64,000 bases of DNA from an uncultured bacterium. Its GTDB lineage: Bacteria; Verrucomicrobiota; Lentisphaeria; Victivallales; UBA1829. Below the pieces are notes generated by a model that was not told the origin of the DNA, ran no database searches, and saw nothing but the letters and a program-made list of their open reading frames with translations. Numbering within the stretch: the stretch's first letter is position 1; each line of letters opens with the position of its first letter. The stretch spans positions 229 to 64,228 of the forward strand of contig CADCMR010000012.1 of assembly GCA_902802585.1 (NCBI GenBank), written 5' to 3'. A program made the translations under genes and the position numbers. Shown here piece after piece: positions 1 through 64,000 of the stretch.

Positions 1-144
1 CCGCGCGAGTACAGCGAGGAGAGCGCCGCCTACGACATGCGGGTGTTCCTCCTCCAGCATTGTCGCCTCAGGTGAACTTATCGTCTCTTCTGGGGGAAGG
101 GTCAGCGATACAATAGTTGAAGAAGATGGGAGTTTCAGGATGGC

Positions 145-945
145 ATGGAAGCAATACTCAATGCCAAGTACAGGCGGAAATGCCGCTGCTCCAAAACGGG
201 AAAAGTGTACTGGCACCACCCGCACCTCAAAAGGGACAACAAGCAAGTACACCTCATCAGATACGCGGATGACTTCATAATCACAGGAAATTCGAAAGAA
301 ATCCTAGAAAACGAAGTCAAGCCCATGATAGAGAAATTCCTTACAGAGCGCGGACTGGAATTATCGGCTGAAAAGACGGTAATTACCTCAATCAACGATG
401 GATTCGACTTTCTCGGCTTCAACATCAGAGTATTCAACAAAATACTACTAATTAGACCGGCAGAGAAAAGAGTCAAGAGACTAAAAGACAAAATCAGCGA
501 AACAATAAAGCAAATGAAAGGCAAATCCGCCTTAGTGCTCATTGATAAGCTGAATCCAATCATCCGCGGATGGACGAACTATTATCGATTCGTCAACAGT
601 AGCAAAACATACTCAGAGGTGAACAGCTACACATGGGAACACATCTGGGAATGGGCAAAACGCAGACATCCGCACAAAGGCAAGAGATGGATCAAACACA
701 AATACTTTACCCGAATCAACAATCGAGACTGGCGATTCTTCGCGAGAAGAAAAGACGGAACAATGGCGATCTTAATTGATCCCTCTGAACACCGAATCTT
801 ACGCCACGTCAAGATCAAAAGCGAGAATAATCCGTTTGATGCGAAAGACCGCGAATACTTCGCGAAACGCAAACGAGACGGAGTAATCGCAAAACCAAAA
901 GAACTTCCAAACGAGCTGGATGCCGAGGAATCGGTGTCTTATTAA
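145..945 (+). pseudogene. Group II intron-encoded reverse transcriptase/maturase, C-terminal half only (no HNH endonuclease motifs seen)
   Basis: Contains HLIRYADDFIITG (YADD box), FDFLGFNI (RT7-like) and NPIIRGWTNYYRF (domain X). The N-terminal RT motifs are absent and the frame is closed upstream. Confidence 0.8.
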
Positions 946-950
946 GGCTT

Positions 951-1020
951 GAGCCGTATGCGGGGAAACTCGCACGTACGGTTCTTAGGGGGGAGGAGAC
1001 TGGTAACAGTCCCCTCCTAC
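951..1020 (+). ncRNA. Group II intron ribozyme domain V (951-984) and domain VI-like hairpin (985-1020)
   Basis: GAGCCGUAUGCGGGGAAACUCGCACGUACGGUUC folds as the canonical 34-nt domain V: AGC triad, 2-nt CA bulge and GAAA tetraloop. The downstream hairpin GGAGGAGACUG/CAGUCCCCUCC ends in AC, like a 3' splice site. Confidence 0.8.
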
Positions 1021-1034
1021 CCGATTACCGTCAC

Positions 1035-1361
1035 GTGGGACCGAGAGTCCTGATCTCGCGTGACGGAAGAAAATACCGCGAAACCGTCGTGGCACAGTTC
1101 CAGGACAAGCCGCATCCGGAATTCGAGGGTCCGATAGAGCTCTATGCCGAGTTCTATCCCCCTGATTCCAGGCGGAGAGATCTGGATAATCTGCTCAAAT
1201 GCACACAGGATACGCTTCAGCACGCTGGCCTCTATGGCGACGACTCGCAGATCGCGCAAATCAATATCATCAAAAGAGAACCGATGCCCCCGAACGGGCT
1301 GGTCTATATAAGGCTTCAAGACTATCATGAACAAGCAGGAAAATATTCGCACCAACCGTGA
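1035..1361 (+). CDS. rusA: RusA-family Holliday junction resolvase, N-terminally truncated at the intron 3' end (possibly a pseudogene)
   Basis: The RRRDLDNLLKCTQDTLQHAGLYGDDSQI motif (DxDN..K...D) is typical of RusA. The in-frame sequence DYRHVGPRVLISRDGRKYRE starts right at ~1021, but the usual N-terminal LPxPPSxN segment is missing. Only a GTG start remains. Confidence 0.7.
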   Translation: MGPRVLISRDGRKYRETVVAQFQDKPHPEFEGPIELYAEFYPPDSRRRDLDNLLKCTQDTLQHAGLYGDDSQIAQINIIKREPMPPNGLVYIRLQDYHEQAGKYSHQP

Positions 1362-1548
1362 CATCGTGCACGACTTCGTTACCCACATCGAGAACGAACA
1401 GATCCGTCTGATATGCTTCCTGTGGAGCAGAGGCTATTCCGACGAGGACGTGAAACGCAAGCTGAAACTCACGTGGCCCCGGCTCCATGAACTCAAGGCG
1501 CAGGTCTATGACGGCCTGCTCGCCGCCGGAATCAAGCTGAGGACGTAA
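1327..1548 (+). CDS. Small hypothetical protein, possible HTH (sigma-70 region 4 / LuxR-like pattern)
   Basis: 73-aa ORF in the same orientation as its neighbours. The segment IRLICFLWSRGYSDEDVKRKLKLTWPRLHELKAQV resembles a C-terminal HTH. It ends 3 nt before the helicase start. Confidence 0.45.
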   Translation: MNKQENIRTNRDIVHDFVTHIENEQIRLICFLWSRGYSDEDVKRKLKLTWPRLHELKAQVYDGLLAAGIKLRT

Positions 1549-1551
1549 CCA

Positions 1552-3201
1552 ATGGTCTTGCGACTGTATCAGAAAGATGCGGTCGAAGCTGTTTACAACC
1601 ATCTCCGGGAAAAAGACAACAATCCATGCGTAGTCATCCCGACTGGCGGAGGCAAGACCCCCGTCCTGGCAACCATCATCCGCGACGCAATCGTCAAATG
1701 GGACGGACGGGTGCTTCTCCTGACCCATGTGAAGGAGCTGCTCCTTCAGGCGGAGGAAAAGCTCCGTATGATCGCCGGCGACATCGACATGGGCATCTAC
1801 TCCGCCGGACTCAGACGCAGGGAACTTGACCACAAGTGCATCCTGGCCGGAATCCAGTCGGTCTACAAAAGAGCCAAGGAGCTCGGATTCTTCAATCTGG
1901 TCATAATCGATGAGGTCCATATGGTACCAAGTGAGGGCCATGGACGGTATCGGACGCTCCTTGCCGATCTCAAGGAAATCAATCCGAGCCTGCGGATCAT
2001 CGGCCTCACGGCGACTCCGTATCGGACGACCACTGGGATGATCTGCACGGAAGACGGGATTCTGAACGAGATCTGCTACGAAATCAGCGTGAAGACGCTC
2101 ATCGAGCAGCATTATCTCTGCCCGCTCCGCACACGCATCGCGGAAAACGAAGTCCAGACGGACGGCATCGCAATTCGGAACGGCGAGTTCGAGGCGGATG
2201 AGATGGAACGCACCATGCGCGAGGGCGACAATGTGGAACGCGCCTGCGCGGAAATTCTTCACGTCACGCGAGACCGGCACTCAGTTCTCGTGTTCTGCGC
2301 GGGGCTGGATCACGCCGCGGATGTCATCCGCGAACTGCGGAAGTCCGGTGCACGGACGGAAGGAGTCTTCGGAGATACGCTCCCCGCCTTCCGGGCACAG
2401 TACATCCAGGATTTCAAGGTCGGCGTAATCAAGTACCTTGTCAACGTCGGCGTTTTCACTACGGGCTTCGATGCCCCGAACATTGATGCCGTGGCCATGC
2501 TCAGGCCGACATGCTCGCCCGGGCTTTACTACCAGATGATCGGGAGAGGTCTTCGCCTCAGCGACACCAAGGAGAACTGCCTTGTCCTGGATTTCGCCGG
2601 GAACGCTATGCGGCATGGCCCGATCGACATGCTCGCTCCCGCCGCAAAAGAAGGCAAGGAACGCGAAGTCAAACCGAAGATGTGCCCGCAGTGCCGGACC
2701 GTGGTGCCGCCGAGGACGATGATCTGCCCTGAGTGCGGATTCGCATGGGAACCGGCACCTCCAAGCGAGCCGAACCACAACGCCAAGTTCGACCCGTCGG
2801 CTCCCATCCTGTCCGGGATGAGGGAAGACACGGTCTACGAGGTGCACGGCATGGATTTCTACGAGCACCGGAAACGCAACAGCCCTGATGCTCCGCCGAC
2901 CGTGCGCGTGGATTACCACATCGACATGCTCACGAACTTCTCCGAGTGGCTCTGCCCCGAACATACCGGCTACGCCAGAACGAAATTTGAACGCTGGTGG
3001 AACAAACATGCCCCGGGATGCCCGCCGCCACAGACCGTGCAGGACACGCTCTTCCTCGCCAGAGAGGGAGCCGTGAGCATGCCCAAAACCATCAAGGTCA
3101 GAACCGAATCCGGAAAGAAGTTCCCGGAAATCGTCAGCTGCAAGTTCGATCCGAGACCAGCGCCGGCGACGGATGCGGAACTAGCGGCAATCCCGTTCTG
3201 A
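1552..3201 (+). CDS. Superfamily 2 DEAD/DEAH-type helicase (phage/plasmid type) with C-terminal zinc ribbon
   Basis: Walker A is VVIPTGGGKT, motif II is IIDEVH, motif III is LTATP and motif VI is QMIGRGLR. A CPQC...CPECG zinc ribbon follows. Confidence 0.9.
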   Translation: MVLRLYQKDAVEAVYNHLREKDNNPCVVIPTGGGKTPVLATIIRDAIVKWDGRVLLLTHVKELLLQAEEKLRMIAGDIDMGIYSAGLRRRELDHKCILAGIQSVYKRAKELGFFNLVIIDEVHMVPSEGHGRYRTLLADLKEINPSLRIIGLTATPYRTTTGMICTEDGILNEICYEISVKTLIEQHYLCPLRTRIAENEVQTDGIAIRNGEFEADEMERTMREGDNVERACAEILHVTRDRHSVLVFCAGLDHAADVIRELRKSGARTEGVFGDTLPAFRAQYIQDFKVGVIKYLVNVGVFTTGFDAPNIDAVAMLRPTCSPGLYYQMIGRGLRLSDTKENCLVLDFAGNAMRHGPIDMLAPAAKEGKEREVKPKMCPQCRTVVPPRTMICPECGFAWEPAPPSEPNHNAKFDPSAPILSGMREDTVYEVHGMDFYEHRKRNSPDAPPTVRVDYHIDMLTNFSEWLCPEHTGYARTKFERWWNKHAPGCPPPQTVQDTLFLAREGAVSMPKTIKVRTESGKKFPEIVSCKFDPRPAPATDAELAAIPF

Positions 3202-3248
3202 CCGACAGCTCCGACAAAGTTATTTTGAACCAAAAACCAATCAACCCC

Positions 3249-3578
3249 ATGAAAGGAAACGAAACCATGAGCTGGGGAACCTATTATCAATACAACGGTT
3301 ATCTTTCCCACATCGGAAAGAACGAAATCGAAAGCAAGCGCGAAGAGTGCAACTCCATCAACGATATGCTCTGGCGCGAAATCCTGGCCTACATGGCCGC
3401 CACGCCTCCCGCCTACGCGAAAGACGACGAAGGCCACGAATACCCGTGGGCAGAATTCATCGCAATGAAGCTCCGCGAGCTCCGCGAGGAGATCGAAGAC
3501 AACAACATGCTCATTGCCCGTCTGGACGACTGCGACGAAGCTCTGCGCGAAAACCCCGAAAACGTAACCGAAGGATGA
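3249..3578 (+). CDS. Hypothetical protein
   Basis: The ATG at 3249 lies downstream of the helicase stop and in frame with track ORF 2997..3578. The product is acidic and helical, with no recognisable family. Confidence 0.5.
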   Translation: MKGNETMSWGTYYQYNGYLSHIGKNEIESKREECNSINDMLWREILAYMAATPPAYAKDDEGHEYPWAEFIAMKLRELREEIEDNNMLIARLDDCDEALRENPENVTEG

Positions 3579-3585
3579 CATCATT

Positions 3586-3804
3586 ATGGGAAAAGAAAAA
3601 GACTACCGCGAACAGATCGACCGCTCCGTGAAGCGTCTGGCGAAGGCGCTGAACATCATCGAAGCCCTGCACCAGGACCTCGAATTCGTGTTCGAGCACA
3701 CGGACTGGAACTCCGAGGTCAACTGGCAGATCGAGGAAGCGGCATCGAAGCTCGGCTTTGCCCTCGCCACGCTCAATAACTGGTACGATGATGCGGAGGA
3801 CTGA
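3586..3804 (+). CDS. Hypothetical protein
   Basis: 72-aa ORF tightly packed between neighbours. Its stop lies 2 nt before the primase ATG. Confidence 0.5.
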   Translation: MGKEKDYREQIDRSVKRLAKALNIIEALHQDLEFVFEHTDWNSEVNWQIEEAASKLGFALATLNNWYDDAED

Positions 3805-3806
3805 TC

Positions 3807-6026
3807 ATGTGCGTCTTCGATCCGAAAATTCCCGCGGATTACCTGCGGGCGGGACTCTCCGTCCTGCCCGCAAAACGCGCGAAGAAGTTCCCGTCCATCG
3901 GGAGCTGGAAGACCTACCGCGACCGCCTGCCGACCGAAATCGAGGTCGAAACGTGGTTTTCCAATAACCACGATGCTCTCTGCCTTGTCTGCGGAAAGGT
4001 CTCCGGCAACCTCGAAATTCTCGACTTCGACCACAATGGCGAGCTGTTCCCCGTGTGGAAAGACCGCATCGACCCGGAACTGTTTGCCAGACTCGTGGTC
4101 GAGAAGACCCCGTCCGGCGGATACCATGTCGCGTATCGCGCTACGTCCCCTGTCTGCGGGAACATCAAGCTTGCCCACGGCAGGCGCGAAAACGACAAGC
4201 TTGTCACGCTCATCGAGACCCGCGGCGAAGGCGGTCTCTTCCTCTGTGACCCGTCCGAGGGATACAAGCTCATCCAGAACAGCTTCCTGGACCTGCCTGT
4301 CCTCTCGGACGAGGAACGAGAAGACTTGCTCTCCGCCGCATACGCCTTGAACGAACACGCGCCCGAAGTCCGACATGATTCTATTTCGCCGGTCATGACA
4401 GGTGAATTCGTCATCCGACCAGGCGACGACTTCAATGCCCGCGGAGATTTCCGTTCGCTCCTGCTCCGGCACGGCTGGACTCCGCTCCATAAGGACGGGA
4501 CCAACGAGTATTTCCGGCGTCCGGGCAAGAACTCCGGCGGGCAGTCCGCCAGCTTCAACGGGAAGGTGTTCTACGTGTTCTCCAGCAATGCCGCGCCGTT
4601 CGAGCCGGGAGCCTACTCCCCGTTCAACGCCTACGCCATCCTGGAACATGACGGCGACTTCACCGCCGCCGCGAACGCCCTGCTTGAAGCCGGATACGGC
4701 AAGGCCGCAGAGCCGCCGAAGGCAGATATATCCGCCATCCTTGCCGAGGGAGTCCAGGAGCAGAAGCCAGAAAAACTGTTCCCAGACCCCGGTCCAATGC
4801 CCGATGAGCTGTTCAATGTCCCCGGCTTCATCCGGGAATACATGAGACTGAGCGAAGAGTCGGCCTATTACCCGAACAGAATTCTGGCGCTCGGTGGCGG
4901 CCTGGCTTTCTTGTCCCTCATGATCGGCCGCATCTACAAGAACTCCCGCGGAACACATCCGAACATCTACTGGATCTCACTCGCGGATTCCGGCACCGGC
5001 AAGGAACACGCCCGCCAGGTGAACAAGTTTCTCGCATTCAAAGCGGGCATGACGTACCTCATCGGCGACAACTTCGCATCCGGAGAAGGTTTGGAAGACG
5101 CAATGTACGCGACAAAGAAGAAGCTGTTCATGCTCGATGAAATGGACACTCTGTTCAACAGCATGAAGCAGAAGGACAACAGGTCCGAGGTTATCATGCA
5201 GCGTCTCCTGTCGTTCTACAGCTCCGTCAATACGTTCTATTCCGTGCGGGCCAGAGTCAAAAAGGACAACGACTCCTTCGGCGGCGTCATCATCAATCCG
5301 TATCTCGTCCTCTACGGCACAGCTCTGCCGAAGTATTTCTACGGCGCGCTGGAGGAACGAGTCCTCGAAAACGGTCTCATTCCCCGAATGCTTATCGCGG
5401 ATGCTGGCGGACGAGGCAAATACGGCAATCCGCATGACATGTTCCTTACCCAGGACATGGCCGAGATGCTGAAGGTCCTGAAGAACAAGGCCGAAGAGGG
5501 CGGGAATCTGACAAGCGAGAACCCGGATATCCGCGTCATCCCCGAAACGGACAGCGCCACGGCGGAACAGGATAGATGCCGCGCATTCAGCGACGAGCAG
5601 AGCGAATTCTACCGTCAGAAGAATGAACACGCCGCTTATGTCCTTTGGAACCGTGCGAACGAGAAGATCAACAAACTTGCCATGCTCTATGCAGTCAGCC
5701 AAAACGTGTACGACCCAATCATCAACGAAGAAGCCGTCAAATGGGCCCGCGATCTCGTGGTCTACCTGACACGCAAGATGCTGTTCATGGCCGACAGCTA
5801 TTCCTACGTCGACAGGTTCGACCAGGACTGCAAGAAAGCACTGAACGTCATCCGCGAAAACGGCGGTAACTGCATGCACAGCACCCTTGCACGAGCTGTC
5901 CGCAGACCTGCCGACTACCTCAAGAAAGTGGTCGCCACTCTCGTGGGACGCGAAGCCATCATCGAAACCATCGTTTCAAAGGAGGACGGCGCAGGCAGAC
6001 CCGGCAAGTATTACAGGCTCCTGTAA
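3807..6026 (+). CDS. Bifunctional primase-polymerase (PrimPol N-terminal domain) fused to a DUF3987-like P-loop NTPase
   Basis: PrimPol motifs are LEILDFDH, EKTPSGGYHVAYR and ETRGEGGLFLCDPSEGY. The C-terminal half has Walker A-like SLADSGTGKEH and Walker B LFMLDEMD. Confidence 0.88.
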   Translation: MCVFDPKIPADYLRAGLSVLPAKRAKKFPSIGSWKTYRDRLPTEIEVETWFSNNHDALCLVCGKVSGNLEILDFDHNGELFPVWKDRIDPELFARLVVEKTPSGGYHVAYRATSPVCGNIKLAHGRRENDKLVTLIETRGEGGLFLCDPSEGYKLIQNSFLDLPVLSDEEREDLLSAAYALNEHAPEVRHDSISPVMTGEFVIRPGDDFNARGDFRSLLLRHGWTPLHKDGTNEYFRRPGKNSGGQSASFNGKVFYVFSSNAAPFEPGAYSPFNAYAILEHDGDFTAAANALLEAGYGKAAEPPKADISAILAEGVQEQKPEKLFPDPGPMPDELFNVPGFIREYMRLSEESAYYPNRILALGGGLAFLSLMIGRIYKNSRGTHPNIYWISLADSGTGKEHARQVNKFLAFKAGMTYLIGDNFASGEGLEDAMYATKKKLFMLDEMDTLFNSMKQKDNRSEVIMQRLLSFYSSVNTFYSVRARVKKDNDSFGGVIINPYLVLYGTALPKYFYGALEERVLENGLIPRMLIADAGGRGKYGNPHDMFLTQDMAEMLKVLKNKAEEGGNLTSENPDIRVIPETDSATAEQDRCRAFSDEQSEFYRQKNEHAAYVLWNRANEKINKLAMLYAVSQNVYDPIINEEAVKWARDLVVYLTRKMLFMADSYSYVDRFDQDCKKALNVIRENGGNCMHSTLARAVRRPADYLKKVVATLVGREAIIETIVSKEDGAGRPGKYYRLL

Positions 6027-6049
6027 AAGCGCCGAAGACGGGTGTGTAC

Positions 6050-6250
6050 GGAAATGGGAAAGAGTGGAAAGAATAGCCGTTAAGAGGCTGAAAACGGATG
6101 AACGTCTTGGAATGAATGGAGAAAGCAAAGTAAAGAATTAAAGAGAAAGAGATATATAAATTATTATATATGAATATATATTATATGTTTTATTTATATT
6201 GTTCCTTCTTTCCATTCTTTTCTCTATGCTTCTTCTGAACCCCGTTTTCC
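6050..6250. promoter_or_regulatory. Candidate replication origin: AT-rich core (6151-6201) flanked by inverted GA-rich/GGAAAGA repeat arms
   Basis: The left arm is gGGAAAGAgtGGAAAGAat...aatGGAGAAAGcaaag...AAAGAGAAAGAG. The core is an almost pure A/T run. The right arm ttCCTTCTTTCCattCTTTTCTC is the reverse complement of GGAAAGAAGG-type units. It lies immediately 3' of the primase-NTPase gene. Confidence 0.4.
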
Positions 6251-6395
6251 CTCTCCGTGTATAAAGAGTGTGTGGCAAGAAATGAAATGCCCTTCATGCC
6301 CCATTCCACGCTCCTCCTTCCTATGGTTACGAAACAGCTGTCAGAGTGACCGTTAGCCCCCCGAAACCGAGCTTAACAGCCAGGAACATGACCGT

Positions 6396-6467
6396 AAAAA
6401 AGCCGGCGGAGCGATTCTCCGTCGGCGACCCTTAACCTCTTGAGGAATGGGATTATTCTTCAAAAAG
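6396..6467 (-). ncRNA. Candidate small RNA B (about 70 nt)
   Basis: Minus-strand promoter: TTGACT (plus coords 6497-6502), 16-nt spacer, TAGATT (6475-6480). About 45 nt downstream is an intrinsic terminator GCCGACGGAG-aaucg-CUCCGCCGGC plus UUUUUU (plus coords 6396-6426). No ORF is present. Confidence 0.3.
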
Positions 6468-6512
6468 GCCCTATAATCTACACCCAAAACGCGAAAAGTC
6501 AAATTTCAGCCT

Positions 6513-6603
6513 CGAAAACAAGAAAGCCGGCGATTGGAGAAGCAACCGCCGGCAAGCCGACTGGCTTGAAAGAAAGGAGGCAGCCGTCGGCACATAGGAG
6601 GGT
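6513..6603 (-). ncRNA. Candidate small RNA A (about 90 nt) with a CCUCCUUUCU (anti-Shine-Dalgarno-like) hairpin loop
   Basis: Minus-strand promoter: TTGACT (6633-6638), 17-nt spacer, TATTGT (6610-6615) preceded by TGC. A hairpin GCCGAC/GUCGGC (6556-6590) has a pyrimidine-rich loop. The terminator is GCCGGCG/CGCCGGC plus UUUCUUGUUUUC (6513-6553). Confidence 0.35.
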
Positions 6604-6938
6604 GGCTATACAATAGCACGGGATTGCGGAAAAGTCAAGTCCCTACGCTGAGCTTCGACGCAATTCGTCGCGTTCCTGGGCGTCGCCACCGCGCGACAGG
6701 CATCCGGCGTGAATCTTTTAACACGCCGGACGCTATCAAGCGCAGGAGATACCCCGGCGGTGCCTTTCTGGTCGTCGAGACAGGATAGCGGTCACGCCGG
6801 AAATAACGGAAACGCGAGAAACGGCCCTGTTTCGCGCGACAGGAAAGCGCGAGCATGAGGTCGCGCCTGGTCGAAAGCCCCCCTCAAATCGCCCCAAAAC
6901 GCCGATTTTCGGCTTTCCTCGAAAATACCACAGGGCCG

Positions 6939-6962
6939 AAAAAACCGACCTCGAAAAGGTCG
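6939..6962 (-). terminator. Weak intrinsic terminator-like hairpin about 270 nt downstream of the ATPase gene
   Basis: On the minus strand it reads CGACCU-uuucg-AGGUCG followed by GUUUUUU. The stem is only 6 bp. Confidence 0.3.
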
Positions 6963-7234
6963 CATAAGGTACTCCTTGAGTATCAATGGCTTATAGCGCC
7001 GCGGAAGGACTCCCCCTAATAGGCAGAGTTTCCGCAGCTGTCCGAGTTTTTTATTTCCCTGCCGTTTAGGGGGTTGCTGAGGCGATTTGACAGGGCTTGC
7101 GGGCATCTGCCGGTTTGGAGGCGTGTCGGAAAGACGCGACAGATCGCGTTTGGCTGATGAACCCCTTGTAAACCTAATATCGAATGTTGGATTTACAAAC
7201 CTTGGAATGCCTTTACACCAGTTCGGCAAATACA

Positions 7235-8539
7235 TCAGCAATGTCCGATCAGGTACTTCCATATCGGAATGACCTGAATGCCGCCTTCGAGCGTTTCCTC
7301 TTCGTTCCAGGTAACAACGAGCATCTTCTTGATGCCCGTGCTTTTACCGGCTTTCAGAAGCGGGGTGATTTCCCGTTTCCTCGTCTCCGCATCCGCGAGA
7401 GACCACGAAACCTGAATCAACTGCTTCTCGTGGGTGATTTTGTTGGAAGCGTAGAAGTCCACTTCCTTCCGGTCGGACGTGATGACGTAGTCGACGTCGA
7501 AGCCAGTCCGGTGCAGATGGAGATAAACGAGGTTTTCGAGAAGCCAGCCTTTGTTCGCTTCGGGATCGTCATCCATTGCGCGGACCAGACCGACGTCAAT
7601 CATGTACACTTTGTTCGGATTGACCATCTTCGCCTTTTCAGACCTTGAATGCAGAGCTGTCCGGAACACGATGAAAGCCTCTTCCAGATAGTCCATGAAT
7701 TCCAGCAGGTCGGCTTTCGAGCATTTGACCTGCATCCCAGTGCTGAGTGTTTTCGAGAAGCCGGAAACGCTGAATTTCTGAGCATTGGACTGATACAGCG
7801 CGTTCAGCAACAGCCGTAACGCCACGGTATTGGTTACCTTGTGGCGTTCAATGACGTCTTTGAACATCACGAGGTCATTGTACTCCTGCAGGATTTTGAT
7901 CCTGGTCGACAAATCGGGAGCGCCGTAGACTTCGGGAAAGCCTCCGAGCTGGAAATAGTTCTCCATTTCGTGGCGGAGATATGCGATATCATCATCGGAA
8001 AGATATTCTGGGATGGTATCAAAGACATGGTGATATTGCAGATACTCCCGGAAGGAGAACGGCATGATTTCGGCGTTGATGGATCTGCCTCGCATTGCCG
8101 TGGAGATTTCGGCGGTAAGAAGTTTGGAGGATGATCCCGTAAGAACAATGTGGATGTCGGTGGTATCCAGAAGACGTCGGACAAAGCGTTCCCATCCGTC
8201 TACATTTTGGACTTCATCGAAGAAGAACCAGCATTCTCTCTTCCGATTGTCGGGATAGAGGCTGTAATATGCGTCAAGGATGTTCTGGCAATCCTTCAAC
8301 TGGAGCCCGGAAAGTCGGTCATCCTCGAAGTTCAGGTAAAGGATTTGATTCCTGTTGGTTCCGGAATCAAGCAGTTCACGCATCTTCTGGTAGCAGAAAC
8401 TGGTTTTGCCGGCACGTCTCATCCCGGTTATGACAGTTGCTTTCCCCGCCAGAACAGGGAACATCTGCTCCCGCTTCACGATGTAACTGAGGTCCTTGGA
8501 CTGGAACTCAAGTATGATCTTTCTCAAGATTTCAAGCAT
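7235..8539 (-). CDS. AAA+ ATPase of the AAA_14/DUF4143 (COG1373-like) family
   Basis: Walker A is VITGMRRAGKTS and Walker B is WFFFDEVQ. The C-terminal region has the typical DUF4143 pattern (...GGFPEV..., ...EVDFY...). AGGAGG lies 5 nt upstream of the ATG at 8539; the track uses the GTG at 8545. Confidence 0.85.
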   Translation of the reverse strand: MLEILRKIILEFQSKDLSYIVKREQMFPVLAGKATVITGMRRAGKTSFCYQKMRELLDSGTNRNQILYLNFEDDRLSGLQLKDCQNILDAYYSLYPDNRKRECWFFFDEVQNVDGWERFVRRLLDTTDIHIVLTGSSSKLLTAEISTAMRGRSINAEIMPFSFREYLQYHHVFDTIPEYLSDDDIAYLRHEMENYFQLGGFPEVYGAPDLSTRIKILQEYNDLVMFKDVIERHKVTNTVALRLLLNALYQSNAQKFSVSGFSKTLSTGMQVKCSKADLLEFMDYLEEAFIVFRTALHSRSEKAKMVNPNKVYMIDVGLVRAMDDDPEANKGWLLENLVYLHLHRTGFDVDYVITSDRKEVDFYASNKITHEKQLIQVSWSLADAETRKREITPLLKAGKSTGIKKMLVVTWNEEETLEGGIQVIPIWKYLIGHC

Positions 8540-8572
8540 GGCCACCTCCTGATATTGATTGATGTTGGAGAT

Positions 8573-8600
8573 AATATAGCACGGTTCAGAACAAAGTCAA
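8573..8600 (-). promoter_or_regulatory. Sigma-70-type promoter for the ATPase gene
   Basis: Minus strand: TTGACT (8595-8600), 16-nt spacer ending GTGC, TATATT (8573-8578). Confidence 0.5.
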
Positions 8601-8863
8601 GCCAATTTGGTATTTTAAAAGAACCAAATCTTGTTTAGCCTGTATTCTTTGGGTAACCAATCCCGCATTTCTTAACCAGAAAGGAACCCTTTCAATGCAA
8701 ATTCAAAACGTACCGATCGCATTGGTGAAGCCCTGTGAGAAGAACTCGCGGTTCATAATTGAGATCTTCGTTTTTTGCTCCCGCCTGAAATCAGGTCGCT
8801 TTTGCAACTTAGTTTAAGGTCTGCGGGGGTGGCTTCGTACCACCCCACACAGACCCGTGACCA

Positions 8864-9511
8864 TTAGTCCGCAATCCGAAATTTGCCCTTAACATCGCTC
8901 TTCACGATGCGTGGATTCTCCTTCGTGCTGATCTCGCGGAAGATGGAACCATATAAAGTCTGTTCCGGAGTCTTGCAGTCGGTGGGCGTCCAGAGGTGAC
9001 GGTCGAGGATGGCTTCGAGGATCTCTTTCGCGTTCATCGGGTGGTCGGGTCCGACCGCCTTCAGAACTTCGACGGCAGCGTTGAGGAGCGACATGCGCCT
9101 CTGCGGCTTGTCGGACTCATGCGCGGGGTTGGTCGCATATTCGTCTTCCTCGTCCTCGCCAGAGGGCGTGAACTCGGCCGCCTCGTCTTCGGGGAGGACT
9201 TCGACGGTGGCGGGTTCGCTGGGTTCCGATTCTTCGGGCTGCCCTGCGGTGTTGACCTCGGACTGTTCCTCGGTCTCGGCTTCGGTCTGCTCGGCGGCCT
9301 CGGTGTTGGTTGGCGTGACGGGTTGTTCCTGTTCGGTCGCATCCCCGCCGAGCTCGACCCGGCTGGACGGAACGTTGAACTCTTTGTTCTTGCCGAGGCT
9401 GCACACGCGCAGACCGTCTTCCAAAATCTGGATGACCTTTGCATGGATGAGGTTCTTGCCGACCTTGACGCGGATGATGCTTCCGATTTTGACTTCGCTA
9501 ATGTTGCTCAT
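8864..9511 (-). CDS. SH3/KOW-like N-terminal domain, acidic linker and C-terminal HARE-HTH domain protein
   Basis: The C-terminus MSLLNAAVEVLKAVGPDHPMNAKEILEAILDRHLWTPTDCKTPEQTLYGSIFREI...GKFRI matches the HARE-HTH (RpoE delta N-terminal-like) pattern. The middle is a low-complexity E/T/P-rich linker. AGGAGG lies 6 nt upstream of the ATG. Confidence 0.65.
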   Translation of the reverse strand: MSNISEVKIGSIIRVKVGKNLIHAKVIQILEDGLRVCSLGKNKEFNVPSSRVELGGDATEQEQPVTPTNTEAAEQTEAETEEQSEVNTAGQPEESEPSEPATVEVLPEDEAAEFTPSGEDEEDEYATNPAHESDKPQRRMSLLNAAVEVLKAVGPDHPMNAKEILEAILDRHLWTPTDCKTPEQTLYGSIFREISTKENPRIVKSDVKGKFRIAD

Positions 9512-9944
9512 GGATGACCTCCTGTTGGTTGGGTGTTTGTGAGCATGTACGAGGTGGATGACATTACTTAAAGCATGCCATTGCGTTTAATCCAGTTGAA
9601 ACAACGGAATAAACCGGATAAAAACCGATTTGAGCCGAATCAGAACAATGAAAACGAACTTAACAAAGCCTGGACAACTCGTCCCCTGATGATGCGGGGA
9701 TGATGTTGCCCAGGCTAACAATTAATTAAAGAAAGGAATTGATATGACCCAAGAAAAAGAAAACTTCAAACTTTTGTGCCGCCTTCTCGCTGCTGCGATC
9801 CTCCGTTTATATGGGGCTGAGTTGAATGTTTGCGTAGAAAGTACGAAATAAACTCGCTATCAGATTTGCTATTTGCTCGAAGCGATGCTTTAATGATGTC
9901 CAGCTCGAATCCGAGCAAAACAAACACAAAACAAGGAGATTAGG

Positions 9945-10370
9945 ATGAACGAACTTGCTAACAACGTCCGAAGCGAACTGCTCGCGCTTCAGACGATGAA
10001 CGAAAAAGAGCTCAGAACCAAATGGGAGGCGCTGTATGGGAAGGAAGCCCCGAATTGCGGTACTCCATTTCTGCGCCGGAGACTGGCGTACCGTGTTCAG
10101 GAACTTGCATATGGCGGAGTGACCAAGGAGACGCTCAGAAAGATCAGGAGCGTCACTGTTGCACAGATTCGAAAACCGAAACCGAAAGTCAATCTTCGCG
10201 TCGGGACGAGTATCAGCCGCATCTGGCATCATCAGAAATACGAAGTGACAATTCTACAAAACGGGTTTGAGTGGAACGGGCAGGTGTACACCTCACTGTC
10301 CACAATAGCCACAAAAATCTGCGGAGTTAATCGCAACGGATTCGAATTCTTTGGAATCCAGAAAGGATGA
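9945..10370 (+). CDS. DUF2924-like protein (recombinase-associated)
   Basis: The pattern L..L..M....LR.KWEALYG...P......LRRRLAYRVQELAYGG is typical of DUF2924 proteins encoded upstream of serine recombinases. The SD is AAGGAG. Its stop overlaps the next start (ATGA). Confidence 0.6.
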   Translation: MNELANNVRSELLALQTMNEKELRTKWEALYGKEAPNCGTPFLRRRLAYRVQELAYGGVTKETLRKIRSVTVAQIRKPKPKVNLRVGTSISRIWHHQKYEVTILQNGFEWNGQVYTSLSTIATKICGVNRNGFEFFGIQKG

Positions 10371-11719
10371 GCATGGAGGGAAAGGAAACCAAACGTGTTG
10401 CCGTTTACACGAGAAAAAGCACGGAAGAGGGTCTCGACATGGAGTTCAACAGTCTGGACGCCCAGCGCGAGGCAGGGGAGGCATTCGTCGCTAGTCAGAA
10501 AAGCAAAGGCTGGGTGTGCTTGCCGGAGCATTATGATGATGGCGGATACAGCGGCGGGACCACGGATCGTCCCGCCCTCAAACGCCTCCTGGCAGATGTG
10601 GAACAGGGAAAGATCGATATTATCTGCGTCTACAAGATCGACCGACTGAGCAGAAGCCTGCACGATTTCGCGGACATGCTGGACTTCTTCGACAAGAAGG
10701 GTGTCGACTTCGTTTCCGTAACGCAGGACATCAACACCAGCACATCAGCCGGACGCATGATGTTGAACATCCTGATAACGTTTGCTCAGTATGAGCGTGA
10801 GATTATCGCGGAACGCATACGCGACAAAATCGCCTCTTCAAAACAGAAAGGGATGAACACAGGCGGCATCCCGCCGATGGGATATGAATCCGACCCGACG
10901 ACCAAAAAGCTTTACATCGTCCCGGAGGAGGCCGAGATTGTGCGGAGAATATTCGAAACCTACCTCAGACTTGGTTCGGCGCGGGATACTGCAGCAGAAC
11001 TTGACAAGGCAGGAGTGCATAAACGCATTCGCGTCAGCAAACGAAGCGGGATTCGGCGTGGTGGCGGCAAGCTTACAAACGCATATATCTATGGTATCCT
11101 CAGGAACCCGGCCTACGTCGGATATGTCAAACATTACGACAAACTCTTTTCCGGGGAGCACGAGGCTATCATCTCAAGGGAAGTCTGGGAGAGCACGCAA
11201 AAGCTTCTTAAGGAAAACAGCCCCTATGAAGGAAGTCCTTCCAGCGTGCGACGTATCATGCCGTTTCAGCGTATTGTCCGATGTGGATACTGCGGGGGTG
11301 CGATGAAGGCAGCCTACACTAAAAAGACCAAAAACAAAACCTATCGTTACCTTATTTGCGAAGCGGACAGCAAACGCATCAATTCATCCTGTCCTCTGCA
11401 ACGCATTCCGCTGAACGAGCTCGAAAAGATCGTTATTGAGGACATCAATGTCATGTTGTCCAAACCGGAGACCGTTTTCGGGATTCTGTCGGAGGCGAAA
11501 GGGCTGGACCCGAACGGGTGTAACCTCACCGAGGAGCAGATTCGCAAGTCCTTCTCCAACCTCAGCGCCGTTTGGGATGTCATGTATCCCGTCGAAAAAT
11601 ACAAGCTTATTCAGACCATGATCAAGAATATCACCGTCTTCCGCGATCGCATAAAGATCGAGTACAATAAGGACGCCCTTGGCGGCCTTGTCCATGAACA
11701 GAAGGGAAAGAATGTATGA
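10367..11719 (+). CDS. Large serine recombinase (resolvase/invertase catalytic domain, recombinase domain and zinc ribbon)
   Basis: VAVYTRKSTEEG...SLDAQREA...DDGGYSGGTTDRPALKRLL...IDIICVYKIDRLSRS...VSVTQDINTSTSAGRMMLNILITFAQYEREIIAERIRDK. The C-terminal part has CGYCGG...CEAD...SCP cysteines. Confidence 0.92.
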   Translation: MSMEGKETKRVAVYTRKSTEEGLDMEFNSLDAQREAGEAFVASQKSKGWVCLPEHYDDGGYSGGTTDRPALKRLLADVEQGKIDIICVYKIDRLSRSLHDFADMLDFFDKKGVDFVSVTQDINTSTSAGRMMLNILITFAQYEREIIAERIRDKIASSKQKGMNTGGIPPMGYESDPTTKKLYIVPEEAEIVRRIFETYLRLGSARDTAAELDKAGVHKRIRVSKRSGIRRGGGKLTNAYIYGILRNPAYVGYVKHYDKLFSGEHEAIISREVWESTQKLLKENSPYEGSPSSVRRIMPFQRIVRCGYCGGAMKAAYTKKTKNKTYRYLICEADSKRINSSCPLQRIPLNELEKIVIEDINVMLSKPETVFGILSEAKGLDPNGCNLTEEQIRKSFSNLSAVWDVMYPVEKYKLIQTMIKNITVFRDRIKIEYNKDALGGLVHEQKGKNV

Positions 11720-12141
11720 TGACACGTTCCGTTCAGCCGCTCGTCAACGGCAATATAGAGGTCACTATCCCCATCTATATCCGTCGTGAGGGGACCAGGG
11801 TTTTCATGAACAAAAACAGCGAGAATGATAAAACCGAAGACGGGGAACTCTCCCCGCTTCGCCGCAGGGTCATCATGGGATTTCAGCTTCTCGACAAATG
11901 GGAGAAAAATCCTTTGCTGTCCTCCACGGCATTGGCCGAAGAAGAAACAATGGATCGCTCCTTGCTTTGTAAGATTATGAGCTTGGCCAACCTTGCACCG
12001 GACATCGTTGAGGGCATCATGAGTGACCCGCCTGCGTTTGACTTCTCCGTCAAAAAGATCTTCTCCCACCGTCTGCCCGCCGACTGGAACGAACAGCGGA
12101 AATTCCTGGGGCTGCCGGAGAAGGACTACACGGCAAAGTGA
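11716..12141 (+). CDS. Small recombinase-operon protein with a ParB/KorB-like HTH segment
   Basis: ATGA start/stop overlap with the recombinase gene. The segment LLCKIMSLANLAPDIVEGIMS resembles the HTH/linker of ParB-type proteins. Confidence 0.5.
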   Translation: MMTRSVQPLVNGNIEVTIPIYIRREGTRVFMNKNSENDKTEDGELSPLRRRVIMGFQLLDKWEKNPLLSSTALAEEETMDRSLLCKIMSLANLAPDIVEGIMSDPPAFDFSVKKIFSHRLPADWNEQRKFLGLPEKDYTAK

Positions 12142-12313
12142 AGGAAGGCTGGCTTCGGCATAGAGGGGGTGCCGGGGCCAGGATACAACTCGAATATGGA
12201 TGCGGGGAAAGTGTAACGCTGCGCGAAAAACACAGAATGGTTGTAACGGCACCGCTATTACAGGTACAACTCCGACCATTTTTGAGCTCATTAAATTTTC
12301 GCGCGGTGACACA

Positions 12314-12351
12314 AAAACTGCTAATTGGACATGGCGAATTTTAGCAGTTTT
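12314..12351. repeat. Perfect 11-bp inverted repeat AAAACTGCTAA / TTAGCAGTTTT separated by 16 bp
   Basis: Read directly: arms at 12314-12324 and 12341-12351. It lies between the recombinase operon and tRNA-Phe. Confidence 0.7.
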
Positions 12352-12433
12352 GCGATTCAAGGGCCCAAACAGGGGGTGTAACCGGTATGAAAAGGGCCGC
12401 AGATAGCAGTCCTGAGTTCACATTTCTGAGGGT

Positions 12434-12465
12434 AAAAAACAAAAAACCCGGCGGGAACCGTCGGG
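12434..12465 (-). terminator. Intrinsic terminator of tRNA-Phe
   Basis: Minus strand: CCCGACGG-uuc-CCGCCGGG followed by UUUUUUGUUUUUU, starting 15 nt after the tRNA CCA end. Confidence 0.6.
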
Positions 12466-12479
12466 CTTGAAGAATCGAA

Positions 12480-12555
12480 TGGTGGCAAGGACCAGGATCG
12501 AACTGGTGACACACGGATTTTCAATCCGTTGCTCTACCAACTGAGCTACCCCGCC
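12480..12555 (-). tRNA. tRNA-Phe (anticodon GAA), CCA encoded
   Basis: The reverse complement GGCGGGGTAGCTCAGTTGGTAGAGCAACGGATTGAAAATCCGTGTGTCACCAGTTCGATCCTGGTCCTTGCCACCA folds as a canonical cloverleaf. The anticodon loop is TTGAAAA and the T-loop is TTCGATC. Confidence 0.95.
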
Positions 12556-12814
12556 ACAGAATGGAATTTAATATACACCCCATTCGAGCTTTTTCAAGCA
12601 GAATCCGGAAAAAAAGACGAAAAAAGTGGTCGGAACGACCCGGATTGAGTTTGTCCCGTCGGGCATACACAAACGCGTCATGTCAATGCGGACAGCCTAC
12701 GACCTGACATTTCCTATGGATTCCGAAAGCGCCTGTCTCATGAAACGGACTAGCCCCCATTTTCGGCAGGCTGCTTGGAAAAAGACCGGAACAATGGACA
12801 ACAGGACGGAAGCA

Positions 12815-14176
12815 TCACTTGAACTGAACCCAGTCGACATGCATCAGAACGCCGTCTGGCATCGTGACAAAGAGATTATGCACGCCCTTCAGCTGTTTCA
12901 GGACAGCGGCGGAAGCGTCCTGCCATTCGTCCTTTGCCACAACCGGAATCCTTGCAATCAACTCGCCGTCCACGGCGTCCGCATGGAATTCAATGGTTCC
13001 GCTGCCGCCGACCCGCGCGAACACATGGACGATGGCGGTCGACAGGTCTTTCTCGCCGAAATCCACGCGGTCGTATTCGATCCAGATCGGGCGGCGGTAG
13101 TTGTCCTTGTTGCGGAACACAGTCTTCCATCCGGCGAACGGGTCTTCCGTGCGGTTGTACTCGACCCATACGTGGTTTGGGTCGCCAATGGCGGAATAGC
13201 GGTCAATCTGGATCCTGTTGGTCGCCGGAGTGATCCCAACGCCGCGCTGGGTCGGCACGATCGGCTTGATGGTTCCGTCTTCGTTGAATGTCAGATACTC
13301 CGCGCAGATGGAGCGGTTCACATCGTGTTCGCGGCAGTAGTCGTTGTGGTGGTAGAAGAAATACCACTGCCCCTTGTACTCCACGACGGAGTGATGGTTC
13401 GTCCAGCAGTCCGTATTCTGCTCCATGATCTTGCCTTTATACTCGAACGGTCCCATGGGGTTGTCGCCCATGCAGTAGCAGATGCACTCAGTCTGACGTT
13501 CGCACCACGGGAACGAATAGTAGTATTTGCCGTTGCGCTTGAACATGAACGGACCTTCCTTCAGTCCGTTTCTCGGCACGTTGTGGTTGACCGTGACGAC
13601 TTCCGAGTCCAGTTCCACCATGTTGTCCTTGAGCCTTGCGACGACGAGGACGTTGCCCTGCGCCTGCCAGGTCAGGTACGGCGTGCCGTCGTCATCGATG
13701 AAAATGCACGGATCAATGCCGTTTACGCCGGGAATCGGCTTTTCCTGCGGCACATAGGGACCTTCGGGTTTGTCGGCTATCGCCACGCCGATCGCGTTGC
13801 GTCCGTCTTTCTGGTGGGCGGGGAAATAGAAATAGTATTTGCCGTTTTTATAGTTGCAGTCGGGCGCCCACATGGAATAGCTCTTGCCATCGACCCACGG
13901 CACTTTTTCCTGGTCAACGATGACCCCGTGATCGGTCCAGTCGAAGAGGTTTTCGGAGGAATACACATGGTAGTCCGGCATGTTGAAGCCTTTTTTGTTC
14001 CGCGATCCCGCGGGCGCCGGAATGTCGTGCGACGGGAAAACGTACATTCTGCCGTTGAACACGTGGGCGGACGGGTCGGCGGAGAATGCTCCGGAAATCA
14101 GCGGATTCTCCGCGAATGCCGGGACTGCGGCCGAGGCTGCAATTGCTGCGATACAGATGGTTTTGTCGAGTTTCAT
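12815..14176 (-). CDS. Secreted glycoside hydrolase family 43 (beta-xylosidase/alpha-L-arabinofuranosidase type) with a C-terminal CBM6-like domain
   Basis: The signal peptide is MKLDKTICIAAIAASAAVPAFA. GH43 motifs are SADPSAHVFNGRMYVFPSHD, WAPD and GPFMFKRNGKYYYSF. The C-terminal ~130 aa are beta-sandwich-like. Confidence 0.88.
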   Translation of the reverse strand: MKLDKTICIAAIAASAAVPAFAENPLISGAFSADPSAHVFNGRMYVFPSHDIPAPAGSRNKKGFNMPDYHVYSSENLFDWTDHGVIVDQEKVPWVDGKSYSMWAPDCNYKNGKYYFYFPAHQKDGRNAIGVAIADKPEGPYVPQEKPIPGVNGIDPCIFIDDDGTPYLTWQAQGNVLVVARLKDNMVELDSEVVTVNHNVPRNGLKEGPFMFKRNGKYYYSFPWCERQTECICYCMGDNPMGPFEYKGKIMEQNTDCWTNHHSVVEYKGQWYFFYHHNDYCREHDVNRSICAEYLTFNEDGTIKPIVPTQRGVGITPATNRIQIDRYSAIGDPNHVWVEYNRTEDPFAGWKTVFRNKDNYRRPIWIEYDRVDFGEKDLSTAIVHVFARVGGSGTIEFHADAVDGELIARIPVVAKDEWQDASAAVLKQLKGVHNLFVTMPDGVLMHVDWVQFK

Positions 14177-14261
14177 GGTTCGTTTCCTTCTTGCTTGAAA
14201 CGGTTATGGTTTTACGGCGTTTTCAATAAATGAAAAACCGGAGTACGCGGAAGCTCATGGT

Positions 14262-16178
14262 TCAGTTGAACAGGCTTGAAAGTTTATCAATGGTCAGCGG
14301 TTTCAGCAGTGTTCCCGTGAACCCGTGTTCGGCGAAGTTTTTCTGTTCCTCTGTGTCGGCGGTTACCACATAGACCGAAAGTCCGGCGAAACGCGCCTCA
14401 GCCCGGATGGCGGAAGCCAGTTCCCTGCCGGTCTTTTTCGGCATCCACATGTCGGTCAGGACCAGATCGAACGGCTTTTCCGACGCCTGAATCTTTTCCC
14501 AGGCATCCTGCCCGTCAACGGCGGTCACGACGTCGCGTATCCCGATTTTTGCAAGCAGCGCCTTCAGGACGGCGAGGTTCAGCGGGACGTCGTCCACGAT
14601 CAGGATATGAAGATTTTCCGCATTTTTCCGTCTTTCACGCGTTTCCCCGGCGCATATTCCGGCATCCCGTTGTGCGGAGGGGGAATCCTGCCATGAAGCA
14701 ATGCCGCTTCCCGCATTGGAAATGGGACCGGCGGTTTTCACATCATAAAGTTCCAACGTGAATGTGGAGCCTTTTCCCAGTTCGGAATCCAACGAGAATT
14801 TACCACCCATGCTGGCGGCAAGCTGTTTGCAGATGGCGAGACCGAGCCCGGTTCCCTTGATCCTGGCATCCGTGTCGACCTGCACAAACGGACTCATCAG
14901 TTTGTCCTTGTCCTCATCCGGAATGCCGCAGCCCGTATCCGAGACGGAGATTGAGAAGATGCTGCCCTCTCCGACGCTTTTTTCCTGGAACGAGGTCCTG
15001 ACACGGATTTCTCCGCGCTCCGTGAACTTGACGGCATTGCCGATCAGGTTGAACAGTATCTGGCGGATTCGATGCGGGTCGATTTCAAGCAGCGGCATTG
15101 CGCCGTACTCCTCTTTCAGCTCGACGTTGCCGCCCTTGACGATTACGTCGAAGGAATGGAGCACGGAGGAAACGAGCTTGCGGACGTCGGTCGGCTCCGG
15201 CTTGATGGTCATCTTGCCGGATTCGAGCTTGGAGAGGTCCAGTACGTCGTTAATCAGCTGAAGCAGCGTCTGTCCACTGGTGGAAATGGCGGACAGCGCC
15301 TTGTCGCGTTCCAGTTCGTCCGCGATCCCGCCGAGGAGGAGTTCGGAGTAGCCGATGATGGCATTGAGCGGCGTGCGGATGTCATGGCTCACGGTGCTGA
15401 AGAACAGGCTTCTGGCTTTTTCAGCTGCGCGGGCGCGTTCCAATGCTTTCTCTAGCTCCGCCATGTGCTTGGCGGTCTGTTCGAGCTCAATCGCGGCTTT
15501 TCGCTGGTTGTCGCGTTCATCCTGGATGACGAAGACATGGAAAAAGCAGTTCCCGACGAGGCAGCCGAGCGCATAGAACGGCCAGAGAGGCCATTCGATC
15601 TGAAGGAAAACCGCCACAGCCATGGTGAGGCAGAACAGAAAAACCGCCGCATATCGCCTGCGCATGGAATCCCGGCAGGCAAGAATCTTCATGAACACGA
15701 AGACCGTCATCAAAACGATTAAGGCAACCAGAGGATAGAATATGAGGTGGCGCAGGGGACCGGCGGCGTAATCCCCCTTCTCGTCGAAAAGAAAAAGGCA
15801 GTTGTTGAAGAAATTCGCAGCCAGCAGCACGACGTACAGGGACAGAAGCGCATATCCGAACAGGGATAGCATGCGCGCCTTCCATCCGCCGACACCCAGG
15901 TAGGCGCTGACAAAATGGCACAGCGTGAGAACCGATATGGCAATCGCGACGTAGTAAAGCGTCGTGTCGAGATACAGGACCCGGGTCCAGCCCAGTCCGG
16001 CAAGAACGCCCCAGCCCGCATCCACGATATAGTAGATGAAGACGCCCGCCAGAAAGAGGCGATATTCGCGGGCGCCGCGTGCGCTGGACACCTTTCGTCC
16101 GGGGAGCATGTCGAAGTTGATGATCAGATGGATCACCATTGCCAGGAATGCGATTACGGAATAGATATAGTCCTGCAT
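14262..16178 (-). CDS. Hybrid sensor histidine kinase/response regulator with a multi-TM N-terminal sensor
   Basis: About 6-7 N-terminal hydrophobic helices, H-box FFSTVSHDIRTPLNAIIGYSELL, HATPase_c G-boxes (DTGCGIP, GTGLGLAI) and a C-terminal receiver ILIVDDVPLN...DLVLTDMWMPKKTG. Confidence 0.92.
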   Translation of the reverse strand: MQDYIYSVIAFLAMVIHLIINFDMLPGRKVSSARGAREYRLFLAGVFIYYIVDAGWGVLAGLGWTRVLYLDTTLYYVAIAISVLTLCHFVSAYLGVGGWKARMLSLFGYALLSLYVVLLAANFFNNCLFLFDEKGDYAAGPLRHLIFYPLVALIVLMTVFVFMKILACRDSMRRRYAAVFLFCLTMAVAVFLQIEWPLWPFYALGCLVGNCFFHVFVIQDERDNQRKAAIELEQTAKHMAELEKALERARAAEKARSLFFSTVSHDIRTPLNAIIGYSELLLGGIADELERDKALSAISTSGQTLLQLINDVLDLSKLESGKMTIKPEPTDVRKLVSSVLHSFDVIVKGGNVELKEEYGAMPLLEIDPHRIRQILFNLIGNAVKFTERGEIRVRTSFQEKSVGEGSIFSISVSDTGCGIPDEDKDKLMSPFVQVDTDARIKGTGLGLAICKQLAASMGGKFSLDSELGKGSTFTLELYDVKTAGPISNAGSGIASWQDSPSAQRDAGICAGETRERRKNAENLHILIVDDVPLNLAVLKALLAKIGIRDVVTAVDGQDAWEKIQASEKPFDLVLTDMWMPKKTGRELASAIRAEARFAGLSVYVVTADTEEQKNFAEHGFTGTLLKPLTIDKLSSLFN

Positions 16179-16322
16179 CGCATCACCTGACGCCTGTCGT
16201 ATGAAGAATTACTTTCCGCCAGGAAAGGGGGGACGCAAAAACCATTCGTTCTCTCTCATGGGGTGTAGACAAGTTGACTTTATTTCAGCGTGAAAAAGCA
16301 ATATCCATGCAATAGCTGTTAT

Positions 16323-16350
16323 ATTATAGCCTTCATCCGATTTTTTTCAA
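16323..16350 (-). promoter_or_regulatory. Sigma-70-type promoter for the hybrid kinase gene
   Basis: Minus strand: TTGAAA (16345-16350), 16-nt spacer, TATAAT (16323-16328). This implies a leader of about 135 nt. Confidence 0.5.
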
Positions 16351-16480
16351 GCTCAAGCCATGTTTTTCCCGAAAAAAAACAGGTTCCGCTTCCATAACGG
16401 ATTCGACGATGGCGCACAATGATGAAGAACAAGCTACCGGAAAATATTGAAAAAAAGTGAGATAGGTCTCGTTTCCCGGC

Positions 16481-16509
16481 TTGACATTTTCACGACATGG
16501 GGATAAATT
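16481..16509 (+). promoter_or_regulatory. Candidate promoter for the giant gene
   Basis: TTGACA (16481-16486), 17-nt spacer, TAAATT (16504-16509). This implies a leader of about 560 nt. Confidence 0.4.
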
Positions 16510-17073
16510 GTCTATGGATTCCGGCTCCGTACCAAGCGGAGAACGGTTTTCAAGCTCATTTCTGTTACATTCCTGCAAAAGAACATGTGGATTCGCCAAG
16601 TTTCTAAAATGCTCTTTTGCTCTTGAGAAAGAAGTCCCGGCACAGGATGCATTGTGGTTTCGTGTTCCGCCGGGCACTTCTTTGCTCGTCTCAAGGGCGG
16701 ATTTCCGGCGGACCGCATATTCGCACAAGGGGAAGGCGTCCGGCTTTTTGGTCAAGATGCACTCCGCAAGCAGAAACATAATCCCTTTCGAGGTTGTCAT
16801 GCCCGTGTCCGTCAGTCCATACCGCCAGCATCCGTCTTCAGCCGGAAGTCCGCACTTCCGGCAGGGCACGGCATATTCCGCGTCGAATCCTGAACCGCGG
16901 GTCCAAGCAAGTTCAATTTCATCTCCCGGCGAACAATCAGTCTATGCCAATCGCCGTTCTCCCATACAATTCGCCGTCCGCGTCCTCAATCCGGACTCGT
17001 TTTCATCCGGCGAAGAGCATTTCTCAATTCGATTCAAATCAAAATCAACATATCACGACAAGGTGAGCATAAA

Positions 17074-20000
17074 ATGATATACACTGTCTCCAGCGGAATC
17101 ACAAGTGACGGCGTTCTACTCCAAACCGGCTATGACAGTATGACGATCCAGGATGGCGGAACCGCGACGAACACAGTCATAACACACGGCAAAATGATCG
17201 TCTATGACGGCGGTGTCATATCCCACACGGACGCAAGCGGTCTCTGGAGCTATATTTATGTGACATACAACGGTCAGGCCAATGACACGGTCCTTGCCAG
17301 CTCCGCCTCGCTCTACGTCAACGTCGGCGCTTCCGCGAACCGGATCACCCTCAATACGAGAGGAATCGCCATTGTTTCCAGCGGAGCCTTCGCAAGCGAT
17401 GTGACGATTGGCGAGTCCGCCTTTCTTCACATTCGCGACTACGGCGTTGCCAGCGGCATCGTCGTCAACAGCAGAGGCAAACTATGCGTTTCCGGAGGCG
17501 GCAGCGCGTATGGCGTAGTGGCATCAAGCGGCTGCGAGCTCAATTTTGTCGTCGCGAAGGATACTTGCGTCGAGTGCGTGCATGACGGAAACGCGTTAGT
17601 GATAGAGAGCGGTTCCCTGACGGAGCAGACCATCCGGAATTCCTGCACTGTTGTCATTTCGAGCGGGGGCACGGTAATCTCCAACGTCGTATCGAGCGGG
17701 GGCACGGTGGAATTCTTCGACGGCGGGACCGGGCGCGACAACACATTGCTGAAAGACGGTACATTCAATGTTTCCAGCGGTGGGGCAGTCGATAACACGT
17801 TGATCAGCGGCGGTCTTCTCAATGTGCGGAGCGGCGGCGTGGCGAACTCCACGACCATCGAGGCCACCTCAAATTGGTCCAGCGGACTGAAGGTCTGGTC
17901 CGGAGGAAGCGCGACTCATACGACCGTCAATTCCGGCGGTTCTTTTCAGGTGTATACCGAGGGAACCATTTACGACATGACGATCAATTCCGGCGGACAG
18001 GGGCTTGTGTCATCCGGCGGCATCGTCAGCAGCATGACGATCAATTCCGGAGGTTGTTTTAACGTTCAAGGGGGGCAGGTCGAGAATGTGCTGGTCGGTT
18101 CCGGCGGAAAACTCGGTTTTGGCATTGTCCTCCCTTACAACAGCAGTACCGGAAGCGGCGTTCTCAAGGGCATTGAGGCTGCATCTGGAGCCATCCTCAA
18201 TCTCGGTGTGGCTGAAAGCGGTTATATCGAGGGGACCTATGCCGGCAGCGGATTTGAAATAAAAGACGGTTTTGTCTCCGGCTACAGCATCGACTCCGCC
18301 TGCACACTCGCCATTTCCAGCGGATGCTCTGCCGAGAATACAACGGTCGAGTCGGCAGGTTCCATGATTGTCTCCAGCGGCGGCACGGCAAAAAGCACTG
18401 TGGTCAGCAACGGGTCCATGTTCGTTTCCAACGGGGGCGTCGCCAGCGCCGTGTTTTTCAACGGCGGCCGTTTCGAGGTCTATTCCAGCAGCTTTGTCGA
18501 GGATGTCATCTTCAGCGGCGGCAACTTCAACATATACGACTATGCGATTGCAAACAGGGTTTCCGTGCTGGGCGGGGGCCTCTCGATCCGGGGTTCGGCG
18601 ACCGACGTTGTACTTGACGGCGGCATCTGCACCATTCCATGGAACTCACCCGGGACAATCCTCGGGATCGTGGTCAATCCGAAGGCCACCCTGTCTGTTT
18701 CCCGCGGAGGCCATGTGGAAGGCATTACGGAAAACGGCGGTTATGTCCAGATTGCGGACTCGACAACCGTAACTTTTTTGCATCATGTCATTCCGGAGCT
18801 GATTTTAAGTTCCGGGGAATCGGCGACTCTGCATTCCGGGACCACTGCCACCAGCGCGGTCCTTTCCGGCGGCAAAATGTATGTCTACAGCGGCGGCATG
18901 CCGGAGCGCACGACAATCAGCAGCGGCATGGTTTATTTCCTGGGAGCGGATGCCGGAAATGTTGAAATTTTCAGCGGCGGTTATCTCGAACTCGTATCCG
19001 GCGGAGTTGCGAACGACACTGTGGTCAACGGCGGCAGCATGTCCGTCCAGGAAGACTGTTCCGTGATCGGATGCGCCATCTATTCAAACGGCACCGTCAC
19101 AATCAACAATAGAGGGCAGGTCCGGGATGCGGTCCTGCAGGGGGGTGTTGCCTCCCTGTCGGGGGGCGTTCTGATCAATGCCGAGGCAGATGAAGGAGCC
19201 CGTGTTATCGTCAACAGCGGCGGCATGGTCGACGGCCTCACGGTCAAAGCCGGCACAACCTTGAACGTATACAATGGCGTGGCCGTCAACATTCTGGAGG
19301 AAGGCGGCTGGATCGACGTTTACGAAAACGGCGCTCTGACGATCGTGCCGCATGCCGCCCAGTACGGCACGTTGTCCTCCGGGCGGAGTGCGTCCGTCCA
19401 TTCCGGAACGACCGCGCTGGATGCGACTGTCGACGGCGGTTGGCTCCATGTTTCCAGCGGCGGCATCGCGTCCGGAGCAAGGATCGAAAACGGATTTCTG
19501 CTTGTTTCCAGCGGCGGCATGGCATTCGGCAATGTACTGAAAAACGGGAATCTGATTGTCAGCAACGGGGGGACCGCCAGTGATACGACGCTCCTCGGTG
19601 GCGCTTTTGACGTCAGAAGCGACGGCATTGTGGACAATGTCATCATCAGCGCCGGTCACATCGCCGTCGATTCTGGCGGCACGGCAAACAACCTCACCAT
19701 GTTGACCGGGTATGTTTTCGGTCAGAACGGAGGACATTTCAGCAACGTTGTCCTGTCCAGCGGATCCATGGTTGCGGGGCTCGACACCTGTATGTCCGAC
19801 GTTTTCGTGTCGAACGGCGCCATGCTTTATTTGACCAGCGGCGTGACGGTGGAAAATATGACCGTTTTCAGCGGCGCTTCCGTCTCTATCGGGAGTGGCG
19901 CATCCGTGAACAACCTCACACTCTCAAGCGGGGGGACACTGTTTCTGCAGGGCAATCCCGCCATCACCAACCTGGACTGGACGCCTTTCGCAGGAAGAAT

Positions 20001-23000
20001 CAAGACGGAGAACTATTCCGGCATCAGCTATGTGCGGGAGTATTCCGGCGTCTACTACGGTTCTTCCGAGTGCCTCGTCTCGCACGCCGGACAGTTGGAT
20101 TCCGTCCTGGTAGACAACCAGGATTCGATGTATGTCATGTCCGGCGGAAAAGCAACCGATACGACAGTCCTCAGAGACGGAAGAGTCTTTGTTTCCAACG
20201 GCGGCGAGCTGGACGGGATTCAGCTCTCGGATATGGGATGCGTATCTGTTTTCTCCGGCGGCATCGTGAACAACGCCGTTCTTTCCAGCGGCTGGAGCGC
20301 ACGGGTACAAGTGTTCTCCGGCGGCATCGTAAACAATGCTTCCGCATTCGACGGGGGAACCGTGGTGGTTTCCGACGGCGGCACGGCGAATCAAACGACC
20401 GTCGCTCGAAACGGCGGCATCTTGGTTTCCGGCGGCATCGCGAACGATATCACAGTCCTGTTCCGCGGCACGTTCCGGGTGGACAGCGGTTCCGCCAGCG
20501 GCATCGTAGTTTCCAGCGGCGGCACAGGCGTCGTTGGAAGCAGCGGTCTGATTTCCGCGGTTTCCGGCGGCGGGACGATTGTCGTCTACGACGGCGGCAC
20601 CGTCAGCGGTATCGTGGTCTCCAGCGGGGCCTCCCTGTGTGTCTCCAACGGAGGAACCGTGCTGGACCTGGACTGGACGCCATTGGAGACCACGCTTGAG
20701 ATCGCAAACAGCGCCAATGTCGTTTTCGCCAGTTCCTGCTGCTTCGTCTACCATTGCTCGTCCGGTTCGATCTTGTCCCGGGCGTCGACGCTGGAATCGA
20801 CCGTCGTAGCCTCGTCGGAAATCATGTACGTGCTTCCGGGCACGAATGTGGACAACATTACGGTCGAAAGCGGCGGGCGGCTTGTCGTATTTTCCGGCGG
20901 ATCGGCAACGAATATCCTGAGCGAGCCGGGCGAGGGAACGATCTTCACCTACAGGAATGCGCATGTGACGTTCGCCGGTCATGCGAGCGGAGTCTACCTC
21001 GGTTCGTCCGGCGTGTGCCTTTCCAGCGCGGCGGTCGTCAGCGACAGGGTCGTCGCCTCGGACGAGACGATGTACGTCATGTCCGGCGGCACGGCAAACA
21101 ACATCACCGCCAGCGGTGCGTCCGTTTGCGTTTACGGCGGGGTGGCGGACAGCATAAACGCCGTAAGGGCAGGCGACAACGCACGGACCTCCGGTGTGGT
21201 CATCGTTTCCAGCGGCACGGTGAACAATGTGTTCCTTTCGTACGGCGGTATATTGGACGTCTTTGACGGCGGCACGGCGAACTGTGCCTCGGCGTTCTAC
21301 GGCGATGTCACAGTCTACAGCGGCGGCACTGCGAACGACACGAACGTCAGCTCGTATCGGAGCATCACCATCAAAAGCGGCGGTACGGCAAACAATACAT
21401 TCATCGGATACGGCGCGACGATGCTCATTTCCGGCGGCTCGGCTGTCGAAACCTTCCTCAGCGGAAACATGCTCGTTTCCGGCGGCGCTTCCGTGGAGAA
21501 CACATCCGTCTATTACGGGAGAATCAATGTCTACAGCGGCGGTACGGTAAATGACACGTTGCTTGTTTACGGCGGGCTGACAGTCCACGATGGTGCGCTG
21601 GTAAGCGGGGTGGTGTTCTCCAACGACGGCGCGATCTATGTTTCGAGCGGCGGCTCGGCGACCGGCATCAATGCGTCCGGCGGAAGAGTGTATGTCTACA
21701 GCGGCGCGTCGATCGGGACAATCTTTGAAAACGGAGGATATGTGGAGCTTGAGGACGGTGCGGAAGTAACGTTCGGGTCATCTCTCCTGAGCGGCGAGAC
21801 ATTCAATTCCCTCACCACGATCCATTCCGGCACGACGGCGCAGGACGTGCAGGTCACCAACAGCACCTTGGTATACTCCGGAGGACGGATCGAAAGCGCC
21901 GTCATTCACCATGGTCATCTTTTTGTTTACAGCGGCGGCATCGTCGTGAATCCTTCCCTCGACTATGGAGCCAACGTTTATATTTCCAGCGGAGCTACCT
22001 GTACGGACATCTCCATCCACACCGGCACCCTCAATGTCTGTCCCGGTGCGATCGTAAGCCGCATCACCCTTTCCGGAGGAAGGTTCACTGTGTCCAGCGG
22101 CGGAATTGTCAACGATGTCACGGTCAGCAGCTATGTGAGCATGACGGTTGCCGATGGTGGAGAGGCAAACAATGTCCTGGTCGACGGGTATGGCGGCAAT
22201 GTCACTGTCAAAAACGGCATGCTCCTGAACGCCACCGTTTCCCGGGGCGGGATCACGGTTCTGGCCGGGGGCGAGTGTTCCAATGCCGTTGCCGTGGACG
22301 GTGGACGCATCAACGTCTCCCGCGGCGGCATCCTGACGGAAACCGACATCCGGAGCAACGCCGGATTGACCGTCTGGAGCGACGGTCAGGCAAACTCCAT
22401 AACGGTCCGGGATGGCGGAACCCTGGAAGTTTCCGCCGGAGGCGTGGCGAAAGAAGTCAAGATGGAAAACCGCTGCAAAATCGATGTCAAAAGGGGCGGT
22501 TCCATCGATTCCGTATTCGTCTCGTCCGGCTGCAGCATCGTCGTTTCCAGCGGCGCATCCGTCATGAACATCATTGAAGGCGGCGGCTGGGTGGAGGTCC
22601 AGAGCGGAGGTGTGGCGACATTTGCGTCACATGCCATCGATGACTTGATTTTGAACAGCGGAGCCCGTACCGCAATACACTCGGGAACGACACTGAACCG
22701 CGTCACGATCGGCAGCGGGGCATCCCTTTTCATCTGCGACGGCGGTCTGGTCCGGGACATCGTCCTTTGCGAAAGCGGCTCCCTGCTGTTGGAAAGCGGC
22801 GGCAGCGCGGACGGAATCACCGTATCCGAATATTGTTCTTTCACGATTCCAAGCGGGGCTGTGGTTACGGGAATCCAGGAGGACGGCGGCTGGGTGGAAG
22901 TCCAGGACGGGGCATCGGCATCGTTCATCTCCGCGAATCTGGAGGGGATGGTCCTGTCCAGCGGTCAGAGCGCGACCGTCCATGCCGGGACGACCATGAC

Positions 23001-24200
23001 AAGCGGAACGGTCGCGGGCGGAGGCTGTCTCAAAGTGATCGCCGGCGGCGAAATCCATGAAACCGAAGTTCTGAAAGACGGGAAACTGTCTCTGGACGAT
23101 GCCGGCATCGTCAGCAATTCCTTCCTGAATGGCGGCAAACTGGAAGTTTCCGCCGGCGGCATCGCGGACGGCATCGCCGTGAACAGCGGCGAGTTCGTTG
23201 TTTCGACCGGTGGCTCCGTGAACGACATTTTAGTAACAAGCGGAGGCTCCCTGACAGTCCTGAGCGGCGGTACTGTGACTGTCCTGAAAGAAAACGGCGG
23301 CTATGTCGACATCCAGGACGGCGCGGAAGTCGTTTTCCTGCCCAACACCATCAGCGGCAGGGAAGTCTCCAGCGCGAATGCCACGGTCCATTCCGGAAAC
23401 ACCGCGGTCGATCTTGTCATCGGATCCCGGGGACAACTGTTCGTTTGTGACGGCGGGAGCGCCGTCGTGACTTCGATCACCTACGGTACGCTCAATATTC
23501 TTGAGGGGGGCAAAGCATTCACCCCCGTTTTCAGTTATTATGGATCAATGAATGTCAACGGCGGCGAAATCTACGACGCCATTCTTTCCGGCGGCAGGAC
23601 AACCATCCTGAACGGAGGCGTCGCATACGCACCTCAGGTCTTCATGTACGGCAAACTTGATGTTTCCAGCGGCGGTATTGTCAGCAGTCTTCATGGTCAG
23701 GGCGGCAGTATCAACGTATACGACGGCGGTCTGGTAACCAACGCCAGGCTGACGTCATCGGCCGCAGGGATAACCGTTTTCTGTGGCGGCGTTGTAAACG
23801 ATACGGCAATCAGCTTCTATGGACGTATCAATGTAAGCAGCGGCGGTATTGTCAACAGAGTAAGAGGGGGCAATCTGAAGGTTTTTGAAGGAGGATTTTT
23901 GGAATCCGCGGAGTCCGTTGTAAGCCTCACCGTGAACGTAGGCGGCCTGGTCAGCAATGTGTCATTGAACGGAAGCGGCAACATATACGGCACCGCATGC
24001 GTTCTTCAGGCAGGTTCCTATGCGTCACTGGTTCTTTCCGGAAGCGAGGCTTTCGCCGACAGCGTGACGCTCAACAAGGGTGGATTCATGTATGTCTACG
24101 ACAATGCGTCCATCCAGGATCTGACCATCCAATATGGAGGAACACTTAGTGCCTACGATGCGACAGGCCTGACAAATACGACGATCAAATCCGGTGCGAG
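17074..24200 (+). repeat. Short-period (about 19-21 aa) degenerate beta-helix repeats of AIDA-I/TibA/Ag43 type
   Basis: The pattern [VI]xSGGxAxxTx[VI]xxGGxxx[VI] recurs, for example VSSGGTAKSTVVSNGSMFVSNGGVASAV. These repeats recur in blocks up to about 32100. Confidence 0.8.
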
Positions 24201-27200
24201 TATAAACGGTTTCAAGACCGAAGAAGACTTTTTCAACGAGTCCGGGCTGTACCTTTCTTCCCTCGTCATTACTTCGGGACAGTATGCCAACCTCTACAAC
24301 GGATTCTCTGTGAAGGATGTCACGATCAAGCCGGGTGGATGCCTGACGATTGAATCAGGAGGAAACGTGGAGAATCTGATCGTATCGTCCGGCGCCGTGC
24401 TGTACTATAAGGACTATGCATCCGCCTCCAATATCCTGTTTGAACAGAATGCGTTGGTCAACAATACAAGGCTGATTGCATCCATGTATGTCGACGACCT
24501 CGAAAGCATGGTCGTTTCAAGCGGATACAACGGGAATCTTTCCTCGGGACAGACTGCAACCGATTTGTTTATCCGTGACTATCTGTACGTTCAATCCGGA
24601 GCAAGTGCAAACCGGATTCATGTGTCCTCCGGGGCAATACTCTCTTTTTCCAGCGGCGCACAATTGACCGATGTTACAATATCCTCCGGCGCCAGCCTGA
24701 ACGGCATACCGCTGAACAGGAACATGTATTTTGAATCCATGGACCAGTATGTCCTGAGCAATATTGTCGTGGGCAGCGGCCGGTATGGAAACCTGTATTC
24801 CGGTCAATCCGCCGTTGGGGCGGTTGTCGAACGAACGCTTAATGTCGCAAGAGGAGGAATGGTCGTGGATACGGTTGTATCGGGCTACGGATACCTCGGC
24901 GTTGGCGGTTCGGCACGGAACGTCATCCTGGCGGGCGGTTCCGCGGCAGCACTGTATTCCGGTGTTCTGGAGAATGTTGAAATCCGGTCCGGCGCAATCC
25001 TGTATGTTTCAAGCGGCGGTTCGGCAACGGTTGTGTTCAATCCGTGGCAGGGACTTACGGACCTGTCCGAAGGGGCATTCATCAAATTCCTGAAACGGGA
25101 TGCTAATGTATACTATGGCGCGGGACAGAGCGGTATCGTCTCGAAATCGGACTCCATGGGGCAATTGAACATTCTGTCCGGGAATACCGCAATCGTCTAT
25201 TCGGGCGGAATTCTCAGCGGCTACATTAATTCCACCGGAACCCTCCAGCTCCTGAACGGCGGCACGGTCTCCCTGCTTTATTCCCCATGGGAAACGGATG
25301 TGTCGATCACCGTGGAGGACGGCGCGACGCTGGAGCGGATCGGGCGCGACGCGAAGGTTTTCTATGGCGGAAATGCAACGGGCGTCCTTTACAAAACGGA
25401 CAAGCTTCAGGATTTCACGGTTTCGGCCGGGAACAGCGCGATCGTTTACTCCGGCGGTTCCGCAGACGGCATTCACGTCCGTGCGGATGCGAACATGATC
25501 GTTGAAGAAGACGGCGTCGCGGAGAATCTGTACATCAATGAAAACGGCGCACTTTTCGTGTCGAGCGGAGCCGTCGCTACGGTCAACTACAATCCGTGGG
25601 GCGGCGTCGTGATCACGGAGGACGGCGCCGAAGTGACCCTCTATGAACGGGACGCTCTTGTCTACTGCGGCGGAGCCGAAACCGGTTTCCTCCAGAAGGC
25701 GGACTCCCTGTACCATTATTCCATTTCGTCCGGAAACAGTGTAATTGTTTACGAGGGCGGCGTCGCCGACTATACCATCGTAAACGACTCCGGTACGATT
25801 GAGATTCTCAGCGGCGGCAGCGCGGAAATCGTGTTCAACCCGTGGCACGGGGAAATGATCGTCGCGGAAGGCGGGACCATCACCCATCTGGACCGGGAAT
25901 ACGACGTCTATTACGGCGGTCTTGAGTCCGGCCTGCTCAGCCGCGGCAATGAAATGGAAAACATGGAAATCGCCAGCGGAAACAGCGCCATCGTGTACAG
26001 CGGCGGCGTGCTGCGCGACGTAACGATGGGGTCTTCCGGTTTTATCCTCGTTTCAAACGGAGGCCTGTTATCAGGTGCTTATCTGTCCGGGGGCACCGCC
26101 GGCAGCTCGGGGTATTCTCCCTCTTCCAGCGGCGGGGAAATGGTCCTGGTGAAGGAAGAGGGCATCATTTCTTCCGTGCAGGTGCTTGACGGCGTCAAAG
26201 TATGCGTTTCCGGCATGGTCTATGATGTTGTCCTGAGCGACGGGAAAACAAGTTCTCCCAGTCTGCTCCAGTTGCAGGGATCCGGGTATGCGGACCATGT
26301 CGTTGTCAATGAAAGAGGTCTTCTGGATTTGACGGCTGCCTCCCTGGCAAAGGACATAACGGTAAACTGGGACGGTTCTGTCTCGGTAAGCGGAGGGGTT
26401 GCGAGCAGCATCACTGTCAACGAAAACGGATCTCTGACGATTTCCTACGGAACCGCCGTCGATCTTAATGTTTCTTCCGGAGGCAAACTGTATCTGTCCG
26501 CCAACGCGGTCATTCAAAGTTCTTTGTTGAAGCAGGGGGCGCAATTCAACAGTTTCACTTTCATGCAGGACAATCAGATTGACAATACCATGATTTTCTC
26601 GTCCCTGCTGGTCGATTATAAAGTCAGTGCGGTCTTGTATGAAAACCAGATGGCATGGGACATCGCCGTGAGCTCCGGGGGCAAAGTGCTTTTCCGCAAC
26701 GACGCGAAAGCGTCCGGCGTCCATGTGTCCAGCGGCGCATACCTGGAATTTTGGAGCAGGGCTTCCGTCACGAACCTGGTTCTTGATTCCGGCGCATTAT
26801 TCCAGAACATCACTTTGGCGAACGAGGAAACCTATCAGTCGTTGGACCAGGTGGTCATTCATGGCGGGACAATGACGGCGCCGGATCTTGACTGGCGCAG
26901 TCCGGATATCTACGCCAGCCTGTATGCCGGGCAGACCGCGAATGACATTCTTGTCACTCCCAAGACTTTCCTGGTGTTGAGCAGCGGTGCAAAGGCATAT
27001 CGCACCGTTGTTTCCGGTGGATTCCGCGTTTCCTCCGGCGGAAACGCCTTTGACGCGTTCGTGGCGCAAGGCGGGTCGATGGACGTCAGCCAGGGCGCCA
27101 GTCTCAGCGGAGCCCAGGTCCGCGGCAACTTGCACATATTCAACGGAGCCCGCGAGGTTTCCGATGTTCATATCCTCTCCGGCGGCGCATTGGTCGACCC

Positions 27201-30200
27201 GACCCTGAGATGGGGCGACACGGTCACGTTTGAAAGCGGGGCGTATCTGATCGGAACTGTTTCCAATGCGGCGAATCTGGATCTGGCTGGCGGCGTCAAT
27301 GTGCAGTATGCCGACATCACGATGAATTTCTCGCAGCGCGAAACGGGATTCGACGCCATGTTCAGCGACATTTCCTGCCTGAACGACAAGGATATGAGTC
27401 TCCTTGTCGATTCGCTCCAGGCGTACGGCGAATACAGGATTGGCGGAAACGCCTCGAATTACAACGGAACCATCACGGTCAAGCTTTCTTCCGGCGAAAC
27501 CTGCGGCCAGCTTTCCCTTCTGAATCCCTCTTTGTCTTACGACATCAACGAATACGTTCTTTCCCTGAATGCCGCGGACGAGCTTTGCCTGACCATTACG
27601 TCCTGCATTCCGGACAATTCCGAAATCCTGGTCTACAAGTCGGGACAGCTTGTGGAGTCCGTGCACTCCGCCTACGAGTATACCCTTCCCGACGAAGGGC
27701 ACGACCACATGTTCGTCGTCTCGAACGCCGTTGTCGAGCGGACGGAGGTCAAAAGCGGCGGCATGCTGACCGTCCTGAAAGGCGGTTCCGCGGAGGAAAC
27801 GATCGTTTCGGGCGGGACCATGCGTGTCCTGAATGGCGGGAGCGCCAGCATGGTGGACATGTATGGCGGCACGGCGCGGCTGATCGTCATCGGCGGAAAG
27901 GTGGAAAACCTCAGTGGCGGAAACATTCTTGTTACGGACAGCGGGATAATAGAAGACTCCGTGGTCGGCGGCGTGACGGTGCAGAACGGGGGCAAAGTGA
28001 TATCCGCTGTGGTGCACGGAGGCAATGTCTCATCAGGCGGTCTTCTGGAGTCCGTCGGTCTCAATGACCGGGTATCGGTCTTCGATCAGGGTGTCGTGAA
28101 GGACGGAAGCGCCTGGGGCTTGCTGTATGTCATGCAGGGCGGCGTCGTTTCCGGAATGGAAGTCACACAGTCCAACTGGTGGGGCGGTGGGTTCGGAAGC
28201 GTCTTTTTGTCCGGAGGACGGGCGGTTGACACCGTGATTTCAAAAGGCGCCATGATCGTATCAAACGGCGGCATCGCAATCAATACGGATTTGGAAGCCC
28301 GGCAGTATAAATGGCACACCAGCTATTCCGACGGAATGTGGGTCAGCAGCTGGGGTCCGGAAGGGTACATGACGGTTGACTCTGGCGGGCTTGCCTCCAA
28401 TACCAGAATTGCCGGGGGGCTCATAGCCGTCCTGGATGGCGGTCTGACGGAAAAGACGGAAATATCGTTGAACGGCATACAGGTCGTATCGAACGGCGGA
28501 ATAGCGGCGGGGACGGTTTTGACGGCGGGTGGAAATCTGTTCGTCTCCGGCGGGGGCCTGGCAACGGATGTCCGGGAGCAGCAACATGGAGCCGTTGTCG
28601 TATCCCGGTTCGGGCAGGTCAGCGACGCCACGGTGGACAAATACTCCCTGATGCTCGTGTCGAGCGAAGGCATGGTCGAGGATGTGGACGTCAAATCCGG
28701 CGGCAAGCTTTATCTGAGGAACGGCGCAACGCTGACCGGCCGACTCCGGACCGAAAAAGGATCCGTCGTGTTGGCCTACGACGGGGCGACAATCAATTTC
28801 GAACTGTCGAAAGCCTCGCCGGATTCCCCGCTGATTAACGATTTGGGCGCTGTCTCCGGCAATCCGGACTATTCCGTCACCGTGTCCGCCGACCTGGAGA
28901 CAGGGGTTTATCTGCTGGCGGGCGGCGTGGAGCATTTTGACGGGACGATCACCGTACAGGACGATCTTCGGAGATACGGTTCCGTATCGCTGGGGCAGTC
29001 CGTGAAATACGGATGGAACACCTATTCCCTGGTCCTGGACCATGGGATCCTGTCGCTGACGGTTGCCGGCAATGAAGAACTGGCTCCGGCCGACGGCGAT
29101 CCGCTTTTCCAGACGACCGTCTATGACGCGAAGGCATATGCCGGGGAGACCATTGTGGTCTCCAACATGTATTCCTATTACGAAACGAAAATCTACGACC
29201 GCGGCCTGCTCCAGGTGGAGAGCGGCGGCCTTGCGGAAGGCGCCCTCCTGAACAAAGGCGGCGGTCTGACCGTGCTCGGCGGCGGGTCCGCCCTGAACAC
29301 GCAAATAACCGGTTCCGCCAGAATGGATGTGATGGATGGCGGCGTTGCGACCGACATCGACATGAAGACCGGCGTCGTATATGTGAGCGGCGGCGAAGTG
29401 CATGGGGTGTCCGGCGGAAGTCTTCATGTAACCCGGAACGGTCTGGCAACCGACGTGACCCGTGCACGGGTCACACTGGCCACGGGCGGCAGACTGGTTT
29501 CCGGCACGGTTACACGGGCCGTCGTATCTTCCGGCGCCCGGCTCGAGTCGGTCAGCATTACAGAGGGCGGCGCCGTGCATGGCGGCGGTCTGACTCTGGA
29601 TATGACCATTTCCTCTGGGACGGTCAGCGTCCTGAGCGGAGGATGTGCCTCGCGGACCCTGATCCGCAATATCAGGCAGGAAGCATACATGGTCGTGTCC
29701 GGCGGCATAGCGGACGGCATTGACGTCGAGGGCGGCACGGTGTTCGTTTCGAGCGGGGGCTCCGCGCTGAACGCGGAATTGAAGAGAGTATTTTACAAGG
29801 AAAACAGAATCATATACGTGCTCAGCGGGAACATGTATGTCGCCGGACTTGCGTCGGACAACCTGATAACGGGCGGCATCCAGCATGTCCTGAAGGGCGG
29901 TTCCGCCGAAGGGACGACCGTCTGCTCCGACGGACGCCAGGTCGTTTCGAACGGAGGGAAAGCCGTTTCGATGACGCTGACCCGCGGCGGCCGGCTGAGC
30001 GTCAGCCGCGGAGGCATCGCGGAGGATGTCCGGGCGGACCTCCATGCGGCCGTTGTCGCCGAACGTTACGGCAAGGTGGACACGCTTGAGCTGAACGAGT
30101 ACAATATGACCGTGGTTTCCGCGTCCGCCGCCGTCACGGATGCGCGGATCAAGTCCGGAGCCGAACTGTATCTGCACCGGGACGCCGTGCTTGGCGGACA

Positions 30201-33200
30201 TGTCGAACTGGAAAACGGCGCTTTCGTCATGGCGTACGACGGTTCGGTCGTCGACTTCGACCTTTCGCGGGCGAACGGCGAAACACCCCTTTTCAACAAC
30301 CTGGGGCTGATCCGGGGCAACCCCGGTTACACCCTGACCGTAACCGGTGACGCCGCACCCGGCAGATATCTGCTGGCAGACGGCGCGGACGGCTTCGGGC
30401 AGTCCATCACGGTCCGGAGCGACCTCATGCGGTACGGCGTCCTGACGGTCGGCACATCGCTTGACGTCGGCTGGAACACCTATTCCCTGAATCTGGAGGA
30501 CGGGATCCTGTCCCTGTCCGTGACATGGAATGCCGAAGAGGTCTCCACTGGCGAAATCATCGTCAGGAAGACCGTCTACGACGCGGTCATCCACACCAGC
30601 GAAACATTCAACATCGCGAGCGGATTCACCTACTGCGAGACGACAGTCGAGAGCAGAGGGTATCTGATTGCGGCGAACAGCACCACGGCCAGCGAAACCC
30701 GCATCTCCGGCGGCGGACGGATGGCGGTCCTGAGCGGAGCTTCGGTCGGGCACACCTATATCGGCTCGAACGGATTGATGGAGGTGCTGAGCGGCGCCGA
30801 AGTCCATTCCGTCATGCTGGAAAGAGGCGGCACGATGAGCATTGCCAATGCTTCCGCGTCCGATGTTTCCGGTCTTTCCAACCTTTCCCTCGGTTCCGAC
30901 GGATACCTTTCCGCCACGGACAACGCCGTCGTGACAAACGCACGGAATGTCTATGCCGTGCTGACGTCCGGAGCGCGCATCGTGTCCGGATCCCTCAACG
31001 GCGCGGTCGTGTCCTCCGGGTGCGCCCTGGAATCCGTTACCCTGACCGGAAACGTTTCAATCCTCGGAAACGCAACCATCGTGGACAATGTGATGACGGG
31101 GGCCTGGTATGCCACGCATGTAAATGTGTACGGCGACGGGTTCGCCCTGAGGACGACGGTGAAAGACGGAACGATGCTCCTGTTCGGCGGCATGGCCGGG
31201 GACACGGTGATTGAAAACGGCATACTGTTCGTTTCGAGCGGCGGAACGGCAAGCGGAACGGAAATGCGGTCCGCCGCCGGAACCATGGCCGTTTGCGAAG
31301 CCGGATACGCATCCGGCACCACGATCCTCGGCGGAACGCAGTTTGTCTCAAGCGGAGGCGTCGCGGAGAGGACCTCCATTTCATCCCATGGCAGCCAGTC
31401 CGTGGTCCAGGGCGGTCTCGCGTCGGATACGACCTTGGACCGCGGCGGCCGGATCGTCGTTTCCCATGGCGGCCGCGCCGAAAACGTGCATGCGGCAGGG
31501 AACGGCGCGGTAGTGGTGTCCCGCCAGGGGCTGGTGAAGGACGCCGTGGTCGACGCATTTAACATGATGGTCGTTTCGAGAGGCGGTCGCGCGTCGGACG
31601 TGACTGTCCGCGCCGGCGGCGAACTGTACCTTTACAAGGAATCTGTCCTGGGCGGGCATCTTAGCTTCGAAGACGGCGCGGTCGTTTCCGCCTATGAGGA
31701 ATCGGTCATCAATTTCGAACTCGCGTTGGCAAACGCCTCGACCCCGCTTGTGAACAATCTGGGCATGATAATGGGGGTCCCGTCTTTTACGGTCACGGCC
31801 GACGCGGATACGGCGGACGGCGTGTATCTGCTCGCCGGCGGAGCGGAGGATTTCGACGGCGTGATTACGGTGTATTGCGAAACCACCCAGTGCGGAGTTC
31901 TTTCCGTGGGCAATTCACTTGCCTGTGGATGGAAGACCTACGCGCTGTCGAGGACCGACGGATCGCTGGTCCTCTCCGTCACCTCGAACGACATCTGGCA
32001 AGAACCCGTCGAAGAGGAGCCGGAACCGGAGGAAGTGGAAACCATCGTGAGCTCCGGCTCCCAGGTCTCCTCCGCGGAGACGCTTGTCTGGGAAAAGACC
32101 GGGGAGGTCCTGCGCGTGGCGGGCGGCGCCATCCTGAAAGACACGGAGATTCCGTGGGGCGGCACGCTGATCCTGGAGAAGGACGCCAAACTGCAGGGGA
32201 CGATCAGGCTCGGAACGGATGTCCGGGTGGAAGGCATCGTGGATGCGGAAAAGGCGAAAATCGAGCTTGACATCTCGAAACGCAAAGAGGAATACGGTAT
32301 CCAGATCGACAATATCGTCTACCTGGAGGCGCTCTCCTATTCCGTCCTTGTGAGCCCAGACCAGAACAAAGGCGAATACATCCTCGCGGGGAACGCCGAG
32401 AGTTTTGAACAGGAAATCACGGTCAGGAATACCGCCGGGACTGTCTGCGGGACATTGAAGATGTCACAGGGGTTCGGGTATCTGGACTACGACATCACAC
32501 GCTATACGCTGTGCATGGACGAGAACAACAACATGGTTTTCATCGTCGGCTCGACCATCACGAACGAGGCGGAGTATGTCCTGCTGTACAGGAACAACCG
32601 TCTGGTCCTTGCCAAGGAGTCCGGATACAATCTGCTGATTTCGACGAAAAGAAGCAAATATGACCAGATGATCCTGCTCGACAAGGGGTATGCCGACCAG
32701 ATCCGGGTCGAAAACAACGGTCTCGTCATCATCGAAAAAGGCGCCACCCTGATCGTTTCGAACCTTGACAAGACCGGCAGGCTCCGTTTCGATTACGCCG
32801 AGGGCGACAATACCGTCATCAAAGGGCTGAACGCCTACGGTTCCTTCTTCGCTTGCGACAATGTCCTGGAAAATGTCCAGGGAGAATACGTGACTGTGAC
32901 GGGACATGTCTTCATGCGGGACTACCATGGACTGGGGCAGTTGACGACCCGCGACGGCGTGGAACTGACCGGCATGGCCGAAAACGGATACTACAGTTTC
33001 TCCGGGACGTGGATCCACGATTTCACGATGTGGAATTTCCTGACCTGTACTTTCGAAAGCGGTACCGTTGTCCAGAATACGGAATGGATTCAGCACAACC
33101 CGCGGACTTATGTGTTCATCAAAGATGAAAGCGTTTTTGAAAATACCGTCTTCAATTGCCCGAAGACGGACTTCATGATCTATGGGGGGACGTTCTCCGA

Positions 33201-36200
33201 AGTGACGTTCAATGTCCTCGTCGGGGTTGTTGGTTATGTTCGTGCAACCGGCGACCTGCATTTCCTGGTCGGAGTCGGAGGGAGCGGCATCATCGACATG
33301 TTCGGGCACACGGCGACGATGAATTATACGACGCGCGATGAAGACTGCGACCCCATGATTAATCTGGAGCTGTTCTCCGAGGATTCGGTCTTCCAGATTG
33401 ACATGACACGGAACCAGCCGATCGGGACCTACGCTCTCTCGAAGGGGTTCCGCGGACCGTACAATATTTGCGTCGACGGGGAAATCATCGGAACCATCGA
33501 CGACGACAGACTGTCGTTCGTGCACGACCTCTACTCCTATGTCGCTGACAAGTCCGGCCGCGTGACCATCGACATCGCCGACGATTCGGACGGAACCTAC
33601 ACCTACGTGTGGTACGATACGCAGAATGAAATCTACCATGCGGCGTCCGCTTCCGATTTCACGATCGGACAGGATCTCTATCCGGAGATGATCGTCAGAA
33701 AAGAAGGGGATTATCTGAAACGGATGGTCCTCGACTGGGAAGGCATGCTGAAAGTCCGTACAGGCGGCCAGGTGATCGAACTGGACCAGCGCAAGAACGG
33801 CAGGATCCGTTTCAATTACACGGAGAACGACAGCACGTACATCACCGGCATCAACCCGTACGGCAGTTTCTTCGTGAAGGACAATGTGCTGGAGAACGTA
33901 TACGGAGAGAATGTCACGGTTTCCGGCAATATATCCATACGGGACTACCACGGCTATTACAATTTGGACAGCGAACGTGTTGTTAAGTGCGGCACACTCA
34001 GGACGGAGAATGGCGTCTCCATCACAGGTACGTTCGGCGGGGGCTCATACTCCATCAACGGTTCGTTCCTGAAGGATTTCGTCCTGGAAGAACCCGATAC
34101 CATAGGAATCGAATTCAGACAAAGCTGGCTCGAGCGCGGCGAGCTGGACGGCGGATCTTTCAACTTCCTTTCCGGTGCGACGGCAACGAATACCATCTTC
34201 AACACAGACGGTGCGTTCAATGGCGGTTCGACCGTTTCGGATTCCGTTTTCAATTCTGGCGTGCTGTTTAGCGGGGGTACAATCTCCGTGGCGAACATCG
34301 TGATCAACACAGGATACACACTGGGGGCGTTCCGCACCGACCATGTCCTCGTGGACATGAAGGGAGATATTACCCTGAACTGTGCCGGCAGCTTCCAGTG
34401 GGATACCTGCATCAACGTGAACGGCCATACGGTCACTGTGAACTACAAGGACCGCACCGTCACGGACAGAGGCATGTTCTCCGTGAGCAACTTCTCGGAA
34501 GACGTGAATTTCCGCCTCCTCTTCCAGAAAGACCAGAAGATCGGCACATACACGCTTGCATACAACGCCGGCAGTTTCGTCGACTATTTCCTGATAAACA
34601 TCGGCGGCGTGGACACGGAGGAACTGTCGTTCGAAAACACGGAAATGGACTACGGCAACTACCATTATGTGATTTCGCATGACGTGGAGACGCAGCTCAT
34701 CAAGCTGACGATCGACGTCTCGGAGAAAGCCGACGAAACGTTCAACGTCTATTACTGGGATTCCACCGAGGAGGAATTCTACCACAGCGCATCCGTCGAG
34801 GGGCTGGTGTTCGCACAGGACGACTATCATTCCCTGATTGTCCGGAACCATGGGATCGTGCGCAGGTCCGAGCTGAACAAGGGCGGAATCATCACGGTCT
34901 ATGCCGGCGGTGAAGTCCTGGACCTGGAGCAGCGGACAGATGGCAAGCTCAGGTTCGACTACGCGCAGGGCGACGCCACCATCATCAACGGAATTCATTC
35001 CTACGGATCGTTCTTCGTCGAAAACGACAGGATGGAGAATGTCCTGGGCGATGTCGTTTCCGTCAACGGGATCCACGTGGATTCCTACCACAGCGTGAGC
35101 GGCGGTACGCTTACGACGTATGCGTCCGACGTCACCGGCGTCTTCACCGGGGATGGAACCTTTATCTTCAATGGAGGTTCCATCCATGACCTTGAAGCGT
35201 ACGATGGGGGTTGCATCATCCAGAACGGGACACTGGTTGACCAGTCAAAATTCTATGTCGACTATGTCGTCTCCTGCGCCGATTGCTATGTCGAAAACAC
35301 CACTTTCGCCTACGGGGTCAACCGCAGGGTCACGAATCCCCATGTCAGCCTGGGCGGCGGCACATATTCCGAAGTGGTGGTCACGGCCGATTGGATCGTG
35401 AGCGGATCCATCGATCTGGACGGCGATATCACTTTCAGGACAGGAGGATCCATCAATAACTCCCCGTGGAACAGCAGTGCAATCCAGGGAAACGGACACA
35501 CTGTCACCCTCGACATCTCGAACCGCGATCTGCTCGACAGGGCAATGACCAACATCGACCGCATCTACAATGCGGAACTGCGTATTGTCGTCGACCAGAA
35601 ACAGCCGGTCGGGACCTATATCATCGGATCCTATGCAGCCAACATCGGTCAGGGTGACGCGAAAGGCGCCTACAACTGGGATACGAACAAATGGGATTAC
35701 AAGGGGGACGTGATCGGCGACCTTGACGGCGTGATCTCCGTGTACGACGTCAACGGCATTGAGCTGGCGAACTGCACGGTCAACGGCGACACGGAATACT
35801 TCGGACGCAACAATTACACGGTGTTTGTGGACAGCGAGGGGTATCTCCGCCTGAAAATCGGCTGGAACAACCGCGAAAAGGTCAACTACAAAGCCGATGC
35901 GCTGGAAAGCAACGACACGCGGGAAACGGCAACGGAGATTACCGGAAGCGGTGCCGGTCAGCTGTCCGGGCTCACCATCGACTCCGAGTCCGACGTTGAC
36001 TGGTTCAAATTCGAGCTCGGATCGTTTGGGCGCAAGTCGAGCTTTATCGGAATCGACTTCAAGCAGTGGCCCGGCGACCTGGACATCAACCTGTACAATT
36101 CCGACGGTGAGCTCATCGACTATGCCCGGAGCGTCACGAACGACGAACGGCTGTCCCTGAGCGGCCGTACCGCAGGAACCTACTACCTGAAAGTTTACGG

Positions 36201-39200
36201 CTGCACCAGCAACACGAACACCTACAAACTGGTGTACGACCTGCCGGTCCCGATCGAACTCACGGACGACTACGAAACCGGAGACGACAAGGAGCATTCG
36301 TACTTCCTGAAACGCCTTGAGGAGCAGATCACGGTCAACGCCAACATCTCGCGCGGCGACGACCAGGACTATTACATGTTCATCCTGCCGGAAAAGGGAC
36401 TGGTCAGCGACGTCATCACGCTGAACTACGACGACGAATACGGCGACCTGGACCTGTATCTGTACGACCAGAACGGGAAAACGCTGCTGCTCTCTTCGAC
36501 GAACATTTCCGGCGGACAGGAACGCATCTCCCTGGCCGGCCTGAAGCACGGCGTCTACTATGCGGCGGTGAAGTCGAAGGACGGCAGCGTCGGCAGATAC
36601 GAGCTGGTGTTCGACGTGAACGACCGCGACGTGAATCCGGACAAGTACGAGAACAACAACTCGATGAAGAAAGCGACCAAGCTCTACACGCTCAACGGCG
36701 GAAAGACGCTTGACGGGCTGTCCATCCACAGCGAAACGGATGTCGACTACTACAGCTTCTCTATCATGGAAAAGGGGTCGTCGGACGACTTCATCACGCT
36801 GAGCAGCATCGCCTCGCTGGGTGACCTGGACATCGAAATCCTGAACGCGGACGGCGATGTGGTCGCCTACTCGCGGACTGCGGAAAACGAGGATACGGTC
36901 AGCCTGAAGGGACTCGACGCAGGAGAATACTTCATCCGCGTCTTCGGCTACAACAACGTGGAGAACAACTACTCGCTGAGCTGGCATGTGACCAACTCCT
37001 CGCTGATTCCGTCCGACGAATACGAAGGCTATGAACCGATCCTGATCAACGGAGACCAGACGATCTCCGGTCTCTCCATCGCGAAGGTGCGGGAAGAAGA
37101 CGAGACCCGCGAAGACACGTTCCGGATCGTACTGGCGCATGATGCCTGGAAGCGCAGCAAGATTATTCTGACGGACTACCGCAGCGACTGGGAGGACGGC
37201 ATATCCTATGTCATCAAGGATGCCGACGGCACGGTCCTGATGGAAGGCGTCGACTCCGAGATCAGTCTCTACGAACTGGAGCAGGGCGAGTATTACCTCA
37301 CACTGGATGCGCCGAACGAGGACGAATACAGTGAATACACCCTGATCGCGCAGAACATGCCGGATTCCGACATCGCGAAGGACAACACGTGGAGCATCTT
37401 CATTTACATGGCGGGCGACAACAACCTGGAAGGCGCCTTCCTGCAGGAACTTCTGTACATGCAGAAGGCGATCCTCCCCGAAAATGTGGAAGTCTATGTC
37501 CTGCTGGACCGTTCCCCCGAAAACGCCGTGGCGGAACGCAACTGGACCGACACCCGCGTGGGCAAGATCCGCCACAGCAACGGCGGCGCAGTGGCGGTGC
37601 AGTGGATGTATTTCTACGGCGTCGACACCGACACGTATATGAACACCCATAACCTGGAACTGAAGCAGGAATGGGACACCGGCGACGTCGCGACGCTGGA
37701 AGCATTCCTGGACTGGGGCATGAAGGTCGGTCGGGCAGACAACTATGCGCTGATCGTGAAGGACCACGGCACCAGCCTCGGCTACAACTGCACCGACGAG
37801 ACCAGCGGTTCCATCATGTCCATTGACCAAATCGCGGACTTGCTCAGGAAGGACAAGTACGACGACCTGTCCGTCGTGGCGTTCGACCAGTGCCTCATGG
37901 GCAGCGACGTCGTGATTACGACCATGGAGGGTACGGTCGACTACGTCGTGGCGTCGGAGGCGGTCGGCTACACGCCGAACTGGCTGGTCATGTACAAGGT
38001 CCTGCTGAACAGCTTCGAGACGGAAATGACGCCGCGGGAAGTCTCACAGAAGATCGTGGAAGCATGCAACTGCTCGGGGTTAAAGGATTTGACCATGGCA
38101 TCGTTCCAGTCCGAAAACCATACCCTGAGCGATGCCTTGAACCAGTTCGGCGAACTGGCCTCGGAATTCACGTTCGGCGACTGGGTGACGCTCTGCAAGT
38201 GCTACAGCAAGGTTTACAACTACGGCGATGAAATCTGCGCCTATTCCGACCTCGGCTCCATCCTGAAGATGGTGAAGGGCTACCATGAAACCATTTCCTC
38301 GACGCTGCTGGATGCCGTGAATACGCTGTACGATGTCGTTATGAACGACGTGATCGACAGCACCCTGATCACGCCCAGCGCATACGGCTCTGGTCTGGCC
38401 GTGTTCAATCCGGTCCTTTCCAATCCAATGATGGCGATGTACGGTTACGGCGCGGACAATACACTGGACTACTATGCCACAGAGATCGGACAAAGCGCAT
38501 GGGGCGACTATCAGTACAAGCTTTCCAAGCTCGCCGAAGAATGCACTTCCTACCTCTCGGAACAATCCGGCAGATTGTCTTTCACCGACTATACCTACAT
38601 CTACGACTTCGAAAACGACGAAATCGCCGTCTCGTACGACCTGGGCGCTTTCTCCGGTAATGGCGTGACTTACGAGGGCCTTTACATAGACAGGACCGCG
38701 TGTTTCGAGCTCTCGCTGATTCAGCCGGGCGAGGAAAACGACGCCATCGTCATTACGGCGGACAACCCGGATGCGGAGATCACGGCCTATCTGTGGCAGC
38801 AGTTCATCGGATCTCCGAACCCGACGATCCGCCGCATTTCCGTAAACGGCGTTCTCTCCCTCACCGGAATCGACCATCAGAGAGCCAGGTCTGGAGAATC
38901 CTATACACTCTACATCACCAGCACGGAAGAAACGACGTACACGATGAAATTCGTCGGCGACTGGACAAGCGGCGTGGACTACTTCGACTATTCGCGCACA
39001 GGGTCCATCTCGCCGCTGGCGGCGGGCAATAATTCCATCGACAAGGCCACATCTCTGGCAAGCGGCAATTACGGCGGCCTTGTGACCTGTGCCGGAGACA
39101 AGGACTACTACAGGATCCTGTCCGTCTATGCAAACGAAATCGACGTGACCGTGAAGGGGACGGACCTCGTGGTCCGGGAATTCAACGCTGAAGGCGAAAT

Positions 39201-41783: not shown

Positions 41784-43784
41784 ATGGACTACAGCATTTT
41801 ATTCGAACCGGTCAAAATCGGCAATCTCGAACTGAAAAACCGTTTTATGATGGCTCCCGTCGGTCCTCTGGGACTTGGCGATGCAGATGGGGCATTCAAC
41901 CAGCGGGGCATTGATTATTATGTGGAACGGGCGAAAGGCGGAACCGGTCTGATCTGCACAGGTGTCACTTTTGCCGATTTCACAGTGGAGGAGCATTCCT
42001 GCCCGGGCGTGCCCGTCCCGACGCGGAATCCGCACCAGTTCATCCGTACCGGCAAGGAAATGACGGAACGGATTCACGCGTACGGATCCAAAGTCCTGCT
42101 CCAGCTTTCCGGCGGGTTCGGACGCGTCTCGATTCCCGAAGACCAGGGCGCGGACAACCCCGTCGCCCCCTCCGAGATCCCGCACCGCTGGCTCAATAAA
42201 ACCTGCCGCGCGATCACGGTGGACGAGATCCATCATATCGTTGCCATGTTCGGCAAGGCGGCGGCGATCGCGAAACGCGCCGGATTTGACGGCATCATGA
42301 TCCATGCCGTTCATGAAGGCTACCTGATCGACCAGTTCGCCATCGCCATGTTCAACCATCGCACGGACGAATACGGCGGACCGCTGGAAAACAGGCTCCG
42401 TTTCGCCAGGGAGATCCGCGAGGAGATCGCGAAGACCTGCGGTCCCGATTTTCCGGTGGTGATGCGCCTGTCCACCAAGAGCTTCATCAAGGATTGGCGC
42501 AAAGGCGCGCTCCCCGGAGAAGAGTTTGAAGAGATGGGGCGCGATGAAGCCGAAGGCCTCGAAGTCGCAAAAATGCTGGAACAGTACGGCTACGATGCGT
42601 TCGACGTGGATGTCGGGTCCTACGACAGCTGGTACTGGTCGCATCCGCCCATGTACCAGAAAGACGGTCTCTACCTGAAGTACGCTAAAGCGGTGAAGGA
42701 AGCGGTGAAAGTCCCGGTGATCTGCGCCGGCAAGCTCTCGAATCCCGACCTCTCCTCGCAGGCTGTGAAGGACGGCTGGATTGATATTGTGTCCCTCGGG
42801 CGTCCTCTGCTTGCCGATGCCGATTACGCGAACAAGCTGCGTAGCGGCAGGAAAGCGGACATCCGCCCCTGCATCAGCTGTCAGGAAGGCTGCATGGGGC
42901 GAATCCAGAATTATTCGCTGGTCAACTGCGCCGTGAATCCGCAGTGCGCCAGGGAGCGCGCTTTCGCATACAATCCGATCCTGCGCCCGAAGAAAGTGGT
43001 CATTGTCGGCGGCGGCGTCGCCGGCATGGAAGCCGCAAGGGTGCTTGCGATCCGCGGTCACAAGCCCGTGGTTTTCGAAAAGGAAACCATCCTCGGCGGT
43101 GCGTGCGTCCCCGCCGGCGTGCCCGATTTCAAGGCGGAAGACAGAGCGTTGATCCGGTGGTATGTCCACACCATGGAGGAGCTCCGGGTCGAAATCCATC
43201 TCGGCGCCGCCGTGACGGAAGAAATGCTCCGCGGCATGGCGTTTGATGCCCTTATCATCGCGACCGGAGCCACGCCCCGCGTGTTCGACCTTGGCAAAGG
43301 CATCCCCGTGTACGATGCGAAAACTGTGCTGAAACATAATGCGGCGGGACTTGGCGAGAACCTGGTCGTGCTTGGCGGCGGCACGGTCGGCTGCGAGCTC
43401 GCCCTGTGGCTTCGTGAATCCTTCGGCAAAAACGTTACGATTGTGGAGGCGCAGCGAGACATTCTTCTGCTCAATGCTCCGATTTGCACCGCCAATAAGG
43501 ATATGCTGGCCGCCCTGGTCCGGTTCAAAGGATGCGCGATCCGTGCCAATACCATCGCGAAACAGGTGACGGATACCGGCGTCATCCTGCATGATCAGCA
43601 GAATGACAGGGACTCTGAACTGAATGCGGACGCGGTCATTGTCGCCGCCGGATTCCGCAGCGATGCCTCGCTGTATCACGCCATGCGTGAAGTCCCGGAA
43701 CTCTATGCCATCGGCGATTGCAGGGAATGCCGGAACATTCATCAGGCGATCTGGGACGCCTACGAAGTGGCGAACCATATCTGA
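41784..43784 (+). CDS. Old Yellow Enzyme-family FMN oxidoreductase fused to an FAD/NAD(P)-binding domain (2-enoate / 2,4-dienoyl-CoA reductase type)
   Basis: The TIM-barrel OYE motifs are RFMMAPVG and HAVHEGYLIDQF. The Fe-S motif is CISCQEGCMGR...CAVNPQC. Rossmann motifs are VVIVGGGVAGMEAA and VVLGGGTVGCELA. Confidence 0.88.
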   Translation: MDYSILFEPVKIGNLELKNRFMMAPVGPLGLGDADGAFNQRGIDYYVERAKGGTGLICTGVTFADFTVEEHSCPGVPVPTRNPHQFIRTGKEMTERIHAYGSKVLLQLSGGFGRVSIPEDQGADNPVAPSEIPHRWLNKTCRAITVDEIHHIVAMFGKAAAIAKRAGFDGIMIHAVHEGYLIDQFAIAMFNHRTDEYGGPLENRLRFAREIREEIAKTCGPDFPVVMRLSTKSFIKDWRKGALPGEEFEEMGRDEAEGLEVAKMLEQYGYDAFDVDVGSYDSWYWSHPPMYQKDGLYLKYAKAVKEAVKVPVICAGKLSNPDLSSQAVKDGWIDIVSLGRPLLADADYANKLRSGRKADIRPCISCQEGCMGRIQNYSLVNCAVNPQCARERAFAYNPILRPKKVVIVGGGVAGMEAARVLAIRGHKPVVFEKETILGGACVPAGVPDFKAEDRALIRWYVHTMEELRVEIHLGAAVTEEMLRGMAFDALIIATGATPRVFDLGKGIPVYDAKTVLKHNAAGLGENLVVLGGGTVGCELALWLRESFGKNVTIVEAQRDILLLNAPICTANKDMLAALVRFKGCAIRANTIAKQVTDTGVILHDQQNDRDSELNADAVIVAAGFRSDASLYHAMREVPELYAIGDCRECRNIHQAIWDAYEVANHI

Positions 43785-43930
43785 CGCAACCGGGAGGGGG
43801 AAACGTCGGACATGGGAAGATGCTATCATCAGACATCGGAACAGGCTTTTTTCAAGCCCTGCTTCCTAAATTGTGCGCAATTATCTGCACGTTACCTTCG
43901 CGTCACCGGAGCATAGGTTCCGATGACGCG

Positions 43931-44004
43931 TTCACATACCCTTCCTTTGCTGGGGAAGGTCTGCGGATTCACATACCCTTCCTTTGCTGGGGAAACTTTG
44001 CGGA
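43931..44004. repeat. Tandem direct repeat, 2 x 37 bp
   Basis: TTCACATACCCTTCCTTTGCTGGGGAAGGTCTGCGGA followed by TTCACATACCCTTCCTTTGCTGGGGAAACTTTGCGGA. Each unit contains a CCTTCC...GGAAGG-type hairpin. The repeat abuts the exbD stop codon. Confidence 0.85.
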
Positions 44005-44427
44005 TTAGCGGGTGTTGTACTGTTCGTCGTAGGTGCGGACGGCGACGTTGTGGAGGCCGCGGAAGGAGCAGAGGTCGAGGATTTCGACGACGCGGCTGAA
44101 GGCGACCGCCTTGTCGCAGTCCACGCGGATACGGCGGTCCTGCGATTCCTCGGAGAGTTCCAGCAGGATCTGGTGCAGCTCGGAGATCGTGACCGGACGA
44201 CCGTTGTAGAACAGCATTTTCTCCTTGTTGACGCCGATGACCATGGTGTCGTTGTCGGGCGGCACGTCGAGGGAGGACGTGGAGACGGGCAGGTCGACGT
44301 CGATGTCGCGGTTTTCCTTCTTGGCGACCGTGGTGATGAGGAAGAAGATTAGGAGGAGGAAGACGCAGTCGATCAGCGAAGACATGCCGATCTCGAGCTT
44401 ATCCTCCGAAGAACGTCTGATGCGCAT
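44005..44427 (-). CDS. exbD: ExbD/TolR family biopolymer transport protein
   Basis: The N-terminal MSSLIDCVFLLLIFFLITT TM segment and overall size (140 aa) are typical of ExbD/TolR. Confidence 0.88.
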   Translation of the reverse strand: MRIRRSSEDKLEIGMSSLIDCVFLLLIFFLITTVAKKENRDIDVDLPVSTSSLDVPPDNDTMVIGVNKEKMLFYNGRPVTISELHQILLELSEESQDRRIRVDCDKAVAFSRVVEILDLCSFRGLHNVAVRTYDEQYNTR

Positions 44428-44451
44428 GTGCGGCGGTCCCGTGGTTCTGCG

Positions 44452-45198
44452 TTACTTCTTCTGCGCGTCGACCGCGGCGAACATTGCCTCGAGGTTTTCC
44501 TCGATAGCGAGTTCGGCGATGGAGAGTTTCTGCTTCAGGTAATGGTACGCGCCGAGGGCGGGGATAGCAAGCACGAGGCCCATGTCGGTGGTGATGAGCG
44601 CCTTGCTGATGGAGTCGGCGAGGAGCGCGGCGTCGCCGGTGTCGCCGAGGATGGCGACCTTGGAGAACGCCTCGATCATGCCGATCACGGTGCCGAGCAG
44701 TCCGAGCATCGGCGCCATGGTGGCGATGATTGCCAGCGGATAGCTGCGCTGTCTGTGGCGTTCGATGGCGCGCGCGGCGGCGTCCGCGACGGCGGTCTGG
44801 AGGCGCGCGGTGTCCATGTCGAAGTGGTCCACGATGTAGGCTCCGGCGTCGGCGAGGATGCTGGGCTTTGCCTCGGCTTCCTTTCGGATCGCGGCGTCGT
44901 CGCACTTGGCGATGGCGTCGGCGAAGAAATCGGCATAGTAGGCGGGCGCGAGGTATTTTTTGCGCATTCGGATGAGGCGTTCGACGAGGAATCCGATGGC
45001 GGCGGCGCTGAGGAGCAGGAGCACGACAGAGGTCATGCCGCCGTTGATGATCTCCTGGATCCAGTCGATCGTCAGCTCTTCGGCGGGCGCGTCGGCGGCG
45101 TCCGCGGCAGTTTCGGCGGCGTTCTGGGCGGCAAGGAATCCGGGGAGGCAGAAGAGCGCCACGGCGGAGAGGATCGAAGCACGGATGGGAAGTTTCAT
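44452..45198 (-). CDS. exbB: MotA/TolQ/ExbB proton channel family protein with an N-terminal signal-like segment
   Basis: Starts MKLPIRASILSAVALFCLPGFLAAQ, followed by 3 TM helices. The conserved C-terminal region is LGLLGTVIGMIEAF...ALITTDMGLVLAIPA. The ATG at 45198 is preferred over the track start at 45243. Confidence 0.88.
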   Translation of the reverse strand: MKLPIRASILSAVALFCLPGFLAAQNAAETAADAADAPAEELTIDWIQEIINGGMTSVVLLLLSAAAIGFLVERLIRMRKKYLAPAYYADFFADAIAKCDDAAIRKEAEAKPSILADAGAYIVDHFDMDTARLQTAVADAAARAIERHRQRSYPLAIIATMAPMLGLLGTVIGMIEAFSKVAILGDTGDAALLADSISKALITTDMGLVLAIPALGAYHYLKQKLSIAELAIEENLEAMFAAVDAQKK

Positions 45199-45246
45199 GG
45201 AGAACCTTTCGTAGTGTTTTATGTTATTCATAATTTGTGACAATCA

Positions 45247-48099
45247 TCAGGGGAGCCTGGGGCGGGTGCGCGCCGGGGAGGCGGTGCTCGGGGCGGTCGT
45301 CGAGCCGGGGTGAGCGGTCTGCGTCTGCTGCGCGTTGCGGCGCTGTTCGGCGGCGCGTTTCGCGGCATCGGCGGCGGCCTTGGTCTCTTCTCGGACCATT
45401 ACAAAGGAGAACTGGCATTCGTCGGGCCCGTTTTCGACGCAGAAGAGGATGGTGTTCCAGCCCTTGTGGAAATGGACGTGGATGATGTTTTCGGTGAGGC
45501 CCCAGGTGCTCAGTTCGTCGTCGAACCAGACCTGTTCGCCGTTGATCCAGAGCGCGCTGGCGTCGTCCGTGCCGACCATGGCGAGGACGTCGGCATCGTC
45601 CTCGAAGAAGACATCGGTGTAGGCGTAGTAGTAGGCGTTGTCCATCTTGTCAGGCGGGCGCACGCAGACTGTATCGGTCTGGACATAGCGCCAGCGGAGG
45701 CGGATGGGCTTGTGGGTGAGCGGGTCGATCTTGCCGTCGTACTCGGCGTCAAGGTCGATCCTGGTCTCGGGCTCCTGCTTCACGCGTTCGGCGAGGAGCT
45801 TGCCGTTGGATTCCCACGGACCGATCACGTACCAGGAGTCGATGAAGACGAAGCCCTGGCGCGCGGCATTTTTGCTGACGCGGCGTCCGGGGACGGATTC
45901 CGCGATAATGGCGTAATTTGCGGGTTCAGCGGCGATGCGTTTGCTGTCCGAACTGCCGACCTTTCCGTAGGCGTAGCCAGCAAATTCGAAGTCGAAGTCG
46001 CCGCGGAAGGCGATGCCGCCTCCGCCGTAGGAGATGCCGGAATTTCCGATGCTGGAGCCGTTGCCGTTGCCCTGTCCCTGACCTTGCCCCTGACCTTGTC
46101 CCTGTCCTTGCCCCTGACCTTGCTGACCGGCGCGTTCCACGCCCTCGCGCCCCATCCGGCCGAGCTGGCGCATCATGTCGGCGAGGCTGCCCCCCTGTCC
46201 CTGCCGGCCGCCCTGCATGCCGCCCTGCTGGTTGCGCATGGCGCGCTGCTGCATGGCGGAGAAGAGGCGTTCGGCGGAGAGCGGGAGGTTGATGCCTGCC
46301 ATGCGCGCGAGGCTGTTCGCGCGTGAGGAAAGCGAATCGGCGGCGTCCTGCAACGCAGTCATCTGTTCGAGCGCGCGGAGGAGCTGTTCCTTGGTCATGA
46401 ACTGACCTCCGCCGCCTTGTCCGCCGCCCTGCATGCCGCCCTGTTCGCCGTTCTGCCCCATCTGCCCGCCCTGCTGGGAGGCGCTCTGCGAGGAATTGTT
46501 CTGCGGATCGTTTTTGAGCGCATTGAGGAGTTTGCGGAGATATTGTTCCGCCTCGAACGTGGTAAATTCATCGCGGTAACGGCCTTCCAATGCCTTGTCG
46601 AGGAAGCTTTCCGCGTCGGCGTCCATTGCCTTTGCGGCCTCCTGGATGTCGGCGAATTCCGGATCAATGTTGTAAATCCACTCGGACAGCTTCAGGTTAA
46701 TCTCGTTGCGGTGGTTCAGCGCCGCCATGTAGGCGGTATTCGCGAGGTCGGGGAGTTTGCGCTGGACGGTGGTGTTCGTATCCTTGAGCTGCCGGTCGAA
46801 TCCCTGCATGTCGCGGGATGCGGTCTGAAGGAACGAGAGGTCCTGCCGGGCGGTGTCGGCGTCGTTTTCCCCGACTGCCTTTATGATGGCCTCGTAGGCG
46901 CGCTGCGCCTGCTCCATCGTGTGCTTAGCGTTCTCGTCGACCTCGTTCACCAAGTAGATTTCGAAGGACGGCACGTCGTAACCGTAGTCGTAATCGTCGT
47001 CATCGACGATTGCCAGGCCGACGCGGCCGGGCCTGCGGAGCGTGGAGCTCCGGCGCGGACGGTTCTTGCGTTCCTCCTCCGCCTTTTTGATGCGTTCGCG
47101 GCTTTCCTCCGCGGTCTTCTTCGCCTGCTCGTAGGCTTCCTGCGTGAGGCGGAAGACCTCTTCTGCGGCATCCAGAATCTTCTGCGGATCCTCGGCGGCG
47201 CCGTCCCCCTGCGCCAGGTCGCGTGAGAAATGCTCCATGGACGTCTGGTCCATGTTTCGGTTCAGTGAGTCCATGGACCGGATGGCGTTCTGGTAGGCGT
47301 TCAGCTCTGCGTACTTCGTGTCGAGCTGTTCCTCCTTCGCCGCCATGAAGTCCTTCAGCTGCTGGAGCGTGGCGTCGACGGGCGGCATTTCGGGCGGAGT
47401 GTTCATGATGCCGATGTCGTACACGCCGGACACGTCGCCGCTGAGGATGGAGTCGATCATGCGTTCGAGTTCGAGCGACTGCCATTCGGCTGTGGCGGGA
47501 TCGACGCCGTAGTCGAGGAAACTGGACGGGTTCGCGCGGAATTTTTCGCTGTTCGCCTTCATTGCCGCCAGCTGTCCGGTGAAGACAGGGACCTTGTCGT
47601 CGCCCGGCTGCATTTTCAGCTGCTGGCGGATATCGTCGGCGATGCGGGCGTTCTCCTGGAACGGCACGACGTAATCGAATTCGTGGGAGAGGTTTTCGGC
47701 GATGTCGAAGAGACGCTCGTACGCCTCCTCCACCGGGTCGCGCAGTTCGGCGTAGATTTCTTTCAGCTCCTCCTTGCGCTCCTCCATTTTCTCAAGCGTC
47801 TTCTCGACCTCTTCGAGCTTCTTGCGGATTTCCTTTTCCTTGCGCTTCTGGACGCGGTCGCGGATCTTTTTGAGCTCGGCGGGCGGGGCTTCCTTCTTGA
47901 CCTTCTCCGGATCGTTCTTGTGGGCTTCGCGTTTCGCCTCGTTTTCCTGCTTCTGCTTCATCGCCTCCTCCAGCGAATAGCGGCTGTAGCGGATGAAATC
48001 AAGCTGCCAGGCCGCGACGATTGCGCCGACATAGCAGAGGATCGTGACGCCCCAGATGATTGCCGTGGTACGGCCGGACTGCATTTTCAGTTTGCTCAT
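45247..48099 (-). CDS. 950-aa membrane-anchored coiled-coil protein with a Gly/Gln-rich low-complexity region and a C-terminal beta-sandwich-like domain (TolA/TonB-position protein)
   Basis: One N-terminal TM helix (TTAIIWGVTILCYVGAIVAAW), K/E-rich helical segments, (GQ)n/GN repeats, and a C-terminal ~200 aa rich in beta-type motifs (WYVIGPW..., LWINGEQVW...). Intergenic gaps within the ExbB/ExbD cluster are 15-50 nt. Confidence 0.8.
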   Translation of the reverse strand: MSKLKMQSGRTTAIIWGVTILCYVGAIVAAWQLDFIRYSRYSLEEAMKQKQENEAKREAHKNDPEKVKKEAPPAELKKIRDRVQKRKEKEIRKKLEEVEKTLEKMEERKEELKEIYAELRDPVEEAYERLFDIAENLSHEFDYVVPFQENARIADDIRQQLKMQPGDDKVPVFTGQLAAMKANSEKFRANPSSFLDYGVDPATAEWQSLELERMIDSILSGDVSGVYDIGIMNTPPEMPPVDATLQQLKDFMAAKEEQLDTKYAELNAYQNAIRSMDSLNRNMDQTSMEHFSRDLAQGDGAAEDPQKILDAAEEVFRLTQEAYEQAKKTAEESRERIKKAEEERKNRPRRSSTLRRPGRVGLAIVDDDDYDYGYDVPSFEIYLVNEVDENAKHTMEQAQRAYEAIIKAVGENDADTARQDLSFLQTASRDMQGFDRQLKDTNTTVQRKLPDLANTAYMAALNHRNEINLKLSEWIYNIDPEFADIQEAAKAMDADAESFLDKALEGRYRDEFTTFEAEQYLRKLLNALKNDPQNNSSQSASQQGGQMGQNGEQGGMQGGGQGGGGQFMTKEQLLRALEQMTALQDAADSLSSRANSLARMAGINLPLSAERLFSAMQQRAMRNQQGGMQGGRQGQGGSLADMMRQLGRMGREGVERAGQQGQGQGQGQGQGQGQGQGNGNGSSIGNSGISYGGGGIAFRGDFDFEFAGYAYGKVGSSDSKRIAAEPANYAIIAESVPGRRVSKNAARQGFVFIDSWYVIGPWESNGKLLAERVKQEPETRIDLDAEYDGKIDPLTHKPIRLRWRYVQTDTVCVRPPDKMDNAYYYAYTDVFFEDDADVLAMVGTDDASALWINGEQVWFDDELSTWGLTENIIHVHFHKGWNTILFCVENGPDECQFSFVMVREETKAAADAAKRAAEQRRNAQQTQTAHPGSTTAPSTASPARTRPRLP

Positions 48100-48114
48100 G
48101 GCGGTGCCTCGTGG

Positions 48115-48594
48115 TTAATCCGAAGTGCCGGGGACGTAGAACCGGGATTCGCGGTAGTCGCGCATACGGACGTCGACCTTGTTCAGGTGGTTGATCTGGA
48201 GCTTGTCGAGCATGTCGATGACGGTCTGGAACTCGACGTCGGGATCGGCGTACAGGCGCACGTTGATCTCCTCGCCCGCGCCCTGCGTCATGCGCCCCAG
48301 GTTCTCCACGAACTTGTCGACGTCGCCGACGGTCCGGAAATCCGGGCGTCCGTCCTGCAGGCGGCGTTCCGCCGAATAATAGCGACCGTCCTTGCCGATC
48401 GCGAGGATCACGCGGCGGGCGTCCATGCGTTCGGAGATGGTCACGGCGGGATCCGGGACTTCGATCGGGATCTGTTTTTCGAGCTTCTTCATCATGGTGG
48501 TGATGAGGAAGAAGATGAGGAGGAGGAAGACGCAGTCGATAAGGGGCGACATTTCGAGCGTGACGTCGTCATCGTCTTTTTTTCGGATTCTCAT
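48115..48594 (-). CDS. exbD: ExbD/TolR family biopolymer transport protein (second copy)
   Basis: MSPLIDCVFLLLIFFLITTMM TM segment; a paralogue of the 44005-44427 product. Confidence 0.88.
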   Translation of the reverse strand: MRIRKKDDDDVTLEMSPLIDCVFLLLIFFLITTMMKKLEKQIPIEVPDPAVTISERMDARRVILAIGKDGRYYSAERRLQDGRPDFRTVGDVDKFVENLGRMTQGAGEEINVRLYADPDVEFQTVIDMLDKLQINHLNKVDVRMRDYRESRFYVPGTSD

Positions 48595-48855
48595 GTTCGG
48601 TCAAATCGGTTTTCGGTCAATTCTGAAACGGTGGTGAATAAGAATTAGACGGGCGAGACATGCGTTTTCTTAGCGCCTTTTTCACTTTTTTTCCGAATTC
48701 TTTCGGATTCTTCCCCGGGCGAAGCCTTTTTTCCAGGCGGACCGCCGGATGATAATGAAAAGAGCGGGAGCTTGAAGCGGCTTCCGCTCTGAAAACTTGC
48801 TGAAGCGACCGGGGAGCTGTTTTCCGCGAACTCCCCGGGATGCCGTTGTACCGGA

Positions 48856-49950
48856 TTATTCCGCGTCGGTTTTTTCTTCACCTTCCGCAGACTCAACGGG
48901 TTCGATGGATTCGAGCGCCTGCCACTCGCGCTGCTTCGCCTGCGCTTCGGCGTTCGGGAACGGGGAGATCAAACCGTCGCCGGGCTTGGATCCTTTCGGG
49001 CGGGGACCGCCATTGAAGCCGAAGCCCTTTTCATACTGTCCGGCGGTGACCGGACCGACGGGCTGAATGCCGAGTTTGATCTTGGACTGCTTGCCGCGGA
49101 CCTGGGAGAAGAGCCAGTCCCAGGTTTCCTTGTTGGAATACGCCCTGTCCCAGCAGTTGTGACCGACGCCGAAATACTCGCGCAGGAAGACGTTCGTGTT
49201 GCCGGCTGCCCTCATGGTGATGAACATCCAGCGGGCGAGCTGGGGCGGGACGGTCGTATCGTCGCTGCCATGGAAGATCAGGACCGGCAGGTCTTTCATC
49301 TTTTTGGCGCGGTTCGGGTCGCTGCCGCCGCAGCAGGGGATGCCGGCGGCGAAGATGTCGGTGCTGTAGCGCGCGAGGAGGTCCCAGCAGCCGTAGCCGC
49401 CCATGGAGAGACCGGTCACATAGACGCGGTCCTTGTCGGCGTCAAATTCCTTGATCTTCTTTTCGATTAGGACGGGGATCATGCCGAGCGCCTGGTAGGG
49501 TTCCTCCATGAGGTCGCCCATGGCGCCGCCGCGGTGGAGCGGAGCCCAGACCTGGTCGCTTGGACATTCCGGGGCCAGCACGACGACTTTGCGCTTGTCT
49601 TCGCGCATCTGCTTTACGATCTCAGGCAGCCCGAGGCGGAGCTGCGCGAGGTTCTCCTCGCCACGTTCGCCCAGACCGTGCAGAAAGACGAGGACCGCGA
49701 ACTTGCCGGGCTCGTCCTCGTTGTACACGCCCTGGCAGTAGCGCAGTTCGCCGTTGCAGTTCGTCAGGACTTCCTGCTTCATTTCCAGGTCGTTCAGCGT
49801 GCGGATTTCGTTGGCGAACCTCTGCTGGATCTGTTCGGACGGTTCCTCCATCGGGGAGATGACGGCGGTTTCCAGGGCGGGATCGGAGGAACATGCGGCT
49901 CCGATGGCGGCGAGAGCGGCGCATCCGAGCACGAGCAATTGTTTTTTCAT
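48856..49950 (-). CDS. Alpha/beta-hydrolase esterase (phospholipase/carboxylesterase or PHB-depolymerase-like), probable lipoprotein
   Basis: Lipobox-like MKKQLLVLGCAALAAIGAAC, oxyanion region VLVFLHGLGERG, nucleophile elbow GLSMGG, and later IFHGSDDTTV and VGHNCW. The ATG at 49950 is preferred. Confidence 0.8.
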   Translation of the reverse strand: MKKQLLVLGCAALAAIGAACSSDPALETAVISPMEEPSEQIQQRFANEIRTLNDLEMKQEVLTNCNGELRYCQGVYNEDEPGKFAVLVFLHGLGERGEENLAQLRLGLPEIVKQMREDKRKVVVLAPECPSDQVWAPLHRGGAMGDLMEEPYQALGMIPVLIEKKIKEFDADKDRVYVTGLSMGGYGCWDLLARYSTDIFAAGIPCCGGSDPNRAKKMKDLPVLIFHGSDDTTVPPQLARWMFITMRAAGNTNVFLREYFGVGHNCWDRAYSNKETWDWLFSQVRGKQSKIKLGIQPVGPVTAGQYEKGFGFNGGPRPKGSKPGDGLISPFPNAEAQAKQREWQALESIEPVESAEGEEKTDAE

Positions 49951-50189
49951 GGCTGTGAAGTCCTTTCGTATTTTGGTATCTTTTCTCAATTAAATATACA
50001 GCGCATTCCGTGAAAATCAATTCTTCCGCGTCTTTTTTCCCGTTTTTTCTCATTTTTCCGCGTTTGCCGTGTCTTTCCGCGCATCCGGCATTTGAAAAGC
50101 CGTTTTTTTATGCTATTGTAGCAAAGGTTTTTTTGTTTTCGCTTTGTCCCCCAGTTGTTCATCCGTCCCCGACAGGAGCCGTTTCCGAA

Positions 50190-51125
50190 ATGAATCTGTA
50201 CCAGCGCATCAAACGCAGCATTTTCGAGGTAATCCAGCCATCCGCCGAAGCGACCGGCCGCCGGCGCGTCGTCAGCAGCATCTTCGACAGCCTGATCATG
50301 ATGCTGATCGTGTTCAGCATCCTTTCCGTCTTCGTCTGCACGTTCAATATCCCGGACTGGCTCTTTGGCATCCTGGTTCACATCGAGGTCGTCTCCCTCG
50401 TCGTCTTCACCGTCGAGTACGCGCTGCGCATCTGGACGGCGAACCTGCTGTATCCGGAACTCGACCCCGTCCGCGCCCGCATCCGGTACGTCACATCGCC
50501 CATGGCGATCATTGATCTCATTTCCATCCTGCCGTTCATCCTGCCCATTATCCATTCCTACAACCTCGTCGGTGTCCGGGTGTTCCGACTGGTTCGCCTG
50601 CTCCGCATCTTCAAGCTCAACCGCTATTCGGACGCCCTCGCAGCCATCGGCGAAGTCTTCCGGAAGAAATCCCAGCAGATGGTCGCCGCAGTCTTCTTTG
50701 TTTTCATGATCCTCATCCTCGCCTCGCTGCTCATCTACTACGCCGAACACGACGCCCAGCCGGACCAGTTCAGGAACGCGTTTTCCGGGCTATGGTGGGC
50801 GGTCGCCACGCTGACTACGGTGGGATACGGCGACCTCTATCCGATCACGCCGCTCGGACGTTTCCTCGGCGCGATCATCGCCCTCCTCGGCATCGGCATG
50901 GTGGCTGTCCCGACCAGCATCCTCAGCGCGGGATTCATGGAATTGCTGGAAAAACAGACCACGGAGACCGGCGAAGAATCCGCCGGGAAAGACGGTAAAA
51001 CGGACGAAGGAAAGACCTCGGACGAAACGAAGTCAGACGCGCCGGAAAAGAACTGTCCGCACAAGGACGATGCGTTCGAGCCGCCGCAATACTGCCCGCA
51101 TTGCGGCAAAAAGCTTTTCCCGTAA
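50190..51125 (+). CDS. Voltage-gated-type (6TM) potassium channel
   Basis: The S4-like segment is RVFRLVRLLRIFKLNRY and the selectivity filter is TLTTVGYGD. The C-terminal tail ends in CPHCGKK. The ATG at 50190 (MNLYQRIK...) is preferred over the track start. Confidence 0.85.
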   Translation: MNLYQRIKRSIFEVIQPSAEATGRRRVVSSIFDSLIMMLIVFSILSVFVCTFNIPDWLFGILVHIEVVSLVVFTVEYALRIWTANLLYPELDPVRARIRYVTSPMAIIDLISILPFILPIIHSYNLVGVRVFRLVRLLRIFKLNRYSDALAAIGEVFRKKSQQMVAAVFFVFMILILASLLIYYAEHDAQPDQFRNAFSGLWWAVATLTTVGYGDLYPITPLGRFLGAIIALLGIGMVAVPTSILSAGFMELLEKQTTETGEESAGKDGKTDEGKTSDETKSDAPEKNCPHKDDAFEPPQYCPHCGKKLFP

Positions 51126-51149
51126 CCCGCCTTGTTCCCGCCTCGAATC

Positions 51150-51482
51150 ATGCAGAACGACGACACAGGCTTCCAAGCGCAGGAAAAACGTCAGGCAAAA
51201 AGCTGTCTTTCCGTTTTCCTGACCGTCATGCTCATCCTGTTTTCCCTTGCCATAGCGGCCGCGGCAGGCGTCATTGTCCTGGACTCCATCATGCTCAGAG
51301 GCGAGGAGCATACCTTGTCCTGGCGCGTAAAGCGCTACAAGGTGGCGGGGCAGTTCATCTGGTACGATTTCAAGGAACAAGTCTCCCGGATGTTTTCGGG
51401 CGAAGAGCAGAGCGTTTCGTGTCCGGTGGAACCTCCGGAATCCGAATCGGAATCCGAGTTGGAGCCCGATTCCGGACAGTAA
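51150..51482 (+). CDS. Small hypothetical membrane protein
   Basis: One TM helix (CLSVFLTVMLILFSLAIAAAAGVIVL) and an acidic SE-repeat tail. Starts 25 nt after the channel gene. Confidence 0.4.
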   Translation: MQNDDTGFQAQEKRQAKSCLSVFLTVMLILFSLAIAAAAGVIVLDSIMLRGEEHTLSWRVKRYKVAGQFIWYDFKEQVSRMFSGEEQSVSCPVEPPESESESELEPDSGQ

Positions 51483-51508
51483 AAAAGCCCTCCATCTAAC
51501 GGGAGGGC
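51481..51508 (-). terminator. Intrinsic terminator downstream of thrC
   Basis: Minus strand: GCCCUCC-cguuagau-GGAGGGC followed by UUUUUU. Confidence 0.6.
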
Positions 51509-51587
51509 AGGGAGGGCAAGTTCTCCACCGCGGTAGTGTCCGGTTGAGCGCGGACACGGGTGGAGGTTGATTCCTTTTCTATCGAGC

Positions 51588-52880
<1,293 letters not shown>

Positions 52881-52884
52881 GGAA

Positions 52885-54006
52885 TCACTTCCTTGCGATT
52901 TTGGTAAGATAAACGACGCCGAAGAGCTGGAAGAGCAAAGGCGGGATCCAGACGACGTACTGTGGATACAGATTGGGATGGTTGCGGAGCGCGTCGGAGA
53001 CGAGCACGCCGCCGTAGTAAAGCGCGCCGAGGGCGACGCTCAGGCACAGTCCGATGGATGTTTCGCGGCGGCTGGTGCGAATCGCCAGCGGCATGCCGAG
53101 CATCATGAACGCGATGGGAGCCAGCGCCAGGGCGATGCGCTGGTTGATCTCGACGTTGATCGCCGTGGCGTCGACGCCCGCGGCGTCCATGCCGCGTTTC
53201 AGGTAGATCGCGAGGCGGGCGAACAGGCTCTTGTAGGACAGATACTTGTCCTTGATGAAGACGTCTTTCTGGTTGTAGCGGTCGCCGAACGGGACATGAA
53301 GTTCGATGGATTCGCTGTACGAGTGCTCCTTGCGGCGTTCCTTTCCGGTCCCTTCCACGGTCTCAAGCAGCGCGTCGTACAGGGTCACGGTCAGCACCTG
53401 CGTGGACGGCTCCACCGAGACGACGCCGTGCGAAGCGAGGATGTCCTGTTTGGTCGTGCCGTCGTTGTCCGGCACATAGAGCTGCACGCCGTAGATGCGG
53501 TCTTCGCCGCCCGAGGATTCCTTCCCGTCGATGAAGATCGTGAGGTTGCCGAGCTGGACCGGGATCCCGGGCGTGAAGAACGAAAGCGGCGAGTTCGCAG
53601 CCGCGCTTTTCACCAGGTCGCGCGCCTCGCCGAGCGCCGGCGGACCGATCTGGAGCTGAAGCCAGAGGCAGAGGCACGACAGCAGGAACGACGAAACGAT
53701 GATCGGGGAGATGATCTGAAGGATGGAGATGCCGCAGGCGCGCATGGCGGTGATCTCGTTGTCCGCCGACATGCGTCCGAACACAAGCATGATGGAAACA
53801 AGCGCCGCCCACGGGATGGAAAATGCCAGCGCCATCGGCATGCCCAGCAGAAGGAATTTGCCGGCGATCAGCGGGGAAACGCCCTCGCTGATGTATTCGA
53901 TGACTTTCATGAGGTTGGCGCCGGTCATGGCGAATGTCAGGACCACGATCGCCATGGAGAATGTCGCCAGAAAGTTTTTTGTGACGTACCAGTTGAGAAT
54001 AAACAT
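52885..54006 (-). CDS. LptF/LptG family LPS export permease (YjgP/YjgQ)
   Basis: The N-terminus ILNWYVTKNFLATF...GRMSADNEITAMRACGIS has the typical YjgP/YjgQ pattern. Six predicted TM helices with a periplasmic insert. Only a 4-nt gap to thrC. Confidence 0.85.
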   Translation of the reverse strand: MFILNWYVTKNFLATFSMAIVVLTFAMTGANLMKVIEYISEGVSPLIAGKFLLLGMPMALAFSIPWAALVSIMLVFGRMSADNEITAMRACGISILQIISPIIVSSFLLSCLCLWLQLQIGPPALGEARDLVKSAAANSPLSFFTPGIPVQLGNLTIFIDGKESSGGEDRIYGVQLYVPDNDGTTKQDILASHGVVSVEPSTQVLTVTLYDALLETVEGTGKERRKEHSYSESIELHVPFGDRYNQKDVFIKDKYLSYKSLFARLAIYLKRGMDAAGVDATAINVEINQRIALALAPIAFMMLGMPLAIRTSRRETSIGLCLSVALGALYYGGVLVSDALRNHPNLYPQYVVWIPPLLFQLFGVVYLTKIARK

Positions 54007-54037
54007 AAGAATCCCGTTTCAAAGGTGACAATTTAAT

Positions 54038-54066
54038 AATATAGCACGCCCCACGCCGGGAATCAA
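54038..54066 (-). promoter_or_regulatory. Sigma-70-type promoter for the lptF/G-thrC operon
   Basis: Minus strand: TTGATT (54061-54066), 17-nt spacer ending GTGC, TATATT (54038-54043). Confidence 0.5.
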
Positions 54067-54261
54067 ACATTTTTTGTGTTTTTTTGCCGGGGATTCGGGA
54101 ATCCGTACGGTCTTTCTTTTCGCCGAGGAGGAATATGTTCCGGTGTTCTTCATCTTTCCTCGGCGGCGTGGCAGGGCGGAGACGGACCCGTTTCCCCCCT
54201 TCACGATGCGATCCTGCACGCCGCAGGACGAAAAAAAACGGAAAAAAATACGTTTTTGAGG

Positions 54262-54289
54262 TTGATTATTTCGAAAAGGGGAGTATAGT
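54262..54289 (+). promoter_or_regulatory. Sigma-70-type promoter for frr
   Basis: TTGATT (54262-54267), 16-nt spacer, TATAGT (54284-54289). Confidence 0.45.
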
Positions 54290-54396
54290 GTTCACAGAAA
54301 CAAACAACACGGCGTCTGGGACGCCCGCGCGGCGCGGGAAATGCCCGCCGGATTCCGGACCGACAAACGAACTTGCGACAGGAAGGAGCATCCCCC

Positions 54397-54960
54397 ATGA
54401 ACGAAATGAGCAATCTTCTCGACGAACTCGAAGAACGCATGATGAAGTCGGAAGAATCCATGAAGCACGATTTTTCCGCCATCCGCACCGGCAAGGCGTC
54501 GACCGCGCTCGTCGATCCGATCACGATTGAGTATTACGGCACGCAGACCAAGCTGCGCGACGTGGCGGGCATCTCCACGCCCGATCCGCGCACGATCTCC
54601 ATCCAGCCGTGGGACAAGTCCGCGCTCGCGAAGATCGAAAAGGCGATCATCGCATCCAACCTCGGCATTACGCCCCTCAACGACGGCAAAGTCATCCGCC
54701 TGCCCATTCCCCCGCTCTCCGGCGAACGCCGCCAGCAGCTCACCAAACAGGTGAAGGCGCGCTGCGAGGAGGCGAAAGTCTCCGTGCGCAACATCCGCCG
54801 CGACGGCAACGAGACGGCGAAGAAGCTGGAGAAGGATTCCGTCATCAACGAGGATGAGCTCAAGGAACTCCTGGAAAAGATCCAGAAGCTCACTGACGAA
54901 TACGTCAAAAAACTCGACGCGATCTCCGCCGACAAGGAGAAGGAGATCATGACCGTTTGA
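54397..54960 (+). CDS. frr: Ribosome recycling factor
   Basis: FSAIRTGKASTALVD...V.YYG....L...A.IS.PD.RT..IQPWDK.....IEKAI..S.LG..P..DG..IR...P.L...RR..L.K. GGAAGGAG lies upstream of the ATG at 54397. Confidence 0.93.
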   Translation: MNEMSNLLDELEERMMKSEESMKHDFSAIRTGKASTALVDPITIEYYGTQTKLRDVAGISTPDPRTISIQPWDKSALAKIEKAIIASNLGITPLNDGKVIRLPIPPLSGERRQQLTKQVKARCEEAKVSVRNIRRDGNETAKKLEKDSVINEDELKELLEKIQKLTDEYVKKLDAISADKEKEIMTV

Positions 54961-54994
54961 ACGGCGGAACAGCTGATTTCCCGCCTGACAGAAC

Positions 54995-55044
54995 GCCGTC
55001 CGTCCCTGCCTGAATACCTGGCATGATGCGGACGGCTTTCTTTT
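54995..55044 (+). terminator. Possible frr terminator
   Basis: GCCGTCCG (54995-55002) ... CGGACGGC (55029-55036) followed by TTTCTTTT. The loop is large. Confidence 0.4.
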
Positions 55045-55104
55045 GCCATGAAGGGAAGCAAAGCGCGCCATGACCCGGTCTGCACGACGAACTAGTACCT
55101 CAAA

Positions 55105-55157
55105 AAAGCCGAAAAAAACGACTGCTCCGGAGACGGAACAGCCGTTATGTTTTTTTG
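55105..55157. terminator. Bidirectional intrinsic terminator between frr and recJ
   Basis: 12-bp imperfect stem ACGACTGCTCCG-gaga-CGGAACAGCCGT (55118-55145), flanked by an A-run upstream and a T-run downstream. It therefore has a U-tract on both strands. Confidence 0.6.
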
Positions 55158-55170
55158 AGGCGCGGTACGC

Positions 55171-56889
55171 TCAGTCGGCGGACGGACGGAAGTCGATCAC
55201 CTGCAGCTGGCGCTTGCGTTCGCCGTAGTATTCGTTGATCTGCGGCTGCGCGATCACGTCCCAGCGCATCCCCATGTCGAGATGCTTGTTGAACGCGATG
55301 AAGTCGCATGTGCTGCCGTATTCGTCCATGAACACGCCCTTGGTGTGGACGGGGCGGATCGGCGACAGGCGAGCGATTTCGACGCCGCGGATGAGGTAAA
55401 GCGGCTGCGGATTGCCGTGCCCGAAGGGACCGAGCATACCGTGGTAGTGGAAGAATTCGTCGTTCAGTTCGTCCAGCCGCACCACGCCGTCGTAGTTGAT
55501 GTAGTTGGTCAGGTCGGACGGCTTGGCTTCCTCGCGCACGCACTTCTCGAATTCCTGCTGGAACTCGGCGATTTTGTCCTTGTTCATGCCGAGACCGACT
55601 GCCATCGGGTGCCCGCCGTAGCGGGTCAGCAGATGCGAGCAGCGGGACAGGATCTTAATGAGGTTGAGCGTGCCGACGCTGCGTCCGGAGCCGTGCGCCT
55701 CGTTGCCGATAATCGTGAGGACGATGGTCGGACGGTTGTAGTCGCGGGCGAAACGCGAGGCGACGATGCCGATGACGCCCTGATGCCAGTTCTCGCCGGC
55801 GGCGATGATCGACATGTTCGAGGCGAATCCGGGTGCGCTTTCCACCTGGGCTTTCGCCTGGAGGAAGATTTCCTGCTCCTTCGCCTGGCGGCGCTGGTTG
55901 AACTCGTCGAGTTTGGCGGCGTATTCGTAGGCGTCCACGATGTTGTCGGCGGTCATGAGGGCGAGCGCGGACGAGGCGTTGCCGAGGCGACCGGCGGCGT
56001 TCAGGCGCGGCGCGAGCTTGAACGTAATGTCGGACGGCTGGATGTTCGCCTCGACTTTGGCGTGCTGGATGAGCGCGTTGACACCGGGCCGGAGCTGCTT
56101 CTTGAGCATTTCCATGCCGTATTTCACGAGGATGCGGTTTTCGCCGAGCAGCGGCACGATGTCCGCCACGGTGCCGAGCGCGACGAAATCCAGCACCTCC
56201 TGCATGTCGGTCGTGTAGCCGCCCTCGTTGTGGGCGCGACCGTAAATCACGAACGCATGGGAGAGCTTGAACGCCACGCCGACGCCCGCCAGGTGCAGCA
56301 GGTCGTCCAGCCCGACCGGGTCGAGCTTCGGATTGATCGTGGCGAGCGCTTCGGGCAGCTCGTCCGCGGGCTCGTGGTGGTCCGTGATGATGACGTCAAT
56401 GCCGAGCTCGCGCGCCTTCTGCACGGCTTCCGCGCTGTTGATCCCGCAGTCGACCGTGACGAGCACGCCGCATTTCCCGCCGGGCACCGTCTCCAGCGCT
56501 TTCAGGAGGGAATCAGGCGTGAATCCGTATCCGTCGTCGAACCGGTGCGGCAGAAACGATGTGACCAGACCCCCGTTACGTTCGAGGACCCACGACAGCA
56601 GCGCCGTGGCGGTGATGCCGTCCGTATCGTAGTCCCCGTGGATGAGGATGCGTTCACGATTCCGGATCGCCTGCCAAAGCCGCTGGACGGCAATTTCTAT
56701 GCCGGCAAATCTGAAAGGATCGCTCAGGTCCGCGAAGGTCGCGTTCAGATAGCGGCCAAGCGTCTCCGGAGTAATGCCCCTTGAAGCCAGGTAAAGCGCC
56801 ACCGAGCGCATTACGCCTGACTCCTTGATCAATCTGTCGACAATGTTTTCTTTACCGTCGGAAGAACATCTCCATATTTTGTTTTCCAT
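55171..56889 (-). CDS. recJ: Single-stranded-DNA-specific exonuclease RecJ
   Basis: DHH motifs ILIHGDYDTDGITA, VTVDCG and IITDHH, plus DHHA1 GGHPMAVG. The ATG at 56889 (MENKIW...) is preferred over the track start. Confidence 0.92.
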   Translation of the reverse strand: MENKIWRCSSDGKENIVDRLIKESGVMRSVALYLASRGITPETLGRYLNATFADLSDPFRFAGIEIAVQRLWQAIRNRERILIHGDYDTDGITATALLSWVLERNGGLVTSFLPHRFDDGYGFTPDSLLKALETVPGGKCGVLVTVDCGINSAEAVQKARELGIDVIITDHHEPADELPEALATINPKLDPVGLDDLLHLAGVGVAFKLSHAFVIYGRAHNEGGYTTDMQEVLDFVALGTVADIVPLLGENRILVKYGMEMLKKQLRPGVNALIQHAKVEANIQPSDITFKLAPRLNAAGRLGNASSALALMTADNIVDAYEYAAKLDEFNQRRQAKEQEIFLQAKAQVESAPGFASNMSIIAAGENWHQGVIGIVASRFARDYNRPTIVLTIIGNEAHGSGRSVGTLNLIKILSRCSHLLTRYGGHPMAVGLGMNKDKIAEFQQEFEKCVREEAKPSDLTNYINYDGVVRLDELNDEFFHYHGMLGPFGHGNPQPLYLIRGVEIARLSPIRPVHTKGVFMDEYGSTCDFIAFNKHLDMGMRWDVIAQPQINEYYGERKRQLQVIDFRPSAD

Positions 56890-56996
56890 TGCCTTCTTCT
56901 TGTTTTTGATTACGAAAACACACTCTAAATATAACCCCAAAACAGGAAACATCAACCGAAAAGAGGAAAAAAAGCCTTTTTTTTTTGAATCCGTGC

Positions 56997-57025
56997 TTGA
57001 TTTTCTACGAAAAAGGCGCTATAGT
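56997..57025 (+). promoter_or_regulatory. Sigma-70-type promoter for tRNA-Leu
   Basis: TTGATT (56997-57002), 17-nt spacer, TATAGT (57020-57025), about 33 nt upstream of the tRNA. Confidence 0.5.
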
Positions 57026-57058
57026 AATTTAATCCGGACGATATCCGGTCTTTCGGTT

Positions 57059-57144
57059 GCCGACGTGGCGGAATGGCAGACGCGCTGCGTTCAGGTCGCA
57101 GTCCTTTCACGAGGGTGGAGGTTCAAGTCCTCTCGTCGGCACCA
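57059..57144 (+). tRNA. tRNA-Leu (anticodon CAG), long variable arm, CCA encoded
   Basis: GCCGACGTGGCGGAATGG...CTGCGTTCAGGTCGCAG...GGAGGTTCAAGTCCTCTCGTCGGCACCA. The acceptor stem is GCCGACG/CGTCGGC and the anticodon loop is TTCAGGT. Confidence 0.93.
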
Positions 57145-57442
57145 CTTTTCAGCTCAAAATCGAGCGATTGGCTTTTTTGTTTTCTGCTGACTGTCTTCCT
57201 TTTCTATTCCAGCCTTGATTCGGGATCATTGTGTGCTTACATCCGAACTGGCGAGCCTGAAACAGAGGCGGTCAGCCACCGGACATGGAAACAAATTGCC
57301 CCCGATTGCATCCAGCCAATGGTTTTTACCAGCTGAAGCCATCGAGGGCAAAGTGTGCCGGGTATCGTCTCCGGATTCGCAAGACGATGAAGTCTATGTG
57401 TTTTTATCCGATGATGTCGGCATGGTCGCCGGAGGGAAAAAC

Positions 57443-57733
57443 TCACTGAAGGGAGGCGAGCCACTCGGCGACGGCTTCGGTGGAGCCGGAATCGCCGGAC
57501 TTGATCTCTTCCTCATAGACCTCGCAGATCATGGCGGAGAGGTGGTCCATGTCGATGTCCTTTCCGGCGAGCTTGCTGACGGTCTTCAGAAGGTCGTGCT
57601 TGGTGAACGTGTAGTTGTTGGCGGCGACAATGTCGGCGATTTCCTTGGCGGAGGAAGCGCTGCCGATGGCGTTGCGGAAATCATCGTCCGCCATGAGGCG
57701 GGCGCAGAACGCGGTTGCGAGTTCAACGGACAT
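57443..57733 (-). CDS. Nif11-domain small protein (96 aa)
   Basis: MSVELATAFCARLMADDDFRNAIGSASSAKEIADIVAANNYTFTKHDLLK matches the Nif11 N-terminal domain pattern (MS.e.l..F......D..l...l....s.eei..iA...G..ft..dl). The internal ATG at 57733 fits the promoter position. Confidence 0.6.
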   Translation of the reverse strand: MSVELATAFCARLMADDDFRNAIGSASSAKEIADIVAANNYTFTKHDLLKTVSKLAGKDIDMDHLSAMICEVYEEEIKSGDSGSTEAVAEWLASLQ

Positions 57734-57782
57734 GGAAAGAATCCTTTCAAATGGATGATGGGAATGAATGGTAGTGTGAGAT

Positions 57783-57811
57783 ACAATAGCACGGGAAGCG
57801 CTTTTTTTCAA
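57783..57811 (-). promoter_or_regulatory. Sigma-70-type promoter for the Nif11-domain gene
   Basis: Minus strand: TTGAAA (57806-57811), 17-nt spacer ending GTGC, TATTGT (57783-57788). Confidence 0.5.
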
Positions 57812-57948
57812 CCTGTTCCGCGGAGAAAAACCGCGCGGTGACCCGTGAAAACGCAGAATAATGTGGAAAATGACTTGAAAAAAGCACGAGGAGAATTATA
57901 CTATAGGTTTTGGTGTAATCGAATTGTTACGAAAGAATCCATCCCGAG

Positions 57949-59964
57949 ATGCCGATCCTGTTTTTCTGCAAAATCCTGATCTTTCTGTTCGCCGCCATCC
58001 CGGTTTCGGTCGCGATGCTGGCGGTGTGGAATGCCGCGCGGTCGCCCGTGCTCGGGGCGGCGGAACGATTCCTGCTGGCGGCGGCATACGGCACGGCGGT
58101 CATGCTGGCGTCCGTCGGCGTGCCGGGGATGCTCGGATGCCTGTCGGTTTTCTCCGTGGAACTATGCTGCCTCATGTTTTCGGTCGGGCTGTACTGTCTC
58201 TCGCGGCGCATACAGAAGGACGGCGGAAAGGATGAGGAAGCGGCGTCCGCCCCGGCGTCGCCCGCGTTTCCCCTGAAAACGCACGGCGAGAAGTTCTTTT
58301 CCGGGCTGCTGCTGTGCGGCACGGTGAGCCTGAGTTTGTCGTGTTTCGCGGCGCACCTCGGGACGGACACCTTTTTCTACCACCTGTATTTTCCGGCGAT
58401 GTGGCTTCGGAACGGCAGCCTGGCGTACGTGCCGGTCCCCGGGTACACGTGCGAGTATTACCCGGCGTACGGGGAAATGCTGTACTGTTTCCTGATGGCG
58501 CCGACGCCGGGGACGGCGGACATCGCGTTTCTGCTGCAGGTGTGGGCGCTGGTGCTGAACGCCGGAGCCGTCTGTGCGCTCGGGAGCGTGTTCGGTGCGC
58601 CGCTGACGGCGTCCCTCGCCTCCGCCGCGCTTGCCATGTTCACCAGCATGGTCGCCGGAAATGCCGTGCTGGCATACACGGACGTGCTGAACGGCGGTTA
58701 TCTGACCGCCGGGCTTGCGTTGCTGTGCGCCGGTGCATCCCGCCGGTACATCCCGTCGTGCCTGGGCGCGGGGATTCTGCTTGGGATCGCCGCCTCGGTC
58801 AAGCTGACCGGGCTGCTGCTTTCGCCGGTTCTCGCGCTTGCCGCCATGGCGTATTTCTTTGTGCGGAGAACGGACGCGCGTAAATGTGTCGCGGCGTCCG
58901 CCGTAACGGCAACCGTCTTCGCCGCGCCGTTCTATCTGCGGAGCTGGATCGTCACGGGCAATCCGTTCTACCCCGTGCGGATTCCGCCGTTCTTCAATGC
59001 CGGACTGGAGTTCGAGCGCCACGCGGTCGGGTTTACCTCGGAAGCATGGGACTTTTTCTTCCGCGGCGGGGCGTGGGGGCTGAACATCCCGAGCGGGATT
59101 CTGTGGGGAGCGGCGCCGTTCGCTGTGCTGGCGGCCGCACTGAGCCGGAAGAAAACCCGGGAACGGGCTTTGGCGATCCTGCTGGCATCCGTTCTGATCG
59201 GGCTGTTTGCCGTTCAACTGGGCGTATATCCGGAGATTGCGCAGGCGCGGCAGTACATCCCGTGGATTATGACGTGTTCCGCGCTGCTGCCTGTGGCGCT
59301 GACGCCCGCCGCTGAACGTTTCCCGCGCGTGTTCCCGGCGGCAATCCTGGCGATTTTGCTGGCGGTTTATTATTCTCCGATCACCGTGAAGTACGGATAT
59401 GTGCTGGTCCCGCTTTCCGGCGCGGCGATGATGTTTGTGCCGGATCGCTGGATGCGCCGGGTGGTCTGTGCCGTGCTCATCCTGCTTTTCCCGGTCGGGG
59501 CGTTCTTTTCGATGGTCAGGGAGGCGAACCCCGAAGTTCATGAACACGGCAACGTGCTGGCTTTCGGGCGCGGTCCGGCGGAATGCATCCGCCAGGTGAT
59601 CGAGTCGTCGAGACGGGAAGGTCCGAAAACGACGGCGGTCATCGGGACCATGTTTTCCTTCGGCTTCATGGAGGATACCGCCGGAAACCGGGTGGTTTCG
59701 GTCCCGATCAACAAAAAGAACTCGCTGCATCCGCATGAGTTCGGGTCATTGGCGGAAATGCGTGCGGATCCGGTCGGCTCTGAGGAATGGATCGCACGCC
59801 TGGACGCGGAGGGCGCGGACTATCTTTACGTCGAGCTCACCGACGATGCGGAACGTCTGCCGGATCCCGGCTGGGAATACCGTGCGGCAAGCTCCCATCC
59901 GGAACGGTTCAAATGCCTGTACGATGACGGCGCGTGCGCGTTGTTCGAGGTGCTGAAACCGTAA
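57949..59964 (+). CDS. Polytopic membrane protein, putative GT-C fold glycosyltransferase (ArnT/PMT-like) with a C-terminal soluble domain
   Basis: More than 10 hydrophobic helices over ~520 aa, followed by a ~140-aa hydrophilic C-terminus. The overall layout resembles family 39/83 glycosyltransferases, but no catalytic motif is verified. Confidence 0.45.
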   Translation: MPILFFCKILIFLFAAIPVSVAMLAVWNAARSPVLGAAERFLLAAAYGTAVMLASVGVPGMLGCLSVFSVELCCLMFSVGLYCLSRRIQKDGGKDEEAASAPASPAFPLKTHGEKFFSGLLLCGTVSLSLSCFAAHLGTDTFFYHLYFPAMWLRNGSLAYVPVPGYTCEYYPAYGEMLYCFLMAPTPGTADIAFLLQVWALVLNAGAVCALGSVFGAPLTASLASAALAMFTSMVAGNAVLAYTDVLNGGYLTAGLALLCAGASRRYIPSCLGAGILLGIAASVKLTGLLLSPVLALAAMAYFFVRRTDARKCVAASAVTATVFAAPFYLRSWIVTGNPFYPVRIPPFFNAGLEFERHAVGFTSEAWDFFFRGGAWGLNIPSGILWGAAPFAVLAAALSRKKTRERALAILLASVLIGLFAVQLGVYPEIAQARQYIPWIMTCSALLPVALTPAAERFPRVFPAAILAILLAVYYSPITVKYGYVLVPLSGAAMMFVPDRWMRRVVCAVLILLFPVGAFFSMVREANPEVHEHGNVLAFGRGPAECIRQVIESSRREGPKTTAVIGTMFSFGFMEDTAGNRVVSVPINKKNSLHPHEFGSLAEMRADPVGSEEWIARLDAEGADYLYVELTDDAERLPDPGWEYRAASSHPERFKCLYDDGACALFEVLKP

Positions 59965-61461
59965 TCAGAGCGGATCGACCGAGCCGTCGGATGCGTGTTT
60001 GTCCAGGTAGTCGCGGATGGCGCGCGCGAACTCGACGCCGATGCCGCTGACGCGGGATGCGATCTCCTCAGCGGTGGCGTTGCGGAGGGCGCGGACGGAG
60101 CCGAATTCGCGCAGGAGCGCCGCCTTCCTCGCCTCGCCGATGCCCTCGATTTCGTCCAGCAGGGAATCGCGGATGGTCTTCAACCTGAGCTCGCGATGGT
60201 AGGTGATGGCGAACCGGTGCGCCTCGTCGCGGACCGCCTGCAGGAGCTTGACCGCGGCGCTGTCCAGCGGCAGGCGTATGGACTCGGATTCGCCGGGGAT
60301 GAAGACTTCCTCGTGTTTTTTCGCGAGTCCGATGACCGGGAACGGCGGACAATGGATGGCGACGAGCGCGTCGAGGGCACTGGAGAGCTGCCCCTTGCCT
60401 CCATCGACCATGAGCAGGTCGGGCAGTGGGCGACCCTCTTCCATGAGGCGGGAGAAATGCCGCGTGACAGCCTCCTTCATCATGGCGAAGTCGTTCGGTC
60501 CCTCGACCGTGCGGATGCGGAACCGGCGGTATTTCTTCTTGTCGGGACGACCGCCGGTGAAATGCACCATGCTGGCGACGGCGAGCGTGCCGGAGATGTT
60601 CGAGATGTCGAAGCACTCGATGTTTTCGGGCATGACTGGGAGGCACAGCTCCTCGCCGAGCTCCTTCACCGCGCCGTCGCCCGCGACGAGCGAGGGGATC
60701 TGCACGTTCGCGAGGTTGCGGCGGCGTCCGACGTAGAGGCAGTCGAGGTTGTCCGCTACGTCGCGGAGGTTGGCTGCCTTCTCGAACTGCTGTTTCGCGG
60801 CGGCCTCCGTCATGCGCTGCTTCAGGATCGCCGCGACCTCGCCGATGTGGCCGTTCAGCACGTCGACCAGCTTCCTCACGCGTTCGTCGTATTCCTCCTT
60901 CGTGACCTCGCCGACGCACGGGCGGCAGCAGTCGCGGACGGTCCCCGCCAGGCAGTGCGCGCGGTCCTCCGGACCCGGCTCGGCGCAGCGGCACACGCGG
61001 ATGCCGAAATGCCGCACGAGGAAGTCGGCTGTGAGGTGGAGCGCGCCGCCCTTCGGGAACGGACCGAAGTAGAGGCAGGAATCGTCCTTCTTGAGGCGGG
61101 CGAACTTGAGGCGGGGGAAGGTCTCGGCGGGGTCTATCTTCAGCATCAGGTAGCGCTTGTCGTCGCGCATGAGGACGTTATAGTGAGGCGCGTACTCCTT
61201 GATGAGGCGGGATTCGAGGATCAGCGCCTCGTCCTCGGTGCGGACCGTGATGGTCTCCCAGGTGGCGATGGAGTGGATCAGCGAGCGCAATTTCGGATCG
61301 GCGGTGCGGATGCGCGAGTCCTGGAAATACTGGCTCATGCGCCGCCGCAGGTTCGCCGCCTTGCCCACGTAGATGACCGTGCCGAAGCGGTCGCGATAGA
61401 TGTAGCAGCCCGGCTTGTCCGGGATGTCCGACGGCCTGAACTCGGGATGCAGTTTCGACAT
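59965..61461 (-). CDS. uvrC: Excinuclease ABC subunit C
   Basis: The GIY-YIG N-terminus is PGCYIYRDRFGTVIYVGKAANLRRRMSQYF. A UVR domain (QQFEKAANLRD), an endonuclease domain and a C-terminal (HhH)2 IEGIGEARKAALLREFGS follow. The start is at MSKLHPEF (61461). The track's upstream 229 codons overlap queA and are rejected. Confidence 0.9.
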   Translation of the reverse strand: MSKLHPEFRPSDIPDKPGCYIYRDRFGTVIYVGKAANLRRRMSQYFQDSRIRTADPKLRSLIHSIATWETITVRTEDEALILESRLIKEYAPHYNVLMRDDKRYLMLKIDPAETFPRLKFARLKKDDSCLYFGPFPKGGALHLTADFLVRHFGIRVCRCAEPGPEDRAHCLAGTVRDCCRPCVGEVTKEEYDERVRKLVDVLNGHIGEVAAILKQRMTEAAAKQQFEKAANLRDVADNLDCLYVGRRRNLANVQIPSLVAGDGAVKELGEELCLPVMPENIECFDISNISGTLAVASMVHFTGGRPDKKKYRRFRIRTVEGPNDFAMMKEAVTRHFSRLMEEGRPLPDLLMVDGGKGQLSSALDALVAIHCPPFPVIGLAKKHEEVFIPGESESIRLPLDSAAVKLLQAVRDEAHRFAITYHRELRLKTIRDSLLDEIEGIGEARKAALLREFGSVRALRNATAEEIASRVSGIGVEFARAIRDYLDKHASDGSVDPL

Positions 61462-61490
61462 GAGCGCCTCCGTTTCCCCCCTCCGTCCGC

Positions 61491-64000: not shown

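What the first reader, a model, noticed from the sequence alone, without database searches (positions are those of the whole stretch)
35884..39330. Clostripain-like C11 cysteine peptidase embedded inside the giant protein between PPC-like domains
The motif order is WSIFIYMAGDNNLEG ... LIVKDHGTSLG ... VAFDQCLMGS, which is the C11 His/Cys dyad layout (His codon 37765, Cys codon 37891). It is preceded by four and followed by two ~120-aa PPC-like beta-sandwiches. An internal protease in a giant repeat protein suggests autoprocessing or release of the beta-helix stalk, conceptually like the cysteine protease domain of MARTX toxins. Alternatively the stalk displays a protease at a distance.
Basis: partly seen in the sequence, partly recalled or inferred. 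Interest (0 to 1): 0.7.

Follow-up and report, generated by a model that had tools for sequence, protein, structure and literature searches.

The report
Clostripain-type protease inside a giant fibre protein
An 8,145-residue fibre-like protein of a gut or rumen Lentisphaeria bacterium carries, near its far end, an intact clostripain-family (C11) protease flanked by six collagenase-type binding domains; this architecture is common in metagenomes but uncharacterised, and it most likely displays a working protease rather than only cutting the giant protein itself.

Summary
One ORF (17074-41511, +, 8,145 aa) contains a Peptidase_C11 domain (Pfam E 9e-21, 75 bits vs cut-off 25.8). His6898 is codon 37765 and Cys6940 is codon 37891. 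The S1 Asp6938 is present. The AlphaFold model matches clostripain (TM 0.63).

Four PPC-like sandwiches precede the C11 and two follow it; they resemble ColG collagen-binding domains.

- This PPCx4-C11-PPCx2 cassette recurs at 30-90% identity in many Victivallales and Planctomycetota megaproteins.
- The dyad is kept in 172-174 of 174 modules.
- The module lacks the Arg/Lys activation loop of clostripain and PmC11.
- In relatives it lies just upstream of an RTX tail, the type I secretion hallmark, where RTX adhesins carry ligand-binding domains.
- Relatives add a C10 protease or tandem C11s.
- No toxin or effector domain lies downstream.

I favour a displayed, trans-acting Arg/Lys protease "head" on a beta-helix stalk. 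Self-cleavage remains possible: a disordered, poorly conserved linker after the C11 holds a semi-conserved basic residue (R7167). This protein itself has an FG-GAP tail, not RTX, so its export route is unknown. I rate it a new variant of a known kind, of moderate interest.

The parts
17074..41511 (+). Giant ORF, 8,145 aa, with no N-terminal signal peptide by inspection. It starts directly with a beta-helix rung (MIYTVSSGITSDG...).
   Evidence: The start is conserved in full-length relatives P0051, P0054, P0045, P0042 and P0034.
17074..31923 (+). AIDA/Ag43/TibA-type beta-helix stalk, aa 1 to ~4950. Inferred length is ~120 nm, assuming ~19-20 aa per rung and a 4.8 A rise.
   Evidence: Pfam AIDA E 2.7e-74. 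NCBIfam O_hepto_targRPT, AIDA-I and Ag43 repeats score far below their equivalog cut-offs. PDB sequence hits are TibA and Ag43.
32581..35628 (+). Three ~370-390-aa internal repeats (aa 5170-5560, 5564-5933, 5934-6185), beta-helix-like, with no recognised family.
   Evidence: phmmer self-scan. No Pfam or PDB sequence hits.
35884..36252 (+). PPC-like domain 1 (aa 6271-6393).
   Evidence: Pfam PPC 1-70/70; own HMM; hhalign.
36256..36627 (+). PPC-like domain 2 (aa 6395-6518). It also cross-hits Por_Secre_tail.
36628..36999 (+). PPC-like domain 3 (aa 6519-6642).
   Evidence: Pfam PPC.
37006..37362 (+). PPC-like domain 4 (aa 6645-6763), divergent, confidently modelled next to the C11.
   Evidence: hhalign probability 99% to PPC3. 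pLDDT is ~90 and the domain is all-beta.
37381..38544 (+). Peptidase C11 catalytic domain plus C11-type C-terminal domain (aa 6770-7157).
   Evidence: Pfam PF03415. AlphaFold pTM 0.79. Foldseek top hits are clostripain 9cip (E 1e-17, TM 0.63) followed by all the other solved C11s.
37765..37767 (+). Catalytic His6898 (CAC).
   Evidence: Invariant in 174/174 modules. Aligned to the His of clostripain's ANHGG motif; the residue number, His176, is from my own knowledge.
37885..37887 (+). S1-pocket Asp6938, predicting Arg/Lys specificity.
   Evidence: Invariant in A1 and present in 159/174 modules. Equivalent to PmC11 Asp177 and clostripain Asp229 (PMC4850288).
37891..37893 (+). Catalytic Cys6940 (TGC).
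   Evidence: Present in 172/174 modules. Aligned to the Cys of clostripain's FDACLMG motif; the residue number, Cys231, is from my own knowledge.
37768..37821 (+). Short post-His loop (GTSLGYNCTDETSGSIMS, aa 6899-6916) with no Arg/Lys. The clostripain/PmC11 self-activation insertion is absent.
   Evidence: PMC4850288.
38545..38664 (+). Disordered, poorly conserved linker (aa 7158-7197) containing SGR|L. R7167 (nt 38572-38574) is a candidate cis-cleavage site.
   Evidence: pLDDT <50-57. Lowest conservation in the cassette. A basic residue is kept in 11/13 closer relatives. The cleavage itself is inference only.
38665..38955 (+). Post-C11 PPC-like domain A (aa ~7198-7294).
   Evidence: hhalign probability 96-98% to PPC1-3; all-beta in the model.
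39019..39333 (+). Post-C11 PPC-like domain B (aa ~7316-7420), with the N-terminal GNNSIDKATSL motif.
39367..40368 (+). Four Ig-like repeats (aa 7432-7765), of CHB_HEX_C / OmpL47 / fn3 type.
40741..41508 (+). C-terminal FG-GAP/VCBS propeller region with five GDF(D/N)x(D/N)GxxD Ca2+ loops (aa 7900-8114). There is no RTX tail.
   Evidence: Pfam FG-GAP and FG-GAP_3; regex and tail HMM. The region q 7669-8145 is 83% identical to the C-terminus of P0051.

Best explanation
The region encodes a catalytically competent clostripain-family (C11, clan CD) endopeptidase. It is built into a conserved ~1,150-aa cassette, PPCx4-C11-PPCx2, near the C-terminal end of a giant beta-helix fibre protein of a Lentisphaeria (Victivallales-like) bacterium.

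Proposed mechanism:
1. The ~5,000-aa AIDA/Ag43-type beta-helix plus three 400-aa repeats form a long rigid stalk.
2. The C-terminal ~1,900 aa form a functional 'head': collagen-binding-domain-like PPC sandwiches, the protease, Ig-like spacers and a Ca2+-binding FG-GAP propeller.
3. The C11 cuts after Arg/Lys, as predicted from the S1 Asp6938.
4. It lacks the zymogen activation loop, so it is probably active once folded outside the cell.
5. It works mainly in trans on proteins that the PPC and propeller domains bind. Possible targets are host or dietary glycoproteins, or other cells' surfaces. This gives the cell a tethered, distance-displayed protease.
6. It may additionally nick its own disordered linker at R7167.

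Shown here: domain identity, catalytic residues, fold, cassette conservation, architecture in relatives and the lack of an activation loop.
Inferred: extracellular location, orientation on the cell, trans activity, substrates, and the Arg/Lys specificity.
For: C11 identity:
- Pfam 75 bits against a cut-off of 25.8.
- Alignment to the clostripain dyad.
- AlphaFold pTM 0.79, with His at the end of strand 136-144 and Cys at the end of strand 180-186, the positions described for clan CD (PMC4850288).
- Foldseek top hits are all solved C11 structures, with clostripain at TM 0.63.

Selection for catalysis:
- His 174/174, Gly 174/174, Cys 172/174 and S1 Asp 159/174 across modules from 163 proteins.
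- The C11 core is the best conserved part of the cassette, 91/79/75/74% against 31-60% for the linker.

No zymogen loop:
- The post-His loop is 18 aa with no Arg/Lys.
- 157/174 modules have the short loop. All 17 long-loop forms carry Arg/Lys.

The cassette is a portable functional unit:
- It is conserved at 30-35% identity over >1,000 aa in P0042, P0045-49, P0051, P0053 and P0166.
- It re-assorts with different tails. P0031 has an 86%-identical C11 module (68% over the aligned cassette-to-Ig block) with an RTX tail. P0051 has a 31% cassette with an 83%-identical FG-GAP tail.

Position:
- In RTX-tailed relatives the cassette ends ~300-400 aa before the C-terminus, directly upstream of the RTX nonapeptides.
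- That is where RTX adhesins carry distal ligand-binding domains (PMC12077191).

Substrate-binding flavour:
- The flanking sandwiches match the ColG tandem collagen-binding domain (5iku, E 7e-9; 2o8o, TMt 0.68, rmsd 3.1).

Multi-enzyme relatives:
- P0051 also has a Peptidase_C10 domain.
- P0044 has three C11 modules, and seven other proteins have two or three.

Nothing to release:
- There is no toxin or effector domain downstream, and the next gene is an NADH:flavin oxidoreductase.
Against: - No experiment exists; activity, location and substrates are all inferred.
- This particular protein has no RTX tail and no secretion genes nearby. Its export route, and which end is distal, are unknown. 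The 'distal head' argument is borrowed from RTX-tailed relatives and from RTX adhesins of unrelated bacteria.
- A disordered linker with a semi-conserved Arg/Lys directly after the protease is what a cis-cleavage site would look like.
- Clan CD domains inside large surface proteins have been proposed to be autoprocessing domains (PMC3482391).
- Tandem protease modules can also be read as multiple self-cleavage events (same paper).
- I could not obtain model coordinates, so the His-Cys distance and active-site accessibility were not measured directly.
Confidence: 0.5

Rival explanations
1. Dedicated cis-autoprocessing or release module, the reader's MARTX-CPD-like reading. After export the C11 cuts the giant precursor at one or a few sites, for example R7167 in the linker just after the protease. 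This separates the 7,167-aa stalk plus protease from the 978-aa PPCx2-Ig-FG-GAP tail. The result is either shedding of the fibre or maturation into fragments.
For: - The linker aa 7158-7197 is predicted disordered (pLDDT <50-57).
- It is the least conserved part of the cassette.
- It keeps an Arg/Lys within ~4 residues before 'L(T/S)FTD' in 11 of 13 closer relatives.
- The S1 Asp predicts Arg/Lys specificity (PMC4850288).
- Precedents exist within clan CD. The literature proposes caspase-like autoprocessing domains in large surface proteins and toxins (PMC3482391). MARTX/TcdA-B CPD and gingipain polyproteins are precedents from my own knowledge.
- Whether giant proteins are cleaved is an acknowledged open question (10.1101/2023.11.21.568195; PMC11573180).
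Against: - No Arg/Lys is conserved at >=70% at any domain boundary across 16 cassettes.
- In distant homologues the linker is not alignable, and P0047 has no basic residue there.
- The 13 closer sequences are not independent.
- There is no effector or toxin to release.
- The domain is C11, not C80.
- Six flanking collagen-binding-like domains and the co-occurrence with C10 or tandem C11 modules are hard to explain for a single self-cut.
Confidence: 0.25
2. Releasing peptidase of a polymorphic-toxin or contact-dependent-inhibition-type giant filament. The C11 frees a C-terminal toxic or effector module into a target cell.
For: Internal caspase-like peptidases just upstream of C-terminal toxin domains are common in polymorphic toxins (PMC3482391). 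The protein is a long beta-helix filament without a Sec signal.
Against: - Downstream of the C11 there are only PPC-like, Ig-like and FG-GAP domains.
- The tail is conserved (83% to P0051, 70% to P0040) rather than polymorphic.
- No small immunity-like gene follows; the next gene is an OYE-type oxidoreductase.
- There is no TPS, PAAR, RHS or LXG trafficking domain.
Confidence: 0.05
3. The C11 acts as a transpeptidase or sortase-like enzyme, as PorU, legumain-type ligases and GPI transamidase do within clan CD. It would covalently attach the fibre, or other proteins, to a surface polymer instead of hydrolysing substrates.
For: Clan-level fold similarity to asparaginyl endopeptidase/ligases appears among weak Foldseek hits (E ~4e-4, TM 0.22-0.3). 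PPC-like domains cross-hit the T9SS Por_Secre_tail model.
Against: - The strong matches are all hydrolytic C11 enzymes.
- The Por_Secre_tail hits are internal beta-sandwiches that are better explained as PPC.
- T9SS belongs to Bacteroidota-type bacteria (own knowledge).
- No acceptor or sorting motif was identified.
Confidence: 0.04

Closest known systems
Clostripain (Hathewaya histolytica; PDB 9cip) and gut Bacteroidales C11 peptidases (PmC11 3uws, thetapain/iotapain 6n9j/6nag, 6mzo)
   Same: Same family. It shares the PF03415 hit, the His-Gly...Asp-x-Cys arrangement, the S1 Asp, the clan CD alpha/beta/alpha core and the C11-type C-terminal domain.
   Different: Those are stand-alone secreted enzymes of ~350-530 aa, activated by self-cleavage at Arg/Lys in the loop after the His (PMC4850288). 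Here the domain is internal to an 8,145-aa protein, shares only ~20% identity, and lacks that loop and any basic residue in it.
RTX adhesins of the type I secretion system (LapA, MpIBP, FrhA, AhLap)
   Same: Giant size, an acidic and Cys-poor sequence, and no N-terminal signal peptide. A long repetitive extender is followed by a varied functional region near the C-terminus. Close relatives of this protein end in RTX nonapeptides plus a conserved tail (PMC12077191).
   Different: The extender here is an AIDA/Ag43-type beta-helix, not BIg domains. The functional region holds a protease; the one RTX-adhesin survey I searched by keyword does not mention proteases or peptidases. This protein ends in FG-GAP repeats and has no RTX. 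No LapG-type retention module and no linked transporter genes were found.
MARTX toxins and TcdA/TcdB cysteine protease domain (C80, clan CD)
   Same: A clan CD cysteine peptidase embedded in a very large secreted repeat protein. Relatives are probably type I secreted, as MARTX is.
   Different: A different family: C11, with no Peptidase_C80 hit. No effector domains are arrayed beside it. Specificity is predicted as Arg/Lys rather than Leu. There is no evidence for InsP6 activation, and the host is a gut/rumen commensal lineage.
Gingipains RgpA/Kgp (C25, clan CD) and clostridial collagenases ColG/ColH
   Same: An Arg/Lys-specific clan CD protease, or a collagenase, covalently joined to several beta-sandwich adhesin or collagen-binding domains that target the enzyme to substrates. 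The flanking domains here match the ColG collagen-binding domains structurally.
   Different: The catalytic families differ (C25; M9). Those proteins are ~1,000-1,700 aa, have signal peptides and use T9SS or Sec export. Here the module is mounted on a ~6,000-aa stalk.
SPATE-type serine protease autotransporters and AIDA-I/Ag43 self-associating autotransporters
   Same: A protease combined with an AIDA/Ag43-like beta-helix stalk. The stalk repeats hit AIDA, Ag43 and TibA.
   Different: There is no signal peptide and no C-terminal beta-barrel translocator. The protease is a C-terminally placed cysteine peptidase, not an N-terminal serine protease. NCBIfam equivalog scores are far below cut-off.

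Membership tests
Peptidase family C11 (clostripain family, clan CD) | Significant match to the family profile (PF03415) above the curated cut-off | tested here: met
   75.3-77.7 bits against a cut-off of 25.8, E 1.7e-21 to 8.6e-21. A profile of homologues hits clostripain at E 4e-66.
Peptidase family C11 (clostripain family, clan CD) | Catalytic dyad in the order His (H-G) then Cys, at the C-terminal ends of adjacent core strands | tested here: met
   His6898 and Cys6940 align to the clostripain dyad motifs. They are invariant or near-invariant in 174 modules. They follow strands 136-144 and 180-186 in the model. The inter-atomic distance was not measurable because no coordinates were returned.
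Peptidase family C11 (clostripain family, clan CD) | Clan CD alpha/beta/alpha sandwich plus the C11-specific C-terminal domain | tested here: met
   pTM 0.79. Foldseek: clostripain E 1e-17, TM 0.63 over ~400 columns, and all other solved C11s follow.
Peptidase family C11 (clostripain family, clan CD) | Acidic S1 residue (Asp two residues before the Cys) giving Arg/Lys specificity | tested here: met
   Asp6938 in FDQC, present in 159/174 modules. It corresponds to PmC11 Asp177 and clostripain Asp229 (PMC4850288).
Peptidase family C11 (clostripain family, clan CD) | Zymogen activation by self-cleavage at Arg/Lys in the loop after the catalytic His (typical of characterised members, not strictly defining) | tested here: not met
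   The loop GTSLGYNCTDETSGSIMS has no Arg/Lys, and the clostripain insertion is absent.
Peptidase family C11 (clostripain family, clan CD) | Proteolytic activity | not testable with these tools
   Needs recombinant enzyme assays.
PPC / ColG-type collagen-binding beta-sandwich domains | Profile match and fold | tested here: met
   PF04151 is above cut-off for three domains. hhalign probability is 96-100% among all six. Foldseek hits the ColG collagen-binding domains 5iku (E 7e-9) and 2o8o (TMt 0.68). Ca2+ or ligand binding was not testable.
MARTX/TcdA-B cysteine protease domain (C80) | Peptidase_C80 profile match with flanking effector domains | tested here: not met
   Only C11 is reported by Pfam for this region, and no effector domains are present.
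RTX / type I secretion substrate | C-terminal GGxGxDxUx nonapeptide repeats and secretion tail | tested here: not met
   No nonapeptide is found by regex, and there is no real hit of the relatives' tail HMM in this protein. Both are present in 17 relatives, including P0031-34.
RTX / type I secretion substrate | No N-terminal Sec signal; acidic, Cys-poor sequence | tested here: met
   The N-terminus starts in a beta-helix rung, conserved in relatives. D+E greatly exceeds K+R and there are 80 Cys in 8,145 aa. No signal-peptide predictor was run.
RTX / type I secretion substrate | Linked ABC transporter, membrane fusion protein and TolC-like genes | tested here: not met
   None are in the window or in loci L001, L003 and L005-L009. 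Such genes can be unlinked.
Type V autotransporter (AIDA-I/Ag43 type) | Signal peptide plus a C-terminal beta-barrel translocator | tested here: not met
   There is no barrel domain hit, and NCBIfam AIDA-I/Ag43 scores of 506/313 are far below the cut-off of 1200. Only the stalk repeats are shared.
Polymorphic toxin with releasing peptidase | Variable C-terminal toxin domain and adjacent immunity gene | tested here: not met
   The tail consists of Ig-like domains plus FG-GAP and is conserved in relatives. The downstream gene is an oxidoreductase.

The most novel reading that the evidence does not exclude
The loop-less C11 is a built-in, cis-acting shedding switch. Once the fibre folds outside the cell, the protease cuts its own disordered linker at R7167|L7168. 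This detaches the 978-aa PPCx2-Ig-FG-GAP binding head from the 7,167-aa stalk, or detaches the stalk from an anchored tail. It would be a self-contained equivalent of the LapG/LapA release system, and direct evidence that bacterial giant proteins are processed after export.
Probability: 0.2. Interest if true: 0.65.

Novelty: new variant of a known kind. Interest (0 to 1): 0.45.

Why it matters
Lentisphaeria are among the bacterial phyla richest in >5,000-aa proteins, and these proteins are essentially uncharacterised (PMC11573180). Whether giant proteins act whole or are cut into pieces is an open question (10.1101/2023.11.21.568195).

This cassette gives a concrete, compact construct of ~780-1,150 aa with named residues to mutate: His6898, Cys6940, Asp6938 and R7167. 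With it one can test self-cleavage against trans activity.

The survey also shows that a 'short-loop' C11 subfamily lacking the canonical activation site is mostly found inside very large extracellular repeat proteins of several phyla. Of 163 proteins, 94 are >=1,000 aa, although databases label them only as 'AIDA repeat' or 'FG-GAP repeat' proteins. If active, these are tethered Arg/Lys proteases of abundant rumen and gut bacteria, relevant to protein and mucin turnover.

Tried and rejected
1. I looked for Arg/Lys conserved at domain boundaries across 16 aligned cassettes. None were found. The conserved basic residues lie inside the C11 core or in the PPC N-terminal motif.
2. The Arg/Lys density along the protein is uniformly low and acidic, so it is not informative.
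3. I looked for a second catalytic domain in aa 4950-6270. Pfam and PDB sequence searches were empty. The stretch is three beta-helix-like ~390-aa repeats.
4. I looked for secretion genes next to the giant gene in the window and in seven related loci. None were found.
5. I looked for RTX repeats or the relatives' RTX tail in this protein. Both are absent. The single HMM hit is an artefact of a C11 fragment in the seed sequence P0005.
6. The antisense ORFs have no families.
7. The Por_Secre_tail and DUF3244 hits were rejected as cross-hits of PPC-like sandwiches.
8. Literature searches for C11 in giant or RTX proteins, or for Victivallales megaproteins, found no specific description.
9. The His-Cys distance could not be computed because model coordinates are not returned. 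I relied on strand positions and the superposition on clostripain.
Full report
**Observation.** The region 35884-39330 lies inside a single 8,145-aa ORF (17074..41511, + strand).
- Pfam reports Peptidase_C11 at 75-78 bits against a curated cut-off of 25.8 (E ~1e-21). PPC is above cut-off for three domains.
- phmmer against PDB sequences aligns KDHGT and FDQCLMG to the clostripain motifs ANHGG and FDACLMG.
- An alignment with 27 homologues has only three invariant columns: His6898, Asp6938 and Cys6940.
- The two long antisense ORFs have no family matches.

**Fold.** An AlphaFold2 model of aa 6753-7209 has pLDDT 75.6 and pTM 0.79.
- His sits at the end of strand 136-144 and Cys at the end of strand 180-186. 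This is the clan CD arrangement described for PmC11 (PMC4850288).
- Foldseek against the PDB returns clostripain first (E 1e-17, TM 0.63, ~400 aligned columns). All other solved C11 enzymes follow.
I could not measure the inter-atomic distance.

**Flanking domains.**
- My own HMM and hhalign on a 16-sequence family alignment show four PPC-like sandwiches before the C11 (aa 6271-6763) and two after it (aa ~7198-7294 and ~7316-7420). The downstream pair matches the upstream ones at 96-98% probability.
- A second model (aa 6645-7425; pLDDT 78.5, pTM 0.64) predicts them as all-beta domains.
- After the C11 hits, its best PDB matches are the ColG tandem collagen-binding domains (5iku, E 7e-9; 2o8o, TMt 0.68, rmsd 3.1 A).
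- The Por_Secre_tail and DUF3244 hits are cross-hits of these sandwiches.

**Whole protein.**
- aa 1 to ~4950 are AIDA/Ag43/TibA-type beta-helix repeats.
- aa 5170-6185 are three ~390-aa repeats with no known family.
- Then comes the PPCx4-C11-PPCx2 cassette, followed by four Ig-like repeats (aa 7432-7765).
- The C-terminus is an FG-GAP region with five Ca2+-loop motifs.
- There is no signal peptide by inspection, no autotransporter barrel and no RTX repeat.
- The protein is strongly acidic and poor in Lys/Arg.

**Host.** The host is a Lentisphaeria bacterium.
- RecJ from the window matches Lentisphaeria and Victivallales MAG proteins at 56-69% identity, plus a 99% identical unnamed cluster.
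- The closest genomic relatives of the C11 module are Victivallales and Lentisphaeria rumen or gut MAGs.

**The family.** An exhaustive search found 3,520 relatives of the module (24 at E<1e-30).
- Among the 163 proteins analysed, 94 are >=1,000 aa and 26 are >=2,000 aa. The C11 is usually internal, and eight proteins carry two or three C11 modules.
- The whole cassette is conserved at 30-35% identity over >1,000 residues in other megaproteins that also begin with AIDA-like repeats.
- Catalytic residues are kept almost everywhere: His 174/174, Cys 172/174, S1 Asp 159/174.
- The C11 core is the best conserved segment of the cassette.
- Sources name these proteins only 'AIDA repeat-containing protein [Victivallales]' or 'FG-GAP-like repeat-containing protein [Planctomycetota]'.
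- Domain lists of relatives add CARDB, fn3, Calx-beta and RTX. P0051 also has a Peptidase_C10 domain, and P0044 has three C11 modules.

**Two features bear on mechanism.**
- *Activation loop.* Characterised C11 enzymes self-activate by cutting after Arg/Lys in the loop following the His (PmC11 Lys147; clostripain Arg181/Arg190; PMC4850288). That loop is short here, 18 aa with no Arg/Lys. So are 157 of 174 modules, while all 17 long-loop forms carry basic residues. This subfamily therefore cannot use the canonical activation step.
- *Termini of relatives.* Full-length relatives start without a signal peptide, directly in a beta-helix rung. Seventeen of them, including the closest cassette homologues P0031-P0034, end in classical RTX nonapeptides plus a conserved tail. 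Pfam HemolysinCabind confirms this in L001 and P0045. That is the signature of type I secretion substrates.
- In those proteins the cassette ends 300-400 aa from the C-terminus. This is where RTX adhesins place their distal ligand-binding domains (PMC12077191).
- The window's protein and P0051 carry an FG-GAP tail instead (83% identical to each other), while their cassettes are only 31% identical. Cassette and tail therefore re-assort as independent modules.

**Best explanation (confidence 0.5).** This is a secreted giant fibre whose C-terminal head displays an active, Arg/Lys-specific C11 protease. Collagen-binding-like PPC domains, and perhaps the propeller, target it to substrates, and it acts mainly in trans.
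- Shown: identity, residues, fold, cassette conservation and modularity, the lack of an activation loop, and the architecture of relatives.
- Inferred: export, orientation, activity and substrates.

**Main rival (0.25).** The main rival is dedicated self-processing.
- For: the linker aa 7158-7197 directly after the protease is predicted disordered. It is the least conserved part of the cassette. It keeps a basic residue just before 'L(T/S)FTD' in 11 of 13 closer relatives, SGR|L at R7167 in this protein. Clan CD domains in large surface proteins have been proposed as autoprocessing domains (PMC3482391).
- Against: no basic residue is conserved at any domain boundary across the 16 diverse cassettes. 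Distant homologues are not alignable in the linker, and P0047 has no basic residue there. Nothing toxin-like lies downstream.
- The two readings are not exclusive.
- Polymorphic-toxin release (0.05) and transpeptidase (0.04) readings have little support.

**Comparison and novelty.** The domain is a bona fide member of family C11 by profile, residues and fold.
- The protein is not a MARTX-type CPD carrier, not an autotransporter and, as it stands, not an RTX protein.
- Functionally it resembles gingipain- or collagenase-style 'protease plus binding sandwiches' mounted on an RTX-adhesin-like fibre.
- Keyword checks of one huge-protein survey, one giant-gene study, one fibrillar-adhesin survey and one RTX-adhesin survey found no mention of a C11 in such proteins.
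- I rate it a new variant of a known kind and of moderate interest. The general idea of proteases in giant surface proteins is established. The short-loop C11 cassette in Lentisphaeria megaproteins is uncharacterised, and it offers a tractable test of whether giant proteins are processed.

Noticed in passing
Relatives P0042, P0045, P0047, P0048, P0054, P0034 (C-termini); L001:6248-7747: Many Victivallales megaproteins share a conserved ~260-aa C-terminal module: RTX nonapeptides followed by '...VTLWF...TLTYTDG.NSV.V.GV...LKFG...IFEDK..G.LA'. This is probably their type I secretion tail. The window's protein and P0051 replace it with an FG-GAP propeller, so tails and protease cassettes are shuffled independently.
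   Followed up: partly
window 1-12000: This looks like a mobile island. It holds a group II intron RT/maturase fragment (145-945), a ResIII helicase (1552-3201), Prim-Pol/DUF3987 (3807-6026), AAA_14/DUF4143 (7235-8545, -), a HARE-HTH protein (8864-9511, -) and a large serine recombinase (10367-11719). GC content drops to ~50% here.
   Followed up: partly
L005 (contig carrying P0051), gene 10001-28681 and neighbour 2978-9502: P0051 is a 6,226-aa relative with the same N- and C-termini as the window's protein. It carries a Peptidase_C10 (streptopain-type) domain as well as PPC-C11. It sits directly downstream of a 2,174-aa AIDA+RTX protein. Its C11 has Asn in place of the S1 Asp (FNNC).
   Followed up: partly
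P0044 (L007:371-10930); also P0067, P0077, P0079, P0085, P0094, P0098, P0144: These proteins have two or three tandem C11 modules, each with an intact His/Cys dyad, interleaved with CARDB domains.
   Followed up: no
P0005 (263 aa): In P0005 the middle of a C11 domain (81% identical to aa ~6960-7035) is joined directly to the RTX tail. It is either a deletion variant or an assembly chimera. It produced a spurious hit when used in the tail HMM.
   Followed up: no
window 32581-35628 (aa 5170-6185): Three ~370-390-aa repeats ('...LRFDY..GD.T.I.G...YGSFF..DN.LENV.G..V.V.G...') lie between the AIDA stalk and the PPC domains. They have no Pfam or PDB sequence match.
   Followed up: partly
window 14262-17073: A hybrid histidine kinase/response regulator (14262-16178, - strand) is divergent from the giant gene. 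About 900 bp between them has no convincing gene; the ORFs 16333-16869 (-) and 16481-17077 (+) have no family hits. This may be a regulatory region for the giant gene.
   Followed up: no
window 36400-36600 and 36790-36950 (aa ~6445-6505 and ~6575-6627): Internal hits to the T9SS sorting-domain models Por_Secre_tail/TIGR04183 score above their cut-offs (47 bits against 27). They fall on PPC-like sandwiches far from the C-terminus, so these models cross-react with PPC-type domains.
   Followed up: yes
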